From Candidatus Multivorans azotirespirans (GTDB taxonomy: Bacteria > Acidobacteriota > Thermoanaerobaculia > Multivoradales > Multivoraceae): a DNA stretch of 64,000 bases. The position numbers were made by a program, and so were the translations under genes. How positions within the stretch are numbered: the stretch's first letter is position 1; every line of letters starts with the position of its first letter. Below, in pieces: positions 1 through 64,000 of the stretch. Location: assembly GCA_027493095.1 (NCBI GenBank), contig JAPVXD010000198.1, forward strand, positions 30,253 to 94,252, given 5' to 3'. The notes under the pieces are model-generated. The model searched no databases. It saw only the letters and a list, made by a program, of their open reading frames with translations, and was not told the DNA's origin.

Positions 1-684
1 GTGGGTTTCCAGGACGTAGGCGGCCATCACTCCGGTCGTGTCGTCACGCGTGATGTAGGCGGCGGAGTAGTTGCGCAGGTTGAGGCGGCCCGTCGCTTCC
101 CGCTCCAGTTCCTGCCACAGGCCGGGGGTGCTGCCCTCGCGCATCGGCAGCAGGCGGTCGCTGTTGGGGTCCAGGGAGTAGACCTCCGGCACGAGCCAGT
201 CCACCGGCGCGCCGACCGTCACTGGCCAGGAGATCGCCGCGGTCCGCCGGCCGGCCCCGCGCACGGCGTCCCAGAGCGTGGGGACCTGGATTCCCGATTC
301 GTGCCAGTACCACTCTCCACTCTGGCCCTCGGGTTCGAAGGGCCGGTTGTAGTAGATCCCGTGCCGGGCGGGCAACGCGCCAGTGACGATCGTCGTGTGT
401 GACGGGTAGGTGACCGTAGGAAACACCCCGCGCACGCCCTCGGCGTGTGCGCCGTCGCGCGCCATCTGCTGCATGTTCGGCGCCGGCCAGGAGGAGCCGG
501 GGAGGTAGAAGTCCGGCCGGAGGCCGTCGACAGAGACGAGTACGACGTGATCGGCCCGCGGCTCCGCCTGTGCCGCCAGCGGACTGCTGGCCAGCAAGAG
601 GGAGCAGAGGACGGCGCCGGCGACGGCGGGGAGACCCGGCAGCCCGCGCCGCAGACTGCCGCCCGCGGATGCCGGTCCCACCAC
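1..684 (-). CDS. Type I phosphodiesterase / nucleotide pyrophosphatase (ENPP/alkaline-phosphatase superfamily), N-terminal part; 3' end lies beyond the window start
   Basis: Minus-strand translation begins VVGPASAGGSLRRGLPGLPAVAGAVLCSLLLASSPLAAQA, a signal peptide. It continues VLVSVDGLRPDFY...FPTVTYPSHTTIVTGALPARHGI, the classic ENPP/AP metal-site motifs. GTG start at 684 (or 681) follows AGGAG immediately after the upstream gene's TAG. The ORF is open to position 1. Confidence 0.7.
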   Translation of the reverse strand, partial: MVGPASAGGSLRRGLPGLPAVAGAVLCSLLLASSPLAAQAEPRADHVVLVSVDGLRPDFYLPGSSWPAPNMQQMARDGAHAEGVRGVFPTVTYPSHTTIVTGALPARHGIYYNRPFEPEGQSGEWYWHESGIQVPTLWDAVRGAGRRTAAISWPVTVGAPVDWLVPEVYSLDPNSDRLLPMREGSTPGLWQELEREATGRLNLRNYSAAYITRDDTTGVMAAYVLETH

Positions 685-690
685 GGGCTC

Positions 691-1518
691 CTAGACGGCA
701 GCCGCGAGCCGGCCGTCGTAGATGCTCTGCCGCATGTCTTCCAGCTTGTCGAGGTAGAGCTGCCTGTACTCGTCGTAGTCGAGGTCGAACGGGGCCTGAC
801 CGCGCTCGAAGCCGGCGAAGGTCTGGTTCGGGCCGTCTTCCGCGAACGGCCGCATCGCCTCGACTTGCGCCTCGAACTGGTCGACCAGGTGCGGATGCTC
901 GGCGAGCAGGCGCTGCAGGACGTACACGCCGAAACCGATGTGGCGGGCCTCGTCGCGCTGGATCAGGCGAATCCCGCGGTTGAGCGCGGGCAACTTGCCC
1001 GTGCGCTCGAAGATCTTGTAGTAGATCGGGTAGCTGGCTTCGGCGCCCACGCCCTCGACGTAGAAGTGGTACAGCATGATGGCGTTCAGCAGCGCCTCGG
1101 GGCTGTCGTCCTCGAACAGCGCGCGCATCGTCGCCGGCAGCCGCGTCGAGAACATGTCGCCATGGAGGTTGGGGTAGGGGATGTCGACCCCGAACCGGCC
1201 CGGCAGCGCCTCGATCAACCAGGTCTCGAAGAACTGGACATGGCGGGCCTCCTCGTACATCTGCGCGGTGACGTACATCTCGTCTTCCAGGCGGCCGTCC
1301 TGGCGGAAGCGGAACTGGAGCGGCGCGAGTTCATGGGTCACGCCGCGCTCGCCGACCCTGAAGCCGGAGATCAGGCGGATCAGCAGATTCCGCTCGTCGT
1401 CCGAGAAGGACATCCAGTCGGACCGCTCCTGCGAGAAGTCGATGTCGGCGGGGTTCCAGGAACGCTCGTGGGAAGCGGTGAAGAGTCGTATTGGCAGCGA
1501 CGAACTGTCGAACGGCAT
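691..1518 (-). CDS. Ferritin-fold di-metal carboxylate protein, ribonucleotide-reductase-R2-like (R2-like ligand-binding oxidase family)
   Basis: 275-aa ORF with two E-x-x-H motifs (EEARHVQFF, RDEARHIGF) plus conserved Glu residues, spaced as in RNR R2/R2lox. ATG is preceded by AAGGAGG 7 nt upstream. Stop is 6 nt before the ENPP start. Confidence 0.55.
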   Translation of the reverse strand: MPFDSSSLPIRLFTASHERSWNPADIDFSQERSDWMSFSDDERNLLIRLISGFRVGERGVTHELAPLQFRFRQDGRLEDEMYVTAQMYEEARHVQFFETWLIEALPGRFGVDIPYPNLHGDMFSTRLPATMRALFEDDSPEALLNAIMLYHFYVEGVGAEASYPIYYKIFERTGKLPALNRGIRLIQRDEARHIGFGVYVLQRLLAEHPHLVDQFEAQVEAMRPFAEDGPNQTFAGFERGQAPFDLDYDEYRQLYLDKLEDMRQSIYDGRLAAAV

Positions 1519-1570
1519 GGCGAACCTCCTTGACGAGTCGATTGTAGCCGGACCGACCGCGCCGGAGCCG

Positions 1571-2797
1571 TCAGTGTCGGCGGAACGCGCGGATCAGAAG
1601 CACCATGGCGACGGCCATGAGCAGCGAGCCGGCCAGGAGTGGGGCGCCTGGCAACTCGAACGGAGCGGCGTCGGATGTGAAGTAGCTGAACACGCCGCTG
1701 GTGAAGACGAGCGGCGCCGCGATCGCGGAAAGGCTCATCAGCGACGTGAGCGCCCCCTGGATCTTCCCCTGCTCGGTGGGCGCCACCGTGCCGGCGATGA
1801 TCGCCTGGACTGCCGGGCCTGCGATGCCCCCCAGCGATCCGACGAAGATCACCGTGACGAGGATCGGGCCGTTCGGCGCGAGGCCGTAGCCGGCGAAGGC
1901 CAGCGTTCCGATGCCGAAGCCCACCAGCACGGCCCGGCGCTCGCCCAGCCAGGTGACCGCGGGTCGCACCAGGAAGCCCTGGACCAGGGCCGCCGCAACG
2001 CCGACGGCCGCCAGCGCGAGACCGTTCTGGAACTCGTTCCAGCCGTAGCGGTAGCTGGTGTAGAGCACCCAGGACGTCTCCAGGCCGCGTTGTGCGAGCG
2101 CCAGCAGCAGGAAGGCGACCGCCAGGCTGGCGACCAGGGGGTAGGTGCGGAGGTGCACGATGCTCGATACCGGATTCGCCTTGCGGAGTGAGAGGGCGCT
2201 CCGGTTCTCCGGCGCCAGGGACTCGGGCAGCACGAGAAAGCCGTAGAGCGAGTTCAGGAGGCACAGGCCGGCCGCGACGAAGAAGGGCAGCCGCAGGTCG
2301 ATGCCGCCGAGCAGGCCGCCGAAGACCGGTCCCAGTATGAAACCGACGCCGAAGGCGACGTTGACCAGCCCGTAGTTCCGGGCCCGGGTTTCCGGCGTCG
2401 AGATGTCGGCGATGTAGGCGTTCGCCGTCGTGATGCTGGCGCCCATCACGCCGGCGACGATCCGGCCCGCGAACAACCAGCCGAGCGATGGCGCGAAGCC
2501 CATGATCACGTAGTCGACGCCCAGGCCGAACATGGAAAGCAGGAGGATGCGGCGGCGGCCGAAGCGATCGGAAAGCGCGCCGAGGATTGGCGCGCAGACG
2601 AACTGCGCCACGGCGTAGCAGGCGGCTATCGCGCCCACCGCCACGGCGGCGGACGATGTGTCGCCGCCCCTGAACTGCTCGACGAGTTCGGGGAAGACGG
2701 GAATGATCAGGCCGACGCCCAGCATGTCGAGCAGGATCACGGCGAAGATGAAGCCGACGCCGGCCTGGCGGCGGGGAGGTGCGTCTGGTTGAGGCAT
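1571..2797 (-). CDS. MFS transporter (DHA1/tetracycline-resistance-like)
   Basis: 12-TM hydrophobic profile and MFS signature GALSDRFGRRRILL. The true start is probably the internal ATG (MPQPDAPPRRQAGVGFIFAV...) at 2797 rather than the far-upstream ATG of the track ORF. Confidence 0.8.
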   Translation of the reverse strand: MPQPDAPPRRQAGVGFIFAVILLDMLGVGLIIPVFPELVEQFRGGDTSSAAVAVGAIAACYAVAQFVCAPILGALSDRFGRRRILLLSMFGLGVDYVIMGFAPSLGWLFAGRIVAGVMGASITTANAYIADISTPETRARNYGLVNVAFGVGFILGPVFGGLLGGIDLRLPFFVAAGLCLLNSLYGFLVLPESLAPENRSALSLRKANPVSSIVHLRTYPLVASLAVAFLLLALAQRGLETSWVLYTSYRYGWNEFQNGLALAAVGVAAALVQGFLVRPAVTWLGERRAVLVGFGIGTLAFAGYGLAPNGPILVTVIFVGSLGGIAGPAVQAIIAGTVAPTEQGKIQGALTSLMSLSAIAAPLVFTSGVFSYFTSDAAPFELPGAPLLAGSLLMAVAMVLLIRAFRRH

Positions 2798-2848
2798 GGT
2801 CAGGGCGTCGGGAGAGTAGTACGGCTGGCAGGCGTTAGAGTTGACGCC

Positions 2849-3325
2849 ATGAGTCACATGGTCGGAGTATCCCGGTCGAGTCGGCGGCACGCCTTGATGG
2901 CAATGGCCCTGGTTGGAACGCTCGCGGCCTGCGGTCCGTCGGAGGGCCCGCCGCCGGAGCCTCGGCCGGACGTGGACACGTTGCGCGCGTCCTTCATCGC
3001 GCAGATCGAGTCGATCGACCTCGTGGCGGGCCTCGAGACCGACGGCGACGAGGTTCGCTTCGTTCGTCCCGACGGCTCGGGCGAGGACGTCGAGTGGCGC
3101 GTGCGGATCGACTCGCTTGAGGTGGAGTCCGGGGAAGGCGAGGGGGCGCAGGTGCTAGGTCGCGTACGGTCGGCCTGGAGTGCCGACGGCCGCCCGATCA
3201 CGGTCCAGCAGGGCCCTGCGGGGCTTGTGACCGACATGCCTCACTGGCTCCTCGACGCCGGTCTGGCGCCCGCTGAATGCTGGGCGTTGTGGGACGAAGA
3301 AGCGAAGGCGTGGGGCTGGACGTGA
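2849..3325 (+). CDS. Hypothetical lipoprotein
   Basis: N-terminus MSHMVGVSRSSRRHALMAMALVGTLAACG has a positively charged n-region, a hydrophobic core and a LAAC lipobox. No recognisable domain. Confidence 0.4.
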   Translation: MSHMVGVSRSSRRHALMAMALVGTLAACGPSEGPPPEPRPDVDTLRASFIAQIESIDLVAGLETDGDEVRFVRPDGSGEDVEWRVRIDSLEVESGEGEGAQVLGRVRSAWSADGRPITVQQGPAGLVTDMPHWLLDAGLAPAECWALWDEEAKAWGWT

Positions 3326-3408
3326 CGCGGACCGCTGTTGATCCGCGGCTATGATCGAAGGACGCTGCTTTGCATTCCTGGGTTCACCCGCTCTTGGGAG
3401 GTAGTCGG

Positions 3409-4488
3409 ATGAGGAAGAACGAACAGTCGAGAGCCGTGGTGACGATTGGCGCGATGGCCCTGTTGCTCGGGCTCGCCGCCGCCGGCGCGGTCTTGGCGGC
3501 CAACAACAACGCCAAGGACGCGGACTGGGCAATCCCCCGCACCGCTTACGGCCACCCGGACCTCCAGGGCGTGTGGGAGAACAACAACGGCACTCCTCTG
3601 CAGCGCCCCGCCGCCTGGGCGGGCAAGGAGCGTCTGACGGACGAGGAGTTCCAGGAACTGATGGCCGCGGTCGCCGAGGCGACGAACCCCGGCGCGGACG
3701 CCCTGTTCGGCGACCAGCTCGTCCTGGCGGCGATCGAGCGGACGAAGGCGACGTCCTACGACCCGACGACCGGCAACTACAACCAGTTCTGGATCGCTGA
3801 CCGGTACTTCACGAAGCGCACTTCGCTCGTCGTCGACCCGCCCGACGGTCTGGTCCCGCCCCTTACCGAACCGGCGAAGAAGCGCCTCTGCAAGCGGGTG
3901 AAGCACCTGATGGAGCATCCGGCCGACTCCTGGCTCGACCGGCCGATCGCCGAGCGCTGCATCAGCTACGGCGCCCCGTTCATCTTCCCCGGCTACAACA
4001 GCTACCACCAGATCTTCCAGAGCGAGGACCACGTCGTCATTCACCAGGAGATGATCCACGACGCGCGCGTCATTCGGCTGGACGACGAGTCCGCGCTCGA
4101 CGACGACGTGAGGCTCTGGAACGGCGACTCCCGCGGCCACTGGGACGGCGACACCCTGGTCATCGAGACGTCGAACTACTCGAAGAAGAACGACTTCATG
4201 GGCTCCTCGGAGCAGCTGAAGATCACCGAGCGGTTCACGCTGACGGACCCGGAAACCCTGGAGTGGGAGATCACGGTGAACGACCCGGGGACGTGGACAC
4301 AGCCCTGGACGGCGTCGATTCCCCTCAAGCGGACAGAGGACGCGATCTACGAGTACGCCTGTCACGAGGGCAACTACGGGATGGAGGGCATGCTCGCCGG
4401 CGCCCGCGCCGAAGAGGCGGCCAACAAGCCGAAGCAGCTCGATCCGGGCGTCGTGTTTCGGTATCCGGGACTGACCTGCGACTTCTAG
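3409..4488 (+). CDS. Secreted hypothetical protein (conserved, signal peptide)
   Basis: GGAGG lies 7 nt before the ATG at 3409. Signal peptide MRKNEQSRAVVTIGAMALLLGLAAAGAVLAA. The translation is globular with no known catalytic motif. Confidence 0.5.
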   Translation: MRKNEQSRAVVTIGAMALLLGLAAAGAVLAANNNAKDADWAIPRTAYGHPDLQGVWENNNGTPLQRPAAWAGKERLTDEEFQELMAAVAEATNPGADALFGDQLVLAAIERTKATSYDPTTGNYNQFWIADRYFTKRTSLVVDPPDGLVPPLTEPAKKRLCKRVKHLMEHPADSWLDRPIAERCISYGAPFIFPGYNSYHQIFQSEDHVVIHQEMIHDARVIRLDDESALDDDVRLWNGDSRGHWDGDTLVIETSNYSKKNDFMGSSEQLKITERFTLTDPETLEWEITVNDPGTWTQPWTASIPLKRTEDAIYEYACHEGNYGMEGMLAGARAEEAANKPKQLDPGVVFRYPGLTCDF

Positions 4489-4502
4489 GATAGGGCGCGA
4501 CT

Positions 4503-4892
4503 TCAGCGAATCGGGCGAATCTCGACCCCAGGCAGGTTCAGCTTCAGCCAGGCCCGGTCAGCCGTGAGCGCAGGAAGACCGTGCGCGGTTGCCGTGGCGA
4601 GACACGCTCGGTCACCGAGCCCCAGGCCTGCCGCGGCTGTTGCAGGGCGAAGCGCCCCGCTGCGGAGTGCCATGTCAGAGTCGAAGGGCAGGATGTCGAC
4701 TCCGAGCGTGGCGAGAGAGTAGGCCACGGCGGGCTGTGACCATCCCTCATGGGTGAGTCGTGCAGCGACCTCTTCCACGTTGACAGCGGACATCGCTGCG
4801 CCGTCGGATAGGGCGCTGAACACCACCTCCGCCCCTGGTTCGCTCTGGATCAGCGCCAGCAGCGCCGACGCGTCCAGAAGAGAGCTAGCCAC
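4503..4892 (-). CDS. vapC: Type II toxin VapC (PIN domain)
   Basis: The track ORF is trimmed to a GTG start that overlaps the antitoxin stop by 8 nt. PIN-like N-terminus ASSLLDASALLALIQSEPGAE. Confidence 0.65.
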   Translation of the reverse strand: MASSLLDASALLALIQSEPGAEVVFSALSDGAAMSAVNVEEVAARLTHEGWSQPAVAYSLATLGVDILPFDSDMALRSGALRPATAAAGLGLGDRACLATATAHGLPALTADRAWLKLNLPGVEIRPIR

Positions 4893-5178
4893 CGAACTCC
4901 TTCCGAGCCTCAGCCCGGCGCTCGGCGATGAAGGCATCAACCTCGCCGCCCTTGCCGCCGCCGTACTTCCTGGCCAGGGCCTGGACCTTTGCCACAGCGG
5001 CGTCCAGCGCAGCCTCCGCCGTGGTCATCTTGATCGAGTCGCCCTCGAGTGTCAGGACCACCTCCTGGCGTGGCTGGAATCGTAGTGCGGCACGGAAGGG
5101 TGCTGGTACCACGAGCCGGCCGGCTGCGTCCACGACGGTTGATACGGACTCGACGGTTGGTTCCGCGTGTTGTGCCAT
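4885..5178 (-). CDS. vapB: Type II antitoxin, AbrB/MazE/SpoVT-fold (VapB)
   Basis: 97-aa protein with the swapped-hairpin motif VVDAAGRLVVPAPFRAALRF. It sits immediately upstream of and overlaps the PIN gene. Confidence 0.65.
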   Translation of the reverse strand: MAQHAEPTVESVSTVVDAAGRLVVPAPFRAALRFQPRQEVVLTLEGDSIKMTTAEAALDAAVAKVQALARKYGGGKGGEVDAFIAERRAEARKEFGG

Positions 5179-5190
5179 AGGGCACGCACT

Positions 5191-5216
5191 CTACCATGAA
5201 GACAAGAGCATGGTAG
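5191..5216. promoter_or_regulatory. Perfect inverted repeat CTACCATG-N10-CATGGTAG just upstream of the vapB start; candidate antitoxin operator
   Basis: Seen directly in sequence 13 nt upstream of the vapB ATG. Type II TA operons are typically autoregulated through such palindromes. Confidence 0.5.
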
Positions 5217-5270
5217 TCCGTGTCTTCCTTCCACGAGCGTCCGGCACGGACGAACGGCCGCCAGGCAAGT

Positions 5271-5948
5271 TCAGCCGCTGAGCATCTTCTCCCTGCGCTC
5301 GGCGCGGGTGAACGTGAGGGCGACGATCGCCGCGATCGCGAGGGCGGTGCCGATGCGATTCTGAACGTTCAGCGCGAGCATCTGCGCCGCGTCCGCCTCT
5401 TCCACGGCGAGCGGGTTCCAGAACGGTGAGACGCGGAACGAACCGAACAGCCGGTTGAGGCCGAGGACGCCGATCGTGGCGAGGGAGCCGGCCACGTCGC
5501 TGCGGAACAGGGTCGCGAAGCCCATGGCGGCAACGAGGTAGAAGACGACTCCCTGCGTCGCGCCGTACAGGCCCTGGAGAATCGGGAATTCCGTGAAGAA
5601 GGCATAAGTCACGCCGGCGAGGAGGACCAGGCTGACCAGGAGCATCAGGATCGCGGCGGCGAGCTTGCCGAGCCAGACCCGATGGGCGCCTCCGGGAACG
5701 GTGTAGGCAATCTCGAGGCTGTGCTGATCGAGTTCGCCTGTGATGATCCGGCCGCCCAGGAAGATCGCGAGCACGGCTACCGGTACGCCGATCAGGCTGT
5801 TCTGCGCCGCCGCCGGCTCCAGGGCAGGTCGCATGCCGGCTACCAGCATGAGGGCCTGTACTACGAGCCACACCAGCGGCAGCAAGGGCAGCAGCCAGTA
5901 CCGGCGTCCGCCAAGCAACACCGCCGAGGTGCGAAGCAGCGTGATCAT
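5271..5948 (-). CDS. Polytopic membrane protein, probable ABC-2-type permease partner of the upstream nucleotide-binding domain
   Basis: 225 aa with ~6 predicted TM helices. Its ATG overlaps the stop of the RND-ABC fusion ORF (ATGA), implying translational coupling. Confidence 0.55.
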   Translation of the reverse strand: MITLLRTSAVLLGGRRYWLLPLLPLVWLVVQALMLVAGMRPALEPAAAQNSLIGVPVAVLAIFLGGRIITGELDQHSLEIAYTVPGGAHRVWLGKLAAAILMLLVSLVLLAGVTYAFFTEFPILQGLYGATQGVVFYLVAAMGFATLFRSDVAGSLATIGVLGLNRLFGSFRVSPFWNPLAVEEADAAQMLALNVQNRIGTALAIAAIVALTFTRAERREKMLSG

Positions 5949-8900
5949 GCCGGCGCCTCAGTACGCACCGCGCGCGCGAGCCACAGGTAACCGTCCTCCA
6001 GCGTAGGCTCGGCGGGGGCGGCCCGCTCGTCCGGGCGGCCGGCGGCGAGTACGCGAAGGCTGCTCGTGCCGTCCGGTTCGGGCTTCTGGTCTGCCAGCAC
6101 GGCGCCCTCGGGCAGCTCGGGCACTTCTTCTTCGCCCGCCGTCCGCCACGACCACACTCTGCCCTCGGCTTCGCGCGACAACGCGGCCGGGTGGCCGTCG
6201 AAGACCATTCGACCGCGGCTCAACACAAGGACGCGATCGCACGCTACCGCCACGTCTTCGACGACGTGGGTCGAGAAGAGCACGATCCGGTCCTTCGCGA
6301 GCCGTGAGAGCAGGTTACGGAAGCGGACCCGCTCGCGGGGGTCGAGGCCGACGGTCGGTTCGTCGACGACGATGATCGGAGGCAACCGGAGCAGCGTGCG
6401 CGCCACCGCAACGCGCTGTCGCATTCCACCCGAGTAGCCGCCGATCTGCTCGTCGGCGCGCTCGTCGAGCCCGACCTCACGCAGCAGCGTCGAAATGCGT
6501 TCGGCCCGTTCCGACGTGTCGATCTGGTAGAGGGCGGCGTAGTACTCGAGGTACTGGCGGGCGGTCAGCCGGGGCGGCAGGCCGGCGTCCTGGGGCAGGT
6601 AGCCGACGTAGCGCGCGAGGCGCGTTCGGACGCTGAGCAACGGAACGCCGCCGAGCGTGATCCGGCCCCGCGTCGAGTCGAGGATTCCAGTCAACTGCCT
6701 GAGCAGCGTCGTCTTGCCGGCGCCGTTCGGGCCGAGCACTCCGACCATGCCGCGTTCGGCCTCGAAGCTCACCGCGGCCAGGGCCTTGACGGTGTCGATC
6801 GGCAGGTCCAGACCGAACACCTTCGTTGCCGCGGCGCGCCAGAGGCGAAGGAGCTGACCACGCCAGCCCCTTGCGCGTCGTCGCCGGGAGGTCCGCTGTT
6901 CCCGGCGCATCGTCTCGAGCCGCGCCGTGCGGCGTCCGAGCTGAACCAGCAGAATGACCGTGGAGACGATGGCCAGCGCGATGAACCCTGCGACTTCAGG
7001 ATCGGCGACCATCTCCGGAACGACCAGCCAGGCGAGAAGCGCCCAGGACAGCAGGGCCGTCAGCACGCCCTCGACGCCGCCCGGTTTCACGCGCCCGAGC
7101 TCGTCGGCGTGGCCCCGGGCGCGTCGGATCTCACGCAGCAGCCGGGAACCGATCAGCAGGATGGCGATCAGGACTCCGAGGATGATCAGGCCGCCGGTCA
7201 TCCGCGCCGCCAGGGCGACGGCGCCGGCGAACAGGAGCAGGAGAGGCAGCAGCCGGTCACGGGCGTCGGCCGGCTCAAAGGCCCGGCCGCCCTGGGCGGC
7301 GACCCGCCTGGCGAAGTCGGCGGTAGCCCGCAGCGCCCGGCGCACCGGGCCGGGGAGGCCGTACGTCTTGCGCAGGTGGCGGACGACGAGCTTTGGTGGG
7401 CCGGCGGCCGTTTCCGGCTCGGGCGACGGCGGCTTCGGCAGCAGCCACACGGTGAGGCCGAGCAGCGCTCCGGCGATCAGCACCGTGGTCGTGATCTGCC
7501 AGAACATCGACTCGATCACGCCGAACGCGAACAGAGGCGCGGTCGTCGCGATGACGGCGCCGAGCCAGGTCAGCACGACCCAGGGGCCGACGCGGCTGAA
7601 CAGTTCGTCGAGGCGTCGCAGGAAGACGAAGCCGACCGGGATGACGAGCAACGTCAGCAGGGTCGCGGTCAGCAGGCCACCGATCACGAGCGTCGCAAAG
7701 GGCGGCCAGATCTCGTTCTCGCGCCCGGTCGCGATGGACAGGGGCGCCAGCGCCGCGACCGTCGTGGCGGACGTCATCAGGACCGGGCGCGCTCGCTCGC
7801 GGACGGCGGCGAGGGCGGCCGCGCCGGCGCTCCAGCCGGCGCCCAGCGTGTGCTGCTGCATTCGGTCGACGAGCAGGACGGCCGGGTTGATCGCCAACCC
7901 GAGCAGAACCAGTGCTCCGAGCAGAGCCATCGCCTCGAAGCCGATGCCGGTCAGGACCAGGGCCCAGACCGAGCCGAGCAGCGCGAGGGGAAGGGCGATC
8001 AGGACGAGGATTGGCAGCGTCATCGACTCGAACGTCACCGCCAGGACGAGGAAGACCAGAAGAACGACCGGCACCACGATGCGCCGGAACCAGTTCGTGC
8101 TCTCCCCGGAGCGGTCGAGCGCGATGGTCGTGCCCGCGGGCCGGTGGATGCTGGCGATCGCCTCGTCCAGGCTCCGGTCGAAGGCGTCGCGCGCCGGGCC
8201 CCGCCGCGGCACGTCCGGCGACAGGGTGTAGAAGACCTCCCGTTCGCGGACGCCGTTGTGGTGGGTGATGACCGGGGAAGGCGGCGCCTGCCGCACCTGC
8301 GCCAGGGCGGCGACCGGCAGGACTCCGGCCCCGGTCGAGACGCGGAGCCGCTGCAGCCCGCTGAGCGACACGTCGCGGTCGAGGCTGCTGTCGTTCGGGG
8401 GCTCGGCCTCGTCGCGCCGCTCCTCCGACCGTTGGACGACGATCGGCAACTCCCGCCCGCTGTCAAGCGGATAGCCGGTGTTGATCCTGGTCCCTTCGCG
8501 TCCGGCCAGATTCAGCATCGGCAGTACCTCGTCCAGGAGCACGCCGAACGTGTCGAAGGCGCGCCGGTTCGGACTCACGTGGAGTTCGTCGGGCCCTGGG
8601 CGTACCGCCGGATAGGCGCCTGCGATGCCCTCGATCTCCCGTAAACGCTCGGTGACCTGGGCCGCGAGGTCCGTCAACTGTTCGTTGTCGTTGCCGGAAA
8701 GGACGACCCGGGATGGGCCGCCGCCGAGCAGTTCCTGGGCGCCGCCGCCTCTGCCGCCTCCGCCGCCTCCACGTCCTCCCGGGCCTTCGCCCTCGCCCGG
8801 ATTGAGGAGTTCGGCGCCGGCGCGCCGGGCCGGGGGACGCAGCAGCTGCCGTACGCGTCTGGCCGTCAGCCCCTCAGGTCGCTCGTCTTCCTCCACCAGG

Positions 8901-10762
8901 TGGACGGTGAGCGATCCTCCCTCTTCCCGGATCATGCTCTCGACGCGGTCGACGCCCTCGACTTCCTGAATCGTCTCGAGACGTTCAAAGACGCGGACGG
9001 CGGAGTCGAGGCTTCCGCGGCCCTCGGGCAGGCGGACGGAGAGTTGGACCTGATCGGCGATAGGCGCCTGGCCCGGTCCGCTCGAAGCGACCAGGAACAG
9101 GGCGGCGATGACGCTCAGGACGACGGCCGTGACGACACCCGTGATCCAGCTCGCCGGCCGGCGCAGGGCGGAGGCAAGCACGCCCGCGAACAGAATCCGC
9201 GTGGGGTCGGGCGGCACCAGTCCGCCGAAGCGTTCGCGGCGTTGACGCAGCTTGGTCAACCGTCGAATCGCGGCCGGTGCCGCGAGATGCCGCGCCAGCA
9301 GGGGCACCAGTCCGATCGCCACCAGGAGGGAGCCGAACAGCGGCAGCAGGATGGCCAGCGACAGGAGCGCGATCAGGTTCTGGATCAGGGACGACTCCAG
9401 GTCGACGATGACGGCGGGCAGGAAGACGATCGCCGTCGTTACGGAAGCGGCGACGATGGCGCGGCCCGTACGCCGGATGCCCCCGGCCGCGGCGTCGTCG
9501 GGACTCCTGCCGCGTTCCAGACGGCGCTGGACGGACTCGAACACGACGACGCTGTTGTCCACGATGAGTCCGACGCCGATGGCCAGCCCGAAGAGCGTGA
9601 ACAGGTTGAGCGACAGACCGGCCACGTAGAGGAAGGAGAGAGCCACCGCCAGACTGACCGGCACGGCGACCGCGACCACGGCAACCGCGCGCCACTGGCG
9701 GAGGAAGAGGAACAGGACCAGGAGCGCGATTCCGAAACCCGAGAGACCGAGGTTCCGCAGTCGGTCGATCTGCGTTTCGACCAGGTCGGCGGCGTCGAAG
9801 CTCGGGAGCAGGCGGATGCCGAGGGGAGTGAACTCCTCGTTGATCTCATCGATCCGGCGGCGCAGATCGCGACCGAGCCGCACCAGATTGGCGCCTTCCT
9901 CCTGGAACACCATGACGCCGACCGACGGCTCGCCGTTGACCCGGTACAGCATCTGACGGCGGCCCGAGCCGATCTCGACGTCGGCCACGTGGCGAACCAG
10001 GACGGGAAGGTCGGGGACCACCCGGACCTCGCCCATCGACACCGGGCCGGCTGGCCGGCCGTCGAGCATCACCGCCGTCCGCCCTGCCTCGTCCTCCAGG
10101 CTGCCGAGGTAGCGGAGGCGTCCCGCCGCACCGCGCACCGCCGCGGTCACCTGCTCCGTCGTCACGCCGAGCGCGGCACAGCGGTTCGGGTCGACCCACA
10201 CGGTCAGCTGGCGCGAGGCGCCGCCGCCCAGCATCGCCTGGCTGACCCCCGGCACCGCGGCCAGCCGGGGCGTGATCATCTCGTCGACCAGATCGTACAG
10301 TGCATCCTCGTCGTCGGAACCGGTCACCTGCAGGATCATGGCGAAGCTCGAGAAGACACTGGTGTCGTCGGCCTGCACGTCCAGGAAGGCGTCTCGCGGC
10401 TGTGTCCGTGCGAGATCGGCGGCGATGCGGCGCATCTCGAGTTCGCGCACCTTGAGATCGACGCCGCGCTCGAAGCGGACGGTGAAGCTGCCGGCGGCGC
10501 CGCTGACCTCGCCCCAGGTCTCGGCTACCCGGGGCAGTGTCCGGACCCGGGCTTCGAGCGGCATCAGAATCTCCCGCTCGATCGTCTCCGGTTCGCTGCC
10601 CGGGCGGAAGAAACTGACGTAGAGCGAGTCGCCCGTGAGGGCAGGGAACAGTTCGACGGGAAGTCTCTGCCAGGCGAACCCGCCGAGCATGACGAGTGCG
10701 ACGAAGAACATCGTCACCGCCACCGGGCGGCGGATGGCGAGCGTGTCGAGACCGGCTTTCAC
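5945..10762 (-). CDS. RND-family permease (AcrB/MdtC-like) fused in frame to extra TM helices and a C-terminal ABC transporter ATP-binding domain (1605 aa)
   Basis: N-terminal ~1040 aa is a complete RND permease: RRPVAVTMFFVALVMLGGFAWQRLPVELFP, two large periplasmic loops and 12 TM helices. A 230-aa hydrophobic segment follows. The C-terminal ~290 aa carries Walker A GPNGAGKTT, signature YSGGMRQR, Walker B IIVVDEPTVGLD and H-loop STHVV. There is no stop codon between the parts; I checked the junction codons LVIPVGFVFLRRLDELFSRVGPW directly. Confidence 0.8.
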   Translation of the reverse strand: MKAGLDTLAIRRPVAVTMFFVALVMLGGFAWQRLPVELFPALTGDSLYVSFFRPGSEPETIEREILMPLEARVRTLPRVAETWGEVSGAAGSFTVRFERGVDLKVRELEMRRIAADLARTQPRDAFLDVQADDTSVFSSFAMILQVTGSDDEDALYDLVDEMITPRLAAVPGVSQAMLGGGASRQLTVWVDPNRCAALGVTTEQVTAAVRGAAGRLRYLGSLEDEAGRTAVMLDGRPAGPVSMGEVRVVPDLPVLVRHVADVEIGSGRRQMLYRVNGEPSVGVMVFQEEGANLVRLGRDLRRRIDEINEEFTPLGIRLLPSFDAADLVETQIDRLRNLGLSGFGIALLVLFLFLRQWRAVAVVAVAVPVSLAVALSFLYVAGLSLNLFTLFGLAIGVGLIVDNSVVVFESVQRRLERGRSPDDAAAGGIRRTGRAIVAASVTTAIVFLPAVIVDLESSLIQNLIALLSLAILLPLFGSLLVAIGLVPLLARHLAAPAAIRRLTKLRQRRERFGGLVPPDPTRILFAGVLASALRRPASWITGVVTAVVLSVIAALFLVASSGPGQAPIADQVQLSVRLPEGRGSLDSAVRVFERLETIQEVEGVDRVESMIREEGGSLTVHLVEEDERPEGLTARRVRQLLRPPARRAGAELLNPGEGEGPGGRGGGGGGRGGGAQELLGGGPSRVVLSGNDNEQLTDLAAQVTERLREIEGIAGAYPAVRPGPDELHVSPNRRAFDTFGVLLDEVLPMLNLAGREGTRINTGYPLDSGRELPIVVQRSEERRDEAEPPNDSSLDRDVSLSGLQRLRVSTGAGVLPVAALAQVRQAPPSPVITHHNGVREREVFYTLSPDVPRRGPARDAFDRSLDEAIASIHRPAGTTIALDRSGESTNWFRRIVVPVVLLVFLVLAVTFESMTLPILVLIALPLALLGSVWALVLTGIGFEAMALLGALVLLGLAINPAVLLVDRMQQHTLGAGWSAGAAALAAVRERARPVLMTSATTVAALAPLSIATGRENEIWPPFATLVIGGLLTATLLTLLVIPVGFVFLRRLDELFSRVGPWVVLTWLGAVIATTAPLFAFGVIESMFWQITTTVLIAGALLGLTVWLLPKPPSPEPETAAGPPKLVVRHLRKTYGLPGPVRRALRATADFARRVAAQGGRAFEPADARDRLLPLLLLFAGAVALAARMTGGLIILGVLIAILLIGSRLLREIRRARGHADELGRVKPGGVEGVLTALLSWALLAWLVVPEMVADPEVAGFIALAIVSTVILLVQLGRRTARLETMRREQRTSRRRRARGWRGQLLRLWRAAATKVFGLDLPIDTVKALAAVSFEAERGMVGVLGPNGAGKTTLLRQLTGILDSTRGRITLGGVPLLSVRTRLARYVGYLPQDAGLPPRLTARQYLEYYAALYQIDTSERAERISTLLREVGLDERADEQIGGYSGGMRQRVAVARTLLRLPPIIVVDEPTVGLDPRERVRFRNLLSRLAKDRIVLFSTHVVEDVAVACDRVLVLSRGRMVFDGHPAALSREAEGRVWSWRTAGEEEVPELPEGAVLADQKPEPDGTSSLRVLAAGRPDERAAPAEPTLEDGYLWLARAVRTEAPA

Positions 10763-10775
10763 GGCGCGTTCCGGT

Positions 10776-13700
10776 TCAGGCGTCCGCGGTCCGCCGGCGG
10801 CGCCGGGTCAGCCTCAGCGAGTCGAGAATCAGGTACAGGCAGGGCAGCACGAGCAACGAGCCCACCGTCGAGGTCACGATGCCGCCGATGATCGTGTAGG
10901 CCATCGGGCTGCGCAGTTCGGCCGCCTCGCCGGCGCCGACCGCGAGCGGCAGAAGAACGAGCACCGTGGTGAGCGTCGTCATCAGGATCGGCCGTAGCCG
11001 GATCGCGGCGGCCCGGGCCAGGGCGGCTCGCCGCTCGATGCCCGCGGCCATCAGCCGCCGCGCCGTGGCGATCAGGAGGACGGCGTCGTTCACTGCGACA
11101 CCCGCGAGCACGATCAGCCCGAGCAGGGCCATCACGCCGACCGGCCTGCCCATCGGCCCCAGCGTGCAGGCGACGCCGAGCAGGGCGAGGGGGATCGAGA
11201 ACAGCACGGTGAGCGGTTGCAGGAGGGACTCGAACGTTCCGGCGAGCACCATCAGGACGAGAACGATGGCCAGGATGCCCGCGAGTCGCAGTTCGGAGGT
11301 GGCGCGCAGACGTTCCTCCTCTTCGCCGGCCAGGCGCACGATCAGGCCGGGGGGAAGCTCTGTCGCCGAGATCGCGTCGTTCGCCGCGGCGATGGCACGT
11401 GGATAGTCGCTGCCCTCGGCGATTCTGGCGGTCACCTGCGCCACCCGCCGCTGGTCACGACGAAAGACCTCGCGCGCTCCCTCAGTCGGCACGAAGCGCG
11501 CGACCTGGCCGAGGACGAGATCGGCTCCGGCGCTGCTCGTGAAGCGCAGTCCGGCGAGCTCCTCGGGCCGGGGTTGGGGCAGGGAGAGAACGACGTGGCG
11601 TTCCTCGTCGCCGACCGACAGGAGCGTGACCCTGCGGCCGTCGAGCGCGGACTGGAGCACGCGGGCGATCGTCTCGAGATCGACCCCCAGGCCGTCGGCC
11701 ATCGCCCGGTCGAGTTCGATCCGCAGTTCGGGCGGGCCGCCCTCGAAGGACGAACGCACGTTCCAGAGTTCGCCATGGCCGGCAAGCGCGTCGCGGAGGC
11801 TGGTTGCCGCGGCCCGCAGATCGGGGAGCGACTGACCGGCGATCTCGACCACGATGGGCGGCCCGGACGAGCCCAGGGCTTCGGCGAGCGCCGAGGTTCC
11901 GACCTCCCATTCGATCTGGGTGTCGGGCAGATCGGTGAAGTTCGGAGACAGCGCGCCCACGAGCTGGCTGCCGGTGGGACCCTCGGCTGACAGGCGTACC
12001 AGGAGCCGGGCGGTGTTCTCCTCGGTCAGTTCAGTCGTGACCAGCCGGTCGTCCTCCGGCAGCCGCCCGACCTCGGCCTGAATCGCTTCGAGGTGCTCGC
12101 CGGCGGCCTGACGCACCGCCTCTTCGAGCGTGGATACCGCGGCCGCGGTCGCTTCGACGCGTTGGCCCGGTGGCCCGACCATGCGCACCGAGAACTGTCG
12201 CGGGTCGGCCGGCGGAAGGAGTTCGCTGCCCAGACCGAGCAGGACGTTCACCGCGGCCGCGGCGGCGAGCACGGCGGCGCCGACGACGAGCCAGCGCAGG
12301 CGGAGGAGGAACAGGACGAGTCGCTCCAGCGCACCGAAGGCCCAGCCGAGGGGACGCGCCTCGCTGTCGTCCGGATCGGCCGGCGGCGTGACGTCGGCAG
12401 CGTGTTCCGCCTCTGCGACCCCGGCCGCCGGTCTGGCCCGCGGCAGGAACCAGCGCGACAGGGCCGGAATCAGCATCAGCGCGACGGCGAGCGACGCGGC
12501 CAGCGAGGCGGTGACGGTGAAGGCGATGCCCTCGATCAGGCGTGCGGCCAGTCCCTGCACGAAGAGGACGGGCAGGAAGACGACGCAGGTGGTCAGCGTC
12601 GAGGCGGCGATCGCCCCGGCGACTTCGCCGGTACCGCGGGCGGAGCTCTCAGCCGCCGAAGCGCCGGGACGGTGGCGCCGGTGGATGCTCTCGACGACGA
12701 CGATCGCGTTGTCCACCAGCATGCCGGCGCCGAGTGCCAGTCCGGCCAGGGTGATGATGTTGAGCGAATGGTCCCAGAGCCGCATCGCGAACAGGGCGAC
12801 GAAGAGGGAGACGGGCACGGCGGAAGCGACGACCACGGTCGGACCGAGCGAGCGCAGGAACAGGGCCAGGACGACGACGGCCAGGGCGATGCCGACCAGG
12901 GCCGCGTTCTGCAGGTCGGCCATCGCATCCTCGACCAGGGCGGCGTCGTCGTTGACCATCGACACCTGGACGCGGGGCAGGTCGAGTTCGAGGTTCTCGA
13001 GCGCCGCGCGAACGGTCCGCGAGACCTCGACCGTGTTCGCGCCGGCCTCCTTGAACACCTGCAGGCCGACGCCCTCCTGGCCGTCGACTCGTACCAGGTG
13101 GTCGATCTCCCCGTGGACGACTTCGACCTCGGCGACGTCGGAAACGCGGATGGGCTGGCGGACCTGCTCGCCGCCCGACCCCGCCTGGGTGCGGTAGCGG
13201 ATGACGACTCGCTCCACGTCCCGCGGGTTGCGGAAACGGGAGATGCCGCGGACCAGGAAGACCTGGCCGCGATCCTCCAGGGTGCCGGCGTCGATGTCGA
13301 CGTTCTCGGCCACCAGGCGCTGCTCCAGTTGGCTCAAGGTCACGCCGAACGCCTGCAGGCGGTAGCGGTCGACCCGCACGCGGACCTCCAGGTCGCGGCC
13401 ACCTAGAACGCGCACCTCGGCGACGTCGGCGAGCTGCTCCATCGCCGGCGCCACCTGGCGTCGTGCCAGGCGCCGGAGTTCGGCGAGATCGGGGCCGCCC
13501 GGTTCGGAGGCCAGCCCCAGGGTCATGACCGGCGACTGCCTCGGGTCGAGCTGGCGGACCAGGACCTCGTCGACTTCGGGGTCGGCCGCGACCGGGTTGA
13601 TCGCCTTTTGGACTTCGATCAGCGCCAGGTCCATGTCGGCTTCCCAGTCGAAACGCACGGTGGCGATCAGCCGGCCGGTCCGGGCGACCTGCTGTACTTC

Positions 13701-13958
13701 GCGGATGCCGCGCACGGTGAAGAGGCGCTGTTCGACCTGTTCGCCGTAGAGCCGCTCCATCTCCGTCGGGGGCCGGTCGCCGGATCGCACCGCAACCACG
13801 ATCGTCGGCGAGCGCAGGTCGGGGAGAAGGTCGATCGGCAGTTCGCGCCACGACATCCAGCCCACGAGGGCGAACGCCAGCGCGGTGACCGTGACCGCTA
13901 CCGGTCGGCGGGCGGCGAGGCGGGCCGGGCCGGAACCTCCACCGGGAGCAGCGATCAC
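10776..13958 (-). CDS. RND efflux permease (HAE1/Mdt-like), first of two tandem RND genes
   Basis: 1060 aa with an AcrB-like N-terminus (RRPVAVTVTALAFALVGWMSWRELPIDLLPDL) and TM/periplasmic architecture. GGGAGG lies 10 nt before the GTG start. Stop is 13 nt before the next RND start. Confidence 0.9.
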   Translation of the reverse strand: MIAAPGGGSGPARLAARRPVAVTVTALAFALVGWMSWRELPIDLLPDLRSPTIVVAVRSGDRPPTEMERLYGEQVEQRLFTVRGIREVQQVARTGRLIATVRFDWEADMDLALIEVQKAINPVAADPEVDEVLVRQLDPRQSPVMTLGLASEPGGPDLAELRRLARRQVAPAMEQLADVAEVRVLGGRDLEVRVRVDRYRLQAFGVTLSQLEQRLVAENVDIDAGTLEDRGQVFLVRGISRFRNPRDVERVVIRYRTQAGSGGEQVRQPIRVSDVAEVEVVHGEIDHLVRVDGQEGVGLQVFKEAGANTVEVSRTVRAALENLELDLPRVQVSMVNDDAALVEDAMADLQNAALVGIALAVVVLALFLRSLGPTVVVASAVPVSLFVALFAMRLWDHSLNIITLAGLALGAGMLVDNAIVVVESIHRRHRPGASAAESSARGTGEVAGAIAASTLTTCVVFLPVLFVQGLAARLIEGIAFTVTASLAASLAVALMLIPALSRWFLPRARPAAGVAEAEHAADVTPPADPDDSEARPLGWAFGALERLVLFLLRLRWLVVGAAVLAAAAAVNVLLGLGSELLPPADPRQFSVRMVGPPGQRVEATAAAVSTLEEAVRQAAGEHLEAIQAEVGRLPEDDRLVTTELTEENTARLLVRLSAEGPTGSQLVGALSPNFTDLPDTQIEWEVGTSALAEALGSSGPPIVVEIAGQSLPDLRAAATSLRDALAGHGELWNVRSSFEGGPPELRIELDRAMADGLGVDLETIARVLQSALDGRRVTLLSVGDEERHVVLSLPQPRPEELAGLRFTSSAGADLVLGQVARFVPTEGAREVFRRDQRRVAQVTARIAEGSDYPRAIAAANDAISATELPPGLIVRLAGEEEERLRATSELRLAGILAIVLVLMVLAGTFESLLQPLTVLFSIPLALLGVACTLGPMGRPVGVMALLGLIVLAGVAVNDAVLLIATARRLMAAGIERRAALARAAAIRLRPILMTTLTTVLVLLPLAVGAGEAAELRSPMAYTIIGGIVTSTVGSLLVLPCLYLILDSLRLTRRRRRTADA

Positions 13959-13985
13959 GGTTGCCCGACCTCCCGGCGGGCGGCG

Positions 13986-15059
13986 CTAGCCGGACACCCG
14001 GACGCGTGTGCCGTCGGTCAGGGTTTCGAGTCCGCGCACAACGATCCGCTCGCCGATCTCGAGCCCCTGGCGGACTTCCGCGATCTCGTCGTCGCCGAGA
14101 CCGAGCACCACCTCGCGCCGCACGGCACGCTGACCGTCGAGCACGAACACGACCCGCCGGCCGCCGCGCTCGGTGACCGCTTCGCGGGGGATGACGGGCA
14201 CGGCGTTCCGTTGTTCCACGACCAGGGTCACCTCGACGAACATGCCGGGCCGCAGCAGGCCTCCAGGATTGTTGATCGCCACTTCGGCGCGGAAGGTGTG
14301 GGTTGTCGGATCGACTTCGGGGGACAGGCGGACGACCGCACCCTCGAAGGTGATGTCTTCCCAGGCGAAGTGTCGGAGCCGTCCCTTCTGGCCGGGGTGG
14401 ACCCGTGCGAGTTCCGGGCCCACAAGGTCGATGTCGGCCACGAGAGAGTCAACCGGGGCGATCCGCGCGACCTGGAACCCCGGCGACACGAGCTGGCCGT
14501 CCGCGATCGGCATGCCGCTCGTGTCGCGGGCAAGCTCCATCAGCACGCCCCCGATCGGGGTCAGCATTCTGGCGCGGTCTTCCGTCAGCAGGCTCTGCTC
14601 CCAGGTCGCCTTGGCGTCTTCGAGCGCGGTCTCGGCCCGGCGCAACTCCTCGGCGGCGATCAGTTCCTGCTGGAACAGCCGGGCGCGGGCGTCCCGCTCG
14701 GCGAGAGCGCCCTGGTAGGCCTGGTGCGTCGCCCCGACCCGGGCCGCGAGTCGCGCATCTTCGCCCGTGACTTCCGCGATCATCTGGTCGGGGACCACGC
14801 GATCGCCCTCGGCGAGCCGACTGCCGTTGTTGTTCCGCCCGATCTGGAGCCGACCCGGTGTCTCGACCTGGAGCACGATGCTCTCCGCGGCGCGCAGGGT
14901 GCCGGTGGCGACAATCAGGTCCTCCACATCGCCGGTCCGGACCTCGGCGGCGCTGACGGGGACCAGGAAGTCGACGGTGTCCGTGGTGCCTGCCGCGTCG
15001 CAACCCAGGACGAGCACGCAAGCGGCTGCCGCCGCGCCCAGCCACTGCCGCGCGCTCAC
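13986..15059 (-). CDS. Efflux RND periplasmic adaptor (membrane fusion protein), lipoprotein
   Basis: HlyD/MFP-like C-terminal half. The start is assigned to GTG at 15059 (VSARQWLGAAAAACVLVLGCDAAG lipoprotein signal), which overlaps the upstream gene's stop (GTGA). The longer upstream in-frame extension is Arg-rich junk. Confidence 0.8.
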   Translation of the reverse strand: MSARQWLGAAAAACVLVLGCDAAGTTDTVDFLVPVSAAEVRTGDVEDLIVATGTLRAAESIVLQVETPGRLQIGRNNNGSRLAEGDRVVPDQMIAEVTGEDARLAARVGATHQAYQGALAERDARARLFQQELIAAEELRRAETALEDAKATWEQSLLTEDRARMLTPIGGVLMELARDTSGMPIADGQLVSPGFQVARIAPVDSLVADIDLVGPELARVHPGQKGRLRHFAWEDITFEGAVVRLSPEVDPTTHTFRAEVAINNPGGLLRPGMFVEVTLVVEQRNAVPVIPREAVTERGGRRVVFVLDGQRAVRREVVLGLGDDEIAEVRQGLEIGERIVVRGLETLTDGTRVRVSG

Positions 15060-18000
15060 GGCGCCCCGCCTCCGCCGGTCGGGTCGGCGCCGGCGCCGTT
15101 GTCGAGGCGCACGAAGCGCACGGCGTCGGCAGCCACGACGTTGCCGGTCGTGTCGTTGCTCAGTTCGAGTTCCACTGTCCCCGGGGCGAGATCGAAGTCG
15201 CCCAGCACGGCCCAGCCGATGCCCGCTCCCTGGGCGTCGAAGTCGATGGGACGGGAGCTCCCGGCGTTTCTGAGTTCCAGGTCGTAGGTGCCGAGGTTCA
15301 GGCCGAAACTGACGTTGACCTGCACGCCGTCCCCGCCGTCGCGCGGGCGATCGCCTTCGTTTCCGATCCGCACTTCCCGCCTCACCTGGCCGCCGCCCGG
15401 CACCGGTGACAGGGAGGGTACGTGCATCTCCACCCGCCAGCGCCCGGCTTCGGGCAGTTGGGCAGTGTAGGTGGCGCGGCGGCCTCCGTCGCCCTGCGCG
15501 ATGAGCGCGGTGGTCCGGCGGTAGCGTCCCCAACTCGAAGGCTGTTCGTACCGGGACCAGTCAGCCGGAGTGCCGCCGAAGATCGAGTAGACGGGCAGGC
15601 CCTGGTCGGTTTCGAGCGTGGGGGCGAAGATGCCGGCAAGGCCGCCCTGGAGCCGCATGCCGTTCGCCTCGGCTTCGTCCGTTTCGACCGAGAAGCCGGG
15701 ATCCAGGTCGTCGACCACGATGGTGCCGGCGCCGCCATCGAGGAACGCCGGCGTCCAGTCGGCCGGCCGGACGCCGCGGAGCGGTTCACTGTCCGAGATC
15801 GCCTCGTCGTCGAGCCGGGGCAACTCGATGGAGAACTCACGGCGGTTCAGGGACAGGTACGGGGATGCGAGCATGGTCCCCGGCGGTCGGGACGTGACGA
15901 GTCCGAACTCGACCGTCGTGTGCCCGGGGATGAGGACCGGCTCGCTCGAGTCCCAGCGCGCGCCGCCGGGGGCACGGACGGCGTAGCGGAGCCGGAACAG
16001 GCCGGGCGCCGCCTCGCCGTTGCGGACGAACAGCCGGGTCTGGTACTGCGGCCCGCCCTGGTCGTCGTCCGGCAGGCGTTCCAGCTGCGCCGGGGAAACG
16101 AGGAAACCCGGCAGGTCCGTCTGGTGCAGGAAGTCGCCGACGAGACCGGGCAGATCGACACCCGCTTCCTCGGCGGCGCTGTGAAGATCGGCGGCGGTGA
16201 AGGTCGAACCCCGATGATCGCGCAGCAGGTTGGCGATCATCGCGGCGGTGCGCTCCCGCCCGGCGCCGTCGAGTATCGCCGTGGCCAGGGCGGAAGTCTT
16301 GAGGTAGAGCGCGTTCACGGCTTGCTTCGGGTTCTCCTCCACGTCCATGTCGGTCAGGGAGCTGCTGAGAACCGCGTCCCAGACACCGGGTCGGTCCGTG
16401 AGGGCCTTGACGATGCCACTGGCGGCCGAGCCGCCGCCGGCCGCGAACTGGCCGGTGAACCCCCCCTGCATCACGTTCGCCATCGTCCAGCCGAACTCGC
16501 GGTCGAACAGGTGAGCGGAGAAGTACGACTCGCCGCCGTTCACCAACTGGTTCACCAGGTTGTGGCACAGCGCTTCCAGCGCCAGGGCCTCCGGGCCTCG
16601 TGCGCCGGTCTGATACAGGAAGACATTGCGGATGCCGCCGGCCTCCAGGTTGCCGCCGGAGTAGTCGAGGCGGAAGAACTGCTGGAGCCCGTTCGCTTTC
16701 GCCCTGGGCAACCCGCCTTCCTCGTCCTCGAACCGCTCCGGATTGCGGAACCGGAACTCGAAGCGTGCGGTCGGCAGGCTGCTCTCGCTGATCAGCAGCA
16801 TGCCGGGCGGGGCGCGCTCGGTGTCCATTCGCCAGCCGCCGCCGTAGGAACGGAGCGTCCAGGGGACCTCGACGAGGCTGAACTGCCTGTAGGGATAGGG
16901 CATCCCCAGTTCGCGGGCGGTGGCGAAGCGGTCGGCGGCGACCTTCTCGATTTCGGCCCGGGCGTCGGCGAAGAAGTCCAGGTTGCGCAGGTGGTTCGGG
17001 TGGAACAGGAGTTCGACTTCGACTCCTTCGACCTGTGTCGTCCGGCGGTCGAATCTGCCCGCGACCAGCATGACCTCAGGCACCGGGCCGGCGGGCGCGA
17101 ATCGCTGGCTTTCGCCCGTGAGCTCGGCCATGCCCGGTCCCGCGACCGTCCAGCCGGAAGGGGTTCTGACCTCGAGGTCAAGCTCGAAGAAGTCCCGCGA
17201 GCGCCGTCGCGGGTCATCGGCGCCGACGGACGCGCCCGGACGTGGGAGCCACGCGAGAGATGCGGGGAGCGCGACGTGGCCGCGTTCGACGGAACCGCTC
17301 AGGCTGCCGAGCATGACGATCTGCGCGTCCTGCCACTCGCCGGTGTTGTAGTCGATCGCCGAATCCAGATAGGCGAAGCGGAGGTCGGGCCGTCCGCTCG
17401 CGCGCACCCGGATCCCGGTGACCTGGCCTGCCGGTGGCGTCGAGCCGAGGTGGACGTCGAGCAAACCGTTCTCGTGTTCGAAGTCGAGCGCCTCACCGGC
17501 AGCGTTCCAGACGCCCTCCACCCGCAGGCCTGGATTCAGGCTGAACATGGCTCCGGAACCGGTCGCGGGCAGGAAGTGGACTTCGAGGTCGAGGGCGAGC
17601 CGCCCGCCTCGTTCGATGCCGACCGAGCCCCGGATCGTCTGAAGGTCGACGATCGCTTCGGCACGCCGTTCCTCGTGTGCGGCGCGCCAGGCGTCCCTTT
17701 CGGCGATCTGGTTGCCGCTCCACGTGATCGCCGTGAAGATGAGGACGGCGCCGGCGGCCAGGCCCGCGCCGCCGGCAACCCCCCACAGGCGGCGCTTCGC
17801 GTCGTCGAGACGGGGGTGGATGGCGACCGCGGTGGCCAGCAGGCCCGCCGCGAGCAGGGCGAAGCTGCCCCGGTTCACGAAGTTGAAAGCGGTCCAGATC
17901 TGGGGCGCGACTTCCGAGATGTTGCTGATGAAGCCGCCGTTCAGGGCAAGCGGCGGCAGGAGGTAGACCGGGATTCTGAACGTCAGGAAGGTGCTGCCGG

Positions 18001-18589
18001 CGGCGAGCCCGATGCCCGCCAGGGCGGCGATCAACCGGTTGTTGCTGACCAGGGAGACCACTTGCACGAAGGCGACGTAGAGGGCTAGCGCCGGCAGTGC
18101 CTCGAGCAGGAGGTAGGCCCAGACCGAACTCCAGAGGGCAGGTTCGCCGACGTACCAGCCGAAGGCGGATCCCGCATGGCCGACCGTCTGGATGAGGATC
18201 ATGGCGGCGAACGCCACCCCCCAAACCATGAGCACGGTGCCGAGGAAGCGGCCGAGGACGAGCTCGGCGTTCGAGTAGGGCCGGGTGTCGAGCACTTCGA
18301 TGACGCGGTCACGACGGTCGCGGGCGCGCAGGTCGAAGGCGAGGAAGACGACCCCGAGCCCCAGGATCGTCGTCTGGAACTGGGCGGTCTGACTGAGCAG
18401 GAACTTGGGACTTATCGAACCGATCGTGGCGGAGAAGGACGAGAAGAGCCCGTGGATTACCCAGTAGTAGCCGTAGCTCACCAGGCAGGTGAGGATCGCG
18501 AGGCCCGAGAACAGCCAGAAGCGGAACAGGCGGCGAGTGGTCCGCATCTCGGTTCGGGCCAGCGACCAGACGTGGTCAAGCGAGATCAC
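15056..18589 (-). CDS. ABC-2 family permease fused to a ~880-aa extracytoplasmic domain with degenerate M1-aminopeptidase-like motifs
   Basis: N-terminal ~300 aa has 6 TM helices. The C-terminal domain contains GGNLEAGGIRNVF (resembles the GAMEN exopeptidase motif) followed ~25 aa later by ALEALCHNLVNQ where M1 enzymes have HExxH; both zinc ligands are replaced. GTG start overlaps the ATPase stop (GTGA). Confidence 0.7.
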   Translation of the reverse strand: MISLDHVWSLARTEMRTTRRLFRFWLFSGLAILTCLVSYGYYWVIHGLFSSFSATIGSISPKFLLSQTAQFQTTILGLGVVFLAFDLRARDRRDRVIEVLDTRPYSNAELVLGRFLGTVLMVWGVAFAAMILIQTVGHAGSAFGWYVGEPALWSSVWAYLLLEALPALALYVAFVQVVSLVSNNRLIAALAGIGLAAGSTFLTFRIPVYLLPPLALNGGFISNISEVAPQIWTAFNFVNRGSFALLAAGLLATAVAIHPRLDDAKRRLWGVAGGAGLAAGAVLIFTAITWSGNQIAERDAWRAAHEERRAEAIVDLQTIRGSVGIERGGRLALDLEVHFLPATGSGAMFSLNPGLRVEGVWNAAGEALDFEHENGLLDVHLGSTPPAGQVTGIRVRASGRPDLRFAYLDSAIDYNTGEWQDAQIVMLGSLSGSVERGHVALPASLAWLPRPGASVGADDPRRRSRDFFELDLEVRTPSGWTVAGPGMAELTGESQRFAPAGPVPEVMLVAGRFDRRTTQVEGVEVELLFHPNHLRNLDFFADARAEIEKVAADRFATARELGMPYPYRQFSLVEVPWTLRSYGGGWRMDTERAPPGMLLISESSLPTARFEFRFRNPERFEDEEGGLPRAKANGLQQFFRLDYSGGNLEAGGIRNVFLYQTGARGPEALALEALCHNLVNQLVNGGESYFSAHLFDREFGWTMANVMQGGFTGQFAAGGGSAASGIVKALTDRPGVWDAVLSSSLTDMDVEENPKQAVNALYLKTSALATAILDGAGRERTAAMIANLLRDHRGSTFTAADLHSAAEEAGVDLPGLVGDFLHQTDLPGFLVSPAQLERLPDDDQGGPQYQTRLFVRNGEAAPGLFRLRYAVRAPGGARWDSSEPVLIPGHTTVEFGLVTSRPPGTMLASPYLSLNRREFSIELPRLDDEAISDSEPLRGVRPADWTPAFLDGGAGTIVVDDLDPGFSVETDEAEANGMRLQGGLAGIFAPTLETDQGLPVYSIFGGTPADWSRYEQPSSWGRYRRTTALIAQGDGGRRATYTAQLPEAGRWRVEMHVPSLSPVPGGGQVRREVRIGNEGDRPRDGGDGVQVNVSFGLNLGTYDLELRNAGSSRPIDFDAQGAGIGWAVLGDFDLAPGTVELELSNDTTGNVVAADAVRFVRLDNGAGADPTGGGGAP

Positions 18590-19572
18590 GGGTGCGCCTC
18601 CTTCCCGGTGCCGTCGTCCACAGGTGGCGGCTCGGCGAAGTCGAGTTCGTCGTGCTCGCCGAAGTGCTCGTCGCTGACCAGAGCCTCCGCTCGGCCGCGG
18701 GCCACCATGAACGCGAGATAGCCCTCCTCGAGGGTGGGCGAGGCGGCGATCCGGGCGCCCTCGGGGACGCCGCCCGGCGCGGCAACCGCGCGGTATGTCG
18801 CCTCGTTCTGGCTGGCGGTGCGCGAGACGATCTCGAAATCGCCTTCGGGCTGCGGCGCGGACATCGGCAGGGTGAGCTCGAAGACCTGGCCCGCGGCTCG
18901 TTCGAGCAACTGTGTCGGCGAGCCCCGAAAAACGACTCGGCCGGCGTCGAGCAGGGCCAGGTCGTTGCAGCCGGTGCCGAGGTCGGCCACGATGTGGGTG
19001 GAGAGGATGATCGTCCGCTCCCGACCCAGCGTGGCCATCAGCTGGCGGAACCGGATGCGCTCCTCAGGGTCCAGGCCGACGGTCGGTTCGTCGACCACGA
19101 GCAGGCGGGGCCGGTGGATCAGGGCCTGCGCGATACCCAGGCGGCGGGTCATGCCGCCGGAGAGCTTCTTCACCTTGCGGTGGGCGACATCGCCGAGGCC
19201 GACGTTGTCGAGAACCGTGTCGACACGCTCGCGCCGGGCCGCGCGATCGTCCAGGCCGGAGAGATCGGCCAGCGTGTCCAGGACTTCCTCGACGCGGTGC
19301 AGCCGCCAGGCGCCGAACTCCTGGGGCAGGTAGCCCAGGTGGGCGCGGACGGCGCGGCGCTCCTTGACGGCGTCGTGGCCGAAGACGGTCACGCTGCCGG
19401 CGGACGGCTTGAGCAGGGTGCAGACGATCCGCATCAACGTGCTCTTGCCGGCCCCGTTCGGTCCGAGCAGACCGAACAGGCCCGCCCCGATCGAGAGGTC
19501 GACCCCGTCGAGGGCGACCGTGCCTCCCTTGTAGACATGCCGAAGACCCTGCACGTCGACAGTCGTGCTCAC
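18586..19572 (-). CDS. ABC transporter ATP-binding protein (ABC-2/DrrA-like), first gene of the cluster
   Basis: Walker A GPNGAGKST, signature LSGGMTRR, Walker B LLVVDEPTVGLD. GAGGAGGAGAG RBS lies 5 nt before the GTG start. It is a paralog of the C-terminal domain of the fusion ORF. Confidence 0.9.
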   Translation of the reverse strand: MSTTVDVQGLRHVYKGGTVALDGVDLSIGAGLFGLLGPNGAGKSTLMRIVCTLLKPSAGSVTVFGHDAVKERRAVRAHLGYLPQEFGAWRLHRVEEVLDTLADLSGLDDRAARRERVDTVLDNVGLGDVAHRKVKKLSGGMTRRLGIAQALIHRPRLLVVDEPTVGLDPEERIRFRQLMATLGRERTIILSTHIVADLGTGCNDLALLDAGRVVFRGSPTQLLERAAGQVFELTLPMSAPQPEGDFEIVSRTASQNEATYRAVAAPGGVPEGARIAASPTLEEGYLAFMVARGRAEALVSDEHFGEHDELDFAEPPPVDDGTGKEAHP

Positions 19573-19788
19573 GATAGCTCTCCTCCTCGCTGTCTATACG
19601 GTTGTCGGCGGGGCTTGGTTTACTCGCGCGCGTCGATTGCCTGGCAGTGCCTACCGTAGCGCCTTTCCGTTCCGTGAAACCGGATCGTGTTCGCCAGCGT
19701 AAACTGAGTAGTCGTATAGTATGTCGCGCAAGGCGGGCTGACTGCGCCCGCCAACAACGCTGGACACCAGACCTCACGGAGACCTCGA
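19573..19788. promoter_or_regulatory. Divergent promoter/operator region between the transporter cluster and the cytochrome-monooxygenase-like gene
   Basis: At 216 bp this is the least GC-rich stretch nearby. It contains inverted repeats CTATACG...CGTATAG about 105 bp apart, GTTTACTC/TACTCAGTTTAC, and the GC hairpin GCGGGCTGACTGCGCCCGC (19733-19751). Confidence 0.4.
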
Positions 19789-21267
19789 ATGAACCGTCCC
19801 CAGATCTCGTCCGTGACCCGGCTGCTCGCCCTCGGCGCCCTCGCTTCGCTGGCCCTTGCCGGCGCTGCCTCGGCTGCCGCGGTCGACCCCGAGCCGATTA
19901 CCTTCTACGCTGACGTGGCGGCCGTGCTGCAGCAGGAATGCCAGGTCTGCCACCGTCCCAACGGCGCCAACCTCGGCGGCATGGTGGCGCCGATGGCGCT
20001 CACGACCTACGAAGAGACGCGTCCCTGGGCGCGCTCGATCGCGCGCCAGGTCGCGACGCGGGCGATGCCTCCGTGGGACGCCGCGCCCGAGCACAACGGC
20101 GTCTTCGCCAACGAGCGCACGCTGACCCAGAAGCAGATCGATCTCCTCGTCCGCTGGGCCGAATCCGGCGCTCCCGCGGGCGATCCCGCGGACGCTCCGG
20201 CGCCGATCGAGTGGCCGAGCAGCGACGGCTGGCTGATCGGGGAGCCCGACCTCGTCCTCCAGTTCGACGAGCCCTACTTCGTCGAGGACGACGTCGATGA
20301 TCTCTACATCTACTTCAAGACGAGTGTGACCGACGAGATGATCCCGGAAGACCGCTACGTCAAGGCGATCGAGTTCCGGCCCGGCAGTTCGGCGGTTCAC
20401 CACATCATCGTCCCCGGCCTGGGTGGCATCGCCCCGGGCAACGACCCGGTGATCCACACGGACGGCATGGCCGACGTGCTGAAGGCGGGCCGCGATCTGC
20501 AGTGGCAGATGCACTACCACAAGGAGCCCGGCGAGGGCACCGGCGTGTGGGATCAGTCCTCGGTGGCGCTCAAGTTCTACGACAAGGACGAGGACGTGAA
20601 GTACGAGGTCTTCAACGCCGACATGGGCAAGTACGACTTCGCCGTGCCGCCGGGCGCCTCGGACTACACGATCCAGACCGAGTGGACGTTCCCTTCGGAC
20701 TCCGAGATCGTCGGCTACCTGCCGCACATGCACCTGCGCGGCAAGGCGGCCAAGTACGAGGCCTACTACCCGGACGGCAGCCACGAAGTCCTGCTCGACG
20801 TGCCGAACTACGACTTCAACTGGCAGACCACCTACAAGTACAAGGAACGCAAGAAGATGCCGGCCGGCACTCGCGTGGTCCTGACCACGGTGTTCGACAA
20901 CTCGGAGAACAACCCGGCCAACCCGGACCCGACCGCGACGGTCCGCTGGGGCGAGCCGACGACGGATGAGATGAGCTTCGGCTTCGTGTCGTACATCAAC
21001 GAGGAGAACAAGGGGCGCGGCGCCTTCCAGGGCGACGACGGCCTCGACCTGACGGCGGTCGTCGCGTTTTCCGACGACAGCCGCGACGGCAAGATGCAGC
21101 TCGAAGAGGCTCCTGGCGGGGTCAAGCAGTACTTCGAGATGATGGACCAGAACAAGGACGGCGCCGTCGACATGGAGGAGGCGAAGGCCGCCAACGCCTT
21201 CCTCAAGCAGATGGCCGAGCAGCGGGAGAAGGCTGAGGCCGCGGCTGCCGGAGCCGCCGGCGGCTAG
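19789..21267 (+). CDS. Secreted c-type cytochrome (PSCyt1-like domain) fused to a copper type II ascorbate-dependent monooxygenase-like (PHM/DBH-like) domain with a C-terminal EF-hand
   Basis: GGAGA RBS and signal peptide are present. CQVCH haem-binding motif sits in a PSCyt1-like context (…MPPW…IDLLVRWAESGAP). HH (SAVHHIIV), HMH (LPHMHLRG) and a distal Met are arranged like the CuH/CuM sites. DQNKDGAVDMEE matches the EF-hand loop consensus. Confidence 0.7.
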   Translation: MNRPQISSVTRLLALGALASLALAGAASAAAVDPEPITFYADVAAVLQQECQVCHRPNGANLGGMVAPMALTTYEETRPWARSIARQVATRAMPPWDAAPEHNGVFANERTLTQKQIDLLVRWAESGAPAGDPADAPAPIEWPSSDGWLIGEPDLVLQFDEPYFVEDDVDDLYIYFKTSVTDEMIPEDRYVKAIEFRPGSSAVHHIIVPGLGGIAPGNDPVIHTDGMADVLKAGRDLQWQMHYHKEPGEGTGVWDQSSVALKFYDKDEDVKYEVFNADMGKYDFAVPPGASDYTIQTEWTFPSDSEIVGYLPHMHLRGKAAKYEAYYPDGSHEVLLDVPNYDFNWQTTYKYKERKKMPAGTRVVLTTVFDNSENNPANPDPTATVRWGEPTTDEMSFGFVSYINEENKGRGAFQGDDGLDLTAVVAFSDDSRDGKMQLEEAPGGVKQYFEMMDQNKDGAVDMEEAKAANAFLKQMAEQREKAEAAAAGAAGG

Positions 21268-21339
21268 CAAGCCTCTACGCTGGTCCGCTCAACCGAACCG
21301 CCGGCGCGCCGCAAGGCCGCCGGCGGTTCTGCGTTATGG

Positions 21340-21420
21340 GGAGGCCACACACTGGGTGCGCCGGCGCTTCTGCTTCTGGGGGCGCCACACACTGGGTGCG
21401 CCGGCGTCCCCGCCGGCTGT
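21340..21420. repeat. REP-like intergenic repeat, locus A (two tandem copies of the GCCACACACTGGGTGCGCCGGCG core)
   Basis: Core ACTGGGTGCGCCGGCGTCCCCGCCGGC (stem GCCGGCG/CGCCGGC) lies between convergent genes and is also found at 53742-53768 and, inverted, at 61872-61898. Confidence 0.6.
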
Positions 21421-21460
21421 AGGCGCGATGCCGCGAAGCGGCGAGCCCGAGCCGACTCTC

Positions 21461-22228
21461 TTACATCCCGTACGCGTATCGAACCGCCGCCGCGGCCAGC
21501 AACCTCGCAGGGTCCAGCAGCGGCCTCCTCGCCACCTCGGCCCCCTCAAGCGCCAACGGAATCTCCGTACACCCCGCGACCAGCACGTCGACTTCCGCCT
21601 CATCGACTAGCCGCGCAGCTGCCTCCTCAAGCAACGCCCGCGCCGCTTCCGACCCGCCATCCGTCTTGATCCCGCCGCCCCGGTGCCGCCCATCGAACCA
21701 GGGCCCGTAGATCGGCTCCATCACGTTGCGTCGCTGCAGCCTCTCGCCGTCCTCCAGGTCGAACGGGCTCACCGGTTGCAATCCGCGCGCCTCCAGTGGA
21801 TCGTGGTACAGCCGCGAGCGCAGCGTCCCGGATGTGGCGAGCAGTCCCACGGAACCGCTCGGCGCGACCTGGGCGGCCTCGTCGGCCGTCACCTCGATCA
21901 GGCTGAGAATCGGCACCGGGCTCTCTTCGCGCAGTCGCTCGAGGAACAGGTGAGCCGTGTTGCAGGCGACGACCGCGAAGTCGGCACCTGCGCCTCGCAG
22001 CCTCTCCAGGCTCCGACCGAGCGACGGTGTCGGGTCATCCGTCTTCCCGAAGTACGCTTCCGTCCGGTCCGGCGTTTGCGGGATGCTTGAGAGCACCCAC
22101 TGCGGGAAGTCCTGGTCGCGACGGGCGCCGACCAGTTCGCTCGCCGCGTCCAGGAGTTTCCGCTCGAAGTCGATGTGGGCGAACGGCCCCAGGCCGCCGA
22201 CGATCCCGATCAACCGCTGTTGACGCAT
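21461..22228 (-). CDS. Aspartate/glutamate/hydantoin racemase family protein
   Basis: LIGIVGGLGP N-terminus and VVACNTAH/GCTE motifs typical of Asp/Glu racemases. Confidence 0.8.
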   Translation of the reverse strand: MRQQRLIGIVGGLGPFAHIDFERKLLDAASELVGARRDQDFPQWVLSSIPQTPDRTEAYFGKTDDPTPSLGRSLERLRGAGADFAVVACNTAHLFLERLREESPVPILSLIEVTADEAAQVAPSGSVGLLATSGTLRSRLYHDPLEARGLQPVSPFDLEDGERLQRRNVMEPIYGPWFDGRHRGGGIKTDGGSEAARALLEEAAARLVDEAEVDVLVAGCTEIPLALEGAEVARRPLLDPARLLAAAAVRYAYGM

Positions 22229-22256
22229 GGAGGGTTGCCTGCTGGCTTCGGGAGAC

Positions 22257-23771
22257 TCAGGGCTGATCTGCTGGCGGTGGCCGGATCGCTCCGGGCCGCA
22301 ACCGGGGCAGGCTCGGGTGGCGCGGCGCGCCGCCGAGGTACGGGTACTCGTCGAAGGCGTCGCCGCCGCCAGTGGCGCGAGGGTCGCCGGTAGCCCGCAG
22401 GCGCTCCATCAGCCGCGCGCCAAGCTCGTCCCGGGTTGCCTCGTAGTCCGGGTCGCCGGCGACGTTCACCTGCTGCTCCGGGTCGTTGCGCAGGTCGTAG
22501 AGCTCGACCGCGGGCCGCTTGCCGAACGCCAGTTCGTAGAGCCGCCGGTGCTCGGCGTCCCGGTCCCGCTGCTCGATCATGTAGGTCTTCGTCGGCCCGT
22601 TGTCCGTGTCGGCGTACCAGGCGCCCGGGTAGGCGGCCTGTTCGTGGTTCGGCGTGCCGTTGGGCCAGCGATCGGGCCGGAAGTTGCGGATGTAGAGGAA
22701 GTCGTGCGTACGGATCGCGCGGCCGGGATAACCGCCCACGTCGGGCGCTTCCTGTGCCGGTACGTGCCGTTCCTTGCCGGTCAGCACGAAGTCGCGTCCG
22801 TCGGCCGCGACCACCGCTTCGACTGCGGCCTCGTCGTCGCCGGCTTCGAGCAGCGCCATCAGACTGCGTCCGGTCATGGCCGCCGGGCGCGGAAGGCCCG
22901 CCGCTTCCAGGAACGTCGGTGCCAGGTCGGTCAGGCTGACGAAGGCGTTGACCTCGACACCGGCCGCGAGCCGTTCGGGCCAGCGGATCGCCAGCGGCAC
23001 CCGCGACCCGCAGTCGTAGAGGTTGCTCTTGCAGCGCGGGAAGGGCATGCCGTGGTCGCTCGTCATCACGACGATCGTCGTCTCCGCGAGACCCTGCTCG
23101 TCGAGCAGTCGCAGCGCCTCGCCGACCAGGGCATCGAAGCGCTGCACCTCCCAGTGGTAGTCCGCCACGTCGCCGCGGGTGTCCGGGTGATCGGGAAAGG
23201 CGGCGGGAAGCTGGATCGCGTCCAGGTCCATGCCGCTCTCCTCGCCCGACCCGGCCCGGAAGGGACGGTGCGGATCGGACGTGCCCAGCCAGAAGGCGAA
23301 CGGTTGCGCCTCTCCCAGCCCGGCCAGAAACTGCTCGAAGTTCTCGAAGCGCCGTCCGACGAGTTCCCGGTCCTCCGTTTCGGTCCGCCCGGGCCCCCAA
23401 CCCTTCCCCGTCATGCCCGTCCGGTAGCCGGCCGCCCTGAGCAACTCCTGGTACGTCTCGAATCGATCGGGGAAGACGCTCCAGAGGTTCGCGGCGCCCT
23501 CGAGCCGCCAGTGCCACTGCCCGGTGAGGATCGCCCCGCGCGACGGCGTGCAGGACGGCGAGGAGACGTAGGCGTGGTGTGCCAGGGCGCCCTCGCTCGC
23601 GATGCGATCGAATGACGGCGTCTTGACTACCGGGTCGCCGTAGGCGGAAGTGTGCGGCCAGCCCCAGTCGTCGGCGATCGCGAACAGGACGTTCGGAGCG
23701 TCGTGCTGAGCCGTGGCGGCAGGGCCGGTGGCGAGCAGACAGGCTACGAGCAGGCTGGACGGTCGAATCAC
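22257..23771 (-). CDS. Sulfatase (formylglycine-dependent arylsulfatase family), secreted
   Basis: Signal peptide, CTPSRGAILTG (C-x-P-x-R sulfatase signature) and the downstream GKGW/DHG motifs. Confidence 0.9.
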   Translation of the reverse strand: MIRPSSLLVACLLATGPAATAQHDAPNVLFAIADDWGWPHTSAYGDPVVKTPSFDRIASEGALAHHAYVSSPSCTPSRGAILTGQWHWRLEGAANLWSVFPDRFETYQELLRAAGYRTGMTGKGWGPGRTETEDRELVGRRFENFEQFLAGLGEAQPFAFWLGTSDPHRPFRAGSGEESGMDLDAIQLPAAFPDHPDTRGDVADYHWEVQRFDALVGEALRLLDEQGLAETTIVVMTSDHGMPFPRCKSNLYDCGSRVPLAIRWPERLAAGVEVNAFVSLTDLAPTFLEAAGLPRPAAMTGRSLMALLEAGDDEAAVEAVVAADGRDFVLTGKERHVPAQEAPDVGGYPGRAIRTHDFLYIRNFRPDRWPNGTPNHEQAAYPGAWYADTDNGPTKTYMIEQRDRDAEHRRLYELAFGKRPAVELYDLRNDPEQQVNVAGDPDYEATRDELGARLMERLRATGDPRATGGGDAFDEYPYLGGAPRHPSLPRLRPGAIRPPPADQP

Positions 23772-23818
23772 CGCTATCGATCCTAGCGGGCGCTACGGCG
23801 GGCTAGAGTCGTTCGACG

Positions 23819-24676
23819 ATGCGGCTGGCCGTTCGCAACCTGCTTGGACTGCTCTTGCTCCCGGTTCTCTGGCCGGCTCAGGCACCCGCCTTGACCGACG
23901 AGGGAGCCAGGGAGGCCGTTCACCGCTTCATCGAAGCCTGGAACACCCGCGAGCCGTCCGCCTTCGCCGCGACTCTTCAGTACCCGCACGTGCGGCCGAC
24001 CGCGGACTTCGACGGCCGGGTCTTTGCCGACGCCCCGACGTACGCTGCGGCGGTCAACTTCGACCAGGTGCTGGCGACGGGCTGGGATCGGACCCGTCTC
24101 GACTCGGCAACCGTCGTCCAGGCTGGAGAAGGGCAGGCTCACGTCGCAGGGCGGTACACGCGGTTGCGTGCCGACGGCTCGGCCATCTGGAGCAACCAGA
24201 TCACCTACGTGGTGACGGAGCGGGACGGCTCGACCGGGATCCAGGCGAGGCTCGCGGCGGGCCTGGACGACTTGTCGGAGTCGGATCGCGAGGCGAATGC
24301 GGCGGCCGCAGTTGCCGCGGTCCGGAGCTACCTCGCAGCGTTCAACGCCCGTGACGAGGCGGCGATGACGGACGCCATGGAGTTTCCCCACGTTCGCGTA
24401 GGAAGAGGAGGGGTGAGGATCTGGAGTTCCGCCGCGGAGTACAGGGACGGCTTCGACTTCGACGCGTTCGCCGAGCGCCTCGGTTGGGAGCGCTCCGAAG
24501 CGGACTCCATGGAGGCGATCCAGATTGGCGCCAGAGGGGTGAACGTCGCGGTCAGAATCACGCGCTACGGTGCAGGCGGAGCGAAGATCCACAGTTTCGA
24601 CACGGTCTACCTGGTCACGGAATCTGACGGCCGGTGGGGAATCAGGGCCGGCGCCGGCATCGCGCCATCGCCCTGA
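23819..24676 (+). CDS. Secreted protein with two tandem NTF2/SnoaL-like repeats
   Basis: Signal peptide, then an internal duplication: AVHRFIEAWNTREPSAFAATLQYPHVR... and AVRSYLAAFNARDEAAMTDAMEFPHVRV.... Confidence 0.5.
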   Translation: MRLAVRNLLGLLLLPVLWPAQAPALTDEGAREAVHRFIEAWNTREPSAFAATLQYPHVRPTADFDGRVFADAPTYAAAVNFDQVLATGWDRTRLDSATVVQAGEGQAHVAGRYTRLRADGSAIWSNQITYVVTERDGSTGIQARLAAGLDDLSESDREANAAAAVAAVRSYLAAFNARDEAAMTDAMEFPHVRVGRGGVRIWSSAAEYRDGFDFDAFAERLGWERSEADSMEAIQIGARGVNVAVRITRYGAGGAKIHSFDTVYLVTESDGRWGIRAGAGIAPSP

Positions 24677-24689
24677 GGCAGCTTCGTCA

Positions 24690-24827
24690 TGCTGCTGGTC
24701 GCCCTCCTCGTTGCCCTTCTGGTCCTCGGCGTGATCTACGACATCGCCTTGGGGGCCGGCCTGCTGCTCAAGCTGTTCTCGAAGACGCCGGACGGGCCCG
24801 AGCGTCCCCGCTACCGCGGACGCTGAG
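24690..24827 (+). CDS. Possible small hydrophobic protein (45 aa), not in the ORF track
   Basis: ATG...TGA ORF encoding MLLVALLVALLVLGVIYDIALGAGLLLKLFSKTPDGPERPRYRGR, a single TM helix plus a basic tail. It ends 2 nt from the convergent vapC stop. Confidence 0.2.
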
Positions 24828-24829
24828 GA

Positions 24830-25216
24830 TCAGGGCTCTGCGACCTCTGGTGACTCGTCCCGTGCCGTGCGAATGAAGTCGCGATCGAATGTGAGCATCG
24901 TCTCGCAGTGAGCGGCGACGCCAAGATGCAGGGCATCCGCGAAGTCCATGCCCTTCGCCGCCCGGTCGAGCGCCTCGACTAGCAGGTTCGGGCTCTCCAC
25001 CGTGACACCCGGCAGTCCCGAGAAGGCCCGCAAGGCCGAGGCGGCATCCTCGGCGGCAAGGCCGTAAACGCTGCGCAGGACCCACTCGCACTCAAGGAGG
25101 ACGGTCGTGCTCACGAAGACGTTCCCCGTCTCGACTACATTTCTCGCCCTGGCGGCTTGTTCCGGATCGTCGCCGGTCAGGTAGCGAACGACGACGTTGG
25201 TGTCAATCGCCCGCAT
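24830..25216 (-). CDS. vapC: Type II toxin VapC (PIN domain)
   Basis: MRAIDTNVVVRYL...TFDRDF, with PIN acidic residues in canonical positions. Overlaps the upstream antitoxin by 14 nt. Confidence 0.75.
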   Translation of the reverse strand: MRAIDTNVVVRYLTGDDPEQAARARNVVETGNVFVSTTVLLECEWVLRSVYGLAAEDAASALRAFSGLPGVTVESPNLLVEALDRAAKGMDFADALHLGVAAHCETMLTFDRDFIRTARDESPEVAEP

Positions 25217-25478
25217 GCCGTCGCCTGGCCTCGGCCAGGACGCCTTCCCGCATCTCCTGGGGGGACTTCGGTGGGCCGTCGTAGGCCACGCTGCCGAACA
25301 CGTCCTCGGGCCGGGTCTCGGGAAGCACGGGCTCGGGCTTGAGCAGGACGCCGTCGGGCGTGTTCTCCACGACGAGGCGCGTTCCGGCTGCCCAGCGCAG
25401 CTCCCGGCGAATCGCCTTGGGCAGGATCACCTGCCCCTTGGTCGAGAGTTTTGTGGTCAGTGGTTCGGGCGTGAGCAT
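25203..25478 (-). CDS. vapB: Type II antitoxin, AbrB/MazE/SpoVT-fold
   Basis: MLTPEPLTTKLSTKGQVILPKAIRRELRWAAGTRLVVE is the swapped-hairpin signature. This is the trimmed 3' part of track ORF 25203..26219. Confidence 0.65.
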   Translation of the reverse strand: MLTPEPLTTKLSTKGQVILPKAIRRELRWAAGTRLVVENTPDGVLLKPEPVLPETRPEDVFGSVAYDGPPKSPQEMREGVLAEARRRHAGD

Positions 25479-25613
25479 CGGTGGATCCCCTCCTCCATGC
25501 GGGTAAGGCGAAAGTAAGATACACCGTTCCGTGCGTGCAGCCAAGTACGGAGGTCCGCGGGCGCCGCGGCGGGAGCGCGCGGACGAGCGGCCGGCGGCGG
25601 TAGAGTCAGGTCC

Positions 25614-25997
25614 ATGAGCCAGACGCCTTCGCTCCGACGTCCTGCCGTCGTACGGCGCGCCAACGACGCGCCGGCAAACCAGGTTGAGCTGGGCACGGCG
25701 ACGACGACCCAGGTCCTGCTGGGCGCCGCCGACGACGCGCCGCACTTCGCGATGCGGCGGTTCCGCATGGAGGACGGCGGCGGCATGCCGCTGCACACGA
25801 ACCAGGTGGAGCACGAGCAGTACGTGCTCCGGGGCCGAGCCCGCATCGTGCTGGGCGACGAGACGGTCGAGGTCGGCGCCGACGACGTGCTGCTCATTCC
25901 CGCGGGTCTGCCGCACTCCTACGAAGTGATCGAGGCGCCGTTCGAGTTCCTCTGCCTGGTGCCCAACCGGCCGGACCGGATCGACCTGGTCGGCTGA
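25614..25997 (+). CDS. Cupin domain protein
   Basis: 127 aa with a H-x-H...E...H cupin metal motif region (MPLHTNQVEHEQYVL...GLPHSY). Confidence 0.65.
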   Translation: MSQTPSLRRPAVVRRANDAPANQVELGTATTTQVLLGAADDAPHFAMRRFRMEDGGGMPLHTNQVEHEQYVLRGRARIVLGDETVEVGADDVLLIPAGLPHSYEVIEAPFEFLCLVPNRPDRIDLVG

Positions 25998-25999
25998 GA

Positions 26000-27421
26000 G
26001 TGAAACCGCGCCGCCGTCCCCCGGCCGTGCTCCGCGCGGCGGGAGTCTTGCTGACGGCGGCCCTCGCAACCGAACCTGCGGGCGTCGCGCTGGCGGCCGA
26101 CGGCGAGACCCTGCCGCCCGACCTCCGCACGCGCACGGACGGCATCGACTGGCCCGGTTTCCTCGGCCCGAACCGCGATTCGAAGTCGCCCGAGACCGGC
26201 ATCCGAACCGACTGGGCAAGCGATCCGCCGCCGCTGCTCTGGCACCTCGAACTGGGCGAGGGGTACGCCGCGCCGTCGGTTGCCCGTGGGCGGCTCTTCT
26301 ACTTCACCCGTTTTGGCGACCGGGCGCGTCTGGTCGCGGTCCGCGCCGATACCGGCAAGGAACTCTGGCGCTCGGAGTACCCAACGGACTATGAGGACTA
26401 CTACGGCTACGACGGAGGGCCGCGCACGGCGCCCCTGGTCGACGGCGCGCGGGTCTACTCGGTCGGAGCGGACGGAGTTCTACGTTGCCACCGCGTGCTC
26501 GACGGCGCCGTGCTGTGGGAGTTCGACACCCACGCGGAGTACGGCGTCCAGCAGAACTTCTTCGGCGTCGCCAGTTCGCCCTGGATCGAGGACGATCTGC
26601 TGATCGTCGCGGTCGGCGGCAGTCCGGCCGGCGCCCCGAACATCCACAGCGGTGCGGTCGAGCCGAACGGCACGGCCCTGGTCGCCTTCGACAAGCGAAC
26701 GGGCGAGGAGCGCTACCGGGTTGGCGACGACCTGGCCAGCTACGCGAGCCCCGTGGTGATCGACTTCGACGGCAGGCGCCGGGGCTTCCACTTCGCCCGC
26801 TCCGGCCTCATCCTCTTCGACCCGAAAGACGGCCGGGAGATCGACGGCTTCGGCTGGAGGGCGCGCCGGCTGACCAGCGTGAACGCCGCGAACCCGGTCG
26901 TGGTCGGCAACCGGGTGCTGCTCACCGAGTCCTACGAGAAGGGCGCGGTACTGCTCGAGTACGGCGACGGGAAGGGCGGCGAGACCGGCTTCCGATCGAT
27001 CTGGCAGGACGGTCCGCGCGACCAGTCGATCGCCGCCCACTGGAACACACCCGTCTACCACGAGGGGATCGTCTACGTCTCGAGCGGTGAGAAGTCGCCG
27101 AACGCCGAGCTGCGGGCGGTCGACTGGGCGACCGGCGAGGTCCACTGGAGCCAGCCCCGCCTCGCCCGCACCCAGTTGCTTTATGTCGACGACCACTTCG
27201 TCGTGCACAGCGAGGTCGGCGATCTGCTGCTCATCCGGGCGACCCCCGAGAGCTACCAGCAGGTCGCGCACATTCGTCTGCGGGCCGAAGTCGACGGCCG
27301 CACCGTCGATCTGCTGCGATATCCGGCCTGGGCGGCGCCGGTGCTGTCCCACGGCGTGCTCTACGTGCGTGGCCGAAGCCGGCTGGCCGCGCTGGAACTC
27401 ATCCCGCCGCCAGCCCCGTGA
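26000..27421 (+). CDS. PQQ-like beta-propeller repeat protein (BamB/PQQ-binding-like fold), secreted
   Basis: Signal peptide, then repeated W/Y...G...L.A.D..TG motifs. GTG start lies 2 nt after the cupin stop. Confidence 0.7.
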   Translation: MKPRRRPPAVLRAAGVLLTAALATEPAGVALAADGETLPPDLRTRTDGIDWPGFLGPNRDSKSPETGIRTDWASDPPPLLWHLELGEGYAAPSVARGRLFYFTRFGDRARLVAVRADTGKELWRSEYPTDYEDYYGYDGGPRTAPLVDGARVYSVGADGVLRCHRVLDGAVLWEFDTHAEYGVQQNFFGVASSPWIEDDLLIVAVGGSPAGAPNIHSGAVEPNGTALVAFDKRTGEERYRVGDDLASYASPVVIDFDGRRRGFHFARSGLILFDPKDGREIDGFGWRARRLTSVNAANPVVVGNRVLLTESYEKGAVLLEYGDGKGGETGFRSIWQDGPRDQSIAAHWNTPVYHEGIVYVSSGEKSPNAELRAVDWATGEVHWSQPRLARTQLLYVDDHFVVHSEVGDLLLIRATPESYQQVAHIRLRAEVDGRTVDLLRYPAWAAPVLSHGVLYVRGRSRLAALELIPPPAP

Positions 27422-30400
27422 CGGATCTACTACCGGCGTCGATCCTGGTTTCGAGCTCCGCCGGGGCTCGCTTGGCGGAGGCGGGAAAGAGACTCCGCGA
27501 GTGTCTGGAAACGGGCGACGAGGTTCTGCTCCTGGGACCGTCCCGCGGCGCCGCGGACGACCTGTTGCGAGGCTTGACAGGCACTGGCGACGGTCTCCTG
27601 GGCGTTCACGCGATGTCGTTCCACCAGTGGGCGCTCCAGGCCGCCGCGCTCGACCTGGCCGCCCGCGATCTTCGCCCCATCACACCGCTCGGAACCGAGG
27701 CCATAGCGGCCCGCGCGGCGCGGTTGGCTGCCGCCGAGGGGAAACTGGAGCGCCTGTCGCCGGTCGCCGGCATGCCGGGCTTCGCCCGTTCGCTGGCGGC
27801 GACGCTCGACGAACTGCGGTCGGCCGGCGTTTCGCCGTCAACCCTGGCCGGGGATGAGGGTACGCGGGACCTGGGCCGCCTGCTCGAGCGCTTTGCCGAC
27901 GAGATGAAGCGATTCGGGCTTGCCGACCGGTCCGCCGTCCTCAAGCTGGCCGCGGCGGCGCTCGGGGAGGGGCGGGCGATCGTGCCGCCGCGCTCGATCT
28001 GGCTGGACCTCTCGGTGCGCAGCCGCGCCCAGGCCGACCTGTTGAGGGCACTTGCCGGGCGTAGCCGGGAGGTCGTGGCGACCGTCGCCGCGGGTGACGG
28101 CGAGTCGCTTGAGTGGCTGACCTCGGCGCTGGGCGCCGAGGCCGTAGCGAACGTCGACCAGGATACGGACGGCGAGGCGGGGACAGTGCTTGGCCGCGTA
28201 CAACGTTTCGCGTTCGAGACGGGCGTGGACGTGGAGGGGACGCCTCCGGCGGAGCCGCCACCGCCAGGTGGAGGGCCGCCGTCCGTCGACCTGTTCTCGG
28301 CCGCCGGAGAGGGCCAGGAGTGCGTGGAGATCGCGCGCCGCATCCGTCGTGCCGCGGCCGACGGGCTCGCCTTTGACCGCATCGCGATCCTCGTGCGGCA
28401 GCCCACGGCCTACCTGCCCCTCATCGAAGATGCACTTGGCCGGGCCAGCGTTCCGGCCTACGTCACGCGAGGCTCGCTTCGCCCCAACCCGGCCGGCCGC
28501 GCTTTCCTGGCCCTGCTCGCCTGCGCCGGTGAACGGCTCTCGGCGAGCCGGTTCGCGGAGTATCTGTCGCTCGGCCAGACGCCGGAGCCGGCGGCGGACG
28601 GTGCGCCGCCGAAGGTTGACGAGGTGCCCTGGGTGGAACCAGCCGGTGAGCAGCTCGTGCTGAAGTCACCGGAAGCGACGAATCCGGAGTTCACGGTTGT
28701 CGACGCAGACGATGCCGGCGAATCCGACGAAGACGCGGCGCCCGCCGGCGCTCTCCGGGCCCCTGCGCGGTGGGAACGGCTTCTGGTGGACGCCGCCGTG
28801 GTGGGTGGCGCCGGGCGCTGGCGGAAGCGACTGGAGGGACTCGACGCCGAGTTCCGGCTGCGGCTGCGCGAAGTCGAGGAGGAGAACGAGGGCCACAGGG
28901 GCTACCTCGAGCGTCAGATCGCGCGTCTCGGCACGCTCCAGAGCTTCGCACTGCCCCTGGTGGGGTTTCTGGACGGTCTGCCGGAGAGTGCCGATTGGGG
29001 TGTGTGGCTCGACCGTCTCGGCGAGCTGGCGACGATGGCGCTGCGGCGCCCGCAGTCCGTGCTTGAAGTCCTGGCGGAACTGCGGCCGCTCTCGGAGGTC
29101 GACGAAGTCGGCCTCCCCGAGGTCGAGCGCGTACTCGCCGAGCGCCTCAGGTTCAGGTGGCGCGAACCGCCGAAGCGTCGCTATGGGCGCGTCTTCGTGG
29201 GTGTGGCGGAGGAGGCGGCCGGACGTTCCTTCGATCTTGTGTTCGTGCCGGGCCTGGCCGAGGGAGTCTTCCCGCGGCGGTCCGGCGAGGACGCCCTGCT
29301 GCTCGATGATCGGCGGCGAGCCCTGAGCGGAGCGGGCTACCGCCTGGCGGTCGACGTCGACCGCACCCGCCGGGAACAACTCCTGCTCCGCCTGGCCGCC
29401 GGCGCGGCGGCTCATACGCTGGTTGCCTCGTACCCACGAGTCGATCTCGTGCAGGGTCGGGCCCGAGTGCCGTCGCTGTACGCCCTCGACCTGCTGCGGG
29501 CGGCCGAGGGTCGGTTGCCCGACCTCGACACCCTCGGCCGGCGGGCCGCGGCCGCCGGCGCCGCGATCGTCGGCTGGCCGGCGCCCGCCAACCCGGACGA
29601 GGCGATCGACGAAGCGGAGTTCGACCTCGCCATGCTCCAGCCGCTGCTCGGCGGTGGACTGTCGGACGCTGAACGCCGGGGCAGGGCGCGGTTCCTGCTG
29701 TCCTCGAACGAGCACCTTGCGCGGGCGCTACGGGCCCGGGCCAGACGCTGGCGCAAGGGCTGGTTTCCGGTCGACGGCCTGGTGGACGTGGGTGACGAGG
29801 CCCGGGAAGTCCTGTCCCGCCATCGCGTCGGGGCCCGCTCCTACTCGCCGACGGCGCTGCAGAACTTCGCCGCCTGTCCCTACCGGTTCTTCCTTGGAGC
29901 GGTGCTACGCCTGTACCCGCGCGACGAACTCGTGCAACTGGAGCAGTTGGATCCCCTGACCCGCGGCAGCATCTTTCACGAGATCCAGTTCCGGCTGTTC
30001 GGCGCCCTCCGCGAGGCGGAGTTCTTGCCGGTGACATCCGCAAGGCTCGAGGAAGCGTTCAGCGTGCTGGACGCTGTGCTGGAGGAAGCCGAACGCGACT
30101 TCCGGGACCAGCTGGCGCCGCCGATCGAGCGCGTATGGCAGGCCGAGTTCGAAGGCCTTCGCGGGGACCTTCGCGGTTGGCTGCGCCAGGTGGCGGAGGA
30201 GGGCGGCCTGTGGACGCCGGTCCACGCCGAACTCGGGTTCGGCCTGGCGCGGTCGCGCGATCGGGACCCGCGGAGCGTTCGGGAAGCCGCCCCGGTCCTG
30301 GAGGTTGCGCGGCTCCGAGGGTCGATCGACCTGGTCGAAGCGGACAGCGCCGGTCGCCTGCGGGTGACGGACCACAAGACCGGCGGCGCGCGCCACGCCG

Positions 30401-30756
30401 GCACGTCTCTCGTGATCGGCGGCGGCAAAGTGCTGCAGCCGGTCCTCTACAGCCTGGCGGCCGAGGCCGTGCTCGGCCGGGACGTCGTCTCGGGCCGGCT
30501 CTTCTACTGCACGCAGCGCGGCGGTTACAGCCTTGTCTCCGTCCCGCTCGACGAGCGAAGCCGCGGCGCGGTCCGCAGGATGCTGGCCACCGTCGACGGC
30601 GCGCTCGAGGAGGGCTTTCTGCCCGCGGCGCCCGGCAAGGACGAGTGCCGGTACTGCGACTACCGCCCGGTGTGCGGCCCGTACGAGGACCTGCGCGTCG
30701 CCCGCAAGCAGAAGAGTCGGCTCGGAGCGCTCAACGACTTGAGGCTCGAACCATGA
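27418..30756 (+). CDS. addB: Helicase-nuclease complex subunit AddB (PD-(D/E)XK nuclease with Fe-S cysteine cluster)
   Basis: 1112 aa with a C-terminal RVTDHKTG nuclease motif and CRYCDYRPVC cysteine cluster. Overlaps the PQQ gene stop (GTGA) and the addA start (ATGA). Confidence 0.8.
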   Translation: MTDLLPASILVSSSAGARLAEAGKRLRECLETGDEVLLLGPSRGAADDLLRGLTGTGDGLLGVHAMSFHQWALQAAALDLAARDLRPITPLGTEAIAARAARLAAAEGKLERLSPVAGMPGFARSLAATLDELRSAGVSPSTLAGDEGTRDLGRLLERFADEMKRFGLADRSAVLKLAAAALGEGRAIVPPRSIWLDLSVRSRAQADLLRALAGRSREVVATVAAGDGESLEWLTSALGAEAVANVDQDTDGEAGTVLGRVQRFAFETGVDVEGTPPAEPPPPGGGPPSVDLFSAAGEGQECVEIARRIRRAAADGLAFDRIAILVRQPTAYLPLIEDALGRASVPAYVTRGSLRPNPAGRAFLALLACAGERLSASRFAEYLSLGQTPEPAADGAPPKVDEVPWVEPAGEQLVLKSPEATNPEFTVVDADDAGESDEDAAPAGALRAPARWERLLVDAAVVGGAGRWRKRLEGLDAEFRLRLREVEEENEGHRGYLERQIARLGTLQSFALPLVGFLDGLPESADWGVWLDRLGELATMALRRPQSVLEVLAELRPLSEVDEVGLPEVERVLAERLRFRWREPPKRRYGRVFVGVAEEAAGRSFDLVFVPGLAEGVFPRRSGEDALLLDDRRRALSGAGYRLAVDVDRTRREQLLLRLAAGAAAHTLVASYPRVDLVQGRARVPSLYALDLLRAAEGRLPDLDTLGRRAAAAGAAIVGWPAPANPDEAIDEAEFDLAMLQPLLGGGLSDAERRGRARFLLSSNEHLARALRARARRWRKGWFPVDGLVDVGDEAREVLSRHRVGARSYSPTALQNFAACPYRFFLGAVLRLYPRDELVQLEQLDPLTRGSIFHEIQFRLFGALREAEFLPVTSARLEEAFSVLDAVLEEAERDFRDQLAPPIERVWQAEFEGLRGDLRGWLRQVAEEGGLWTPVHAELGFGLARSRDRDPRSVREAAPVLEVARLRGSIDLVEADSAGRLRVTDHKTGGARHAGTSLVIGGGKVLQPVLYSLAAEAVLGRDVVSGRLFYCTQRGGYSLVSVPLDERSRGAVRRMLATVDGALEEGFLPAAPGKDECRYCDYRPVCGPYEDLRVARKQKSRLGALNDLRLEP

Positions 30757-33700
30757 CCGGCCAGGCCGCGCCGCCACTCGCGGACGAAACCGCCCGCCGG
30801 CGGATCCGGGAGGCGCTGGGTGAGAGCCAACTCGTCGAGGCGGCCGCCGGCACCGGCAAGACGACCGTGCTCGTCGAGCGGCTGGTGGCCCTCCTGGAGC
30901 AGGGCCTGGGCACCGTCGACGGGCTGGCGGCCGTCACCTTCACGCGCAAGGCCGCGGGCGAACTGAAGCTACGCCTGCGCGAGGAACTGGACAGGAGGCT
31001 GGTCGAGCTGCGCGCCGCGGGCGTTGCCGACGGGCGCACCCAGAACCTGGAGGCGGCGATCTCGCGCCTGGAGGAGGCGTCGATCGGTACGATCCACTCG
31101 CTTTGCGCCGAGATCCTCCGGGAACGGCCGGTCGAAGCCGGCGTCGATCCGGGCTTCGGCGAACTGGCCGAGGACGAGGCGCCGCGTCTCTTCAACCGCG
31201 CCTTCCGGAGCTGGATCGAGGAGCAACTCGAATCGATGCCGCCCGGTCTGCGCCGGGAACTGGCGCGGCTCACGGCCGGGCCGTGGTCACCGCGGCAGCC
31301 GCCGCTGGACCGGTTGCGCGACACCGCTCTTCGACTGGTCGAATGGCGCGATTTCCCGTCGAGTTGGCGGCGGCCGGACTTCGACCGCGAAGCGCAACTC
31401 GGGGATCTCGCGACGCGCGTGGAGCGTCTCGCCGACCTCGTGCGGCACGGGCGGCGCGGCGACATCCTGCGGCGCGGCCTCGACCGGGTCGTCGAGCTGG
31501 CGGCCTGGATCGCCCGGGCGCGGGAGCTGGGCGCCTCGAAGCCGGACGGCGGTGGCGTGGAAGCGGACGGCGGCGAGGCGGTTCAGGATCAACTGGAGGC
31601 ACGGCTCGTCGAGCTGCGGCGTCGTCTGAGCGGCTATGGCGCTCCCCGCAAGGGTCGCGGCGGCTTCGCGGAGGGTGTCGCGCGGGACCAGGTGTGGGAG
31701 TTCTGGCGGCGGCTGGCGGAGCGGCTGGAGCAGTTCGTGGAGGCGGCCGACGCGGATCTCGCGGCGTTGCTCCGCGACGAGCTGGCCGGTGCGGTCGAGC
31801 GTTACGAAGAGGCAAAGAACTCTCTCGGCAAGCTGGACTTCCATGACCTCCTGATCAAGGCTCGGGACCTGCTGCGTTCTGACGGCACGGTCCGAGCCCA
31901 CCTTCAGCGGCGCTACAGCCATCTGTTCATCGACGAGTTCCAGGACACGGATCCGCTTCAGGCGGAGATCCTGCTTCTGCTGGCCGCCGACAGTCCCGAA
32001 CCGTGCGACTGGAGGGAGGTGCGGCCGGCAGCAGGCAAGCTCTTCGTCGTCGGCGATCCGAAGCAGTCGATCTATCGCTTCCGCCGCGCCGACGTGGTGC
32101 TTTACCACGACGTCAAGGAGATGCTCGCCGGCCGCGGCGTCGAGGTCCTCCACCTGACGACCAGCTTCCGGTCGGTCGGGCCGATCCAGCGAGCCGTGAA
32201 CGCTGCTTTCGCGCCGCTGATGACCGGCGACCATCAAGCCGGCAGCGCGGACTACATCGCCCTCGGCGAGCACCGCGAATCGATCGCCGGCCAGCCCGCC
32301 GTGATCGCCTTGCCGGCACCCAGACCGTACGGATCCCGCAACCTGAGCAATCGGGAGATCGAGGCGTGCCAGCCGTATGCCACGGTCGAGTTCGTGCGCT
32401 GGCTGATCGAAGACAGCGGGTTCGAGGTCGAGGTTCCGGACCCGGACCGGCCCGGACAGCGCATGCGGTCGCGGATCCGGCCCCGGGACGTCTGCCTCCT
32501 CTTCCGCCGGTTCCTGAGCTGGAACCGGGACACGTCCCGCGAGTACGTTCGGGGACTGGAGGCCGTGGGCATTCCCCATCTCCTGCTCGGCGCCCGCTCC
32601 TTCCACGAGCGGGAAGAGGTGGAGGCGCTGCGGTCGGCACTGAAGGCGGTGGAGTGGCCGGATGACGATCTCTCCGTCTACGCGACGTTGCGGGGAGGGC
32701 TGTTCGCGTTCGACGACGAGTTGCTGCTGCTGTTCAAGGCCCGCTACGGCACCTGGCATCCGCTTCAGGGCCCGCGGCGAGCACGCGAGGACGGCGAACC
32801 ACCCGAGGAGTTCCGGTCCGTGGTCGAGGTGCTGGACTTCCTCGCCGAGCTCCACCGCCGGCGGAACTATCGGCCGATCGTGCGCACCGTGCAGGAAGTA
32901 CTGGCCAGGCCCCGGGCCCAGGCGTCGATGGCGTTGCGGCCGGCTGGCAACCAGGTGCTGGGCAACGCGCAGCGGGTGTGCGATCTCGCCCGCCGCTACG
33001 AGCTCGCGGGCGGCCGCTCCTTCCGCGGTTTCGTCGAGCAGTTGGACGAGGAGGCCGAACGGCCGGCGAGCACGCAGGCCCCGGTGGTCGAGGAGGACGC
33101 GGAGGGCGTGCGGATCATGACGGTCCACACCGCGAAGGGGCTGGAATTCCCGGTCGTCATCCTCGCCGATATGACGGCCGGCCTGTCCCGCGGCGCCGAA
33201 CGGACCGTGCGCCCGGAGGACGGCCTGTGCGCGATGAGGCTCCTCGGCCTGTCACCTCAGGAGCTGCTGGACGCGAAGGAGATCGAGGACCGGCGAGAGG
33301 AGGCGGAGGGCGTGCGGGTCGCCTACGTGGCGGCGACTCGCGCCCGCGACCTGCTCGTCGTGCCGGCGGTCGGCGACGCGCAACGGAAGGGTTGGGTCCA
33401 GTGTCTGAACGATGCGGTCTACCCGCCGGCGGAGCAGTGGCGGCAGTCCGAGCCGGCGGAGGGCTGTCCGGCGTTCGGCGAGCGCACTGTCGCCAGGCGT
33501 CCACACGACTACGAGAATCAGCCCGAGACGTCGGTCCGGCCGGGCCGCCACAGTTTCCCGGGCGTCGCGGGCGAGGCCGGTGACACGGGCTACGACGTCG
33601 TCTGGTGGGACGCCGAGTTGCTCGACGGGAAACCGCCGGCGAGCTACGGTCTGCTGGGCGAGGATCTGCTGGTTGAAGCCGGCGACGACGCGAACCGCGA

Positions 33701-34334
33701 ACGATTCGAAGGCTGGCAGCGCCATGGTGAGGAGCTGGTTGCCCGTGGCTCGGAGCCGAGCGTGTCGCCCGTAGCGGTCACCGAGCTCGACTTCGAACCG
33801 CCGGGTGACCCTGTCGACGTCGTGATCGAGGAACTGCCGCGGTCAGGCGACCGGCCCGGCGGGAAGCGCTTCGGCAGTCTCGTTCACACCGTGCTGCGCG
33901 ACGTCCCGCTGTCAGGCAAAGCGGAGCGGATCGGGGATCTGGCACGGCTTCACGGCGCTCTGCTCGGCTCGACGGCCGCCGAGGTGACGGCGGCGGAGGC
34001 TGTGGTGACGGCGGCGCTTGCCAGCCCGGCCGCTGAAGCCGCCCGGACGTCGCAACGAGTGCTGCGCGAGACACCTTTTCTCCTGCCCCTGGACGGCGAG
34101 GCGGAGCACCGGATCGTCGAGGGCGCGATCGACCTCGCCCACGTCGACGATGAGGGCGGTTGGATCGTCGTTGACTGGAAGACCGATCTCGGCGATCTCG
34201 ACGCCCCCGCCGGGGCTACCGGCGGCAACGGCGTCTCCCGCGGTGAGCGCTACCGCCGGCAGGTCCGCTGGTACTGCTTTGCGCTGGAGCAGTTGACCGG
34301 CAGCCCGGCTTCGGGCCGGCTGGTGTTGCTCTAG
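30753..34334 (+). CDS. addA: ATP-dependent helicase/nuclease subunit AddA (UvrD-like helicase + C-terminal nuclease)
   Basis: Walker A AAAGTGKTT, UvrD motifs and the C-terminal nuclease motif DLAHVDDEGGWIVVDWKTD. Start is the ATG at 30753, not the upstream ATG of the track ORF. Confidence 0.85.
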   Translation: MTGQAAPPLADETARRRIREALGESQLVEAAAGTGKTTVLVERLVALLEQGLGTVDGLAAVTFTRKAAGELKLRLREELDRRLVELRAAGVADGRTQNLEAAISRLEEASIGTIHSLCAEILRERPVEAGVDPGFGELAEDEAPRLFNRAFRSWIEEQLESMPPGLRRELARLTAGPWSPRQPPLDRLRDTALRLVEWRDFPSSWRRPDFDREAQLGDLATRVERLADLVRHGRRGDILRRGLDRVVELAAWIARARELGASKPDGGGVEADGGEAVQDQLEARLVELRRRLSGYGAPRKGRGGFAEGVARDQVWEFWRRLAERLEQFVEAADADLAALLRDELAGAVERYEEAKNSLGKLDFHDLLIKARDLLRSDGTVRAHLQRRYSHLFIDEFQDTDPLQAEILLLLAADSPEPCDWREVRPAAGKLFVVGDPKQSIYRFRRADVVLYHDVKEMLAGRGVEVLHLTTSFRSVGPIQRAVNAAFAPLMTGDHQAGSADYIALGEHRESIAGQPAVIALPAPRPYGSRNLSNREIEACQPYATVEFVRWLIEDSGFEVEVPDPDRPGQRMRSRIRPRDVCLLFRRFLSWNRDTSREYVRGLEAVGIPHLLLGARSFHEREEVEALRSALKAVEWPDDDLSVYATLRGGLFAFDDELLLLFKARYGTWHPLQGPRRAREDGEPPEEFRSVVEVLDFLAELHRRRNYRPIVRTVQEVLARPRAQASMALRPAGNQVLGNAQRVCDLARRYELAGGRSFRGFVEQLDEEAERPASTQAPVVEEDAEGVRIMTVHTAKGLEFPVVILADMTAGLSRGAERTVRPEDGLCAMRLLGLSPQELLDAKEIEDRREEAEGVRVAYVAATRARDLLVVPAVGDAQRKGWVQCLNDAVYPPAEQWRQSEPAEGCPAFGERTVARRPHDYENQPETSVRPGRHSFPGVAGEAGDTGYDVVWWDAELLDGKPPASYGLLGEDLLVEAGDDANRERFEGWQRHGEELVARGSEPSVSPVAVTELDFEPPGDPVDVVIEELPRSGDRPGGKRFGSLVHTVLRDVPLSGKAERIGDLARLHGALLGSTAAEVTAAEAVVTAALASPAAEAARTSQRVLRETPFLLPLDGEAEHRIVEGAIDLAHVDDEGGWIVVDWKTDLGDLDAPAGATGGNGVSRGERYRRQVRWYCFALEQLTGSPASGRLVLL

Positions 34335-34341
34335 CTGGGGA

Positions 34342-35475
34342 CTAGACCACCTCGCCGATGTAGCGCTCCCGCGCCAGCCGCCAGAACACGACCAGGAAAG
34401 CGGTCAGCGGAATCGCCAGGATCATGCCGGCGATGCCGTTGAGCGCCGAGCCCCAGAAGAAGACCGCGACGATGATCGCCATCGGGTGAAGGCCGGTACG
34501 GTCGCCCATGATCCGCGGCGTCAGCACGTAGGCCTCGATCAACTGGACGAGCGCGAAAACGACGAGCACCCAGATGACGAGGTTGAGCCCGCCGCCCTCC
34601 TGCCAGTAGCCGATCGGCAGCGCCACAGCGAGGCCGACGATGCTCCCGAGGTACGGAATGATGTTCAGGAAGCCGAGCGCAAGACCGAGGACCAGTCCAT
34701 AGCGCAGCCCGGCGATGGAGAAGCCGATGGCGAACAGCGCTCCCTGGAGGAAGGCGACGACGAGCTGGCCGCGGAAGAACGCCACCAGGATGTCGATGAA
34801 CTCCTGAATCAGGTAGACGACGTCCTCGCGGGTCCTCGGCTTGAGGAAGGGGAAGAGGTGGTCCAGCTTGCGGAAGCGGTCGGGGTCGATGATCAGGAAG
34901 AAGCAGAGGTAGACCGGCAGGACGGCCCAGGCGAACAGGGAGGCGAGGCCGGCTCCGATGCCCTGGAGGACATCCAGAGTGGTGTCGCCGACGGCGCCGA
35001 AGCCGGGTAGAAGACTGGTCAGGTCCATGTCCTCTACCGCGTCGCGGACCCGGCTCCCGAGGGGATTGGTCTCCATGAACTCGTTGAACGCCGGCAAGGT
35101 CTCGGCTACCCAATCCACCACGCGATCCGATGCTTCGGGAAGCGCGTCGATCAACCCCGTCATCTGTGACGCTGCCAGTGCGCCGAAGAACCAGGCGAAG
35201 CCGGCTACGGGCAGCAGCAGGGACAGCAGCACCGCGGCCACTGCCAGAATCTTCGGGAACCGCAGCCGCTCGTTCAAGAGCTCGTAGTAGGGCCGGAGTA
35301 CGAACGCGAGAACCGCCGCGACCGCCAGCGGCAGGAAGACGTTCGAGAAGGCCGCGAAGAAACTGCCGATGGCCCAGAACAGCGCGACGACCGCGGCCAG
35401 GATGACGGCGGCCGCGGCAATCGTCGCGGCGGCGGCTACGGTGGCGCGTTGGCGTTCGGAGAGTTCGATCTGCAC
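34342..35475 (-). CDS. AI-2E family transporter (PerM/UPF0118)
   Basis: 377-aa polytopic membrane protein with the family-typical ...LNIIPYLGSIVG... region. Confidence 0.8.
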   Translation of the reverse strand: MQIELSERQRATVAAAATIAAAAVILAAVVALFWAIGSFFAAFSNVFLPLAVAAVLAFVLRPYYELLNERLRFPKILAVAAVLLSLLLPVAGFAWFFGALAASQMTGLIDALPEASDRVVDWVAETLPAFNEFMETNPLGSRVRDAVEDMDLTSLLPGFGAVGDTTLDVLQGIGAGLASLFAWAVLPVYLCFFLIIDPDRFRKLDHLFPFLKPRTREDVVYLIQEFIDILVAFFRGQLVVAFLQGALFAIGFSIAGLRYGLVLGLALGFLNIIPYLGSIVGLAVALPIGYWQEGGGLNLVIWVLVVFALVQLIEAYVLTPRIMGDRTGLHPMAIIVAVFFWGSALNGIAGMILAIPLTAFLVVFWRLARERYIGEVV

Positions 35476-35540
35476 GGGCGGTTCGTCCCGGCCGGGACGC
35501 TACCACCGGGAATCGACTCCGGGGTGGATACCATCGCGCC

Positions 35541-36833
35541 ATGGCTGCGAAGCGGCGATTCCAGACCGTCAAGGGCATGCACGACCTGGTGGGGAAGGCC
35601 CCTGTCTTTGCGTTCGTGGAGGAGAAGGTGCGAGAGGTGTTCTCCCTCTACGGGTACGACGAGGTGCGGACTCCGGTCGTGGAGGAGACGGAGCTGTTCG
35701 TGCGCGGCGTCGGCGAAGGCAGCGAGATCGTCGGCAAGCAGATGTACACCTTCGACGACAAGAAGGGTCGCAGCCTGACGCTCCGTCCGGAAGGCACGGC
35801 GCCGATCGCGCGGGCCTACCTGCAGAACAACTGGGCGTTGGGAGCGCAGCCGGTCAAGGTCTTCTACATGGGACCGTACTTTCGCTACGAGCGCCCCCAG
35901 GAGGGTCGCTACCGTCAGTTCCATCAGATCGGCGCGGAGTTGATCGGGGATCCCGGGCCCTACAGCGACGTCGAATTGCTCGTCATGCTGCTGCGCTTCC
36001 TGGGGGAGCTGGGATTCGAGGACCTGGAGGTGGGCCTGAACTCGGTAGGCGATGTGGAATGCCGGCAGCGTTACTCCCAGCGTCTGCGGGAGTTCCTCGA
36101 ACCGTACCGTGACGACCTGGGCCCGGACAGCCGGCGACGCCTGGAGACGAATCCCCTCCGCATCCTGGACACGAAGGCGCCGAGGGAGCGGGACCTCCTG
36201 GAAGGAGTACCACGACTTCGCGACGAGTTGGGCGGCCCGGCTCGCGAGCACTTCCAGGTCGTCTGCGACGAGCTCGGCCGGTTCGGCATCGACTTCCAGA
36301 TCGACGATCGGCTGGTGCGCGGCCTCGACTACTACACGCGGACCGTGTTCGAGATCACGTCCACCGCCCTGGGTGCCCAGAACGCGATCCTGGGAGGTGG
36401 CCGCTATGACGGTCTGATCGCCGAGCTCGGCGGGCCGAGCGTGCCCGGAATCGGTTTCGCGATCGGTCAGGACCGGCTGGTCGACCTGGTCCTGAAGATT
36501 CCCGGAGCCCGTCAGCTTCTGAACGCCGAGGACCACCGTCGGAGGCCCGTGTGCGTGATTCCGATTGGCGGTTCGTACCGCCGGCATGGCATGGAACTGG
36601 CGCAGGAGTTGCGCGCCGCCGGCATCCCCGCGATCTGTGAGTTCGATTCTCTCCGGTCTCTGAAGGCGCGACTGAAGCAGGCGGCCCGCCACGACTGCCG
36701 GTGGGTCGTCCTCTTTGGCGAGGAGGAAGACAAGAACCGGGAGGTCGTCCTGAGGGACTTCCACGAGGGCAGCCAGGAGACGATTCCGCGGGACGGGTTC
36801 GCGGCCGCGGTGGCGGCGAGAATTTCCGCCTGA
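35541..36833 (+). CDS. hisS: Histidine--tRNA ligase
   Basis: Class II aaRS motifs: FRYERPQEGRYRQFHQIG, GGGRYD. Confidence 0.95.
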   Translation: MAAKRRFQTVKGMHDLVGKAPVFAFVEEKVREVFSLYGYDEVRTPVVEETELFVRGVGEGSEIVGKQMYTFDDKKGRSLTLRPEGTAPIARAYLQNNWALGAQPVKVFYMGPYFRYERPQEGRYRQFHQIGAELIGDPGPYSDVELLVMLLRFLGELGFEDLEVGLNSVGDVECRQRYSQRLREFLEPYRDDLGPDSRRRLETNPLRILDTKAPRERDLLEGVPRLRDELGGPAREHFQVVCDELGRFGIDFQIDDRLVRGLDYYTRTVFEITSTALGAQNAILGGGRYDGLIAELGGPSVPGIGFAIGQDRLVDLVLKIPGARQLLNAEDHRRRPVCVIPIGGSYRRHGMELAQELRAAGIPAICEFDSLRSLKARLKQAARHDCRWVVLFGEEEDKNREVVLRDFHEGSQETIPRDGFAAAVAARISA

Positions 36834-36889
36834 GTTGTGCGAGGATCGGCGGTTCGAGCCGGCAGCGGCTCGCCACGAGGAACACGCAC

Positions 36890-38650
<1,761 letters not shown>

Positions 38651-38669
38651 GAACGCGAAGGAGGTCGGC

Positions 38670-39839
38670 ATGGTGGACTCCGTTCCGGACGCGCCGCGTC
38701 GCCTGACCCTCGCGCACCCTCGCGGCGTGAGCGACATCCTGGTCGGGCCGGGTCTCCTGGCTTCGGCCGGGGGCGGCGCGCTGAGCGAGGTAGCGGAGTG
38801 GTGCCGGGGCCGGACCGTGTTTCTGGTGACCAGCGAGGTCCCGGACCGCCACTGCGGCGCCGCGGCGAGGAACCTGCTCGAGCCGGCCGCACGGGTCGAG
38901 ACTCTCGAGGTGCCGGAGGGCGAGGCGGCGAAGACGGTGGAGTGCGCCGTCTCCGTCTGGCAGCGAATGCTCGATCGCGGCGGCAAGCGGGACAGCCGTC
39001 TCGTCACGCTCGGCGGTGGCGCCGTCGGCGATCTCGGAGGCTTCGCCGCGGCGTGCTTCCTGCGTGGCGTCGACTACATGCAGATCCCGACGACACTGCT
39101 GGCACAGGTCGATGCGTCGGTCGGCGGAAAGACCGGGGTCGACCTGGCCGGCGGCAAGAACACGGTCGGGGCGTTCCATCATCCGCGCTTCGTGCTGGCG
39201 GACATCGACTGCCTGCGGAGCCTGCCGGCCGAGGAGCTTCGAGCCGGCCTGTTCGAAGTGGTCAAGATGGCGGCTCTGCTCGACCTCGATCTGCTGGCGC
39301 TGGTCGAGGAGTCGCTGGATCGTCTGCTCGCCGTGGACGCCGAGGTGTTGACGCCGGTCGTTGCGGCCTCCATCCGGGCCAAGCTGGGCGTGGTCGAAGC
39401 GGATCTCGAGGAAGGCGACCGCCGCCGTCTGCTCAACTTCGGACACACGCTGGGGCATGCGATCGAGTCGGAGTTCGGCTATCGCGGACTACGCCACGGC
39501 GACGCGGTCGGCCACGGGATGAGGTTCGCCCTCCGCCTCGCGCTGCGCCGCGGGCTGGATGGGGACTTCGCGGCGCGGCTGCGTCGCGTGATCGACCGGC
39601 TCGGACCGCCGGCGCTCGAGGAGGTCGAGCGGGAACTCGGCGTGCGTCTCGACGCGGCCCGGTTGATCGAGGCGATGGGCCGGGACAAGAAGGCCCGCGA
39701 GAGCGGTCTGGTGTGGGTTCTGCCGGCGGCGCCGGGACGGGGCGAGATCGTCCCCGGCCTCGATCCGGCGCTGGTGCGGAGCGAACTCGAGGCCTTCCTC
39801 GACCTGTCGCGCGCTCCGGCAGGCGGGGGTTCGCCGTGA
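38670..39839 (+). CDS. aroB: 3-dehydroquinate synthase
   Basis: GGGAVGDLGGFAAACFLRGVDYMQIPTTLLAQVDASVGGKTGV signature. Confidence 0.9.
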   Translation: MVDSVPDAPRRLTLAHPRGVSDILVGPGLLASAGGGALSEVAEWCRGRTVFLVTSEVPDRHCGAAARNLLEPAARVETLEVPEGEAAKTVECAVSVWQRMLDRGGKRDSRLVTLGGGAVGDLGGFAAACFLRGVDYMQIPTTLLAQVDASVGGKTGVDLAGGKNTVGAFHHPRFVLADIDCLRSLPAEELRAGLFEVVKMAALLDLDLLALVEESLDRLLAVDAEVLTPVVAASIRAKLGVVEADLEEGDRRRLLNFGHTLGHAIESEFGYRGLRHGDAVGHGMRFALRLALRRGLDGDFAARLRRVIDRLGPPALEEVERELGVRLDAARLIEAMGRDKKARESGLVWVLPAAPGRGEIVPGLDPALVRSELEAFLDLSRAPAGGGSP

Positions 39840-40822
39840 GTGCTGACCTCGGCGGCGGAGTAGTCCTGCAACGGTCCGGGGACGAACTCCGATCGGGCGG
39901 GCTGTGGAATCGGCTGCGTCGGGGTCTCGGTCGTACCCGGAAGGGGCTTTCCGGCCGGATCGGCGCCGTGCTCGGAAACGCGCAGCGGATCGACGAGGGG
40001 GTTCTGGAGCAACTCGAGGAGACCCTGATCGAGGCCGATCTCGGGGTCGAGACGTCTCTGGAGCTCGTCGACCGCCTCCGGTCCGCGGTCCGCACCGGAT
40101 CCGTCGCGCGAGGCGATGAGGTCGGGCTTCGGCAGTTGCTGGTCGACGAGGTGGCGGTGCTGCTCCTCGACGCGCCGCGCGCCGAGTGGCCGCCTCCGCC
40201 GCGGATCACCCTGCTGGTCGGCGTCAACGGCTCGGGCAAGACGACCTCCGCAGCCAAGCTGGCCCACGCTTCCCTGGCGCGCGGCGAGCGGGTGCTGTTC
40301 GCGGCGGCGGACACCTTCCGGGCGGCCGCGGCCGAGCAGCTCCAGGTCTGGGGCGAGCGGCTCGGAGTCGAGGTGGTGCGCCGTCCGTCGGGAGGCGATC
40401 CGGCAGCGCTCGTGTTCGATGCCGTGCAGGCCGCCGGGGCCCGCGGCGCGGACCACCTGATCGTCGACACGGCGGGCCGGCTTCACACCCGCGGCCAACT
40501 GATGGACGAACTGGCGAAGGTGCATCGGGTGGCGCGGCGGGCATCGGCGGAAGCCGAGGGCCGCACCTGGCGGGTGAGCAACCTCCTCGTCGTCGACGCC
40601 GGAACCGGACACAACGCCCTGGTGCAGGCGCGGGAGTTCGGCGCCGCCGCCCCGCTCGACGCCGTCTTCCTGGCCAAGATCGACGGCACCGCCAAGGGCG
40701 GCATGGCGGTGGCGATCGCGCGCGACCTGCGCTTGCCCGTCGCCTGGCTGGGCGTAGGCGAGGCGGTCGAGGACATGGTCGACTTCGATCCACGGTCGTT
40801 CGCGGCCGCCCTGTTCGGATGA
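39836..40822 (+). CDS. ftsY: Signal recognition particle receptor FtsY
   Basis: SRP-GTPase motifs (GVNGSGKTTS, DTAGR, AKIDG). GTG start overlaps the aroB stop. Confidence 0.9.
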   Translation: MSADLGGGVVLQRSGDELRSGGLWNRLRRGLGRTRKGLSGRIGAVLGNAQRIDEGVLEQLEETLIEADLGVETSLELVDRLRSAVRTGSVARGDEVGLRQLLVDEVAVLLLDAPRAEWPPPPRITLLVGVNGSGKTTSAAKLAHASLARGERVLFAAADTFRAAAAEQLQVWGERLGVEVVRRPSGGDPAALVFDAVQAAGARGADHLIVDTAGRLHTRGQLMDELAKVHRVARRASAEAEGRTWRVSNLLVVDAGTGHNALVQAREFGAAAPLDAVFLAKIDGTAKGGMAVAIARDLRLPVAWLGVGEAVEDMVDFDPRSFAAALFG

Positions 40823-41988
40823 GCGAAGAGGCGGAATTCAGCCCGAGCGACGAGCGGGCGATGGCGCGCGCGTTGACTTTGGCGCGTCGCGGGCGCTACA
40901 CCGTGGCGCCGAACCCGCTGGTTGGGGCCGTGGTCACGAACGGCGTCGAAATCGTCGGCGAGGGTTGGCACCGTCGGGCGGGCGGAGAGCACGCGGAGGC
41001 GGCGGCGCTGCGAGTCGCAGGAAACGCGGCGCTGGACGGCACGCTGTACGTGAGCCTAGAGCCCTGCAACCATCACGGGCGCACGCCGCCCTGCGCCGAC
41101 CGGGTCATCGAATCCGGCATCAAGCGCGTGGTCTATGCCCACCGCGATCCGAACCCGGAGGTCACGGGCGGCGGCGGGGACAGGCTTCGGGCCATGGGCG
41201 TCCGGGTCGAGGGCGGGCTGCTTGCCGGCCAGGCCGTGGAGATGAACGTTCCGTTCCTGACCCGAGTCGTGCACCGGCGGCCGGCGGTGACGCTCAAGTG
41301 GGCGATGAGCCTGGACGGACGGATCGCGACGGCGACCGGCGACAGCCAGTGGATCTCGTCGGAAGAGGGCAGGAAGTGGGCGCTCGAACAGCGGGAGGAG
41401 CACCAGGCGATCGTCGTCGGCAGCGGCACCGCGCTGGCCGACGATCCACGGCTGAACCGGAGGCTGCGTCGGGCCGAGGGGCCGATCCTGCGGGTAGTGC
41501 TCGATCGGCGGCTGCGAGTGTCGCCCACGGCGCGGATGTTCGAGGTCGAGGGGCCCGTCGTCATCTGTACCGCGGCTCCGCGGGAGCTCGGCTCCTCGAC
41601 GTCGGCGGACGCTCGGGATTGGGCGACGCGGCGCGACCGGCTGCGCCGCGCCGGCGCCGAGGTGGTGGCCCTTTCCGCCGTGGAGCCGGCTGGTGTGCTG
41701 GAAGACCTCTTCGACCGTGGCGTCTCCAACGTGCTGGTCGAGGGTGGAGGGGAGATACTCGCCGCCTTTTCCGGGTCCGGGCTGTGGGATCGGGCGGCGG
41801 TCTGCTGCGCGCCGGTTCTGATCGGCGGCGCGACGGCCCCCGGTCCTCTGGGCGGCGAGGGACCGCGGCGGCTGGCCGACGCCTTGCGCCTGGACGAACT
41901 GCGAGTCAGCAGGCGCGGATCGGACGTGATTCTCTTAGGCTACAGGCAGGGATGTTTACCGGAATTGTCACGGAGCGTGGGCGGGTAG
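40819..41988 (+). CDS. ribD: Bifunctional riboflavin biosynthesis deaminase/reductase RibD
   Basis: CMP/dCMP deaminase zinc motif (HAE...PCNHHGRTPPC) plus a C-terminal RibD reductase domain. ATGA overlap with ftsY. Confidence 0.9.
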   Translation: MSEEAEFSPSDERAMARALTLARRGRYTVAPNPLVGAVVTNGVEIVGEGWHRRAGGEHAEAAALRVAGNAALDGTLYVSLEPCNHHGRTPPCADRVIESGIKRVVYAHRDPNPEVTGGGGDRLRAMGVRVEGGLLAGQAVEMNVPFLTRVVHRRPAVTLKWAMSLDGRIATATGDSQWISSEEGRKWALEQREEHQAIVVGSGTALADDPRLNRRLRRAEGPILRVVLDRRLRVSPTARMFEVEGPVVICTAAPRELGSSTSADARDWATRRDRLRRAGAEVVALSAVEPAGVLEDLFDRGVSNVLVEGGGEILAAFSGSGLWDRAAVCCAPVLIGGATAPGPLGGEGPRRLADALRLDELRVSRRGSDVILLGYRQGCLPELSRSVGG

Positions 41989-42587
41989 TCGAGGCGGCCG
42001 GGGTGTCCGACCGGGGGGGCGCGCGCCTGGTCGTCGGACACTCGGCGGCGCTGGCCGCGAAGCTCGATCTGGGCGCCAGCATCGCCATAGCGGGCGTGTG
42101 TCTGACCGTGGTGGAGCAGGACGAGGTGGATGGAGCCGCGCGAACCGTGTTCGATCTGTCCCCGGAGACGCTGAGCCGAACGACGCTCGGCGCGTTGCGC
42201 GCCGGCGACGACGTGAATCTCGAGCCGCCGCTCTCGGCCGGGGACCCGTTGGGCGGCCACTGGGTCCAGGGGCACGTCGACACGACGACCCGGGTAACGC
42301 GCGTGGAGGAGCAGGGGGACCACCGCGTCGTCACGTTCAACGTTCCGGCCGGACTGGAGACGGGAGTCGTGCTCAAGGGCAGCATCACGATCGACGGCGT
42401 GAGCCTGACCGTCGCGGCGCTCGAGGAACGGACCTTCGACGTGGCGCTGATCCCGCACACCCTCGAGGTGACGACCCTTGGCGGTCTGAAGCCGGGCGAC
42501 CGGGTGAACGTCGAGGGCGACGTCCTCGCCCGCTACGTCCAGAAGGCGGTGGAGGCGGCGGTCGCCGCCGCGCTCGAGTCGAAGTAG
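41952..42587 (+). CDS. ribE: Riboflavin synthase (alpha subunit)
   Basis: MFTGIV...GHSAA...SIAIAGVCLTV and a second lumazine-binding repeat GSITIDGVSLTV. Confidence 0.9.
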   Translation: MFTGIVTERGRVVEAAGVSDRGGARLVVGHSAALAAKLDLGASIAIAGVCLTVVEQDEVDGAARTVFDLSPETLSRTTLGALRAGDDVNLEPPLSAGDPLGGHWVQGHVDTTTRVTRVEEQGDHRVVTFNVPAGLETGVVLKGSITIDGVSLTVAALEERTFDVALIPHTLEVTTLGGLKPGDRVNVEGDVLARYVQKAVEAAVAAALESK

Positions 42588-42591
42588 TCAA

Positions 42592-43581
42592 GTGACGTCC
42601 CTCACGCTTCGAGAGCACGTCGCCGAACCCGCGAATCTCTGGATCCGTCACAGTTTCTCCCGCTGGCCGGCGGCCGGTGAGGACGACTTCTGGTGCGATC
42701 TGGCTACCGGCAGCCTGCGATCGTCCGGTGCTGCGGCGGATGCGGCGTCCGTCGATGCAGCGGACGCAGTCGAGCTGCTCCACTCAGTGACCGATGTCGT
42801 CTACGTTCCGCCGGTTGCGGCTGAACACGGGCCACTCCGTTCGAGCATCATCGAAGCCGCAGCAGCCATGGGCGCCCCCCTCCTGGTCCAGGTCGTATGC
42901 GATCGCCTGGCGGGCACCGCGGCCGCCGACCTGCCGCCCAACGCCACCGTGGTGCTCGACCTGCTCGACAGCCTGGTTTGCCAGGCCGCAGCGCTGCGAG
43001 AGGAGTTCAGGGAGAACCGCCAGCCGAGCCTCCCGTTCGCTCCGGCGCCGCTCCAGGACGCGACCCTGGTCTGGCCGCTGATCTCTGGCTGGACTGATCA
43101 ACCAGAGGTTCTGGGCCCGGCCACGGTCCGCTTCGCGGCAGCGGGAGCCCGCCGAGTCGTCCCGCGCTCGCTCGAACTGGACGCCCGCGACCGGCGCCTG
43201 CTCGCCGAACGCCTCCAGACGACCTGGCCGGAGGCATTCGACGCCCTCTTTCACGGCGGGGAGTCTGTTCCAGACACGGCGGCCTTCCGAAGTGTCGCCG
43301 AAGCCGCCGGTCTCGAACATCGCCTGCCACGGCCACTGCCCGCACCCCCGCTCCCGGAACGACTCCGCCTTGCGCGTGAACTCGCGGGTCACCTGATCGA
43401 ACTCGGTGACGCTGCCGTCACCGGGGGCGACGCCTACTACCGTGCCGCCCGTTTCCTCGACCAGGACGAAGTCGACATCGAAGCAGCCGCCCGCGAAGGC
43501 AACCTCGGCGTCCTGCCGTGGCTCGAGGATCCGGTCAGGCAGGCGGTGGAGCAGTGGCTGACCGCACGGCGAGGAGACTGA
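42592..43581 (+). CDS. Hypothetical protein (no recognisable motifs), last gene of the hisS-ribE gene string
   Basis: 329-aa ORF with coding-like composition in this frame and a GTG start 5 nt after the ribE stop. Function unknown. Confidence 0.4.
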
Positions 43582-43630
43582 CGCCCGGTGCACCTGGTCG
43601 TCTTCGACGGCGTGCTGGCCCTGACGGCTC

Positions 43631-45118
<1,488 letters not shown>

Positions 45119-45121
45119 GGC

Positions 45122-45994
45122 TCAGCTCGACTCCACGTTCCAGAAGACGTCGTCCACGAACAGGTCGGAGATGAGGCGGGCGACGCCGGAGGAGGCTCTG
45201 CCGCCGATCCGCAGCACGTCCTGATGGTCGACCGCGTCGTCCACGAGCCCCACGCCCATGTTCGTGACCAGCGAGAAGCCGAGCACGCGGAGTCCCATGT
45301 GGCGGGCGGCGATCACTTCGAGCACGGTCGACATGCCGACCAGGTCGGCGCCCAGCGTGCGGTATGCGCGGATCTCGGCGGGGGTCTCGAAGGACGGTCC
45401 GAGCAGGCCGGCGTAGACACCCTCGCCTACCGGGATCCCGGCCTGTTCTCCGAGTGCCGCGAAGCGGCGGCGCAGGCCGGCGTCGTAGGCGTCCGCCAGG
45501 TCGGGGAACTGCGGCCCCCACGCGGCCGGCAGCTGGCCCCTGAGCGGGTTCAGACCGGTCAGGTTGATGTGGTCGGAGATGGCCGCGATCGAGCCGGGCG
45601 GCAGGTCCGCCCGCAGCGAACCGGCGGCGTTCGTGACGACCAGCGACCGGGCGCCGAGGAGGGCGCTGAGCCGCACCAGGTAGACGACCTGGGCCGGCGT
45701 GTAGCCCTGGTAGGCGTGCAAGCGGCCGCGGCTGTAGAGGACCAGTCGGCCGTTGGCCGTCCGCACGAGTTCGGCGGTCACGGCGTGGCCCTCGATCGCC
45801 TCGACATCGAAGGGGAACAGGTGGGAGAAGGGCCATGGACCCGCCGCCGGCTCGCCGAGATCGAGGCTCAGGCCTGAGCCGGTGACGAGGAGGGCCTCCG
45901 GCGTCGGGATTCCGGCCTCCAGCCAGCGCCGCCGGCTCTCCTCGAGTTCGGCCGCGAGACTCCTGTCCGGGCCGGTATCCTTGTGTCCATTCAC
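45122..45994 (-). CDS. Purine nucleoside phosphorylase (PunA-type trimeric PNP family)
   Basis: Only the 3' ~290 codons of the 898-aa track ORF are PNP-like (LVTGSGLSLDLG...VGMSTVLEVIAAR). Start is assigned to the GTG near 45994; an ATG near 46040 is an alternative. Stop is 3 nt before the lysS start. Confidence 0.8.
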   Translation of the reverse strand: MNGHKDTGPDRSLAAELEESRRRWLEAGIPTPEALLVTGSGLSLDLGEPAAGPWPFSHLFPFDVEAIEGHAVTAELVRTANGRLVLYSRGRLHAYQGYTPAQVVYLVRLSALLGARSLVVTNAAGSLRADLPPGSIAAISDHINLTGLNPLRGQLPAAWGPQFPDLADAYDAGLRRRFAALGEQAGIPVGEGVYAGLLGPSFETPAEIRAYRTLGADLVGMSTVLEVIAARHMGLRVLGFSLVTNMGVGLVDDAVDHQDVLRIGGRASSGVARLISDLFVDDVFWNVESS

Positions 45995-46057
45995 GGCGTT
46001 CTCTCGCGTCGCCCGCTCCAGGCTTGGAGTGCGGCAGACCATATCCTGAGGAGTTCG

Positions 46058-46603
46058 ATGACCGAAGATGGCATACCGCGCGAGTTGATCTCGAGGGAAG
46101 TGCTCGACCGCAGGGTCGGCGAGCTGGCCGACGAGATCGAGAGGGACTACGCCGACAGCGAGGAGTTGCTCTGTGTCGGTGTGCTGAAGGGATCCGTCTT
46201 CTTCATGTCCGACCTCCTGCAGCGCCTGTCCCGGCCGCTCGTCGTCGACTTCTTCCAGACCTCGAGCTATCGGGGCGAGACGACGTCGCCCGGAGAGGTG
46301 CGGATCCGCCGCGATCTCGATCACTCCCTGGCCGGTCGGGACGTTCTGCTCATCGAGGACATCGTGGACACCGGCTACACGATGCGGACGATCATGGCGC
46401 TGATGGGGTTCAGGGGCGCGCGATCCGTGCGGCTCTGCGTCCTGCTCGACAAGGCCTGCAAGCGGGAGACGCCCGTTCAGATCCACTATCGCGGCTTCGA
46501 GGTGGACGACGTGTTCGTCGTCGGCTACGGCCTCGACTACGACGATCGCTACCGCAACCTGCCCTACATCGGCGTGCTGGAAGAGCCGGGAGCCTCGGAG
46601 TAG
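46058..46603 (+). CDS. hpt: Hypoxanthine phosphoribosyltransferase
   Basis: GAGGAG RBS, PRPP-binding motif VLLIEDIVDTGYT, ~180 aa. Confidence 0.9.
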   Translation: MTEDGIPRELISREVLDRRVGELADEIERDYADSEELLCVGVLKGSVFFMSDLLQRLSRPLVVDFFQTSSYRGETTSPGEVRIRRDLDHSLAGRDVLLIEDIVDTGYTMRTIMALMGFRGARSVRLCVLLDKACKRETPVQIHYRGFEVDDVFVVGYGLDYDDRYRNLPYIGVLEEPGASE

Positions 46604-46633
46604 GCTGGCACTCTTTGGGCTGAAGGCGTCGCC

Positions 46634-47851
46634 GTGGGGTTCGTCTGGCACATAGCCGTCAGGTACTTCCGCTCCACCCGCGCGGACGCGCACATCCGGG
46701 CGCTGTCCACCCTGACGGCGGGCGGCCTGGCGGTGGGTACCGCGGCGCTGGTGCTGGCGCTGGCGGCCCTTGCCGGCTTCCAGAACCTCCTGCTGGAAGA
46801 CCTCGCGCGGCATACGCCGGCACTCCAGATCGAGCTCGGAGGTGGAAGCGTCCCCGGAAGTGGCCTCGAAGGTGGGGCAACGACGGAGCCGCTCCGGGGC
46901 CTGGCCGAACTGGCGGCTGCGACGGACGGCGTCGCCGGCGTCCAGGAGTTGCTCTACGCGCGAGGCTGGCTGGCCGATGACGACCGTCCGTTCGCGGTCG
47001 AGGTGCTGGGTTACGAGAAGACACCGCCGCCGTGGATTCCGGTCCAGGGGGAGGCGACCCCAGGACTGATCGTGCCCGTCTCCGTGGCGCTGCGGATGGG
47101 GCTGGCGGTGGGCGACATGGTGCGCGTCGTCTCGCCTCGCCCCGGGCTCACGCCGATCGGACCCCAGCCGCGGACGCGGATGCTGCCGGTCGATCTGATC
47201 TACAGGTCGGACCGGGCCGAGGACACGGACGATCCGGTGCTGGTGCCGCTCGACCAGGCCTCCGCCCTGTTCGCGCGCGGCGACAGGCGACTGGACCTGA
47301 CGCTTGCACCGGAGGCGGATCCGGAGCGGATCGGCGGCTTCCTGCGTCAGGGAATCGATCCTTCCGTGGCGACGGTCACCACCTGGAGGGAGGCCAACCG
47401 GGCTCTCCTCTTCGTGCTGCGCCTCGAGAAGGGTCTCGTGTTCTCGGCGGTGGCGTTGATCGTCGTGGTCGCCTCGTTCGCCCTGCTCGCGGCGCTGTCG
47501 ATGGTGCTTTCGAGCAAGCGCGCCGAGGTCGGCGTGCTGGCGGCAATGGGTGCGCCGCCGGCCCGGTTGCAACGGGTGTTCCTGCTGCTCGGCGCGCTGC
47601 TGTCGGTGGGCGGCGCCGGCTTCGGCGGCGCGGCCGGCGCGGGGCTCGCGGCGTTTCTCGACCGTTACCGCGTGATCTCCACGCCGTCGGACGTGTACGT
47701 CGTGGACTACGTGCCCTTCCTGGTCAGGGGGACGGACGTGTTCGTCGTGCTGGTCGTGACCGTCCTGTTCACCGCCGCGGCCGCGGTGATCGGGGCGCGC
47801 AAGGCGAGCCTTCTTCACCCGGTCGAGGCGATGCGGAGCGCGCGCACATGA
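46634..47851 (+). CDS. lolE: Lipoprotein-releasing system permease LolC/E family (FtsX-like)
   Basis: N-terminus VWHIAVRYFRS...R, large periplasmic loop and C-terminal FtsX-type TM helices. Co-directional with, and overlapping, the LolD-type ATPase gene. Confidence 0.75.
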   Translation: MGFVWHIAVRYFRSTRADAHIRALSTLTAGGLAVGTAALVLALAALAGFQNLLLEDLARHTPALQIELGGGSVPGSGLEGGATTEPLRGLAELAAATDGVAGVQELLYARGWLADDDRPFAVEVLGYEKTPPPWIPVQGEATPGLIVPVSVALRMGLAVGDMVRVVSPRPGLTPIGPQPRTRMLPVDLIYRSDRAEDTDDPVLVPLDQASALFARGDRRLDLTLAPEADPERIGGFLRQGIDPSVATVTTWREANRALLFVLRLEKGLVFSAVALIVVVASFALLAALSMVLSSKRAEVGVLAAMGAPPARLQRVFLLLGALLSVGGAGFGGAAGAGLAAFLDRYRVISTPSDVYVVDYVPFLVRGTDVFVVLVVTVLFTAAAAVIGARKASLLHPVEAMRSART

Positions 47852-48522
47852 TCGAGGCCGCCGGGGTCACCAAGGCCTACCAGGACGGCGCTGTCCGACG
47901 GCAGGTGCTGCGCGGCGTGGACCTGGAGGTCCCGCGCGGCGAGACGGCAGCCATCGTCGGTCCTTCCGGCTCGGGCAAGTCGACGCTGCTCAACATCCTG
48001 GGCGCGCTCGATACCCCGGACGCGGGTTCGGTTCGGGTCGACGGCGTCGACCTCACCGCGTCCAGGCCGTCGGCCCTGGCGGGCTTTCGCAACCGGTCCC
48101 TCGGTTTCGTCTTCCAGTTCCATCAACTGCTGCCGGACTTCACCGCGCTCGAGAACGTGATGATGCCGGGGCGGATCGCGGGCCGCCCGAGCTCGTCTCT
48201 CGGCGACCAGGCGCTCACGCTCCTGGACCAGGTCGGCCTCGCCGACCGCCCCGACGCCTTCCCGCAGCAGCTTTCCGGCGGCGAACGGCAGCGGATCGCG
48301 ATCTGCCGCGCCCTGGTGCTGGAACCGGCGGTGCTGCTGGCCGACGAACCGACCGGCAACCTGGATGCGCGGAGCGGCGAGCAGGTCCTCGAGCTCCTGG
48401 ACACGCTGAGGAGGCGCCGGGACACGACGATGGTGCTGGTGACGCACAACCCGGAAGTGGCGAAGCGCTGCGGCAGGATGCTTCGTCTCGACGGTGGCCG
48501 TCTGACGGCGCTGGGCGAATAA
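47848..48522 (+). CDS. lolD: Lipoprotein-releasing system ATP-binding protein LolD
   Basis: Walker A GPSGSGKST, signature LSGGERQR, Walker B LLADEPTGNLD. ATGA overlap with the permease gene. Confidence 0.9.
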   Translation: MIEAAGVTKAYQDGAVRRQVLRGVDLEVPRGETAAIVGPSGSGKSTLLNILGALDTPDAGSVRVDGVDLTASRPSALAGFRNRSLGFVFQFHQLLPDFTALENVMMPGRIAGRPSSSLGDQALTLLDQVGLADRPDAFPQQLSGGERQRIAICRALVLEPAVLLADEPTGNLDARSGEQVLELLDTLRRRRDTTMVLVTHNPEVAKRCGRMLRLDGGRLTALGE

Positions 48523-48532
48523 ACTCTAGGCC

Positions 48533-51001
48533 GTGTTCGAGAAGTACAACGAGAAGTCGCGCCGCGCACTCTTCTTCGCCCGCTACGAGGCGAGCAAACT
48601 GGGAAGTCGGGTCATCGAGTCGGAGCACATCCTGCTCGGCATCCTGCGCGAGGGAGAGGAGTCGATCATCGAGCTCTTCCAGCGCCTCCAGGTCAAGCCG
48701 GAGGATCTCCGCCGCGAGATAGAGGGCGAGCGAGTGTTCGTCGAGCGCATCTCGTCGACCGCCGAGCTGCCGTTGTCGGAGGAGTCGAAGAGGATACTGG
48801 CCCACGCCTCGCACGAGGCGGAGAGCATGGTTCATGCCGCGGTCGGCTCCGAGCATCTGTTGATCGGCATCATGCGGGTCGACGGCTGTCTGGCCCAGCG
48901 CGTTCTCGCGGAGCGCGGACTCGAGGTTGCGACGGTGCGCGAACAGGTCGCAACCATCGCTCGCGAGCGCGCCAGCAGGCGCGGCAAACAGGAGTTGCCC
49001 TTCCTGACGGAGTTCGGCCGCGACCTGACCGCGCTCGCGCAGCAGGACCAGTTCGACCCCCTGATCGGCCGCGAACAGGAAGTCGGTCGTATCGTCCAGA
49101 TCCTCGCGCGACGGACGAAGAACAACCCCATCCTGCTCGGGGAACCGGGGGTGGGCAAGACGGCCATCGTCGAGGGACTGGCGCAACGGGTGTCTCAAGG
49201 CCGCGTGCCGAAGTTCCTCGGGCGCAAGCGGATCGTCGCGCTCGACCTGTCCCTGATCGTGGCCGGCACGAAGTACAGGGGGCAGTTCGAAGAGCGCCTG
49301 AAGGGCATTCTCAAGGAGCTCGAGGAAGGCGAGGACGTGCTCGTCTTCATCGACGAGATCCACGCTCTGGTCGGAGCCGGTTCGGCCGAGGGTTCCCTCG
49401 ACGCCGCGAACATCCTGAAGCCCGCCCTGTCGCGGGGCGACATCGCGTGCATCGGCGCCACGACCCTGCGCGAGTACCGCCGGCACATCGAGAAGGACCG
49501 CTCCCTGCTGCGGCGGTTCCAGGCGGTACAGATCAAGCCGCCCTCCGCGGACGAGACCTACGACATCCTGGTCGGCCTGAAGGAGCGTTACCAGGGTTTC
49601 CACAACGTCGCCTACGACGACGCCGCGCTGCGCGCCGCGATCGCCGGTTCCAACCGCTACATCCCCGACCGTCATCAGCCCGACAAGTCGATCGACGTGA
49701 TCGACGAAGCCGGCGCCCGGGTCAAGCTGCGCCGGGTACGGGATACCAGGCAGGCGCGGCGGATCGAGCAGGAGATCCGGGAAGTGGTGGCCGAGATGAA
49801 GGCGGCGATCTCGGACAAGGACTTCGACCGCGCCGTCCGCTTCCGAGAGCGCGAGATCGAACTCCGGGAAGATCTCGAGAGCATCGAGCAGTTGCATGAC
49901 CAGGACGTTGAGGATCAGGTCGTGACCGCTCAGGACGTGGAGGAGGTGATCGCCTCCTGGACAGGGGTGCCGGTGGCTGCCGTGCGTGGCGACGAGGCGA
50001 AGCGGCTGATGAAGATGGAGGACGTTCTGCGTCGCCGGATCGTCGGCCAGGATCGGGCGATCCGGTCGATCAGCCGCGCCATCCGCCGGTCGCGGCTCGG
50101 CGTTTCCGATCCCCGTCGTCCGGTCGGTTCGTTCGTCTTCCTGGGCCCGAGCGGTGTCGGCAAGACGGAGGTCGCCCGGCGCCTCGCCGAGTTCCTGTTC
50201 GGCAGCCAGACCGCTCTCATGCGTTTCGACATGAGCGAGTACATGGAGAAGTACTCGGCCTCCAAGCTGATCGGTTCGCCGCCGGGCTACGTCGGCTACG
50301 AGGAGGGCGGCCAGTTGACGGAGCGGGTTCGGCGCCAGCCTTACTCCCTGATCCTCTTCGACGAGATTGAGAAGGCGCACCCGGACATCATGAACCTGTT
50401 GCTTCAGATCCTGGAGGAAGGCAGTCTGACCGACGCCTACGGCAACTACGTCGATTTCCGGCACGCCCTGGTGCTGCTGACGTCCAACCTGGGCAGCAAG
50501 CTGGTGCTCAAGGGTGGACGCGTGGGCTTTGGCGGGGCGTCTTCGGCAGGAGACTCTTCCCCAGAGGGGGACTTCGGGCGCGTCAGGGAAGAGATCGAAG
50601 CGGAGTTGCGCCGCAGCTTCAGCCCCGAATTCATCAACCGCATCGACGAGACGATCGTGTTCAATCCGCTGGGCCGGGAGGAGCTGCGCGCGATCACGTG
50701 CCTCCTGCTTTCCGACGTGAACGAGACGCTTGCCGAGCGCGGTCTGACCGTCGAGGTGACCAGTGAAGCGCGGGAATGGCTGCTGGAGCAGGCAGGCATC
50801 GATCCGTCGACCGGGGCCCGTCCGTTGCGGCGCACGATCCAGCGTTACGTCCAGGATGCGGTGTCGGACCTGCTGATCCAGCGAACCGGCGATTCCGTCG
50901 AACGCATCCGTGTGGATCTCGCGCGGGACGAACTGGTCCTGGAGGTCGTTCAAGACGCCGCCCCGACCGTTGAGGAGGAACCTGCTCTTGCGGAATCCTG
51001 A
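48533..51001 (+). CDS. clpC: ATP-dependent Clp protease ATP-binding subunit (ClpC/ClpA family, two AAA+ modules)
   Basis: Duplicated Clp N-domain repeats, two Walker A boxes ([19 protein letters not shown]) and sensor motifs, 822 aa. Confidence 0.85.
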
Positions 51002-51011
51002 TCGAAAGGTT

Positions 51012-53723
51012 TTGCGACGGCTGGCATGGCCGGGGGCGCTGGTCGCCGCCTTCCTGCTGGCCGTGCCGGCCGCCGGCCAGTTGTTGGTCGGCCAGCCGAT
51101 CGTGTCGGTGGAGTACGCCGGCGTCGAGACGCTGAGCGAAGACAGCCTGAGCTACTACCTGGATATCGAAACCGGGAAGCCCTGGGATCCCGGCCGCGTG
51201 AACGACCGGATCAAGGATCTCTGGGAGCGCAAGCTGATCGATGACATCTCGATCGCGGCCGAGGCGCAGGGCGAAGGCGTGCTGGTCCGGGTGACGGTCG
51301 TGGAAAGGCCGCTCCTGGTCTCGCTCGAGTACGACGGTCTGAAGAAGGTGAAACGGAGCGACATCGGCGACATGACGGACCGGGAGCGGATCTCGGTCTT
51401 CGAGGGCCTGCCGCTGGACCTGGGCGAACTGGCGCGCCTCGAAGAGGCGATCAAGAAGCTCTACGAGGAGCGCGGCTTCCGGTTCGCGGGTATCCACGTC
51501 GAGATCCAGGACGCGGGTCTGGGCGAGAAGCGGGTGCTGATCACCGTCGACGAGGGCGGGAGGGTCAAGATCGGCCAGGTCGATTTCGAGGGCAACGAGG
51601 TGTTCTCCGCCGGCCGCCTGCGCCGCCAGATGGAGAAGACGAAGAAGTCGAACCTCCTGACCCGGATCCGCAAGCGCGACGTGTTCAACTCGGCGACGGT
51701 CCAGGAGGACCTCGACAAGGTCAAGGGCCTGTACCGCCAGTTCGGCTACAAGGACGTCGAGGTCGGCGAGCCCGAGCTCGACGTGATCGAGCGGAAGCCG
51801 AACGCCGATCGCATCGAGGACCGCAAACGGCAGCTCGCCCTGGTGATTCCGATCGAGGAGGGCCCGCGCTGGAAGCTGGGCGAGGTCCAGGTCGAGGGGG
51901 CCGAGGTTCTGCCCGAGGGTCTGCTGGTCGCGATGTTCAAGGATCCAAAAGGGGGCTGGCTGCGCTCGGACGTCATCGACGAGGGTGTCGAGCAGGTCGG
52001 GGAGCTGTATCGGAACAGCGGTTACATCTTCGCCGACGTGAAGATGGAGGTCATCGAGCGCGATGACCTGATTGCCGACATCCTGGTGACGGTCGAGGAG
52101 AACGACCAGTTCCGGATCGGGCGGATGGAGTTCACCGGCAACGACCGGACGCGTGACCGGGTGCTCCGCCGCCAGATGCTGCTCAAGGAAGGCGACGTCT
52201 TTAACTCGGGCATGCTGCGCACCAGCCTGTTGCGGCTCAGCCAGCTCGAGTACTACGTGGTCAACGAGGACGATCCGGTCGAGGTCGACTACGACACGGA
52301 CGACAAGCAGGTCGACATCACCGTCAAGGGCACGGAGACCGGCCAGACCGAGGTCCAGTTCGGCGGCGGCTACAGCGAGCTCGACGGCTTCTTCGTCCAG
52401 TCGGCGTTGCGCACCCGCAACTTCCTGGGCCGCGGCGAGACCGTCGGCGTGTCGATCCAGACGGGCCGCTACCGCGACATCTTCGATGTCTCGTACTACA
52501 TGCCCTGGGTCAAGGACCGTCCCCAGAACTTCGGGATTCAGCTCTTCAACCGGGACACGGACTTCGACCTCCTGATCGACCAGCGCTACCGAAGCAAGGA
52601 GGCCGGCGGCGTCCTGAGCTACGGCCGCTCGTTCCGTCGCTGGGAACTCGTGCAGTTGGCCTACAGCAACATGGACATCGAGAGCTACCAGTCGCAGACG
52701 TTCTACTTCTTCGACAACCCGGAACAGAGCGACGACCCGATGAGCGACACGTTCGAGCAGGCGTTCGAGTTCAACCGCCGCTCGGTCACGGCCACCTACC
52801 AGTTCGACAGTCACAACAGCCGTCTCGAGCCGACCCAGGGCAAGCGCCTGGTCGCATCCCTCGAGTACGCCGGCGGCCCCCTTGGCGGCGAGTCCTTCTT
52901 CATCCGCCCGTCGCTGAACGCGGCGATCACCGTGCCGCTGACGAACCGCGGGCTGCGGACGGTGGGGCGGGCGAACATCCAGCTCGGCTACATCCAGCCG
53001 TTCGGGGAAGACGGCGCGGGCAACGTGCGCGAGTTGTTCTTCCTCGACCGCTACCTGCTGGGCGGCGAGAACAGCCTCCGCGGCTTCGCGTTCCGTTCCA
53101 TCTGGGTGCGTGATCCGGAAACCGGCCGCACTCTTCTCGACCGGAACGGCTTCCCCCAGGGCGGCAACAAGAGCGTGGTGATCAACCTCGAGCACCACAC
53201 CCTGGTCAACGGTCCTTTCCGCGTCGTGACCTTCTTCGACGCCGGCAATGTCTACGGCGACGACCAGGACGTCGACTTCAACCACATGCGCATGTCGGCC
53301 GGAATCGAGCTTCGGGTCAACGTGCCCATCCTTGGAGCTCCGCTCCGCTTCATCTACGCTACGAACCTGAATCCGCTGGACAACCTCGGAGGCGTCGACC
53401 GGGAGCGGTTCAACGATGGTCGGCTGACCTTTGCCGAGGACCGTCTGGCCGAAATGGAGAAGCAGCTCGAGGACATGACGATCGACCTGCGGCGCGCCCA
53501 GGACGACGCGAACCGCGAAATGCAGAAGGTGCAGGGCGAGAGGTTCGGCGAGATCGAACAGGCGGTACTGCCGATCATCTCCCAGGTCGGCCGGGAGTTC
53601 GGCTACACGGCGATCTTCAACAAGTTCCAGGGGGGCCTGCTGTTCGCCGCCGACGCTGCGGACATCACGAACCTGATCATCGAGCGCTACAACGCCGCGT
53701 ACCCGGCCACTCCCGCGGAGTAG
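51012..53723 (+). CDS. bamA: Outer membrane protein assembly factor BamA (POTRA repeats + 16-strand barrel) with an in-frame C-terminal Skp/OmpH-like extension
   Basis: Signal peptide after a putative TTG start (start uncertain), POTRA repeats and barrel ending ...GIELRVNVPILGAPLRFIYATNLNPL. The ORF then continues ~120 aa (…LEDMTIDLRRAQDDANREMQKVQGERFGEIEQAVLPIISQVGREFGYTAIFNKFQGGLLFAADAADITNLIIERYNAAY), which aligns with the C-terminal half of OmpH/Skp chaperones. Confidence 0.8.
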   Translation: MRRLAWPGALVAAFLLAVPAAGQLLVGQPIVSVEYAGVETLSEDSLSYYLDIETGKPWDPGRVNDRIKDLWERKLIDDISIAAEAQGEGVLVRVTVVERPLLVSLEYDGLKKVKRSDIGDMTDRERISVFEGLPLDLGELARLEEAIKKLYEERGFRFAGIHVEIQDAGLGEKRVLITVDEGGRVKIGQVDFEGNEVFSAGRLRRQMEKTKKSNLLTRIRKRDVFNSATVQEDLDKVKGLYRQFGYKDVEVGEPELDVIERKPNADRIEDRKRQLALVIPIEEGPRWKLGEVQVEGAEVLPEGLLVAMFKDPKGGWLRSDVIDEGVEQVGELYRNSGYIFADVKMEVIERDDLIADILVTVEENDQFRIGRMEFTGNDRTRDRVLRRQMLLKEGDVFNSGMLRTSLLRLSQLEYYVVNEDDPVEVDYDTDDKQVDITVKGTETGQTEVQFGGGYSELDGFFVQSALRTRNFLGRGETVGVSIQTGRYRDIFDVSYYMPWVKDRPQNFGIQLFNRDTDFDLLIDQRYRSKEAGGVLSYGRSFRRWELVQLAYSNMDIESYQSQTFYFFDNPEQSDDPMSDTFEQAFEFNRRSVTATYQFDSHNSRLEPTQGKRLVASLEYAGGPLGGESFFIRPSLNAAITVPLTNRGLRTVGRANIQLGYIQPFGEDGAGNVRELFFLDRYLLGGENSLRGFAFRSIWVRDPETGRTLLDRNGFPQGGNKSVVINLEHHTLVNGPFRVVTFFDAGNVYGDDQDVDFNHMRMSAGIELRVNVPILGAPLRFIYATNLNPLDNLGGVDRERFNDGRLTFAEDRLAEMEKQLEDMTIDLRRAQDDANREMQKVQGERFGEIEQAVLPIISQVGREFGYTAIFNKFQGGLLFAADAADITNLIIERYNAAYPATPAE

Positions 53724-53833
53724 CCCGCGAGTAGCGCGGCGACTGGGTGCGCCGGCGTCCCCGCCGGCATGTAACCGCGGGTCTTCTGACCCGCGGACAA
53801 CACGCGCCGCGGAGCGGCGACCGCTTTGCCGCG
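53724..53833. repeat. REP-like intergenic repeat, locus B, with a bidirectional terminator-like hairpin
   Basis: Core ACTGGGTGCGCCGGCGTCCCCGCCGGC at 53742-53768; hairpin CCGCGGGTCTTCTGACCCGCGG at 53775-53796; outer inverted repeat GCGAGTAGCGCGGCG/CGCCGCGCTACTCGC overlapping both flanking stop codons. Confidence 0.6.
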
Positions 53834-55219
53834 CTACTCGCTGCTGCGGATGCTGTAAAGCTTCGACCGGGTGCGAATCAGCAGCCGGTCGCCAGCGACC
53901 GCCGGCGACGCCATCGCCATCTCGTCGAGGCTGTTGGTGTGGAGCACTTCGTACTCCGAGCCGGCGCGGATCACATAGGTGTCGCCCTGCTCGCTCAGCG
54001 CGAACACGCGGTCGTTGTAGGCCCAGGGAGATGAGGTGAAGCTGGCGCCGCCGCGGGGCGCCACGCGCTTCCGGCCGTACACCGGTTCGCCGGTCAGCGC
54101 GTCGTACGCCTCGAAGAAGCCGCGGTCCAGCAGGCTGTAGTAGACGCCCTTGTAGACCAGCGGCGACGTGTTGTAGTTGCCTGCCTTGGGCTGGTGCCAG
54201 GCGACGAACTCGCTCTCCGTCGCGTCACCTTCCAGGGTGATGTCGCCCAGCGCCCCCGGACGGATGGCGAAGACCGGCCGACGCTGATCCTGGAAGTAGC
54301 CGGAGTTGACGTAGATCATGTTGTGAGCCGCGAACGGCGTCGCAATGGCCGCCCAGGACATGCGGCCGTCCATCTCCCACAGCAGTTGGCCGTCCAGGCC
54401 GTACGAGCGGATCCGGTTCTTGCCGCTGGTGACGATCTCGGTGCGGGCTTCGTTGGACCATACGAAGGGCGTTGCCCAGCTCGACACCTCTTCCCGACTC
54501 GTGCGCCAGCGCTGTTCGCCGGTGTGCTTGTCGAGCGCGGCGATCCAGGACTCTTCCTCGTTGTCGTAGAGGATGATCAGCAGGTCGTCGTGCAGCACGG
54601 GCGAGGAGGCGGAGCCGTAGTCCCACATGGTCGGGCGGTAGGGCGTGTCGAAGCTCCACACGGACTCGCCTTCCATCGTGAAGGCGTAGACGCCGAGGTC
54701 GCCAAAGCGCGCATAGACACGTTCGCCGTCGGTCGTCGGCGTCTCCGAGGCGTAGGTCTGCTTCTGGTGGCGCGGGAACTCGGGTATGCCGGCCTTGACC
54801 GAGCGCTCCCACAGCACCTCGCCCGTGGCCAGGTCCAGGCAGTACACGAGCCAGTCGTGCTGCGCCTGCGGCGGTTCACTGCGCCCGCGGGCGGCGTAGA
54901 GACCGGCCTGTGGACGCTCGAACTCGCCTTCGGAAACCGCGGTCGTCAGGTACACCCGATTGCCCCATACGATCGGGCTGGACCAGCCGAGCCCGGGGAT
55001 CTCGACGACCCACTCGACATTCTCGGTCTGGCTCCAGCGATCCGGCAGGGCGGGGTTGTCGGCGACGGCCGGGTTCATGCCCGGGCCGCGGAACTGGGGC
55101 CAGTTGTCGGACGCGGCTGCCCCGCCGGCGCAGAGCGCGGCGCAAGCGAGGGCGGCGAGGATGACGGCGAGATTGGGCCTGGAGTGGTGGCGGTGCAGGT
55201 GCGATGTCGCGTTGCTCAT
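53834..55219 (-). CDS. PQQ-like beta-propeller repeat protein (paralog of 26000..27421), secreted
   Basis: Signal peptide with cysteine, then repeated PQQ/BamB-like blades (NWPQFRGPG..., GNRVYLTT..., LDLATGEVLWE...). Confidence 0.7.
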   Translation of the reverse strand: MSNATSHLHRHHSRPNLAVILAALACAALCAGGAAASDNWPQFRGPGMNPAVADNPALPDRWSQTENVEWVVEIPGLGWSSPIVWGNRVYLTTAVSEGEFERPQAGLYAARGRSEPPQAQHDWLVYCLDLATGEVLWERSVKAGIPEFPRHQKQTYASETPTTDGERVYARFGDLGVYAFTMEGESVWSFDTPYRPTMWDYGSASSPVLHDDLLIILYDNEEESWIAALDKHTGEQRWRTSREEVSSWATPFVWSNEARTEIVTSGKNRIRSYGLDGQLLWEMDGRMSWAAIATPFAAHNMIYVNSGYFQDQRRPVFAIRPGALGDITLEGDATESEFVAWHQPKAGNYNTSPLVYKGVYYSLLDRGFFEAYDALTGEPVYGRKRVAPRGGASFTSSPWAYNDRVFALSEQGDTYVIRAGSEYEVLHTNSLDEMAMASPAVAGDRLLIRTRSKLYSIRSSE

Positions 55220-55295
55220 CGAGATCGGATCTCCCGGTCACTGGAAGGGGTCAGAGGTTGGGGTCGTGCGGCATGGTATCCGGTAGGCTCGCTCC

Positions 55296-56132
55296 GTGAC
55301 CCACCGCCTCGCCGATCTTGCCGCGATGGTTGGAGCTGACCTCGAGGGCGATCCGGATCGGCCGATCGACGGCATCGCCCGGGTCGACCCCGCCGCCCGC
55401 GTCGACGCTTTCGCGGTGGTCGGCGAGGGCTCGACGCTCGGCCCGGGCGTGGTCATCGGCGCCCACTCGGTGGTGGGCCGGGGCTGCCGCCTGGGCGCAG
55501 GCACCGTGCTCCATCCCCATGTCGTGGTCTACGACGGTGCCCGCGTCGGCGAGCGGGTGGTCGTTCACTCCGGTGTCGTTCTGGGCGCCGACGGTTTCGG
55601 GTTCGCGGAGGGCGCGGAAGGAGCGGCCCAGGTCAAGCTGCCTCAGGTCGGCGTCGTCGTGATCGAGGACGACGTGGAGATCGGCGCCAACTCCGCGGTG
55701 GACCGGGCCACCTTCGACACCACCACGATCGGTCGCGGAACGAAGATCGACAACCTGGTGCAGATCGGCCACAACGCGCAGATCGGCCAGGGATGCATCC
55801 TCTGCGGTCAGGCCGGCGTGTCCGGCAGCAGCCGCATCGGTGATCGGGTGCTTCTGGCGGGGCAGGTAGGCGTCGCCGGTCACTTCAGGATCGGCGACGG
55901 CGTGCAGGTGGCGGCCAAGTCGGCGGTGTTCCAGGAGGTCGAGGAGGACCAGCGTGTCGCGGGCATTCCCGCCGTACCAATCGCGGCCTGGCGCCGGCGT
56001 AACGCGCTACAGTCGCGCCTGCCGGCGATGCGCAGCGCGCTCAGGGCGCTCGAGCGACGTGTGGGGGAACTCGAATCGGCGGGTCGCGATGGCCGCAACG
56101 ATTCGGCGGCGGACGGGGGAGACGAGACGTGA
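55296..56132 (+). CDS. lpxD: UDP-3-O-acylglucosamine N-acyltransferase LpxD (short N-terminal domain)
   Basis: Left-handed beta-helix hexapeptide repeats and an LpxD-like N-terminus (LADLAAMVGADLEGDPDRPIDGIA). 278 aa versus ~340 typical. GTGA overlap with fabZ. Confidence 0.8.
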   Translation: MTHRLADLAAMVGADLEGDPDRPIDGIARVDPAARVDAFAVVGEGSTLGPGVVIGAHSVVGRGCRLGAGTVLHPHVVVYDGARVGERVVVHSGVVLGADGFGFAEGAEGAAQVKLPQVGVVVIEDDVEIGANSAVDRATFDTTTIGRGTKIDNLVQIGHNAQIGQGCILCGQAGVSGSSRIGDRVLLAGQVGVAGHFRIGDGVQVAAKSAVFQEVEEDQRVAGIPAVPIAAWRRRNALQSRLPAMRSALRALERRVGELESAGRDGRNDSAADGGDET

Positions 56133-56614
56133 GCAAGGAACGGGAGGAGATCGACGGCGCCGCCGTGAGTGCGCCGCTCGGACCGTTCGACTCGCGCTGG
56201 ATCGCGAGCGTACTGCCGCACCGCTACCCGATCCTCCTGGTCGACCGGGTGCTGGAGCTGGTGCCGGGGAAGCGGGTGGTGGCGATCAAGAACGTGACCC
56301 GGAACGAGCCGTTCTTCGACGGCCACTTCCCGGGGAATCCGATCATGCCCGGAGTCCTGGTGATCGAGGCGATGGCGCAGACGGCGGGCCTGCTGCTGCT
56401 GCACGAGATCGAGGACCGGGACCGCCGGGTTCTCTTCTTTTCCGGGATCGAGCGGGCCCGCTTCCGCCGTCCCGTCGTTCCCGGCGATCAACTGCGGATG
56501 GAAGTGGAGTCGCTTCGCCTGCGCACCGTCCACTCCCGCTTCCGGGGCCGGGCCACGGTCGACGGGGAGCTGGCGGTGGAGGCGGTCTGCACCTCCACGA
56601 TGGTGGCGCCCTGA
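56129..56614 (+). CDS. fabZ: 3-hydroxyacyl-ACP dehydratase FabZ
   Basis: Hotdog-fold motifs LPHRYPILLVDRV...FFDGHFPGNPIMPGVL. Confidence 0.9.
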   Translation: MSKEREEIDGAAVSAPLGPFDSRWIASVLPHRYPILLVDRVLELVPGKRVVAIKNVTRNEPFFDGHFPGNPIMPGVLVIEAMAQTAGLLLLHEIEDRDRRVLFFSGIERARFRRPVVPGDQLRMEVESLRLRTVHSRFRGRATVDGELAVEAVCTSTMVAP

Positions 56615-56639
56615 AGGACCGCGGACCGCGGCGCGGCTC

Positions 56640-57452
56640 ATGACGGCGAGGATCCACGACACGGCGATCGTCGATCGCTCGGCCGAGCTGGGCGACGGCG
56701 TGGTCGTCGGCGCCTACGCGGTGATCGGGTCCGGCGTTCAGATCGGCGACGACACGGAGATCAGCTCGCACGCGACGATCCTCGGCGACACGGTCATGGG
56801 ACGGGCCAACCGGGTCTTCCCCTACGCCGCGATCGGATTCGACCCGCAGGACCTCAAGTACGAGGGCGAGTCGAGCCGGCTCGTGATCGGCGACGGCAAC
56901 CAGTTCCGCGAGTTCTCGACGATCAACCGGGGTACCGCGTTCGGCGGCGGCATCACGCGGATCGGCGACGACAACCTGTTCATGACGCAGACCCACGTCG
57001 GCCACGACAGTCAGGTCGGCAGCCGAACGGTGTTCACGAACGGCGGCACCCTGGCCGGCCACGTGGAGGTCGAGGACGACGCCACGATCGGTGCCTTCTC
57101 GGCGGTCCACCAGTTCTGTCGGGTGGGTCGGCATGCCTACATCGGCGGCTACTCCGTGATCACGATGGACGCGCTGCCGTTCTGCATCACGGTGGGGATC
57201 AAGCCGGCCTGCATGGGCGTGAACCGCATCGGACTCGAGCGCAAGGGCAAGTCGGCGGAGGACATCCGATCGATCGAGAGGGCCGTGCGGGTGCTCACCC
57301 GCTCGCGGAGGAACACGACCCAGGCGCTGGAGGAGCTCGACGCCGAGCATGCCGGCCACGCGGACGTCGATGCCCTGATCGCCTTCATCAGGAGTTCCGA
57401 CCGGGGCTTCATCCGCTCGGCGCGGCGCGGTTCCCGCGGCGCCCGCTCGTGA
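56640..57452 (+). CDS. lpxA: Acyl-ACP--UDP-N-acetylglucosamine O-acyltransferase LpxA
   Basis: IHDTAIVD... hexapeptide repeats and the C-terminal helical domain, ~270 aa. Confidence 0.9.
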   Translation: MTARIHDTAIVDRSAELGDGVVVGAYAVIGSGVQIGDDTEISSHATILGDTVMGRANRVFPYAAIGFDPQDLKYEGESSRLVIGDGNQFREFSTINRGTAFGGGITRIGDDNLFMTQTHVGHDSQVGSRTVFTNGGTLAGHVEVEDDATIGAFSAVHQFCRVGRHAYIGGYSVITMDALPFCITVGIKPACMGVNRIGLERKGKSAEDIRSIERAVRVLTRSRRNTTQALEELDAEHAGHADVDALIAFIRSSDRGFIRSARRGSRGARS

Positions 57453-57468
57453 AGGACGGGAGTTCGCC

Positions 57469-58455
57469 CTGAGCGCGGAAGCTCAGGTTCGGGCCGCCGT
57501 CGTCGGCGCCGGCGCGATGGGACGCCACCACGTCCGTCTGCTGTCTCGCCTGCTGGGGCCCGACTCGGTGTTCGTGGTCGACGCGGATCCGGCGCGGGCG
57601 GAACACGCCGCGCTCGAGCATGGGGCGTCGGTCGCGGCCGGGATCGACGAGGTCCTGAACGCGGTGGACGTCGCCGTCGTCGCCGTGCCGACGGTCGACC
57701 ACCTGGAGGTTTCGGCGCGTCTGATCGAGGCCGATGTTCACGTGCTGGTGGAGAAGCCGATCGCGGCGGATCTCGACCTGGCGGATGCCATGATCGCGGC
57801 GGCTGCGTCGCGCGGCGTCGTCCTGGCGGTGGGGCATGTCGAGTTCTACAATCCGGCCGTTCAGCAAGTGCTGGCGCTGGGGCTCGAGCCCCGCTTCGTC
57901 GAAGTCGAACGGATGTCGCCGTTCAGCCCGCGCAGCCTGGATGTGGACGTTGTCCTTGACCTGATGATTCACGACCTGCAGATCCTCCACGCCCTCGACC
58001 CGAGTCCGGTGCGAGAGGTGCGGGCCGTGGGGATCGACGTCCTTTCGGACCGGGTCGACATCGCCGACGCGCGGATCGAACTCGAGTCCGGTTGCGTGGC
58101 GAACCTGACCGCTTCCCGCGTCTCGGCCGACCGCGTGCGCCAGTTGCGGGTCTTCTTCGAGGATCGCTACTTCTCGCTCGACTACCAGAAGCAGACGGTG
58201 CGGGGGGCGCGGCGCGTGCGCGGTGAAGAGAACGCGCCCGGCGGAGACTCCGTGTCCGCCGGCGGGCCGGCGGGCCGGATCCTCGCCGCCGATCTCGAGG
58301 TCGACGGCGGCGAGCCGCTGCGGCTCGAGCTCGAGGGGTTTCTCGACCGCTGTGCCGGCGGCGGGGCGCCGTTCGTCGACGGCGCGGCGGGCCGGCGGGC
58401 GCTGGAGACGGCCCTGCTCGTGAACTCGACGATAGCCGGGAGCGCCGGCGCATGA
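57469..58455 (+). CDS. Gfo/Idh/MocA family NAD(P)-dependent oxidoreductase (possible GnnA-like UDP-GlcNAc 3-dehydrogenase); apparent non-canonical CTG start
   Basis: Rossmann loop VVGAGAMGRHH lies upstream of the first in-frame ATG (57517), so the start must be earlier. The only plausible in-frame start is CTG at 57469, preceded by GGGAG 6 nt upstream. ATGA overlap with mtnP at the 3' end. Confidence 0.6.
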   Translation: MSAEAQVRAAVVGAGAMGRHHVRLLSRLLGPDSVFVVDADPARAEHAALEHGASVAAGIDEVLNAVDVAVVAVPTVDHLEVSARLIEADVHVLVEKPIAADLDLADAMIAAAASRGVVLAVGHVEFYNPAVQQVLALGLEPRFVEVERMSPFSPRSLDVDVVLDLMIHDLQILHALDPSPVREVRAVGIDVLSDRVDIADARIELESGCVANLTASRVSADRVRQLRVFFEDRYFSLDYQKQTVRGARRVRGEENAPGGDSVSAGGPAGRILAADLEVDGGEPLRLELEGFLDRCAGGGAPFVDGAAGRRALETALLVNSTIAGSAGA

Positions 58456-59345
58456 GCGTTGACACTTACCCGATCGGGATCATCGGCGGCTCCGGTCTCT
58501 ACGGCATGGAGGAGCTCGACGTTCACGAGGAACGGGCGATCGCGACGCCGTTCGGAAGTCCGTCGGAGGTCTTCGTGCTCGGTGAACTCAGGGGCCGCCC
58601 CGTCGCCTTCCTGGCCCGGCACGGCCGCGGTCACCGCATCCTGCCCAGCGAACTGAACTTCCGCGCCAACATTTTTGCCTTCAAGAGCCTGGGCGTGGAG
58701 CGGCTGATCTCGCTCTCCGCGGTCGGCTCGCTGCGGCGGCGCTACCAGCCGACCCACATCGTGGTGCCGGACCAGTTCATCGACCGCACGCGGCACCGTC
58801 CGGATACTTTCTTCGGTAACGGGCTGGCGGCCCACGTCGCCTTCGCCGATCCGATCTGTCCGCTGCTGATGGAGGTCTGCGCCGACCAGGCGGCCGCGGC
58901 CGGCGCGGTGGTCCATCGCGGCGGAATCTACGTGTGCATGGAGGGGCCTCAGTTCTCGACTCGCGCCGAGTCCTTCATGCACAGGAGTTGGGGCGCGGAC
59001 GTGATCGGAATGACGAACCTGCAGGAGGCCAAGCTCGCCCGCGAGGCGGAGATCTGCTACGCGACCCTGGCCCTCATTACGGACTACGACTGCTGGCACG
59101 AGGAGGAAGAGGACGTGACGGTCGAGGCCGTGCTCGCGGTCCTGCGGCAGAACGCGCGCACCGCCCAGGCCGCGGTTGCCAGGATCGTCGAGTCCTTGCC
59201 GGAAGAGCGCCGGCCCGGAGCGTGTCCCTGCATCAATGCGCTGGAGCACGCCCTGATCACCGATCCGGCGGTCGTTCCGGCGTCCGTTCTGCGCGATCTG
59301 GCGCCGATTGTCGGTCGCCTACTCGGCAACGGTCGCGACCGATGA
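58452..59345 (+). CDS. mtnP: S-methyl-5'-thioadenosine phosphorylase
   Basis: IGIIGGSGLY...PSE..FRAN motifs of the MTAP/PNP family, 297 aa. Confidence 0.85.
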   Translation: MSVDTYPIGIIGGSGLYGMEELDVHEERAIATPFGSPSEVFVLGELRGRPVAFLARHGRGHRILPSELNFRANIFAFKSLGVERLISLSAVGSLRRRYQPTHIVVPDQFIDRTRHRPDTFFGNGLAAHVAFADPICPLLMEVCADQAAAAGAVVHRGGIYVCMEGPQFSTRAESFMHRSWGADVIGMTNLQEAKLAREAEICYATLALITDYDCWHEEEEDVTVEAVLAVLRQNARTAQAAVARIVESLPEERRPGACPCINALEHALITDPAVVPASVLRDLAPIVGRLLGNGRDR

Positions 59346-60124
59346 GTGCCGCCAGACTTCTCCTGACGAATGACGACGGCGTTGACGCGCCGGGTCTGCG
59401 CAGCCTCGCCGCGGCGCTCGACGGAGCGTCGACCGCCAGGGGACCGATCACCTACGATGTGGTGGCCCCGGAGCGCGAGCAAAGCGGTTGCAGCCAGGCG
59501 CTGACCCTGTTCCGGCCGCTGCGCGCGAAGCGGGTGCGGGAGGGCTGGTTCGCGGTGGACGGGACGCCCTCCGATTGCGTCAACCTGGCGGTTCACTCGC
59601 TGCTGGAGCAGCGTCCCGATCTGCTCGTGTCGGGGGTCAACATGGGGGTCAACCTGGGTGACGACGTGACCCACAGCGGCACGGTGGGCGCGGCGCTCGA
59701 GGGACGGCTCGCAGGCGTGCCGGCAGTCGCGTTCTCCCAGGAGTACCGGAAGGCCCGCCGCGCCGACATGGAACGCGCCGCGGCGCTGGCCGCCCGGGCG
59801 ATCGTCTCGCTCGTCGAGCAGGGAATTCCCGAGCGCCTGCTGCTCAACGTGAACTTCCCGTTCGACCCGCCCCGCGGGGTCAGGGTCGCGCGACTCGGCC
59901 GGCGGCCCTACCGCAACACGGTCGTCGAACAGGCGGATCCGCGGGGCGGCACGATGTACTGGATCGTCGGCAAGCCGGACCCGGAGCGCCGGCAAGACAC
60001 GGATGCGGCCGCGATCAGGGACGGCTTCATCTCGATCACGCCGCTTACCGCCGACCTGACCGACGGCGAGTCGCTCGACGCCGGCGACGGATTTCTGCCT
60101 GGTCTCGCGGGAGCCCTGGGTTGA
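59342..60124 (+). CDS. surE: 5'/3'-nucleotidase SurE
   Basis: LLLTNDDGVDAPGL N-terminus with a DD metal site and GxNxG motif. ATGA overlap with mtnP. Confidence 0.9.
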   Translation: MSAARLLLTNDDGVDAPGLRSLAAALDGASTARGPITYDVVAPEREQSGCSQALTLFRPLRAKRVREGWFAVDGTPSDCVNLAVHSLLEQRPDLLVSGVNMGVNLGDDVTHSGTVGAALEGRLAGVPAVAFSQEYRKARRADMERAAALAARAIVSLVEQGIPERLLLNVNFPFDPPRGVRVARLGRRPYRNTVVEQADPRGGTMYWIVGKPDPERRQDTDAAAIRDGFISITPLTADLTDGESLDAGDGFLPGLAGALG

Positions 60125-60174
60125 AGACGGAAACGGCCGGTCCGGGCGGTGGATACCCCTACGCCCGCCGCCGC

Positions 60175-60810
60175 ATGGTGGCGAACCTGGTCGAACGCGG
60201 CGGTCTGCGGGACGAGCGGGTGATCGCCGCTTTCGAGCGGGTGCCGCGCCACCTGTTCGTGCCCGAGCATCTGGTCAATGACGCGTATGGCGACCACGCG
60301 CTACCGATCGGTTGCGAGCAGACGATCTCCCAGCCCTACGTGGTGGCGCGCATGACCGAGGATCTGGGCGTGCGGGAGGACGACTCCGTGCTGGAGATCG
60401 GCACCGGCTCCGGCTACCAGACGGCGATCCTCGCTTTGCTGGCGCACCGGATCTACAGCATTGAGCGGGTGGGCCGGTTGGCGCGCGAGGCGATCGGCCG
60501 GATCCAGGCCCTCGAGCTGCCGAACGTCAAGGTTCAGGTCTTCGACGGCACGGTCGGCTGGAGCGCCGAAGCCCCATTCGACCGGATCCTCGTGGCCGCC
60601 GCCGCGCCGCGAGTTCCGGACTCACTCCTCGAACAACTGGCGCCGGGCGGGCGTCTTGTGATCCCTGAGGGCGACCGCCACGAACAGCGCCTGGTCGCCT
60701 ACGAGAAGCACGACAACGGCACCGTCGCTCGCGAGCTCGGCGAAGCGGTGCGCTTCGTGCCGCTGATCGGCCGTCACGGTTGGAAGACGAAGGCCGAGGC
60801 GGCCCAGTAA
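60175..60810 (+). CDS. pcm: Protein-L-isoaspartate O-methyltransferase
   Basis: SAM-binding motif VLEIGTGSGYQTA and the C-terminal LV.PEG motif. ATG at 60175 fits the family N-terminus; a TTG at 60121 is also in frame. Confidence 0.9.
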   Translation: MVANLVERGGLRDERVIAAFERVPRHLFVPEHLVNDAYGDHALPIGCEQTISQPYVVARMTEDLGVREDDSVLEIGTGSGYQTAILALLAHRIYSIERVGRLAREAIGRIQALELPNVKVQVFDGTVGWSAEAPFDRILVAAAAPRVPDSLLEQLAPGGRLVIPEGDRHEQRLVAYEKHDNGTVARELGEAVRFVPLIGRHGWKTKAEAAQ

Positions 60811-60825
60811 CGCGGAGGGGCGGAC

Positions 60826-61377
60826 ATGAGGGATGATCCGGCCGGGGCCAAGGATCCGGCGAAGTGGCTGAAGGAACGGATCCGCGAAGTTCCCGACTTT
60901 CCGAAACCGGGCATTCTGTACAAGGACATCACGACGCTGCTCAAGGACCCGGCGGCGCTGCGCGAGACCGCCGACCGGCTCGCGGAGCGGTTCGCCGGCC
61001 GGCGCATCGAGCAGGTGGTGGGAATCGAGGCGCGGGGCTTCATCTTCGGTCCCCTCGTGGCGAACCGGCTGAACGTGGGTTTCGTGCCCGTGCGCAAACC
61101 GGGGAAGCTGCCGGCCGAGACGGCTTCGCGCAGCTACGAGCTCGAGTACGGCCGCGACACCCTGGAGGTGCATCTCGACGGCGTCGCCGGTGGCGAGCGC
61201 GTCGTCCTGGTCGACGACCTGCTGGCGACGGGCGGCACCGCGAAGGCGGCGGCGGAGCTCATCGAGTCCGTCGGCGGAACGGTCGACGCGATCGGATTCG
61301 TCGTCGAGTTGACCTACCTGGACGGCCGCCGCCGGCTCGATGGATACGACGTGGTTGAATCCCTGGTCCGATACTGA
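60826..61377 (+). CDS. apt: Adenine phosphoribosyltransferase
   Basis: PRPP motif [14 protein letters not shown], 183 aa. Confidence 0.9.
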
Positions 61378-61412
61378 GATCCTTCGACGGTCGTCGCGGC
61401 GGCGGTTCCAGA

Positions 61413-61489
61413 GCGCCTGTAGCTCAGCCGGATAGAGCGGCGGATTCCTAATCCGCAGGTCGGAGGTTCGAGTCCTCCCAGGCGCACCA
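61413..61489 (+). tRNA. tRNA-Arg (anticodon CCT)
   Basis: Cloverleaf drawn by hand: acceptor GCGCCTG/CAGGCGC, anticodon stem GCGGA/TCCGC with loop TTCCTAA, T-arm GGTTCGAGTCC, encoded CCA end. Confidence 0.9.
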
Positions 61490-61510
61490 CAAACGCGCCG
61501 CGCCTCGCTA

Positions 61511-61696
61511 CTACTCTTCGATCTCGCGCTTGGGCTTGTCCTCGGCCTCGTCCTCGTCCGGTCCCTTCAGGCCCTGCTTGAAGTTGCGGATGCCGCTGCC
61601 CAGGCCGCCCGCCAGCTTCGGAATGCGGCTGGCGCCGAAGATCAGGACGACGATCGCGAGAACGATCAGGAGTTCGCCGAATCCCAGGGTGGGCAT
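61511..61696 (-). CDS. tatA: Sec-independent translocase component TatA/E
   Basis: 61 aa: MPTLGFGELLIVLAIVVLIFGASRIPKLAGGLG, an N-terminal TM, amphipathic helix and acidic tail. Confidence 0.85.
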   Translation of the reverse strand: MPTLGFGELLIVLAIVVLIFGASRIPKLAGGLGSGIRNFKQGLKGPDEDEAEDKPKREIEE

Positions 61697-61787
61697 CTTG
61701 AGTGCTCCAGTGGTTTGTTTAGCCGGCCCCCTTCGCTGCCGGGGCCGTTGGCCAAGTCTGCCACACGGTCGCTCGAGTCGCGGGCAT

Positions 61788-61945
61788 GCCGTTCTGGCTT
61801 GCATGGAACCGGCCGCCCGACAAGGAGCCGGCCTTGCGGCCGGCGCGTCTCCCTGGCCGCCTTCGGCGGCAGCCGGCGGGGACGCCGGCGCACCCAGTGG
61901 GCGGCCAGTTCCATGCAAGCCCGCGCTGCGAAGACGCAGCGCGGG
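61788..61945. repeat. REP/MITE-like element, locus C (inverted copy of the core, flanked by 13-bp inverted repeats, plus a GC hairpin)
   Basis: Outer inverted repeats GCTTGCATGGAAC (61788-61800) and GTTCCATGCAAGC (61908-61920); core GCCGGCGGGGACGCCGGCGCACCCAGT (61872-61898) is the reverse complement of the locus A/B core; hairpin CCCGCGCTGCG-AAGAC-GCAGCGCGGG at 61920-61945. Confidence 0.6.
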
Positions 61946-61979
61946 CTGCTAGGGTTCGCCGCGTCGGAGGAGATGCGGA

Positions 61980-62828
61980 ATGAGCCGGTTGACACGAGAC
62001 GAGATACGGCGCGACGAGGTTCGGGAGGCTGTCTTTTCGGCTTCCACGTGGTTCGCGGAGCATGTTCGACAGATCCTGATGGGCGTCGTCGCGGTGATCG
62101 CCGTGGTCGTCGGAGCCGTGCTGTTCCTGAACTACCAGGATGGCCGGGAGAAGGAGGCCAGCTACCAGCTCAGCGCGGCCCTGAAGGTCTACCGGGCGCC
62201 GATCGACGCGCCGGCGACGGACGCAATCGACGACCTGTTCGGTACGCCTCCCGACAGCGCCCCGGAGGAAAGCGTCGTGGAAGAGGCGGAGGCGCCGGAT
62301 GCCGGGAGCGAAACCGGCGGCAACGGCCTGAGCTTCGCCTCGGAGGCGGAGCGGCGCTCGGCGGCGAGGACGGAACTCGAGGCCGTGAGGGAGAGCTACG
62401 GCTCGACCTCGTCCGGCCGGCTGGCTTCCGTCTACCTCGGGCAGATCGCGGCGGCTGAAGGGGATACCGCGAAGGCGCGGGAGCTGTGGACGAGTTACCT
62501 GGAGGCCGCCGGCCGCGATCACGCGATCGCCATCGGCGTGCAGTTGAACCTCTACAGCCTGGATCGGGCCGAGGGGCGGGGCGAGGAACTGGCCGCCACG
62601 CTGCGCGGCGCGGTGGCGGCCGAATCGTCGCCGCTGCCGAAGGACGCCCTGCTGTTCGAGTTGGCCGCCACCCTGGCGCAACTCGGCGACGAAGAGGGTG
62701 CCCGGGAGACCTTCCAGCGGGTGGTCAACGAGTTCCCGGACAGCGGCTACGCGATCCGCGCCCGGCAGCAGCTCGGAGCTCGCCGCCTTCCTGATGGCCG
62801 CCGCGATGCGAGGGCTCGACCGGGATGA
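61980..62828 (+). CDS. YfgM-like membrane-anchored TPR-like protein (ancillary SecYEG translocon subunit family)
   Basis: GGAGG RBS and an N-terminal TM (ILMGVVAVIAVVVGAVLFLNY) followed by an Ala/Leu-rich helical repeat region. Its last ~45 codons are read in a different frame by the downstream phosphorylase gene. Confidence 0.5.
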   Translation: MSRLTRDEIRRDEVREAVFSASTWFAEHVRQILMGVVAVIAVVVGAVLFLNYQDGREKEASYQLSAALKVYRAPIDAPATDAIDDLFGTPPDSAPEESVVEEAEAPDAGSETGGNGLSFASEAERRSAARTELEAVRESYGSTSSGRLASVYLGQIAAAEGDTAKARELWTSYLEAAGRDHAIAIGVQLNLYSLDRAEGRGEELAATLRGAVAAESSPLPKDALLFELAATLAQLGDEEGARETFQRVVNEFPDSGYAIRARQQLGARRLPDGRRDARARPG

Positions 62829-63930
62829 AACGCGGGAGCTGACCCTGGCGATGCTCGAGTCCGGCGACCAGTGGGCCCTGGCGAAGGACTTCGGTCCCCT
62901 GGTCGACAAGCACTCCACCGGCGGCGTCGGCGACACGGTCAGTCTGATCGCTTTGCCGCTGCTGGCCTCCTGCGGCGTACCGGCGGCCAAGCTGACGGGC
63001 CGGGCCCTGGGGCACAGCGGCGGCACCGCCGACAAGCTCGAGAGCATCCCCGGCGTCCGCCTGGAGCTCGACCGCGCCGGCACCCTCGACCTGCTGGACC
63101 GCTTCGGCATGGCGATCGGCATCGCCACCGCCGGCATCGCACCCGCCGACAAACGTCTTTACGGCCTGCGGGATCGCACCTCGACCGTGAGTTCCATTCC
63201 CCTCGTCGTCGGCAGCATTCTGTCCAAGAAACTGGCGCTCGGAGCGTCCGGGATCGTGTTCGACGTGAAGAGCGGTAACGGCGCCTTCTTCCCCGACGCG
63301 CGCGACACGCGCTCGCTGGCCTCGAGCCTCGTCGAGATCAGCGCCGCTTGCGGCACGCCGGCCGACTACGTCCTGAGCGACATGAACCAGCCCCTGGGTC
63401 GCTGGGTTGGCCACGCGGCCGAAGTGAGGGAAGCGCTGGATTGCCTCGCCGGCGACGGCGACCCGCGGTTGCTCGAGGTGGTGACCGCGATCTGCGGCAA
63501 GGCTGCCCGCCTGGTAGGAAAGAAACTCCTGCCGCGGGAGATCGAGGCTGCGATCGCTTCCGGCGACGCCCGGCAGAAGCTCCTCGACTGGGCCGACGCG
63601 CAGGGCGCCAGGTCCGGCTGGGTCGACTCCCTCGACCTGGCGCCGGTCGAAGCCGTCGTCACCGCCTCCGGGTCGGGGTTCCTCGCAGCCGTCGACTGCC
63701 GCCGTATCGGCAACGCCTTCGCCAACGCGTGCCGCCCGAACCGGGACCCGAACAGCATCGACCACGCCGTCGCGCTCCGCTACGACGTCCGGCTTGGCCA
63801 GAAAGTGGAACGCGGCCAGGAACTGGCGCGCCTCTACGTGCGCCGCGATCCTGAACCGCTGCAGCGCGAGGTCGCCGCGGCGCTCGTCATCGGTGACCAG
63901 ATCGAAGCGCCCCCGCCGGTAGTGGAGTAG
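62794..63930 (+). CDS. Thymidine/pyrimidine-nucleoside phosphorylase family protein, apparently lacking the first N-terminal helix (5' end overlaps the yfgM-like gene)
   Basis: Homology starts at AAFLMAAAMRGLDRDETRELTLAML...DKHSTGGVGD...GHSGGTADKLESIPG. The in-frame stretch upstream to the GTG at 62698 reads as Ser/Thr/Arg-rich off-frame-like sequence. Start is set at the ATG at 62794 (uncertain). Confidence 0.75.
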   Translation: MAAAMRGLDRDETRELTLAMLESGDQWALAKDFGPLVDKHSTGGVGDTVSLIALPLLASCGVPAAKLTGRALGHSGGTADKLESIPGVRLELDRAGTLDLLDRFGMAIGIATAGIAPADKRLYGLRDRTSTVSSIPLVVGSILSKKLALGASGIVFDVKSGNGAFFPDARDTRSLASSLVEISAACGTPADYVLSDMNQPLGRWVGHAAEVREALDCLAGDGDPRLLEVVTAICGKAARLVGKKLLPREIEAAIASGDARQKLLDWADAQGARSGWVDSLDLAPVEAVVTASGSGFLAAVDCRRIGNAFANACRPNRDPNSIDHAVALRYDVRLGQKVERGQELARLYVRRDPEPLQREVAAALVIGDQIEAPPPVVE

Positions 63931-64000
63931 CGGGGAACCGACGACGGGTGTCACTCGCCTCGCTACACTGCCGCCGGTGAAGGCTTCGATTCTCGCGGTC

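Follow-up and report, generated by a model that had tools for sequence, protein, structure and literature searches.

Introduction

Does the 1605-codon open reading frame in this stretch of DNA encode a real protein in which an RND permease is joined to an ABC ATPase and, if so, what kind of export machinery might such a protein serve? The frame lies in the window, by which we mean the whole 64,000-nucleotide stretch that was analysed. A sequence-only reading had proposed that the frame is single and continuous and that its product combines a complete RND permease, extra TM helices and an ABC nucleotide-binding domain (NBD), and it named two outcomes that would refute this, namely a stop or indel between RND TM12 and the NBD, or a C-terminus that is not of the ABC type. 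Herein we describe the fusion protein, its relatives and the genes that accompany it, and consider how their products might work together.

The RND-ABC Fusion Is a Genuine and Conserved Protein

Neither refuting outcome occurred. The frame begins with GTG and runs through 1605 codons with no stop or frame break (Table 1), and all sixteen of its 100-codon blocks, including the junction, have a uniform codon-position signature (GC3 0.78-0.96, GC2 0.39-0.56). Pfam ACR_tran is matched with an E-value of 1.1e-144 (484 bits against a cut-off of 28; the best stretch spans residues 8-616 and is followed by a second stretch), and ABC_tran is matched on the same chain over residues 1330-1470 with an E-value of 3e-27 (96.4 bits against a cut-off of 25), the C-terminus being a true NBD.

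The separate check of database proteins for both Pfam domains, which the sequence-only reading had suggested, found ACR_tran and ABC_tran together on one chain in 119 of the 120 best homologue clusters (54-100% identity, ~99% coverage). A second homologue search yielded ~60 further, more distant clusters with both domains, and the total comes to at least 180 protein clusters, drawn from independent assemblies. By their source names the carriers belong to Acidobacteriota/Holophagales/Thermoanaerobaculia, Omnitrophota, BRC1/Sumerlaeota and Hinthialibacter. The fusion is a genuine, ancient and conserved protein in which the C-terminus of an RND permease is covalently joined to an ABC ATPase of the ABC-2 (DrrA/NodI/GldA/NosF-like) subfamily. 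We found no published account of an RND-ABC fusion in the literature searched, nor in the searched text of a 2021 tripartite-pump review, which agrees with the earlier claim that no such protein had been described, yet the sequences are already held in public databases, under automatic names only (for example, 'multidrug efflux pump subunit AcrB/ABC-type multidrug transport system ATPase subunit').

Table 1. Window coordinates of the cassette genes and of the segments of the fusion protein.
Feature	Window coordinates	Strand	Basis
Gene 1, free ABC NBD, 328 aa	18586..19572	(-)	ABC_tran E 4.4e-31; DrrA and GldA top NCBIfam matches
Gene 2, ABC-2 permease + M1-aminopeptidase-like domain + Golvesin_C, 1177 aa	15056..18589	(-)	Pfam, NCBIfam, AF2, Foldseek
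Gene 3, periplasmic adaptor (MFP) lipoprotein, ~357 aa	13986..15059	(-)	RND_mfp E 2.5e-46; HlyD_D23
Gene 4, plain RND paralogue, 1060 aa	10776..13958	(-)	ACR_tran E 1.4e-199, full length
Gene 5, RND-TM6-NBD fusion protein, 1605 aa	5945..10762	(-)	ORF; Pfam ACR_tran and ABC_tran on one chain
RND permease module, residues 1-1050, 12 TM and two periplasmic loops	7613..10762	(-)	NCBIfam RND_permease_2; alignment to solved RND pumps
Extra hairpin TM13-TM14, residues 1060-1107	7442..7585	(-)	Family-averaged hydropathy; AF2 helices 181-200, 207-228 (model numbering)
Detached NBD β1 strand KLVVRHLRKTYG, residues 1124-1135, A-loop tyrosine Y1134	7358..7393	(-)	Family conservation; AF2 strand
Hairpins TM15-16 and TM17-18, residues 1164-1288	6899..7273	(-)	Hydropathy; AF2 helices 285-308, 313-336, 350-374, 378-409
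ABC NBD core, residues 1325-1540	6143..6790	(-)	Pfam, NCBIfam, motifs, Foldseek
NBD C-terminal β-rich domain, residues 1541-1605, ending PTLEDGYLWL	5948..6142	(-)	AF2 strands 657-693
Gene 6, small ABC-2-type permease, 225 aa	5271..5948	(-)	Weak PF12679; hhalign to gene 2 TMD

The RND Module

Residues 8-1049 of the fusion align to positions 3-1008 of the 1009 in the NCBIfam model RND_permease_2 (NF033617), a full-length match with 12 TM helices, in agreement with hydropathy, and with the two large periplasmic loops located after TM1 and after TM7. The module falls under the curated NCBIfam cut-offs (376.6 bits against 1250 for RND_permease_2 and 281.5 against 940 for TIGR00915), and we regard it as a divergent, HAE-1-like RND that is not the equivalog of any named pump. 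Residues 606-803, in the periplasmic region, could not be aligned by sequence to solved RNDs. A Gly-rich insertion is present at residues 656-683.

The roles of the RND relay residues are taken from PMC8277102. The equivalents of AcrB D407, R971 and T978 are D402 (TM4), R990 and T997 (TM11) in the window protein, and they are retained in nearly all of 140 aligned fusions and plain relatives. The equivalents of AcrB D408 (the second TM4 Asp) and K940 (the TM10 Lys) are absent, their places being taken by N403 and N959. As the same DN/NN pattern (D408 to N or S, K940 to N) is found in 42 closely related plain RNDs that have no NBD, the loss is a trait of the RND subfamily and not of the fusion. 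Because these two equivalents are missing, the view that the RND module is still proton-coupled is an inference that rests on analogy.

The Linker and the Fused ATPase

The RND module is connected to the NBD by a linker of ~275 aa with six extra TM helices, as indicated by family-averaged hydropathy and by an AlphaFold2 (AF2) model of residues 880-1605 (pLDDT 88, pTM 0.74). Between the first hairpin and the remaining four helices lies KLVVRHLRKTYG, a motif that is almost invariant within the fusion family and that, on side-by-side reading, corresponds to β1 of the free NBD paralogue; all 65 fusions compared retain its A-loop aromatic residue. AF2 places a β-strand at model residues 246-255 (fusion 1125-1134, pLDDT ~90), and the only β-structure in the model beyond β1, the NBD and the C-terminal domain consists of two single-residue bridges in the TM16-17 loop. 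Since there is almost no other β-structure with which it could pair, β1 is inferred to join the NBD sheet, the coordinates themselves not having been inspected. Foldseek alignments of the fused NBD begin at β2. Helices TM15-18 are inserted in the NBD β1-β2 loop, and the A-loop Tyr and Walker A are 46 to 258 aa apart in fusions compared with 24 aa in the free NBD. The gain of the extra TM helices is specific to this lineage, and short-linker relatives have tethers of 41-118 aa without them. Because the helices form a 2-TM and then a 4-TM set of hairpins, with Arg-rich cytoplasmic loops, β1 and the NBD are placed on the cytoplasmic side, and this location of the fused ATPase is inferred from TM counts, the positive-inside rule and the established topology of RND proteins.

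The NBD has GPNGAGKTT (1344-1352, with Walker A K1350), the Q-loop Q1391, YSGGMRQR (1443-1450, with SGGM at 1444-1447), IIVVDEPTVGLD (1463-1474, with Walker B D1467 and the catalytic E1468) and STHVV (1497-1501, with the H-loop H1499). The Walker A, Q-loop, SGGM, Walker B D-E, D-loop and H-loop elements are invariant or nearly so in a 65-sequence superfamily alignment and in 113 family members. The catalytic motifs are intact, and the competence of the ATPase is inferred from the motifs and the model. The top NCBIfam matches, GldA, DrrA and NodI, cover residues 1324-1541 and are all under the equivalog cut-offs. The best Foldseek matches are TM_1403 (4yer) and NosF, and target-normalised TM-scores of the modelled NBD against TM_1403, NosF, FtsE and LptB are ~0.64-0.83. 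The β-rich C-terminal domain is common to the free NBD paralogue and to the short-linker fusions.

Set against these results, the sequence-only reading was correct on the continuous frame, the complete RND permease, the ~6 extra hydrophobic helices, the ABC-N-terminus-like strand split from the NBD by TM helices and the canonical NBD motifs, every one of which is present as quoted. Its claim that the next gene is an ATGA-coupled ABC-2 permease of 225 aa also held. The size that it gave for the linking segment, ~230 aa, did not. It could not see that the fusion belongs to a conserved set of six partners, in which the NBD, the ABC-2 permease and the RND each occur twice.

The Partner Genes and Their Conservation

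The free NBD of gene 1 shares both its subfamily and its C-terminal domain with the fused NBD. The two are 36-40% identical, with all motifs canonical in both, and they are not obviously a co-evolved pair since the fused NBD is closer (~44%) to unrelated haloarchaeal ABC-2 NBDs. Gene 2 encodes 7 TM helices and an M1-peptidase-fold domain of ~880 aa (AF2 pLDDT 87.4), which Foldseek matches to IRAP, EryP, ERAP1 and PepN (E ~1e-15, ~640 aligned columns). None of 115 homologues has HExxH at the catalytic position (HNLVN in the window protein), and the gene 2 protein has no match to Pfam Peptidase_M1. This loss of the zinc motif leads us to infer that the domain is catalytically dead, and its occurrence in all 115 homologues suggests that the domain may bind rather than catalyse; a periplasmic location is inferred from the TM count and the positive-inside rule. 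Homologues of gene 2 have source names after NosY-type permeases, and some also stand alone in other genomes. Gene 3 starts at a GTG (15059) that overlaps the gene 2 stop as GTGA, and a lipobox (...VLVLGC) can be read in its sequence. The ATG of gene 6 overlaps the TGA of the fusion. Gene 6 matches PF12679 with 17.5 bits, below the cut-off of 27.2, its orthologues in loci L008 and L022 pass that cut-off, and hhalign shows its homology to the NosY/GldF-like TMD of gene 2 (probability 95.4%, E 1.9e-8). We conclude that it is a divergent ABC-2 permease.

All six components are present in 11 loci, which represent 9 distinct cassettes examined (the window, L001, L002, L004, L008, L021, L022, L023 and L025; L003 and L005 are the L002 and L004 cassettes seen again on other contigs). 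The cassettes occur in two gene orders with flanking genes that vary between loci, and the pairing of neighbouring NBDs and permeases is swapped between the two orders. In Omnitrophota and BRC1-type cassettes the free NBD adjoins the small permease and the large permease adjoins the fusion, and the large permease of gene 2 is orthologous across both orders. Every examined cassette has a plain-RND partner, and these partners group together as a single clade mirroring that of the fusions in a neighbour-joining tree without support values. The window cassette contains no outer-membrane factor gene; in L008 and L022 an OEP-family gene follows the fusion. The six-gene cassette, with the fusion at its centre, has been kept across several uncultured bacterial phyla, and its role in export is inferred from gene content.

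A Proposed Mechanism

We propose, as the best explanation of the locus, that an ABC-2 module is permanently attached to a heteromeric RND/MFP pump, such that ATP and the proton-motive force serve one export route, and as a whole this could as readily prove wrong as right. In this view, the cassette proteins would build one composite envelope exporter in which the two NBDs and two ABC-2 permeases form a heterodimeric ATP-driven module that moves substrate, or hands it over, at the inner membrane and periplasm, and in which the two RND paralogues and the adaptor form a heteromeric, still proton-driven pump that takes the substrate onward. The peptide bond between RND TM12 and the NBD would hold both engines in fixed proximity and stoichiometry, and a single fused protomer per RND trimer would reconcile the three-fold symmetry of the RND with the two-fold symmetry of the ABC module. 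There is precedent for an RND heterotrimer in MdtBC (PMC8277102), and Shuster et al. reported functional cooperation of cytoplasm-to-periplasm pumps with TolC-dependent pumps and postulated their 'close interaction' (PMC4822809). The stoichiometry, the choice of NBD partner and any physical contact between the ABC and RND parts are inferred from gene content alone, with no experiment or multimer model. Hence the function suggested by the sequence-only reading, either a machine using both energy sources or an ABC exporter built on an RND scaffold, is plausible but not shown.

A bolder reading, against which we lean slightly, is that the six or seven cassette proteins are a single supercomplex in which a heterodimeric ABC-2 engine, pairing the free with the fused NBD and the large with the small permease, feeds a heterotrimeric RND pump by way of the pseudo-M1-peptidase domain, the peptide bond of exactly one fused protomer anchoring engine to pump. 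If true, this would be the first known envelope exporter powered by ATP and the proton-motive force together.

Alternative Explanations

The most basic objection is that the fusion is an artefact, an RND gene having been run together with the ABC gene downstream of it by an overlooked stop, a frameshift, a chimeric assembly or the merging of gene calls. Long spurious ORFs are indeed frequent in 70% G+C DNA, with many in the ORF list of the window, and a few database homologues (P0126, P0138) are plainly frameshifted, but such an artefact is virtually ruled out by the identical in-frame architecture found in at least 180 clusters, down to 25% identity, from NCBI, ENA, JGI, Logan and Tara assemblies, by the GC3 signature that is unbroken through the ORF, and by a linker that is conserved across the family with invariant residues. 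The possibility that the cassette encodes two separate ABC-2 transporters cannot be dismissed. Fused protomers, either from one RND trimer (two fused and one plain) or from neighbouring trimers, would then dimerise via their NBDs and pair with a gene 6 homodimer, and genes 1 and 2 would encode an independent homodimeric ABC-2 transporter with nothing but the operon in common with them. In favour of this, translational coupling in the window links the fusion with gene 6 and the free NBD with gene 2, and both NBDs have the fully canonical motifs expected of homodimers. Homodimers of NBD and TMD are the basis of solved ABC-2-type systems such as NosDFY, and NosF is among the best fold matches of the fused NBD. 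Against this reading, NBDs and permeases have exchanged neighbours in the Omnitrophota and BRC1-type cassettes, and all six components occur together in 9 of 9 distinct cassettes.

It is also conceivable, if improbable, that the NBD works on the RND TM domain without an intermediary, replacing or supplementing the proton-motive force, with the RND module serving only as a passive scaffold in the periplasm on which the adaptor docks. The covalent link from TM12 to the NBD, the missing D408 and K940 equivalents and the extra TM helices of this lineage, which could transmit motion, would fit such an ATP-powered RND. Yet the two substitutions are common to the 42 related plain RNDs that lack an NBD, the D407, R971 and T978 equivalents are still conserved, the TM-free tethers of 41-118 aa in the short-linker relatives would make a poor rigid coupling element, and two ABC-2 permeases able to engage the NBDs in the usual manner are always co-encoded. 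We likewise doubt periplasmic mechanotransmission, in which ATP hydrolysis would move the M1-like domain of gene 2 so as to load or gate the RND porter domains without any carriage of substrate across the inner membrane, much as has been proposed for NosDFY or MacB-type systems. The NosF fold match, the NosY-type names of gene 2 homologues and the large M1-fold domain whose zinc site is lost in 115 of 115 homologues speak for it, but there is no direct evidence that this domain contacts the RND, and its periplasmic site rests on the TM count and the positive-inside rule. Mechanotransmission is moreover compatible with, rather than exclusive of, the composite exporter that we favour.

Comparison With Known Systems

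The fusion shares with the AcrB/MexB-type HAE-1 tripartite pumps a full-length ACR_tran match, 12 TM helices, two large periplasmic loops, the TM4 Asp and the TM11 Arg/Thr, and an adaptor gene adjoins the RND genes of its cassette, with an OMF gene in some lineages, but it differs in the six TM helices and ABC NBD added at the C-terminus and in the change of D408/K940 to N, as in related plain RNDs. The heteromeric RND pumps MdtB2C and MuxBC likewise have two adjacent RND paralogue genes and one adaptor gene, an arrangement seen in 9 of 9 distinct cassettes, where the RND pair is conserved and co-diversified. In the cassette, unlike these pumps, one RND paralogue is fused to an NBD and the operon also has ABC components.

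The NBD is closest in sequence and fold, including its C-terminal domain, to those of the ABC-2 exporters NosDFY, DrrAB, NodIJ, GldAFG and TM_1403, in which a separate NBD works with a 6-TM permease, and the partner permeases of the cassette are also of the ABC-2 type. In contrast to these exporters, the fusion NBD is tethered to an RND permease and has an insertion in its β1-β2 loop, here with four TM helices, and one of the cassette permeases bears a pseudo-M1-peptidase domain. The cassette would resemble the ATP-driven tripartite pump MacAB-TolC in setting an ABC ATPase to work with an adaptor in the periplasm and, in the lineages that have an OMF gene, with an outer-membrane duct, and also in the large, by inference periplasmic, domain on an ABC permease. 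However, the MacB NBD is N-terminal and fused to its own 4-TM permease, with the periplasmic domain between TM1 and TM2 and without an RND, whereas in the cassette the NBD follows a 12-TM RND at its C-terminal end and the permeases, of the ABC-2 type, have 6-7 TM helices; Pfam detected no FtsX or MacB_PCD domain in the fusion protein. The two-stage logic of the proposed exporter, an inner-membrane transporter followed by RND tripartite expulsion from the periplasm, is that of the 'transporter interactome' of E. coli, in which single-component pumps feed AcrAB-TolC and a close physical interaction has been postulated (Shuster et al., 2016; PMC4822809). The E. coli partners are separate proteins whose complex is undemonstrated, whereas in the cassette the two classes of transporter are covalently joined and co-inherited.

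The RND-NBD fusion is a genuine gene

The fifth gene of the cassette encodes, as one ORF in the ORF listing of the window, a GTG-initiated protein in which an RND permease is joined through a transmembrane (TM) linker to an ABC nucleotide-binding domain (NBD). This fusion is not an artifact, because 119 of the 120 best-matching protein clusters, from several independent collections, carry both domains. The search covered ~5.8 billion protein clusters and the counts refer to its best 120 matches; the 119 long fusions are ~1570-1640 residues in length (a few are longer), share 54-100% identity with the window protein over ~99% coverage, and each contain PF00873 as well as PF00005. The sequences derive from NCBI, ENA, JGI, Logan and Tara assemblies, and the named sources among them are Holophagales, Thermoanaerobaculia or Acidobacteriota metagenome-assembled genomes (MAGs), by which the window DNA, too, probably stems from a Holophagales-like acidobacterium. 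Two clusters (P0001 and P0002) are identical and near-identical to the window fusion by similarity search, and an exact-sequence match was not found, possibly owing to the GTG start.

The sequence-only reading had quoted peptides from a single chain and had claimed that the frame is unbroken across the RND-NBD junction, and both claims held: all of the quoted peptides are present in the ORF, and codon-position composition gives one frame signature through all 16 of the 16 100-codon blocks (GC3 0.78-0.96, GC2 0.39-0.56), with codons 1001-1400, in which the junction falls, keeping that signature. Pfam assigns both ACR_tran (E 1.1e-144) and ABC_tran (E 3e-27, residues 1330-1470) to the chain. Residues 8-1049 align to the NCBIfam model RND_permease_2, and residues 1324-1541 to GldA, DrrA and NodI-type NBD models, the latter all under their curated cut-offs. 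The stop codon of gene 4 (TGA, 10778-10776) lies 13 nt ahead of the GTG, and at its other end the fusion shares the tetranucleotide ATGA with gene 6, whose ATG overlaps the stop codon.

Several clusters depart from the standard architecture. P0126 and P0138 continue beyond the linker as out-of-frame Arg/Pro/Ala-rich sequence and are frameshifted assemblies or pseudogenes, and such frameshifts mean that single-contig evidence in this family calls for checking. P0127 (539 residues) begins within TM13 and appears truncated. P0071, P0073 and P0081 (1840-1876 residues) have an N-terminal extension of ~250 residues with sigma-70 region 4 domains ahead of the RND module; these are probably gene calls merged with an upstream ECF sigma factor, which remains unverified.

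The RND module

Alignment of residues 1-1050 to solved pumps places AcrB D407 at D402, D408 at N403, K940 at N959, N941 at P960, R971 at R990 and T978 at T997, the roles of the AcrB relay residues being those described in PMC8277102. The relay Asp, Arg and Thr show essentially no variation among 140 aligned sequences of fusions and plain relatives, from which we infer that the RND module is still proton-coupled. A fusion-specific loss of the proton relay was considered and rejected: the D408-to-N and K940-to-N state (pattern DN/NN/D) is common to 42 related plain RNDs, and the absence of the Lys and of the second Asp is therefore a trait of the RND subfamily and not an effect of fusion. Residues 606-803 have no sequence alignment to solved RNDs. 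Within the second periplasmic loop, residues 656-683 form a Gly-rich low-complexity stretch, GEGEGPGGRGGGGGGRGGGAQELLGGGP, that remains Gly-rich throughout the acidobacterial family. An HMA domain reported in the homologous cluster P0191 was considered as a hint of a metal substrate and rejected, as it falls inside the RND porter domain without a significant stretch.

A TM linker and a split NBD

The linker (residues 1051-1324) contains three TM hairpins (1060-1079/1086-1107, 1164-1187/1192-1215 and 1229-1253/1257-1288), for which the family-averaged hydropathy agrees with an AlphaFold2 model of residues 880-1605 built from 65 sequences (mean pLDDT 88.0, pTM 0.74), and the loops on its cytoplasmic side are rich in Arg. 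The first hairpin is separated from the second by the nearly invariant sequence LVVRHLRKTY (1125-1134), a predicted β-strand that, read side by side, matches the β1/A-loop VDVQGLRHVY of the free NBD paralog. In the established RND topology TM12 ends in the cytoplasm and, because of this and of the 2+4 helix parity, β1 and the NBD are both inferred to be cytoplasmic. We also infer that β1 pairs with the NBD sheet, as the model offers almost no other β-structure with which it could pair. To our knowledge, no described ABC ATPase has TM hairpins inserted in its β1-β2 loop in this way.

The catalytic motifs of the NBD (residues 1325-1605) are all canonical and invariant. By fold it most resembles TM_1403 (4yer, E 1e-17) and NosF, with FtsE, LptB and the NBD of MacB next. 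It shares 36-40% identity with the free NBD and is closer to unrelated haloarchaeal NBDs (~44%). When the linker alone (residues 1045-1325) was used in an exhaustive HMMER search of 1.84 billion representatives, it retrieved 33 clusters at 50% identity, all of them fusions or pieces of fusions, and none made a convincing case for a stand-alone ancestor comprising linker and NBD.

A six-gene cassette with a fixed set of partners

The six genes lie on one strand with gaps of no more than 27 nt or 4-nt overlaps, and they comprise three pairs, namely two RNDs, two NBDs and two ABC-2 transmembrane domains (TMDs), together with one periplasmic adaptor. By profile comparison (hhalign probability 95.4%, E 1.9e-8) the small permease and the N-terminal TMD of gene 2 are homologs, and a profile search of gene 6 against the PDB gave no meaningful match. 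The window gene order is kept, amid unrelated flanking genes, in loci from other assemblies that include Thermoanaerobaculia (L001), L002/L003, marine L004/L005, L021 and L025. In L022 (Omnitrophota), L023 and L008 these six genes follow a second order (adaptor, NBD, small permease, RND, large protein, fusion), in which the large protein is orthologous to gene 2 (profile comparison over 729 columns, probability 99.6%). The pairing of neighboring NBD and TMD genes is swapped between the two orders. In two of the three loci of the second order an OEP-family outer-membrane factor gene comes next after the cassette, and the cassette in the window includes none.

Coordinates of the cassette genes, neighboring features and related loci from other assemblies (L)
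Feature	Coordinates	Strand	Description
Gene 1	18586..19572	(-)	Free NBD
Gene 2	15056..18589	(-)	Large ABC-2 permease, 1177 aa
Gene 3	13986..15059	(-)	Adaptor lipoprotein; GTGA overlap with gene 2; lipobox VLVLGC
Gene 4	10776..13958	(-)	Plain RND
Gene 5	5945..10762	(-)	RND-TM6-NBD fusion, 1605 aa
Gene 6	5271..5948	(-)	Small ABC-2 permease, 225 aa
Gly-rich stretch of gene 5	8714..8797	(-)	Residues 656-683
PIN-domain gene	4503..4940	(-)	PF01850, E 1.7e-14
ORF ahead of PIN gene	4885..5178	(-)	97 aa
Upstream ORF	19774..21270	(-)	498 aa
L008 fusion	6938-11251	(+)	RND-NBD fusion, 1437 aa
L024 protein	10001-13216		Distant gene 2 homolog
L026 protein	10001-13471		Distant gene 2 homolog

The longest ORF of gene 3 has 515 codons (to 15533) and overlaps gene 2; its true start is likely the GTG at 15059, giving a protein of ~357 residues with a lipoprotein signal and the lipobox MSARQWLGAAAAACVLVLGC. 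Directly downstream of the cassette, the PIN-domain gene and the ORF that precedes and overlaps it resemble a VapBC-type toxin-antitoxin pair. The ORF immediately upstream has no Pfam or NCBIfam match and is not conserved beside the cassette at other loci. A scan for promoters and terminators gave counts at chance level and was uninformative.

The large permease carries a pseudo-peptidase domain

The AlphaFold2 model of gene 2 (pLDDT 87.4, pTM 0.85) has seven TM helices followed by ~880 residues with an M1 aminopeptidase fold, matching IRAP, EryP (a lanthipeptide peptidase), ERAP1 and PepN at E ~1e-15 over ~640 columns at ~10% identity, and a Golvesin_C β-domain follows. An active peptidase was rejected, as HExxH is present at the catalytic position in none of 115 homologs, the window protein having HNLVN on the corresponding helix. 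The M1-like domain is thus a conserved pseudo-peptidase, and because of this we infer that a role in binding or hand-over is more likely than an enzymatic one. The seventh TM helix, with the KRR loop ahead of it, is the basis for inferring that the large domain is periplasmic. Distant homologs occur without RND or NBD neighbors at L024 and L026 (one in a Gammaproteobacteria MAG and one beside a TonB-dependent receptor), and the pseudo-M1 protein is therefore not confined to the cassette.

Distribution and ancestry of the fusion

The L008 fusion has a short linker without TM helices and ~60 further homologous clusters. This short-linker type (1408-1470 residues) is found in MAGs of Candidatus Omnitrophota, Candidatus Hinthialibacter and candidate division BRC1/Sumerlaeota, and the same search also gives a fusion type of 1559-1621 residues; the acidobacterial family is reached at 25-27% identity and plain RNDs come after. 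The spacing between the A-loop Tyr and Walker A is 24 residues in the free NBD, 46 in BRC1-type fusions, 60-71 in Omnitrophota-type fusions and 181-258, TM helices included, in the window lineage. As the length of the insertion varies by lineage, the split β1 is ancestral to the superfamily and the TM helices were added later.

In a neighbor-joining tree of RND domains the fused RNDs lie apart from plain RNDs, and the plain RNDs encoded next to the fusions group in a single clade that branches in the same pattern as the fusions do. This tree, which lacks support values, serves as an indication only; it suggests a single ancient fusion that was inherited together with its plain RND partner. All carriers of the fusion are MAGs. 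A scan of species genomes with the linker alignment was dominated by generic GPNGAGKTT matches, with L008 the sole true relative, and is not a systematic taxonomic census. A plasmid collection gave generic NBD matches only and no fusion, which is therefore not a known mobile resistance gene.

A proposed composite exporter and its alternatives

We propose that the cassette may encode a composite exporter. The fused NBD is competent and, by inference, cytoplasmic, and it requires a dimer partner and a TMD. The cassette supplies exactly one further NBD and two ABC-2 TMDs, along with another RND and a single adaptor. The free and fused NBDs would form a heterodimer with the large and small TMDs, and this ABC-2 module would be anchored by one fused protomer. 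The RND part would be an MdtB2C-like heterotrimer with the adaptor, RND heterotrimers being documented for MdtBC (PMC8277102). In functional terms, such an exporter would turn the two-stage logic reported for E. coli into a fixed physical link.

No experimental data bear on this inferred assembly, which is the simplest one in which each conserved part has a place and the RND trimer is reconciled with the ABC dimer. The fused NBDs might instead be homodimeric, with genes 1 and 2 acting apart; ATP might drive the RND directly; or the system might work by periplasmic mechanotransmission like that of NosDFY. Each of these remains possible and is not excluded. The composite exporter is the reading that we prefer on grounds of economy.

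Comparison with known systems

A description of an RND-NBD fusion was not found in the literature searched or in the relevant sections of PMC8277102, a 2021 review of tripartite systems, nor did that literature discuss ACR_tran and ABC_tran as one architecture or describe a protein of the gene 2 type; most subscription papers lay outside the search, and absence is not proof. The fusion proteins are already public in databases under automatic names, and what is new here is to recognize in them an architecture that is conserved across several phyla together with a fixed set of partners. The modules all belong to known families, and within the literature searched neither their covalent combination nor the cassette has been described as a system.

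In tripartite efflux, RND and ABC transporters count as distinct types of inner-membrane engine, powered by the proton-motive force and by ATP, respectively, and PMC8277102 gives ABC, RND and MFS pumps as alternatives. The conservation of a covalent RND-ABC hybrid in several phyla shows that the two engines have repeatedly been held together physically in evolution. Should the composite model be true, the cassette would give an entry point to an export system that is widespread but unstudied in Acidobacteriota, Omnitrophota and Sumerlaeota, as well as a test case for reconciling three-fold RND with two-fold ABC assembly. It would also be a naturally occurring case, open to purification, of the "close interaction" that was postulated between cytoplasm-clearing and periplasm-clearing pumps (Shuster et al., 2016; PMC4822809).

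Follow-up and report, generated by a model that had tools for sequence, protein, structure and literature searches.

The question raised by this locus is whether six closely packed genes on the minus strand, at positions 5271-19572 of the 64,000-nucleotide stretch analysed (hereafter, the window), encode a single export machine, and whether one of its proteins really joins an RND permease to an ABC ATPase.

Organization of the six-gene cluster

All ORFs are present at the coordinates first given. In gene order, together with the upstream region, the features are:

19573..19788, minus strand: leader/promoter region, as read from the sequence, common to a divergently transcribed gene
18586..19572, minus strand: NBD1, stand-alone ABC ATPase of 328 aa with a DrrA/GldA/NosF-type C-terminal domain
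15056..18589, minus strand: PermG, ABC-2-like permease of 1177 aa with 6+1 membrane helices and a periplasmic domain of ~880 aa
13986..15059, minus strand: RND periplasmic adaptor, lipoprotein of 357 aa, lipobox 'VLVLGC'
10776..13958, minus strand: RND1, RND permease of 1060 aa, ACR_tran
5945..10762, minus strand: RND2-NBD2 fusion of 1605 aa, ACR_tran and ABC_tran in a single ORF
5271..5948, minus strand: PermS, ABC-2-like permease of 225 aa with six membrane helices

Third-position GC is high in each of the six ORFs, as expected for real genes (the genome is ~70% GC). Pfam-type domains follow each other in gene order as ABC_tran; weak ABC2_membrane_2 and Golvesin_C; RND_mfp; ACR_tran; ACR_tran and ABC_tran; weak ABC2_membrane_2. 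The junctions, in the same order, are GTGA, GTGA, 27 nt with GGGAGG, 13 nt and ATGA, the last being the overlap of the PermS start with the stop codon of the fusion. A re-check of ORFs, domains and junctions found the gene order, coordinates and junctions of the initial annotation exact in every detail; the two RND paralogs in tandem, their sole adaptor and the two flanking ABC-2 modules, which it had also proposed, are all real. The six additional helices and the split ATPase of the fusion, the C-terminal module of PermG, the altered relay residues of both RND paralogs and the TolC-like gene of a divergent cluster, described below, are additions to that annotation.

The NBD1 gene has a ribosome-binding site, AGGAGGAG, at ~19580-19587, ~7 nt upstream of its GTG start. 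Genes on the opposite strand bound the cluster on both sides (19789-21267 and 3370-4488, both plus strand). Six terminator-like sites were found inside the cluster vs 4.8 ± 2.2 in shuffled sequence, i.e., no excess. The leader (19573-19788) gave no match to Rfam families. The minus strand showed no sigma-70-like promoter, a result of little weight in this phylum. The six overlapping genes apparently encode one export machine, with an RND subunit fused to an ABC motor in one protein. A description of an RND-ABC hybrid operon was not found in the literature.

The RND2-NBD2 fusion

The 1605-aa protein can be divided into the following parts:

7595..10762, minus strand: RND2, the RND permease part (aa 1-1056), ACR_tran 484 bits
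8702..8800, minus strand: glycine-rich loop in the second periplasmic half of RND2 (aa 655-687), glycine-rich in 12/12 aligned fusions
7442..7585, minus strand: two extra membrane helices after RND helix 12 (aa 1060-1107), from AlphaFold2, hydropathy and positive-inside analysis, conserved in the alignment
7361..7390, minus strand: strand β1 of the fused ATPase with the A-loop tyrosine, 'LVVRHLRKTY'
6791..7360, minus strand: family-specific 190-aa insertion in the ATPase domain (amphipathic helix, four membrane helices, basic helix)
5945..6790, minus strand: rest of NBD2, from β2 to the C-terminal domain (aa 1325-1605), and stop codon

The AlphaFold2 model of aa 885-1605 (pLDDT 84.4) contains, in succession, two helices, β1, an amphipathic helix, four helices and the remaining ATPase domain. 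The two helices before β1 are H176-195 and H202-223 of the model, and the insertion helices have pLDDT of mostly 72-93. The predicted topology of this tether obeys the positive-inside rule. The model shows RND2 running on past helix 12 into six helices and NBD2, with four of the helices placed between β1 and β2, and it shows NBD2 pinned by the predicted tether to the membrane beside the RND permease.

A chance ORF and an assembly artefact are both ruled out as the source of the fusion by independently assembled proteins with 100% identity to the ORF (P0001 and P0002) and by its end-to-end, full-length conservation, at identities as low as 53%, in more than 120 clusters. Relatives occur in at least 577 confirmed stretches in species-representative genomes, with identity down to ~44%, and the fusion stays full-length to ~45% identity; the split-ATPase layout recurs in a divergent clade with ~33% identity in the sole alignable fusion segment. 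With aa 1050-1325 as the query, 1.84 billion representative proteins gave 33 matches, every full-length one fused to an RND permease, and no unfused form of the NBD2-type ATPase; the one apparent unfused copy of the linker comes from a contig of 2x coverage on which a frameshift splits the gene. The RND2-NBD2 fusion is genuine and old, and the RND permease fused to an NBD of the initial annotation is a real protein encoded by a single ORF.

Components of the RND module

The adaptor passes the TIGR01730 cut-off (158.1 bits, cut-off 94.9). Its GTG start at 15059 was checked, and the 357-aa product is identical in full to a public protein. RND1 (ACR_tran, 665.7 bits) and RND2 are distinct paralogs with 31% identity. 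RND1 has ordinary sequence at the position aligned to the glycine-rich loop of RND2.

In RND1, D416-N417 of helix 4 and N957-D958 of helix 10 are invariant wherever these columns are covered (67 sequences). The corresponding residues of RND2, from residue counts in 82 sequences, are D402-N403 and N959-P960; by alignment to the solved pump 8zxs, D402, N403, N959 and P960 occupy AcrB positions D407, D408, K940 and N941. RND2 retains D402, R990 and T997 (AcrB D407, R971 and T978). The D-D/K proton triad of AcrB is thus absent from both paralogs, RND1 having D-N/N-D and RND2 D-N/N-P, and since both are without the canonical D408/K940, proton coupling is an assumption.

By similarity to the L087 OEP, a scan of 10 neighbouring genes and of the 64-kb window turned up no outer-membrane channel gene, and such a gene is absent from 87 of 89 loci. 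One divergent cluster has an OEP/TolC-like gene between PermG and the adaptor.

ATPase domains and ABC-2-like permeases

NBD1 matches ABC_tran with 108.8 bits, and its best NCBIfam matches, DrrA and GldA, are both below their own cut-offs. Walker A, Q-loop, LSGGM, DEP and STH of NBD1 are conserved in 51 orthologs. NBD1 and NBD2 share 37% identity over 270 residues, C-terminal domain included, and so are paralogs, as had been proposed. All catalytic motifs are retained in both domains, and judging from these motifs both are probably catalytically competent. NosF (7osf, 7qba) is among the top structural matches of the ATPase fold with its C-terminal domain.

PermG, a 'hypothetical protein' in public annotation, was modelled by AlphaFold2 with pLDDT 87.6 and pTM 0.85 and consists of three regions:

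17705..18589, minus strand: membrane domain (aa 1-295), with an N-terminal interface helix, six helices and a seventh leading the chain into the periplasm
16100..17662, minus strand: periplasmic domain of M1-aminopeptidase fold (aa ~310-830), found by Foldseek, without the zinc-binding motif
15107..16087, minus strand: C-terminal beta-sandwich region (aa ~835-1161), ending in a Golvesin_C (CBM6/35/36-like) module

PermG and PermS look like ABC-2 membrane domains, while both score below the Pfam cut-off (PermG ABC2_membrane_2, 23.8 bits with a cut-off of 27.2; PermS, E 0.0025). A profile of PermS, whose family comprises 1091 clusters, matches the PermG membrane domain with E 6e-5 and 64% probability (hhalign). 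Each of the two has a conserved loop after helix 2, in PermG 'FLAFDxRARDxRxRxxEVLDxRPxSN', and source annotations assign both to the NosY group ('multi-copper enzyme maturation permease').

Foldseek matches of PermG aa ~310-830 are IRAP, ERAP1, PepN and the lanthipeptide peptidase EryP (E 2e-16 to 1e-14, ~620-680 aligned columns). These M1 aminopeptidases share the multi-domain fold at ~10% identity; unlike them, the PermG domain is periplasmic and joined by a tether to an ABC-2 membrane domain. Of 91 homologs, 90 are without the HExxH zinc site, and the 'HNLVN' at the expected site is not conserved. A peptidase function was therefore rejected and the domain is regarded as a pseudo-enzyme, in line with the degenerate peptidase-like domain initially proposed. 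The Golvesin_C match is above its cut-off (35.6 bits, cut-off 31.6), and the family profile of this end matches the C-terminal module of Paenibacillus xanthan lyase 6f2p. The Golvesin_C domain type has been described as carbohydrate-binding (PMC9166713).

Conservation of the operon

The six genes are found in the same order at 54 of the 66 assessable loci, which come from Acidobacteriota, Gammaproteobacteria, Desulfobacterota and one Bacteroidota-labelled genome; a Planctomycetia-labelled contig, truncated upstream, has the last four genes only. Flanking genes are common to close relatives only, none being shared between lineages. PermS adjoins the fusion or sits close downstream in every locus with enough downstream sequence. 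With its order kept, its flanks not, and its stop/start overlaps, the operon is the conserved unit.

The gene-neighbourhood comparison suggested in the initial annotation thus bore out a gene order kept across phyla, but not at every locus. Six Pseudomonadales/Azotimanducaceae loci have only the fusion and PermS within 10 kb, and one of these genomes has three PermG paralogs at a different locus. The other four genes are, therefore, not always linked, the modules are separable in a minority lineage, and NBD2 with PermS may function independently of NBD1 and PermG.

Comparison with known systems

MdtABC-TolC is a heteromeric RND pump of Enterobacteria. Like the cluster, it has one adaptor gene followed by two tandem paralogous RND permease genes and an outer-membrane channel usually encoded elsewhere. 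The better NCBIfam matches of the cluster RND permeases include MdtB and MdtC, whose cut-offs, however, are far above the cluster scores (320 vs 1584 and 346 vs 1774), and RND1 also fails to reach the HAE1 cut-off. Unlike MdtABC, the cluster has the altered relays described above instead of D-D/K, a second permease bearing six extra helices and an ABC ATPase, and an operon that also holds two ABC-2-like permeases and a second ATPase.

The cluster resembles NosDFY(L)/GldAFG in having an ATPase with a C-terminal domain and six-helix NosY-like permeases with a large periplasmic domain. The best NCBIfam matches include GldA and GldF, with all equivalog cut-offs missed. In contrast to these systems, the periplasmic domain is fused to the permease and combines an M1 fold with a CBM-like module rather than being a NosD beta-helix or GldG; the two ATPase domains differ from each other, as do the two permeases, and one ATPase is fused to an RND pump.

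MacB has a four-helix type-VII fold with the ATPase N-terminal. In MacAB-TolC and YbhGFSR, as in the cluster, the genes for an ABC ATPase, for membrane permeases and for a membrane-fusion-protein adaptor lie together. ATP use in these systems is coupled to a periplasmic domain and an outer-membrane exit duct, as it would be in the cluster (for background, PMC5985334, PMC8277102, PMC7190983). Both are without an RND permease, whereas in the cluster a pair of RND permeases adjoins the adaptor and the ABC part belongs to the ABC-2 type.

A proposed composite exporter and its alternatives

We favour, with a probability of roughly 0.55, the reading that the six genes encode one composite envelope-spanning export machine using ATP and proton-motive force. 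Its RND module would comprise RND1, RND2 and the lipoprotein adaptor, with a TolC-like channel usually encoded elsewhere in the genome. Its ABC module would be of type V (ABC-2, NosFY/GldAF/ABCA-like), with NBD1-PermG and NBD2-PermS forming a heterodimeric unit attached to an RND trimer built from both paralogs, which would permit a defined number of ATPase domains per trimer. Against the composite exporter, an RND trimer and an ATPase dimer have no obvious match in number. Upon ATP hydrolysis the ABC unit would extract, flip or present cargo on the periplasmic platform of PermG, a putatively non-catalytic M1-aminopeptidase fold with a carbohydrate-binding-like module. The proton-driven RND pump would then take cargo from the periplasm or outer leaflet and expel it via the adaptor and the outer-membrane channel.

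Alternatively, though we regard this as rather unlikely, the ABC module may be a mechanotransducer like NosDFY, FtsEX and LolCDE, with nothing moved across the inner membrane. ATP would reshape the pseudo-peptidase/CBM domain of PermG so that it captures, loads or releases, on behalf of the RND pump, a cargo that is periplasmic or bound to the envelope, or else this domain would anchor or gate the pump relative to peptidoglycan or polysaccharide. This agrees with the closeness of NosF to the ATPase fold and C-terminal domain, the placement of both permeases in the NosY group, the direct fusion of the ~880-aa periplasmic domain to a membrane domain, an M1-like domain whose missing catalytic motif fits a binding or scaffold role, and the CBM-like C-terminal module. 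Sequence and fold, however, do not tell a mechanotransducer from substrate translocation, and the ABCA family provides ABC-2 exporters that have large outer domains and do move substrates. A further, improbable reading is that ATP assists or gates the RND pump itself: NBD2, as a dimer with NBD1 or with itself, would act on RND2 via the six-helix tether, replacing a weakened proton relay or switching the pump on and off, with PermS and PermG as accessory stators outside the translocation path. RND2 is invariably without equivalents of AcrB D408 and K940 and, unlike RND1, without a helix 10 acidic residue. The covalent link to the ATPase, with helices inside its fold, is rigid and kept even in the ~33% identity clade, and the fusion and PermS stand alone in six loci. 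But D402, R990 and T997 retained in RND2 leave a proton path possible, the same helix 4 D-N change is found in RND1, and PermS and PermG have typical ABC-2 coupling loops, as in real ABC membrane domains. Nor are we aware of any earlier example of an RND pump coupled to ATP, which also counts against this reading.

It is very doubtful that the operon merely co-transcribes independent transporters, two or three in number (a homodimeric ABC-2 exporter of NBD1 and PermG, a pump of RND1, RND2 and the adaptor, and a unit of NBD2 and PermS), with the fusion as a neutral accident that fixes only expression ratio or co-localisation. The NBD1/PermG and fusion/PermS genes do overlap like ordinary ABC pairs, the fusion with PermS can occur without the other four genes, and one genome has PermG paralogs elsewhere. 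A neutral accident, however, would not keep an elaborate six-helix linker across phyla and in the ~33% identity clade; the lack of any unfused NBD2-type ATPase in the search and a six-gene order conserved without its flanks likewise argue against independent units.

For the composite exporter, the PermG platform suggests that the cargo is a peptide- or glycan-bearing envelope or secreted molecule and not ordinary small drugs. The composite layout recurs across hundreds of species of uncultured bacteria.

Organization of the six-gene cluster

The initial annotation had proposed a six-gene cluster on the minus strand, spanning positions 5271-19572 of the window. All six ORFs were found with exactly the boundaries it had assigned, and third-position GC marked each of them (6/6) as a real gene in DNA of ~70% GC:

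18586-19572, minus strand, NBD1, stand-alone ABC ATPase, 328 aa
15056-18589, minus strand, PermG, large ABC-2-like permease with a periplasmic domain, 1177 aa
13986-15059, minus strand, adaptor, 357 aa
10776-13958, minus strand, RND1, RND permease, 1060 aa
5945-10762, minus strand, RND2-NBD2 fusion, RND permease with a C-terminal ABC ATPase domain, 1605 aa
5271-5948, minus strand, PermS, small ABC-2-like permease, 225 aa

The junctions that had been read between successive genes (GTGA, GTGA, 27 nt with GGGAGG, 13 nt and ATGA) were likewise borne out, as were the domain assignments. Pfam and NCBIfam searches returned ABC_tran for NBD1, weak ABC2_membrane_2 and Golvesin_C matches for PermG, RND_mfp above cut-off for the adaptor, ACR_tran for RND1, ACR_tran and ABC_tran within the single ORF of the fusion, and a weak ABC2_membrane_2 match for PermS. 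In public records two of the six proteins, PermG and PermS, appear as "hypothetical protein", and the fusion is labelled either as an ABC protein or as an RND permease.

NBD1, the first gene of the cluster, is preceded by a AGGAGGAG ribosome-binding site. No internal promoters or terminators above chance were detected in the cluster, terminator-like sites occurring at chance level, and no leader RNA was matched in Rfam. The cluster is bounded on both sides by opposite-strand genes of unrelated function. The product of the divergent neighbour (19789-21267, plus strand, 492 aa) weakly matches cytochrome c, a copper type II monooxygenase C-terminal domain and an EF-hand; nothing ties this gene to the cluster in other lineages.

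Elsewhere in the window, plus-strand ORFs at 3370-4488 (372 aa) and 23819-24676 (285 aa) look strongly coding by their third-position GC and match no Pfam family. A gene at 26000-27421 for a PQQ/BamB-like beta-propeller precedes one for a 1112-aa protein (27418-30756, plus strand) with a PD-(D/E)XK nuclease domain at its C-terminus, which we take to resemble AddB-type nucleases. A tRNA-Arg (CCT) at 61413-61489 (plus strand) is the sole Rfam or ARAGORN match within the window.

The fusion protein contains an apparently split ATPase domain

Independently assembled proteins match the 1605-aa fusion at 100% identity. Full-length relatives were found in more than 120 clusters, with identity down to 53%, and a 12-sequence alignment showed conservation from end to end, which rules out a gene-calling artefact or a pseudogene. 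Residues 1-1056 form a complete RND permease. An AlphaFold2 model of residues 885-1605, built from an 83-sequence alignment (pLDDT 84.4, pTM 0.68), contains in order:

RND helices 8-12
two further membrane helices, 1060-1107
a short, confident strand (β1), 1125-1134, LVVRHLRKTY
an amphipathic helix
four membrane helices, ~1164-1288
a basic helix
the remaining ABC ATPase domain with its C-terminal domain

The strand at 1125-1134 is invariant and corresponds to the start of NBD1 (VQGLRHVYKGG), A-loop tyrosine included. From this tyrosine to the next strand there are five residues in NBD1 as against ~190 in NBD2. The β1-β2 hairpin is uninterrupted and the ATPase domain contiguous in NBD1, whereas in NBD2 190 residues, including four membrane helices, lie between β1 and β2. 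Taken together, these results and those that follow suggest, indirectly, that β1 pairs with the rest of the NBD2 fold across this insertion. Hydropathy and charge distribution place all long loops in the cytoplasm. The covalent link between the RND permease and the ATPase is a six-helix module, and this module is specific to the family: when the linker (fusion aa 1050-1325) was run with HMMER against 1.84 billion representative proteins, the full search yielded 33 matches, of which every full-length one was an RND fusion. The sole candidate for a stand-alone helix-inserted ATPase, a 539-aa protein (P0241), proved to be a frameshift-split fusion on a contig at 2x coverage. In a divergent clade whose clusters contain an outer-membrane efflux protein (OEP) gene (L086 and L087), Walker A is likewise preceded by two helices, β1 and four helices, in that order, despite very different sequence.

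ATPase domains and ABC-2-like permeases

Walker A, the Q-loop, the signature motif, the Walker B glutamate (E1468 of the fusion in NBD2) and the H-loop are all present in NBD1 and NBD2, and the catalytic motifs are kept across the families of both; the two are taken as competent ATPases. The suggestion that the two domains are paralogs held up: they share 37% identity, C-terminal domain included. Their closest folds are ABC-2-class domains with a C-terminal domain.

Both permeases score below the Pfam cut-off for ABC2_membrane_2 (PermG 23.8 and PermS 17.5 bits; cut-off 27.2), and an ortholog at another locus (L073) matched this family with an E-value of 5.7e-5. The PermG model is confident (pLDDT 87.6, pTM 0.85) and has a 6+1 arrangement, in which six membrane helices, preceded by an interface helix, are followed by a seventh that leads the chain out of the cytoplasm. 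A basic/acidic loop after helix 2 is conserved. In PermS there are six hydrophobic segments, and the loop that follows helix 2 is again conserved and analogous to that of PermG. The PermS profile and that of the membrane domain of PermG align collinearly over helices 2-6 (hhalign, E-value 6e-5 with a probability of 64%). No solved structure related by sequence to either permease was found.

RND permeases, adaptor and outer-membrane channel

RND1 and RND2 both match ACR_tran over the full ~1000 aa of the model, which comprises 12 membrane helices together with two large loops in the periplasm, with 665.7 bits for RND1 (profile positions 3-1020 of 1021) and 484 bits for RND2 against a cut-off of 28; NF033617 spans positions 3-1008 of 1009 in RND2. 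Both fall below the HAE1/multidrug subfamily cut-offs of TIGR00915 (RND1 371, RND2 281.5; cut-off 940), NF033617 (534.6 and 376.6; 1250) and NF000282 (398.8 and 324.4; 1250). The two proteins share 31% identity, and both paralogs are present in all six-gene loci.

An AcrB-type proton relay comprises D407 and D408 on helix 4, K940 on helix 10, and R971 and T978 on helix 11. At the positions of AcrB D407, D408, K940 and N941, RND1 has D416, N417, N957 and D958, invariant in the 67 sequences covering these columns. RND2 has D402, N403, N959 and P960, which among 82 covering sequences are invariant except for P960 (79/82); it keeps the equivalents of R971 and T978 as R990 and T997, invariant in the 12-sequence alignment. 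The relay is thus not of the AcrB type, the D408 and K940 equivalents being missing from both proteins. Paired aspartates on helices 4 and 10 presumably resemble the MmpL3 arrangement, which we treat as a lead only.

The second periplasmic half of RND2 carries a conserved glycine-rich loop of ~30 residues, NPGEGEGPGGRGGGGGGRGGGAQELLGGGP (aa 655-687; window 8702-8800, minus strand); the aligned position of RND1 has ordinary sequence. A sequence search of the PDB with this half of RND2 (aa 560-880) returned glycine linkers only and no solved RND structure.

The adaptor has an ordinary RND_mfp score (TIGR01730, 158.1; cut-off 94.9) and a lipobox, and is a lipoprotein. No outer-membrane factor was detected by a Pfam scan of 10 neighbouring genes, and a similarity search of the window with the L087 OEP was also negative. 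A tblastn search across the loci with the same protein placed an OEP inside the cluster in L086 and L087 only.

The periplasmic domain of PermG

Residues ~310-830 of PermG adopt the multi-domain fold of M1 aminopeptidases, with IRAP, ERAP1, EryP and PepN as structural matches (Foldseek E ~1e-16, best 2e-16); by profile, 6iff and 8t41 match weakly. Peptidase_M1 of Pfam does not match PermG. Of the zinc-binding and catalytic motif HExxH(x18)E, no HExxH is found in PermG of the window or in 90 of 91 homologs; the domain is therefore a pseudo-peptidase, in line with the degenerate peptidase-like domain that the initial annotation had recognized. Further downstream, Golvesin_C matches aa 1109-1161 with 35.6 bits (gathering cut-off 31.6), and the profile of this region also hits xanthan lyase 6f2p in its C-terminal module. 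Since the Golvesin_C domain type has been grouped among carbohydrate-binding modules (PMC9166713), this part of PermG may, by analogy, bind carbohydrate. Together, the pseudo-peptidase and the CBM-like module hint at a peptide- or glycan-bearing cargo.

Distribution and variants

When one genome per species was scanned, at least 577 stretches encoding a relative were confirmed. The system is present in several hundred species-level genomes of several phyla; these bacteria are marine, sponge-associated or from sediment, and every host found is uncultured. The best 80 of these loci have full- or near-full-length matches to the fusion with identity down to ~44%. These loci are drawn from Acidobacteriota (Holophagales, Thermoanaerobaculia, 'Ca. 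Multivorans', Vicinamibacterales and Mor1, an uncultured cyanobacterial associate), Gammaproteobacteria (Pseudomonadales), Desulfobacterota, and one Bacteroidota-labelled and one Planctomycetia-labelled genome. No match to the linker was found in 72,556 plasmids by tblastn.

A gene-neighbourhood check, which the initial annotation had called for, was positive: tblastn with the six window proteins recovered all six genes in identical order in 54 of 66 assessable loci. All-against-all clustering of flanking ORFs showed that flanking genes are common to close relatives only, with no conserved accessory genes beyond them; the six genes therefore form the conserved unit, an operon. PermS was found with the fusion at every locus that had sufficient downstream sequence.

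Several variants of this arrangement were observed. At six Pseudomonadales/Azotimanducaceae loci the fusion and PermS stand alone amid unrelated genes; closed genomes with this two-gene form include OZ242170, OZ241909 and OZ220466. One Azotimanducaceae chromosome (OZ242170) carries this two-gene form (L073) and, at a distant locus (L085, 10001-22549), three tandem PermG paralogs of 1164, 1181 and 1192 aa with no ATPase gene alongside. The divergent OEP-containing cluster (L087, 9085-23366; also L086) has the same gene order with identities of 37% for RND1, 30% for the adaptor and 24% for PermG; in L087 an OEP/TolC-like gene (13363-14970) lies between PermG and the adaptor. Some fusion homologs of 1840-1876 aa (P0081 at L089, 10001-15631; also P0071 and P0073) have a ~287-aa N-terminal extension before the RND part with a Sigma70_r4_2-like match, with two tandem PermG copies upstream.

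Relation to known transporters and possible mechanism

The RND half of the cluster would work in the manner of MdtABC-TolC, but it scores far below the MdtB and MdtC equivalog cut-offs (320.4 vs 1584 and 345.8 vs 1774) as well as those of HAE1, and is without the D-D/K relay. The ABC half would work much as NosFY or GldAF do, but it misses their cut-offs (GldA 402.6, against 187.6 for NBD1 and 170.7 for NBD2; GldF 288.5, against 21.7), and the fold of one of its two ATPase domains contains an interruption. MacAB and YbhGFSR are ABC transporters that use RND-type adaptors; unlike the cluster, neither has an RND permease. Full-text literature searches turned up no account of the system. Because of these comparisons and the lack of a published description, we classify the system as a covalent hybrid of two known transporter kinds, previously undescribed as far as we could find.

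We favour, with a probability of roughly 55%, a composite exporter with two energy sources. NBD1 with PermG and NBD2 with PermS, each pair translationally coupled, would assemble into a single heterodimeric type-V ABC unit, positioned against an RND trimer built from both paralogs; the presence of two paralogs would fix the number of ATPase domains per trimer. ATP would power extraction of the cargo or its presentation on the periplasmic platform of PermG, and the RND pump, presumably proton-driven, would expel it by way of the adaptor and an outer-membrane channel.

It is possible, though we doubt it, that the ABC half is instead a NosDFY-like mechanotransducer and that no substrate is moved across the inner membrane. 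That the cluster encodes independent transporters which are only co-transcribed is very improbable, being a poor fit with a conserved linker present only in fusions. An RND pump gated or assisted by ATP is improbable too, and we know of no described precedent for one. We also consider it unlikely that the mechanism is truly new, such that a single complex would couple ATP hydrolysis mechanically to proton-motive force and ATP would drive or gate the RND cycle. The ATPase would then act on that cycle rather than merely supply substrate, being wired to the membrane by the four-helix insertion and joined to an RND protomer with an incomplete relay.

RND and ABC transporters, proton-driven and ATP-driven respectively, are regarded as separate power sources of Gram-negative export that cooperate loosely at most. 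Here one conserved polypeptide unites them through an elaborate joint seen in this fusion only. The system also presents two structural oddities, membrane helices inserted within an ABC ATPase fold and a catalytically dead periplasmic M1-aminopeptidase fold as a transporter part. If the composite exporter forms as proposed, it would be a natural case in which an inner-membrane transporter passes cargo on to an RND pump inside a single machine; alternatively, it could be an RND pump under the control of ATP. On either reading, the long-debated matters of how cargo is delivered to RND pumps and how these pumps are energised would become testable on a single assembly.

Follow-up and report, generated by a model that had tools for sequence, protein, structure and literature searches.

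The gene at 19789..21267 of the window, the whole 64-kb stretch of DNA that was analysed, encodes a 492-amino acid protein whose core is a remote homologue of PHM and DBH. The protein is interpreted as a periplasmic redox enzyme with three predicted metal centres, in which a PHM/DBH-class non-coupled binuclear copper monooxygenase core would be fed by cytochrome c and not by ascorbate. The probability of this reading is put at roughly 55%. From N- to C-terminus, the polypeptide comprises a Sec-type signal peptide, a cytochrome c domain with one haem site, a core of two β-sandwiches and an EF-hand pair. A preliminary description of this DNA had reported the same open reading frame (ORF) and a secreted protein of haem domain, copper core and EF-hand end, and both the exact coordinates and this layout have held. 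The exact protein is already present in public collections, where it carries no name, and its relatives at 92–97% identity come from Holophagales and Ca. Multivorans metagenome-assembled genomes (MAGs). The features of the gene and its product are as follows.

19789..21267, plus strand: whole coding sequence of the 492-aa protein with haem c, PHM-like copper core and EF-hand modules (ORF list, ATG start)
19789..19875, plus strand: predicted Sec-type signal peptide, residues 1–29 (sequence, hydropathy scan and ortholog layout)
19894..20178, plus strand: mono-haem class-I-like cytochrome c domain, residues ~36–130 (Pfam and invariant residues)
19939-19953, plus strand: haem attachment motif C51-Q-V-C54-H55, the sole CxxCH of the protein
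20065-20067, plus strand: M93 in an MPPW motif, probable distal ligand (invariant)
20224..20592, plus strand: CuH-type β-sandwich domain, residues ~146–268 (Foldseek, hhalign and invariant ligands)
20398-20403, plus strand: CuH ligands H204 and H205 (PHM H107 and H108 by hhalign)
20512-20514, plus strand: CuH ligand H242, in the HxH at 242–244 (PHM H172 by hhalign)
20593..21003, plus strand: CuM-type β-sandwich domain, residues ~269–405 (Pfam Cu2_monoox_C and hhalign)
20725-20733, plus strand: CuM ligands H313 and H315 (PHM H242 and H244 by hhalign)
20806-20826, plus strand: family-specific NYDFNWQ motif, residues 340–346 (sequence)
20971-20973, plus strand: CuM ligand M395, in D393-E394-M395 with a TDEM context (PHM M314 by hhalign)
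21049..21258, plus strand: EF-hand pair at the C-terminus and, after it, a long helix, residues ~421–490 (canonical loops, model and Pfam in relatives)
21073-21108, plus strand: first predicted Ca-binding loop, D429–E440, DDSRDGKMQLEE (canonical 12-residue loop)
21145-21180, plus strand: second predicted Ca-binding loop, D453–E464, DQNKDGAVDMEE (canonical 12-residue loop)

The assignment of the core is carried by its fold and its ligands. The AF2 model has a mean pLDDT of 81, with the core mostly above 85. When this model was compared with the PDB using Foldseek, ranks 1–31 were exclusively PHM or DBH, with E-values from 1.1e-12 to 1.6e-8, about 290 aligned columns across both domains and target-normalised TM scores of 0.54–0.66. 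The matches after rank 31 had a TM of 0.25 or less and an rmsd above 16 Å. Alignment of a 137-sequence family profile to rat PHM by hhalign gave a probability of 88% (E 3e-6, 204 columns), while an 18-sequence profile reached 41%. The rat PHM query was checked to be identical to 4e4z_A, and hhalign was run in local mode, the global-mode alignment being meaningless. All six copper ligands align exactly with the CuH and CuM ligands of PHM, as the preliminary description had claimed for its HH...H and HxH...M arrangements. In addition, Q240 of the CuH domain pairs with PHM Q170, and D393-E394-M395 with PHM D312-E313-M314. The NYDFNWQ stretch noted earlier is likewise present in the CuM domain.

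Family profiles place the core less firmly. Pfam Cu2_monoox_C (PF03712) matches residues 306–404 with E=7.6e-5 and 22.7 bits, just below its cutoff of 23.0, and matches 36 of 57 relatives. The model of the N-terminal domain, PF01082, gave no match in the protein even at E≤10. Searching PDB sequences by hmmsearch, neither the whole-protein nor the core-only family profile reached PHM or DBH, and the output consisted only of EF-hand proteins, the haem module of hydrazine synthase alpha and noise. Thus the proposed placement of the central region is clear by fold comparison and profile-to-sequence alignment, whereas membership in the Cu type II monooxygenase family at the level of sequence appears marginal.

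The N-terminus has the layout of a signal peptide, with a basic n-region, the hydrophobic core LLALGALASLALAGA and A-S-A ahead of the predicted cleavage site, and this layout matches that of orthologs from several phyla. The domain that follows gave 21.7 bits with Pfam Cytochrom_C (cutoff 21.3) and 19.9 bits with Cytochrome_CBB3, and the latter matches 53 of the 57 relatives. The CxxCH, M93 and the signal-peptide-like N-terminus are features of class I c-type cytochromes, and haem attachment is predicted on this basis. The preliminary description was correct that there is a single CxxCH (residues 51–55). Its PSCyt1 label did not survive, as PF07635 has no match in the protein at E≤10 and none in the 57 relatives at E≤0.01; the actual Pfam matches of the haem region are the generic Cytochrom_C, Cytochrome_CBB3 and Haem_bd. 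The only resemblance to PSCyt1 was a weak match (E 0.01), in a profile search of PDB sequences, to hydrazine synthase alpha, in its haem module. C51 and C54, the haem-attachment pair, are the only two cysteines of the protein, and the disulfides of PHM are therefore absent.

Following export through the Sec pathway, haem would be attached covalently at C51xxC54H55, with His55 and Met93 as probable axial ligands. The haem domain could then take single electrons from the periplasmic pool of c-type cytochromes. It is located directly N-terminal to the CuH domain, at the place of the DOMON domain in DBH. Electrons would pass from the haem to CuH (H204, H205, H242), in place of the ascorbate of the eukaryotic enzymes, and from CuH to CuM (H313, H315, M395). 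There, O2 would be activated and a C-H bond of the substrate hydroxylated, with the second oxygen atom ending up in water. The invariant fused cytochrome c suggests a donor other than ascorbate. A lone haem that carries one electron at a time can only relay electrons, and an upstream periplasmic donor would still be needed. The earlier idea of a copper oxygenase with its own fused haem donor remains the most economical reading, but the term “self-sufficient” is not supported. The residues with which PHM binds peptidylglycine, R240, N316 and Y318, are not kept: by hhalign they align to L311, F397 and F399, and across the 137-sequence alignment these positions hold L/M/T, F/L/Y/I and F/Y/W. Because these residues are absent, the substrate probably differs from that of PHM and is predicted not to be peptidyl-glycine. 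With the disulfides missing as well, a chemistry other than hydroxylation is possible.

At the C-terminus, the predicted model has two helix-loop-helix units. The preliminary description had reported one calcium-binding loop; the loop at 453–464 is indeed there, but it is one of two, the other lying at 429–440. Pfam EF-hand models are sub-threshold in the protein itself (19.4 against 25.9 bits, E 7e-4) and reach E-values down to 4e-15 in relatives. The pair is limited to one subclade, within which it is kept across phyla. It may be an optional Ca2+-binding accessory module with a structural or regulatory role. Lanmodulin was considered and rejected: the NCBIfam LanM score of 14.7 bits falls far short of the cutoff of 135, and the two loops have D and Q, not Pro, at their second position. 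An assignment to XopAW was also ruled out on profile scores.

Conservation of the metal sites is complete among the relatives compared. In 137/137 of them, at 41–97% identity, C51, C54, H55, M93, H204, H205, H242, H313, H315, E394 and M395 do not vary, and the distance from the CxxCH to the HH is 148–158 residues in 67 loci; these motifs are not due to chance. Two further motifs of the CuM domain, NYDFNWQ and DNSxxNxxNP, do not vary within the family. A cytochrome c domain is fused to the core in every complete genomic relative, and likewise in longer Redoxin-containing forms, and the pairing of haem and copper is therefore under selection. The superfamily of the core comprises 5,602 clusters at 50% identity (E ≤ 1e-10) from at least six phyla, often with several diverged paralogs per genome. 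The names of the MAGs suggest that its members are mostly marine or host-associated. In a search that missed most subscription journals, no paper was found on a bacterial member with a PHM-like core, so that “undescribed” is provisional; this appears to be a very large bacterial family that is so far unstudied. It is tentatively proposed, at somewhat less than even odds, that these thousands of clusters form a clade of PHM/DBH-type binuclear copper monooxygenases that is wired to the respiratory cytochrome c pool and hydroxylates a class of substrates new to this enzyme type. They would then be the prokaryotic counterparts, and possibly the ancestors, of the animal enzymes.

It has also been considered that the protein is a cytochrome-c-dependent oxidase or ROS-handling enzyme, whose haem-CuH-CuM chain would use respiratory electrons to reduce O2, superoxide or peroxide without hydroxylating an organic substrate. 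A peroxiredoxin-like or thioredoxin-like domain, fused to the chain in the long forms, would handle the peroxide or a thiol partner. This is judged unlikely. His3 / His2-Met sites that are mononuclear and separated belong to a substrate-hydroxylating monooxygenase in every characterised case (PMC4846438), and the 492-aa protein has no Redoxin domain. The two invariant CuM motifs suggest a conserved binding pocket and not a bare O2 site, and the multiple diverged paralogs fit substrate diversification better than a lone detoxification role. In favour of the oxidase, many superfamily members combine AhpC-TSA/Redoxin, cytochrome c and the core (P0123, P0147, P0149, P0155, P0162 and P0164), a combination that might indicate peroxide or thiol chemistry. 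The Trx-fold module of these members carries a C-P-x-T motif with a single Cys and weakly matches ResA, thiol-peroxidase and GPx; the loss of the PHM substrate-binding residues and the lack of conserved substrate-pathway neighbours are also compatible with this role. It is quite improbable that the protein is a periplasmic sensor or binding module without catalytic activity, which would report redox state, O2 or copper availability (and Ca2+ via the EF-hands) or buffer copper, and would signal through partner proteins. Every catalytic ligand, the CuM Met among them, is invariant in 137/137, as is the DEM motif, and the short form stands alone, with no output domain or conserved signalling neighbour. 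EF-hands are classical sensor modules, and relatives do fuse the module to ankyrin repeats (P0164), TPR (P0225) and a BlaR1-type M56 sensor-transducer (P0197), but other fusions are enzymatic, such as that to an alpha/beta hydrolase (P0149).

Database labels would make the protein a peroxiredoxin, as NCBI names several members of its 90% cluster “alkyl hydroperoxide reductase”. This is barely credible: Pfam and NCBIfam give no AhpC-TSA, Redoxin or thioredoxin-fold match, the only cysteine pair is that of the haem attachment, and the identity is refuted at the domain level for the 492-aa protein. The name is ill-fitting because the protein lacks the Redoxin domain of its longer relatives, and it most plausibly spread from those with an N-terminal AhpC-TSA domain. 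The remaining alternative concerns the neighbourhood of the gene, for which the following flanking features are relevant.

19594-19601, minus strand: -10-like box (intergenic alignment)
19691..19720, plus strand: putative sigma-70-like promoter, TCGCCA-18-TATAGT (consensus scan)
19778..19781, plus strand: Shine–Dalgarno GGAG, 7 nt before the ATG (sequence; invariant in the ortholog alignment)
21295..21329, plus strand: GC-rich perfect hairpin, arms GAACCGCCGGCG ... CGCCGGCGGUUC, 28 nt past the stop codon and between convergent genes

An ABC ATPase ORF lies divergently at 18586..19572 on the minus strand, separated from the gene by 216 bp. The preliminary description had regarded this gap as a shared control region and suggested that the product acts on the exported cargo. 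The divergent arrangement and the gap stand, but in the alignment of orthologs each strand has its own conserved -10-like box, with about 120 bp between the two, and no shared operator is evident. The consensus scan found one promoter site against 0.1 expected, and its -10 block TATAGTATG (19715-19723) is identical across 10 syntenic orthologs. Modification of the cargo of the ABC-2 / RND transporter cluster, with co-regulation through the 216-bp region, is consequently disfavoured and very improbable. The ABC/RND neighbours are kept in 11 loci (L001, L004-L013), all at 82% identity or more and of the same Multivorans-like lineage, and the proposed link fails because synteny is limited to these relatives. 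L002 and L003 have unrelated neighbours. The ABC/RND genes are absent from all of the ~70 loci at 71% identity or less, except that in L069-L071 distant ABC ATPase matches (29–33% identity) lie at a distance of about 4 kb.

When the 2,539 ORFs flanking the gene in 83 loci were clustered de novo, no universal neighbour emerged, and this clustering and targeted tblastn together returned lineage-restricted synteny blocks only. The one cross-phylum neighbour is a DUF2911-like ORF of another paralog subfamily, which is absent from the 64-kb window. No conserved neighbour in the 83 loci points to a pathway. The gene has no paralog elsewhere in the window, and genes for copper handling or cytochrome c maturation were not found there either. 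The hairpin past the stop codon is a probable transcription stop, though no U-tract follows it; the RNA fold of 21262-21360 has an energy of -50.5 kcal/mol (z = -2.56). An Rfam search in and around the gene gave nothing real, the match at the hairpin being at chance level.

To our knowledge, work on the PHM/DBH class has been confined almost entirely to animals. How electrons are shared between the two coppers, 11 Å apart, is still debated, and the animal donor is a diffusible small molecule. If the proposed cytochrome c-fed monooxygenase is correct, its tethered haem would offer a naturally triggerable system, through haem reduction, in which to follow electron transfer from haem to CuH to CuM. 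It would also prove that PHM/DBH chemistry can proceed without ascorbate, and would provide thousands of sequences through which environmental bacteria could be searched for new substrates of C-H hydroxylation. The finding would further correct the name “alkyl hydroperoxide reductase” on proteins that do not contain the named domain.

Animals use the PHM/DBH copper core to produce amidated peptide hormones and noradrenaline. PHM, the catalytic core of PAM (PDB 1PHM, 4E4Z), has the same two-β-sandwich core (Foldseek E ~1e-11 to 1e-12; TM 0.6–0.66 on the PHM length), with the six copper ligands, Q170 and the D-E-M motif aligning one to one. Identity is nevertheless only about 15%, and the Pfam scores lie below threshold. 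The bacterial protein has L, F and F for R240, N316 and Y318 and none of the PHM disulfides, and NYDFNWQ and DNSxxNxxNP are specific to its family. PHM draws on soluble ascorbate in eukaryotic secretory granules, whereas a fused c-type haem would serve here in what is predicted to be the bacterial periplasm.

DBH (PDB 4ZEL) is the top Foldseek match (E 1.1e-12), and the likeness extends to tyramine beta-monooxygenase and MOXD1. In DBH, the module order is an N-terminal accessory domain, the CuH domain, the CuM domain and a helical C-terminal module (PMC4846438). The bacterial protein follows the same order; however, the DOMON β-sandwich of DBH, which has no haem ligands, is replaced by a predicted covalent-haem cytochrome c, and its C-terminal dimerisation helix bundle by the EF-hand pair. 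DBH is also ascorbate-dependent, glycosylated and disulfide-rich.

The cytochrome domain of cellobiose dehydrogenase, which passes electrons to the copper of LPMO, is an example of a haem domain acting as a one-electron shuttle outside the cytoplasm. Delivery of electrons from a haem domain to a copper oxygenase is a functional analogy and not homology, as that system has other folds, a b-type haem, a mononuclear histidine-brace copper and separate polypeptides. The bacterial long forms are a further comparison. Unlike the 492-aa protein, these carry an N-terminal thioredoxin-fold domain, and their C-terminus is variable, yet they share the cytochrome c and core with the ligand motifs VHH, MHY, PHMH and [DE]EM and with the YDFNWQ motif, and some (P0155, P0133) also end in EF-hands.

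The gene under study encodes what is best read as a periplasmic haem-copper-copper enzyme, and the assignment of its product as a haem-plus-two-copper redox protein is given a probability of about 0.85. The reading frame has exactly the extent given in the preliminary description, and the motifs cited there (CxxCH, HH, HxH, M395, NYDFNWQ and the DQNKDGAVDMEE loop) are all present. The features of the gene, and of its protein by residue number, are as follows.

19789-21267, plus strand: open reading frame, 492 aa, ATG start
7 nt 5′ of this frame, plus strand: Shine–Dalgarno GGAG (sequence and intergenic alignment)
21295-21329: perfect GC hairpin, 3′ of the stop codon
Residues 51-55: C51-Q-V-C54-H55, the single CxxCH
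Residues 204-205: HH pair, H204-H205
Residues 242-244: HxH, H242-Y-H244
Residues 313-315: HxH, H313-M-H315
Residues 340-346: NYDFNWQ
Residue 395: M395, candidate Met ligand
Residues 429-440: canonical EF-hand loop, DDSRDGKMQLEE
Residues 453-464: canonical EF-hand loop, DQNKDGAVDMEE

A basic n-region, a hydrophobic core and A-S-A (residues 27-29) give the N-terminus the predicted layout of a Sec signal peptide, which is common to orthologs in several phyla. The N-terminal haem module carries the motif F-Y-x-D-V-x-P-I-L-Q-x-x-C-Q-x-C-H. A single EF-hand loop had been described at the C-terminus; DQNKDGAVDMEE is indeed there, but DDSRDGKMQLEE had been overlooked. As these two canonical loops lie 24 residues apart, the C-terminus is an EF-hand pair.

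In Pfam scans of the protein, Cytochrom_C passed its curated cutoff (21.7 versus 21.3 bits), and Cytochrome_CBB3 (19.9 versus 27 bits) and the EF-hand models (15-19 versus 25-30 bits) were sub-threshold. The PSCyt1 label first attached to the haem module is abandoned, with no match at E<=10 in the protein and none in the 57 relatives scanned individually. These relatives matched Cytochrome_CBB3 (53/57), Cytochrom_C (42/57), Cu2_monoox_C (36/57) and EF-hand_1 (33/57). The profile check of the central region, named beforehand, succeeded in part: Cu2_monoox_C (PF03712) matched residues 306-404 at E 7.6e-5, but its 22.7 bits lie under the curated cutoff of 23.0, and the N-terminal domain model Cu2_monooxygen (PF01082) gave no match at E<=10. 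Since family profiles searched against PDB sequences also failed to reach peptidylglycine alpha-hydroxylating monooxygenase (PHM) and dopamine beta-hydroxylase (DBH), a copper-monooxygenase assignment from sequence alone would be marginal. An NCBIfam scan returned nothing meaningful; lanmodulin, at 14.7 bits where the cutoff is 135, was rejected. By sequence, the cytochrome part comes closest among solved structures to the haem c module at the C-terminus of anammox hydrazine synthase alpha, a weak match (whole-protein profile positions 22-56 against PDB 5c2v_A residues 638-673, E 0.01).

The fold points more clearly to PHM and DBH. An AlphaFold2 model built from an alignment of 57 sequences had a mean pLDDT of 81, rising above 85 in most of the beta-rich core, and a pTM of 0.74. 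When it was compared with the PDB by Foldseek, ranks 1-31 were exclusively rat PHM and human DBH (E 1.1e-12 to 1.6e-8), as the preliminary description of a PHM/DBH-like central domain had anticipated. These matches span both sandwich domains over about 290 aligned columns, with TM 0.54-0.66 on PHM length and 13-17% identity. Beyond rank 31 the matches are noise (TM <=0.25, rmsd >16 Å), and no bacterial homologue was found among the solved structures in this search.

For the residue comparison, the rat PHM catalytic core was used as reference (checked as identical to PDB 4e4z_A, PAM residues 45-356). An 18-sequence core profile reached it by hhalign at a probability of 41%, covering both domains under a relaxed alignment threshold. 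A 137-sequence profile, which takes in genomic relatives as low as 41% identity, reached it at 88% (E 3e-6, 204 columns, default settings) and paired the residues as follows.

H204, H205 and H242: rat PHM H107, H108 and H172, CuH ligands
Q240: rat PHM Q170
H313 and H315: rat PHM H242 and H244, CuM ligands
D393-E394-M395: rat PHM D312-E313-M314, M314 being a CuM ligand

All six His and Met residues proposed earlier thus align with CuH and CuM positions. The class is defined by three His at CuH and by two His and a Met at CuM (PMC4846438), and the aligned residues match these sets. Across 137/137 sequences there is no variation in the six putative copper ligands, E394, the CxxCH or M93.

The closest relatives come from Acidobacteriota MAGs: 'Candidatus Multivorans thiocomprendens' (97% identity over the core) and Holophagales and Thermoanaerobaculia MAGs (92-93%). 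An identical protein is already present, nameless, in public collections. Further relatives occur in Acidobacteriota (Thermoanaerobaculia, Vicinamibacteria), Hydrogenedentota, Nitrospirales, Sumerlaeota, Rhodothermaeota and Longimicrobiales, often as several paralogs per genome; one Holophagales MAG carries three (L006, L032, L046). An exhaustive core-only HMM search of 1.84 billion representatives, counted as 50%-identity clusters, returned 9,339 at E<=1e-3, 5,602 at E<=1e-10 and 1,506 at E<=1e-30. Wherever a genomic locus is complete, the CxxCH lies N-terminal to the HH pair, at a spacing of 148-158 residues. The EF-hand pair is restricted to one subclade, which itself spans phyla.

The gene is flanked on one side by genes for an ABC ATPase, an ABC-2-type permease of 1,177 aa, a membrane-fusion protein and RND pumps; an Asp/Glu racemase and a sulfatase are encoded on the other. 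The 216-bp gap to the divergent ATPase frame was measured correctly in the preliminary description. That frame, and the two boxes found when the gap was aligned across ten syntenic orthologs, are as follows.

18586-19572, minus strand: ABC ATPase reading frame
19594-19601: invariant CTATACGG, on the minus strand a -10-like TATAG
19715-19723: invariant TATAGTATG, coinciding with the -10 of the lone sigma-70-like site found

The control region had been taken as shared; the alignment has two separate invariant -10-like boxes and no obvious shared operator. Further invariant blocks are GGTT (19617-19620), GAAAC (19676-19680) and TGGACA (19761-19766), the last probably within the 5′ leader of the gene.

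Only the 11 loci with a protein at >=82% identity (L001, L004-L013) keep the neighbours; in about 70 others, at <=71%, they are missing. When 2,539 flanking ORFs were clustered de novo, the synteny blocks that emerged were all lineage-restricted. One conserved neighbour alone was found to cross phyla, a DUF2911-like ORF about 500 aa long (L078:8930-10456, plus strand; Pfam E 1e-5, below cutoff) beside a paralog subfamily that is 41-50% identical, in Sumerlaeota, Nitrospirales, Hydrogenedentota and Acidobacteriota. With its counterparts in L051, L054, L055, L063, L065, L075 and L081-L083, it lies directly 3′ of the paralog on the same strand in 9/10 loci (in L054, upstream on the opposite strand), and is possibly an operon partner of that subfamily. 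The window holds no counterpart of it, and its 64 kb contain no genes for copper handling or cytochrome c maturation. The remainder is housekeeping: AddAB-like helicase-nuclease, HisRS, FtsY, riboflavin synthase, class II aaRS, ClpB and BamA.

Several other genes of the window were recorded.

5945-10762, minus strand: single stop-free 1,605-aa frame in three parts
15056-18589, minus strand: the unusually large permease
25203-26219, minus strand; 26000-27421, plus strand; 53834-55219, minus strand: a 338-aa ORF with a C-terminal MazE/AbrB-type domain and two PQQ_2/BamB-like beta-propeller ORFs (joint entry)

The permease has a membrane domain, a long extra-membrane region and a Golvesin_C-like end (Pfam E 1e-8), a layout kept across 11 syntenic relatives. 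Similar beta-propeller proteins recur near paralogs elsewhere, e.g., at L056. The 1,605-aa ORF comprises a full RND pump (aa 8-1051, 31% identical to the adjacent RND at 10776-13958), a hydrophobic, TM-like linker of about 270 aa and an ABC ATPase domain (aa 1327-1593). At aa 1124, KLVVRHLRKTYG resembles the first strand of the ATPase, separated by linker from Walker A. Public annotation calls the same gene, which stands alone in its cluster at 90% identity. Either the RND-ABC fusion is real, or it reflects the loss of a stop codon or a fault in the assembly.

Beyond the architecture, fold and ligand conservation observed here, cofactor loading, an electron path and a chemistry can be proposed. 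Electrons from the cytochrome c pool would enter at the haem c (His55/Met93), pass to CuH (His3) and then to CuM (His2Met), where O2 would be activated and a substrate C-H bond hydroxylated. That the protein is a true substrate-hydroxylating monooxygenase is judged only slightly better than even. An oxidase that reduces O2 or ROS is unlikely; it is suggested by long forms in which an AhpC-TSA/Redoxin domain precedes a cytochrome c and a core like that studied here (P0123, P0147, P0149, P0155, P0162, P0164, P0197 and P0225, all outside the window). These share the motifs VHH, MHY, PHMH, [DE]EM and YDFNWQ with the protein. What they add at the C-terminus differs (EF-hands, ankyrin, TPR, alpha/beta hydrolase, CBM48), and one longer superfamily member has an N-terminal BlaR1-type M56 sensor module; the ankyrin, TPR and BlaR1 fusions would suit a sensor or binding module, which is more doubtful still.

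Action on the exported cargo, as first proposed, is rejected as very improbable because the neighbours are lineage-restricted and a shared operator is not evident. The peroxiredoxin identity of the database label can hardly be entertained. The 90% cluster bears the names 'alkyl hydroperoxide reductase', 'mono/diheme cytochrome c family protein' and 'hypothetical protein'; the first most plausibly arises from the AhpC-TSA/Redoxin domain of the long forms, which neither Pfam nor NCBIfam finds in the protein. The thioredoxin-fold module of the long forms matches ResA, thiol-peroxidase and GPx models weakly; in the two read closely, P0155 and P0147, it has a single-Cys C-P-x-T rather than CxxC, and in P0162 it has C-D-C-P-V.

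The PHM/DBH enzymes form a well-known class, and the C-terminal domain is one that Pfam recognises in part. Provisionally, as subscription journals were mostly outside the literature covered, no description was found of a bacterial member or of a haem-core fusion. Under the proposed reading as a haem-copper-copper enzyme, what is new is a bacterial, ascorbate-independent core of PHM/DBH type with a built-in c-type haem donor, in a protein whose very large family has no assigned function or substrate. The peptidylglycine-binding residues of PHM (R240, N316, Y318) are not kept, being replaced by L311, F397 and F399, and the substrate is not peptidyl-glycine. The PHM disulfides are also absent, because the protein has no cysteines beyond the haem pair. 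In DBH, a DOMON domain lies N-terminal to the CuH domain (PMC4846438), whereas here that position is occupied by the haem domain, and the haem would take the place of ascorbate as the donor.

Follow-up and report, generated by a model that had tools for sequence, protein, structure and literature searches.

A fused bamA–skp reading frame associated with a 298-nt deletion in a single deposited 'Ca. Multivorans' contig

The reading frame that joins bamA to skp in this 'Ca. Multivorans' contig did not evolve as a gene for a BamA–Skp protein, and most likely reflects an assembly or consensus error in one deposited record. We find that a deletion with exact boundaries removes the last strand of the BamA barrel (β16) and the N-terminal half of Skp, and that this deletion is absent from the relatives and from contigs of the identical strain. 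An error is favoured because the window, by which we mean the whole 64,000-nt stretch of DNA analysed here, carries three blunt deletions within 9.4 kb of otherwise base-identical sequence.

The fused reading frame and the 298-nt deletion

The chimeric ORF lies on the forward strand (50988..53723, 911 aa from a TTG at 50988) and consists of BamA lacking its last 11 residues followed by Skp residues 82-183. Its longest possible form begins at a GTG (50910..53723, 937 aa); the TTG is preferred as the start since it agrees with the gene call of the relatives' bamA. From either start the frame continues past BamA to 53723 without a stop, as the original prediction had stated. The whole protein scores 427.7 bits against the BamA profile TIGR03303, above the curated equivalog cut-off of 297.15, and POTRA repeats are present (PF07244 at four stretches, plus POTRA_2). 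The tail had been described as Skp/OmpH-like and as the C-terminal half of Skp only. Both descriptions are borne out: PF03938 is matched with E = 7.6e-13 and 49.3 bits, or 53.7 bits by the tail on its own, against a gathering score of 32.4, and residues 844-926 correspond to profile positions 59-140 of 141. No separate skp is found between bamA and lpxD within the window, and the 911-aa protein (P0271) is on record from a single NCBI contig of 118,067 nt only.

The normal order of this locus is clpC-like, bamA (819 aa), a 22-nt spacer, skp (183 aa), a PQQ propeller gene on the opposite strand, lpxD, fabZ and lpxA. In every relative skp stands on its own and encodes a secreted protein. In gene order and content the window resembles the canonical bamA–skp(ompH)–lpxD–fabZ–lpxA cluster, with bamA (TIGR03303) followed by OmpH-family sequence, yet it lacks the 298 nt that hold the 3' end of bamA, the spacer and the 5' half of skp, and the two genes form one ORF. 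The clade as a whole also departs from the canonical cluster in having a PQQ_2/BamB-like propeller gene, oppositely oriented, between skp and lpxD. In the window this β-propeller gene is intact (53834..55219, reverse strand, 461 aa) and in the position kept in relatives, and it served as the anchor for locating contigs of the identical strain.

The deletion junction, J1 (53411..53412, forward strand), marks 298 nt that are absent in comparison with every relative. The missing segment comprises the last 11 residues of BamA (DSFDFSIGTSF), the stop codon, the spacer and Skp residues 1-81, and its loss happens to bring bamA into frame with skp from codon 82 on. The breakpoint has a 1-nt ambiguity (C), and in bamA and skp alike it lies between two codons (TTC/AAC). 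Its ends share no 7-mer or longer word within ±40 nt, the deleted segment is 66.8% GC, and 43 relatives all agree at the boundary bases. The original prediction had offered, as its second option, a deletion taking out the stop codon of bamA along with the beginning of skp, and this option is the correct one, as the 298 nt are missing relative both to the relatives and to the identical contigs.

Could the fusion nevertheless be natural and functional, with a chaperone arm tethered to the insertase? The uninterrupted ORF with its significant OmpH match, and a reading frame kept exactly at codon boundaries, are what such a protein would show. The comparison with relatives speaks otherwise. We searched 46 GTDB genomes of sponge-type Acidobacteriota (Thermoanaerobaculia, 'Ca. 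Multivorans') with a 207-aa query spanning the junction. Both halves of the query are matched in 39 of the 46, spread over 892-928 nt rather than 621 nt, the other seven match one half only, and the J1 junction is carried by none. At the relatives' loci L001-L008, bamA (819 aa) and skp (183 aa) are always separate. All homologues of the tail are free-standing OmpH proteins of ~183 aa, all homologues of the barrel end are BamA proteins ending ...DRERFDSFDFSIGTSF, no match spans both halves, and the fusion occurs in 0 of 64 close homologues. Likewise, when 1.84 billion representative proteins were scanned in full by HMMER with a query across J1, not one of the best 150 matched both halves. The junction peptide DRERFNDGRLT, searched as a degenerate pattern, was not found in the genome contig collection; it was also unmatched in metagenome contigs, a weak result given that a 24-mer surely present in one of the identical-strain contigs (L055) went unmatched there as well. 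A literature search for BamA/Skp fusion proteins found nothing relevant. Alignment with relatives thus refutes the natural fusion that had been proposed, by a check which the original prediction itself had named, because their skp genes are separate, and with the fusion missing from all 46 related genomes and from 100% identical contigs we give this explanation almost no credence.

Missing parts of BamA and Skp

The bamA portion (50988..53411, forward strand) encodes the POTRA repeats and the Omp85 barrel up to ...DNLGGVDRERF, without the β16 sequence DSFDFSIGTSF and without a stop codon. Up to base 53411 it is 100% identical to four contigs of the identical strain (L055, L067, L068 and L069). 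The barrel had been thought to end in the expected last-strand motif (...GAPLRFIYATNLNPL), but the profile matches stop early: the Omp85 profile is covered over positions 1-311 of 325, against 1-325 in the intact 819-aa orthologue, and TIGR03303 over 3-724 of 741, against 3-741. Alignment to E. coli BamA (7bnq_A) pairs GAPLRFIYATNL with the 11-residue stretch that precedes the last strand, which is probably β15, and on the same chain (810 residues) the missing FDSFDFSIGT(SF) pairs with the C-terminal AEQFQFNIGK(TW). Given that I806 and G807 of E. coli BamA are described as β16 residues (PMC8655018), the C-terminal end of 7bnq_A is β16, and therefore the true last strand is absent in the window. 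Obtaining this alignment required a 380-aa barrel query; a 235-aa C-terminal fragment searched against the PDB with phmmer reached only Sam50, with the C-terminus uncovered.

The E. coli BamA barrel (PDB 7bnq, 5d0o) has 16 strands, with the lateral gate between β1 and β16. The intact orthologue aligns with it over residues 750-808, including the AEQFQFNIGK(TW) strand. Unlike it, the protein of the window ceases to match after the loop that follows ...GAPLRFIYATNL, and Skp helix sequence stands in place of the FDFSIGTSF strand and its C-terminal aromatic. By profile coverage and by this alignment, the BamA of the window lacks a complete 16-strand barrel closed by an aromatic-ended β16, which stands against a working fusion, as does the finding that none of the best 150 representatives matches both halves.

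The loss of β16 also bears on where the tail would lie. The original prediction had assigned it to the periplasmic mouth of the assembly machine, and since the deletion takes β16 this topological argument fails. In the 16-stranded Omp85 barrel, with its alternating-strand topology, the end of β15 should lie on the extracellular side. Without β16 the chain would leave the barrel there, so that the tail of a natural fusion would be expected to exit at the extracellular end of β15 and not in the periplasm.

The skp (ompH) portion (53412..53723, forward strand) comprises codons 82-183 and the stop. Its product agrees fully with the final 102 residues of the 183-aa Skp that contig L055 encodes intact, and is also identical to P0002. 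It keeps the hairpin tip, the returning helix, the C-terminal strands and the short helix. In an AF2 model of the intact protein, which has a helix at 39-83, a turn at 84-88, a second helix at 89-142 and a strand at 147-150, the J1 cut at residue 82 falls at the hairpin tip. The N-terminal strands had rightly been noted as missing; with residues 1-81 deleted, the signal peptide and the outgoing helix are gone too, and MNVKTPGLRTAAATAAVVAGVLMVGPALAQ lies within the lost 298 nt, leaving this Skp without a signal peptide of its own. In accordance, the intact Skp of relatives covers OmpH positions 1-140 of 141, against 59-140 only for the tail. The tail thus resembles Skp/OmpH proteins (PF03938; solved chains 9nhx and 9yjt) in being residues 82-183 of the clade's Skp and in scoring above the Pfam threshold, and differs from them in lacking the signal peptide, the N-terminal strand and the outgoing hairpin helix. 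In established Skp structures the N-terminal elements contribute to the core of the trimer and to half of every arm. Therefore the tail, lacking that strand and that helix, is without the elements for both, and a chaperone arm deprived of everything N-terminal to the hairpin tip is a further point against a natural fusion.

Neighbouring deletions and contigs of the identical strain

J1 is one of three blunt deletions within 9.4 kb, the others being J2 (255 nt, in lpxD) and J3 (169 nt, at the boundary between a TPR gene and a thymidine-phosphorylase gene), neither of which the original prediction had noticed. In lpxD (55296..56132, forward strand), 255 nt are lost in frame between 55379 and 55380, with a 4-nt microhomology (CGCC). 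The resulting LpxD has 278 aa against 363 aa when intact and has lost its N-terminal domain (PF04613); it covers only positions 105-322 of TIGR01853, short of a full LpxD, against 1-322 plus PF04613 in the intact orthologue. J3, between 62776 and 62777 and with a microhomology of 0, removes the last 14 codons and the stop of the TPR_21 gene (61980..62828, forward strand), which now runs out of frame into the next gene and encodes 282 aa against 279 aa. The next gene, of the thymidine-phosphorylase family (PF02885 and PF00591; 62777..64000, forward strand, running off the window end), loses its first 38 codons; the intact gene, in L063, encodes 421 aa. Like the chimera, the 278-aa LpxD (P0242) and the 282-aa TPR_21 product (P0272) are recorded solely from the NCBI contig of 118,067 nt. 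The damage to lpxD and two more genes, as severe as that to bamA and skp, counts against a natural fusion, and the closeness of the deletions suggests a defect of the particular record rather than biology.

Outside the three deletions, the window is 100.000% identical to JGI and Logan contigs, with 0 mismatches and 0 gaps; the sole differences lie between 53411 and 53412 (−298 nt), 55379 and 55380 (−255 nt), and 62776 and 62777 (−169 nt). Identical contigs assembled independently from JGI 3300009927, JGI 3300009930 and Logan SRR22392485 carry bamA and skp as separate genes. The J1 site is crossed intact by JGI Ga0131734_100483, JGI Ga0131742_100006 and Logan SRR22392485_3158, the J2 site by Logan SRR22392483_4342 and JGI Ga0131742_100340, and the J3 site by JGI Ga0131734_100025. 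The last base of JGI contig Ga0131742_100340 (L064) lies exactly at window position 62776, the left edge of J3.

Assembly error or private allele

In an erroneous record, segments would have been dropped where sequence pieces were joined into the NCBI MAG contig of 118,067 nt, which comes from a sponge-type Acidobacteriota population, and one clean loss of 298 nt would create the fused ORF. If translated, the chimera would be missing β16, with which the BamA barrel closes and the lateral gate is formed, and would bring half a Skp protomer; it would work neither as BamA nor as Skp. The window resembles chimeric ORFs produced by deletions and joins in MAGs in that the fusion occurs in one record and is contradicted by independent assemblies, and in that the junctions are blunt and the lesions clustered, one of them precisely where a contig of another assembly stops. 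On the other hand, the deletion ends carry no repeats, and J1 bears no clear mark of a strain bubble.

Several routes to such losses were considered. Microhomology at J1, J2 and J3 amounts to 1, 4 and 0 nt. Repeat-mediated collapse or slippage was rejected, with no shared 7-mers at J1 or J2, one 7-mer near J3 and microhomology of 0-4 nt, and so was GC-driven coverage dropout, the deleted segments being 66-72% GC, like their flanks. A dropped strain-variable bubble is unsupported for J1 and J2: other stretches vary more than the deleted ones, and the bases bordering J1 are the same in all 43 relatives. For J3 a bubble is still plausible because the first deleted base is polymorphic (C/T) and the contig of another assembly ends there.

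Alternatively, the deletions could be a real and very recent private allele of a cell lineage or subpopulation of the symbiont, arisen by illegitimate recombination. Such an allele, present in some cells, would be a loss of function for both bamA and skp, and would persist only for a time or be buffered by polyploidy or complementation. Junctions that are blunt or show 1-4 nt of microhomology are also typical of illegitimate recombination in real genomes. The reading frame is kept by two of the three deletions, mildly above chance (1 in 9), and this might point to selection acting on real alleles. That L064 ends at J3 may just as well mark a genuine branch at the level of the reads, with a real deletion variant beside the intact one, and the altered sequence is that of the public deposited record, beyond the window alone. 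Against this, three deletions would stand beside zero substitutions in 64 kb of the same population, and bamA and lpxD, both essential in model diderms, would have been struck jointly in a single haplotype. In two runs, Logan contigs cross J1 and J2 on the intact allele, unbroken. Moreover, a consensus assembly should give the majority allele, and a majority without β16 and without the N-terminal domain of LpxD would hardly be viable. We therefore regard a private allele as unlikely, though it is to be taken seriously, and consider an error in the record the probable cause.

That all three deletions are genuine on one haplotype of a sponge-symbiont subpopulation, some of whose cells would then have both a BamAΔβ16–Skp(82-183) chimera and an LpxD truncated at its N-terminus, seems very improbable. 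If such a haplotype were true, it might be tolerated by virtue of genome polyploidy or complementation, or the decay of outer-membrane biogenesis might be underway. The chimera might be dominant-negative or degraded, and even as the product of a real allele it would be expected to function neither as BamA nor as Skp.

A conserved BamA–Skp fusion, had it existed, would have been a natural experiment on the handover of clients from chaperone to BAM. The fusion is instead not conserved, and is a record-specific lesion that destroys the lateral-gate strand. It calls for caution: three or more silent deletions, each of ~170-300 nt, are present in the deposited contig and give a fused BamA–Skp, a truncated LpxD and two more damaged genes, and surveys of domain architecture that took the combination of PF01103 with PF03938 from the NCBI record would be misled.

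A reading frame joining bamA to skp

The window carries a single uninterrupted plus-strand reading frame that runs from BamA into part of Skp. At its longest it extends from GTG 50910 to the stop codon at 53721-53723 (937 aa); from the start used in the relatives' gene call, TTG 50988, it encodes 911 aa. This chimera scores 427.7 bits against the BamA model TIGR03303 (cut-off 297), and Pfam finds in it four POTRA domains, Omp85 at residues 504-825 and OmpH (PF03938) at residues 844-926, the last scoring 49.3 bits (gathering score 32.4) over profile positions 59-140 of 141. The original prediction that no stop separates the barrel from the tail, and that the tail represents Skp's C-terminal half, is thus borne out, and the resemblance is not one of chance. 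No free-standing skp lies downstream of the chimera in the window, where a propeller gene, lpxD, fabZ and lpxA come next. Upstream, a ClpC/ClpB-like AAA+ gene (48533-51001) overlaps bamA, ending 14 nt past the TTG start; the same overlap is seen in relatives (clpC-like 1079-3532 and bamA 3519-5978 in locus L002).

Compared with the JGI reference contig L055 (3300009930, Ga0131734_100483), exactly 298 nt are missing from the window between 53411 and 53412, a breakpoint uncertain by a single C. This junction, J1, falls on a codon boundary of both genes (...CGG TTC, then AAC GAT...), and the missing segment comprises BamA residues DSFDFSIGTSF with the stop codon, a 22-nt spacer and Skp residues 1-81. 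Since bamA and skp lie in different frames and 298 is not a multiple of three, the deletion puts them in one frame. Of the two origins proposed initially, a deletion of the bamA stop and the 5' part of skp proves correct; a natural fusion is refuted, since skp is separate in relatives.

bamA and skp in relatives

A 207-aa query spanning the junction, searched against 5.8 billion protein clusters, returned matches of two kinds only, BamA C-termini on its first half and free-standing OmpH proteins (~183 aa, up to 96% identical) on its second, and no protein spanning both. Likewise, a HMMER search of 1.84 billion representative proteins with the junction-spanning query gave 1003 hits, and each of the best 150 matches one half alone, be it barrel or Skp. 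BamA of relatives ends in ...NLNPLDNLGGVDRERFDSFDFSIGTSF before its stop codon and their Skp reads M...LAALQQQYNDGRLTFAEDRLAEMEKQ..., while the window's junction peptide reads ...GGVDRERF followed by NDGRLTFAEDRL.... Gene order in the NCBI, ENA and JGI loci is clpC-like, bamA (819 aa), skp (183 aa), a PQQ propeller on the opposite strand, lpxD (363 aa), fabZ and lpxA. A scan of GTDB species representatives yielded 46 loci from Thermoanaerobaculia, Holophagales and 'Candidatus Multivorans' MAGs, many with isolate names pointing to sponge projects. In 39 of them both query halves match, spread over 892-928 nt as against 621 nt, and the extra ~298 nt are therefore present there; in the other seven a single half matches. 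Exact copies of the intact Skp sequence occur on 13 contigs of JGI, Logan and ENA data sets. By score the chimera qualifies as both BamA and OmpH, but as a fusion family, with conservation as the sole criterion, it fails; a functional, maintained BamA-Skp fusion is essentially excluded.

The locus is the ordinary bamA-skp-lpxD-fabZ-lpxA cluster, into which a propeller gene specific to the clade has been inserted. This PQQ_2/BamB-like β-propeller gene (53834-55219, minus strand) encodes 461 aa that begin with a hydrophobic leader; in all relatives examined it likewise separates skp from lpxD and is read from the opposite strand. OmpH-like segments are also found within larger proteins of 420-660 aa (P0084, P0100, P0108, P0141, P0082, P0167, P0187), some with three such stretches and none together with a BamA barrel; they may represent true fusions or repeats of OmpH in other lineages. 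In a 99% identical locus, L008 (ENA ERZ23492521 scaffold_63), small indels in positions 1-2523 split skp into ORFs of 53 and 111 aa and fragment bamA, an assembly error of another kind at the same locus.

What remains of BamA and Skp

The last strand of the BamA barrel, β16, closes it against β1 and forms the lateral gate; its C-terminal residue is aromatic, as is typical of outer-membrane β-signals. The original prediction took the strand that ends the window's barrel for this last one. That identification does not hold: the Omp85 profile is covered at 1-311 of 325 positions (1-325 in the intact orthologue), TIGR03303 at 3-724 of 741 (3-741 in the intact orthologue), and the β16 segment is missing. 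In an alignment to E. coli BamA (7bnq_A), ...MSAGIELRVNVPILGAPLRFIYATNL... lies opposite a 24-residue E. coli stretch and FDSFDFSIGT opposite AEQFQFNIGK, residues ~799-808. One study (PMC8655018) places E. coli I806 and G807 in β16 at the lateral seam and describes a G431C/G807C cross-link as blocking growth. Because the missing segment aligns to these residues, the window's BamA lacks β16. Strands of a 16-stranded barrel alternate in direction, so that the chain would leave β15 at the extracellular face and the Skp-like tail would lie elsewhere than in the periplasm, where it had been placed.

Intact Skp matches OmpH positions 1-140 of 141. An AlphaFold2 model of a near-identical intact Skp (P0002), built from a 52-sequence alignment (mean pLDDT 67, helices 85-92), comprises a signal peptide (1-31), a strand (33-36), a helix (39-83), a turn (84-88), a second helix (89-142), a strand (147-150) and a last helix (166-176). 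On this model the cut at residue 82 lies where the helical hairpin turns. What precedes it, from signal peptide through N-terminal strand to outgoing helix, is gone, while the returning helix and the C-terminal elements remain in the tail. The chimera lacks a defining structural feature of each family: for BamA the complete barrel with β16, for Skp an entire OmpH domain headed by a signal peptide.

Two further deletions and the public record

Comparison with the loci used for J1 reveals two further clean deletions. J2, between 55379 and 55380 in lpxD (55296-56132), lacks 255 nt in frame with 4-nt microhomology, yielding an LpxD of 278 rather than 363 aa without the N-terminal domain PF04613; all relatives and the identical-strain contigs retain the segment. 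J3, between 62776 and 62777 in the TPR_21 and thymidine-phosphorylase-family genes (61980-64000), lacks 169 nt and is blunt, with no microhomology. Lost here are the final 14 codons and stop of the TPR_21 gene, the spacer, and 38 codons from the start of the thymidine-phosphorylase-family gene, and the frame is not kept. Nearby, ~150 intergenic nt at 61794-61945 are shared with same-strain contigs L056 and L063; GTDB relatives have ~4 nt there.

Same-strain contigs were obtained through exact-protein look-ups. Window stretches 1-15948, 9789-31267 and 28670-49839 are 100.000% identical, gap-free, to JGI Ga0131742_100006 and Ga0131734_100017; for 49470-53411, 53412-55379, 55380-62776 and 62777-64000 identity to JGI and Logan contigs is 100%, a figure that leaves out a few mismatches from BLAST extension across the junctions. 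As all stretches between junctions are identical, the three deletions are the only differences across the 64 kb, all within the last 10.6 kb. Identical contigs run intact through J1 (JGI Ga0131734_100483 and Ga0131742_100006, Logan SRR22392485_3158), J2 (Logan SRR22392483_4342, JGI Ga0131742_100340) and J3 (JGI Ga0131734_100025). In a 15-billion-protein collection, the 911-aa chimera (P0271), the 278-aa LpxD (P0242) and the 282-aa TPR protein (P0272) all trace to the same lone NCBI contig, 118,067 nt long; the window therefore faithfully copies the public record, to which the deletions belong.

Are the deletions a real allele? We favour an assembly or consensus artefact as the probable explanation, because there are three deletions and zero substitutions against the same population, all three strike conserved genes, two of them essential in model diderms, and several independent data sets assemble the intact allele without a break. 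In addition, J3 begins at the exact last base of JGI contig L064 (Ga0131742_100340), as would be expected for pieces abutted at a graph break. That contig end could also stem from a true branch in the reads, and blunt junctions fit real illegitimate recombination as well; a real, private, loss-of-function haplotype is nonetheless the distinctly less likely reading. None of the features examined points to a mechanism: the deletion ends show no repeats, GC content is ordinary, other stretches vary more than the deleted segments, and the bases bounding J1 do not vary among 43 relatives. The chimera's chief use is as a warning about this NCBI record.
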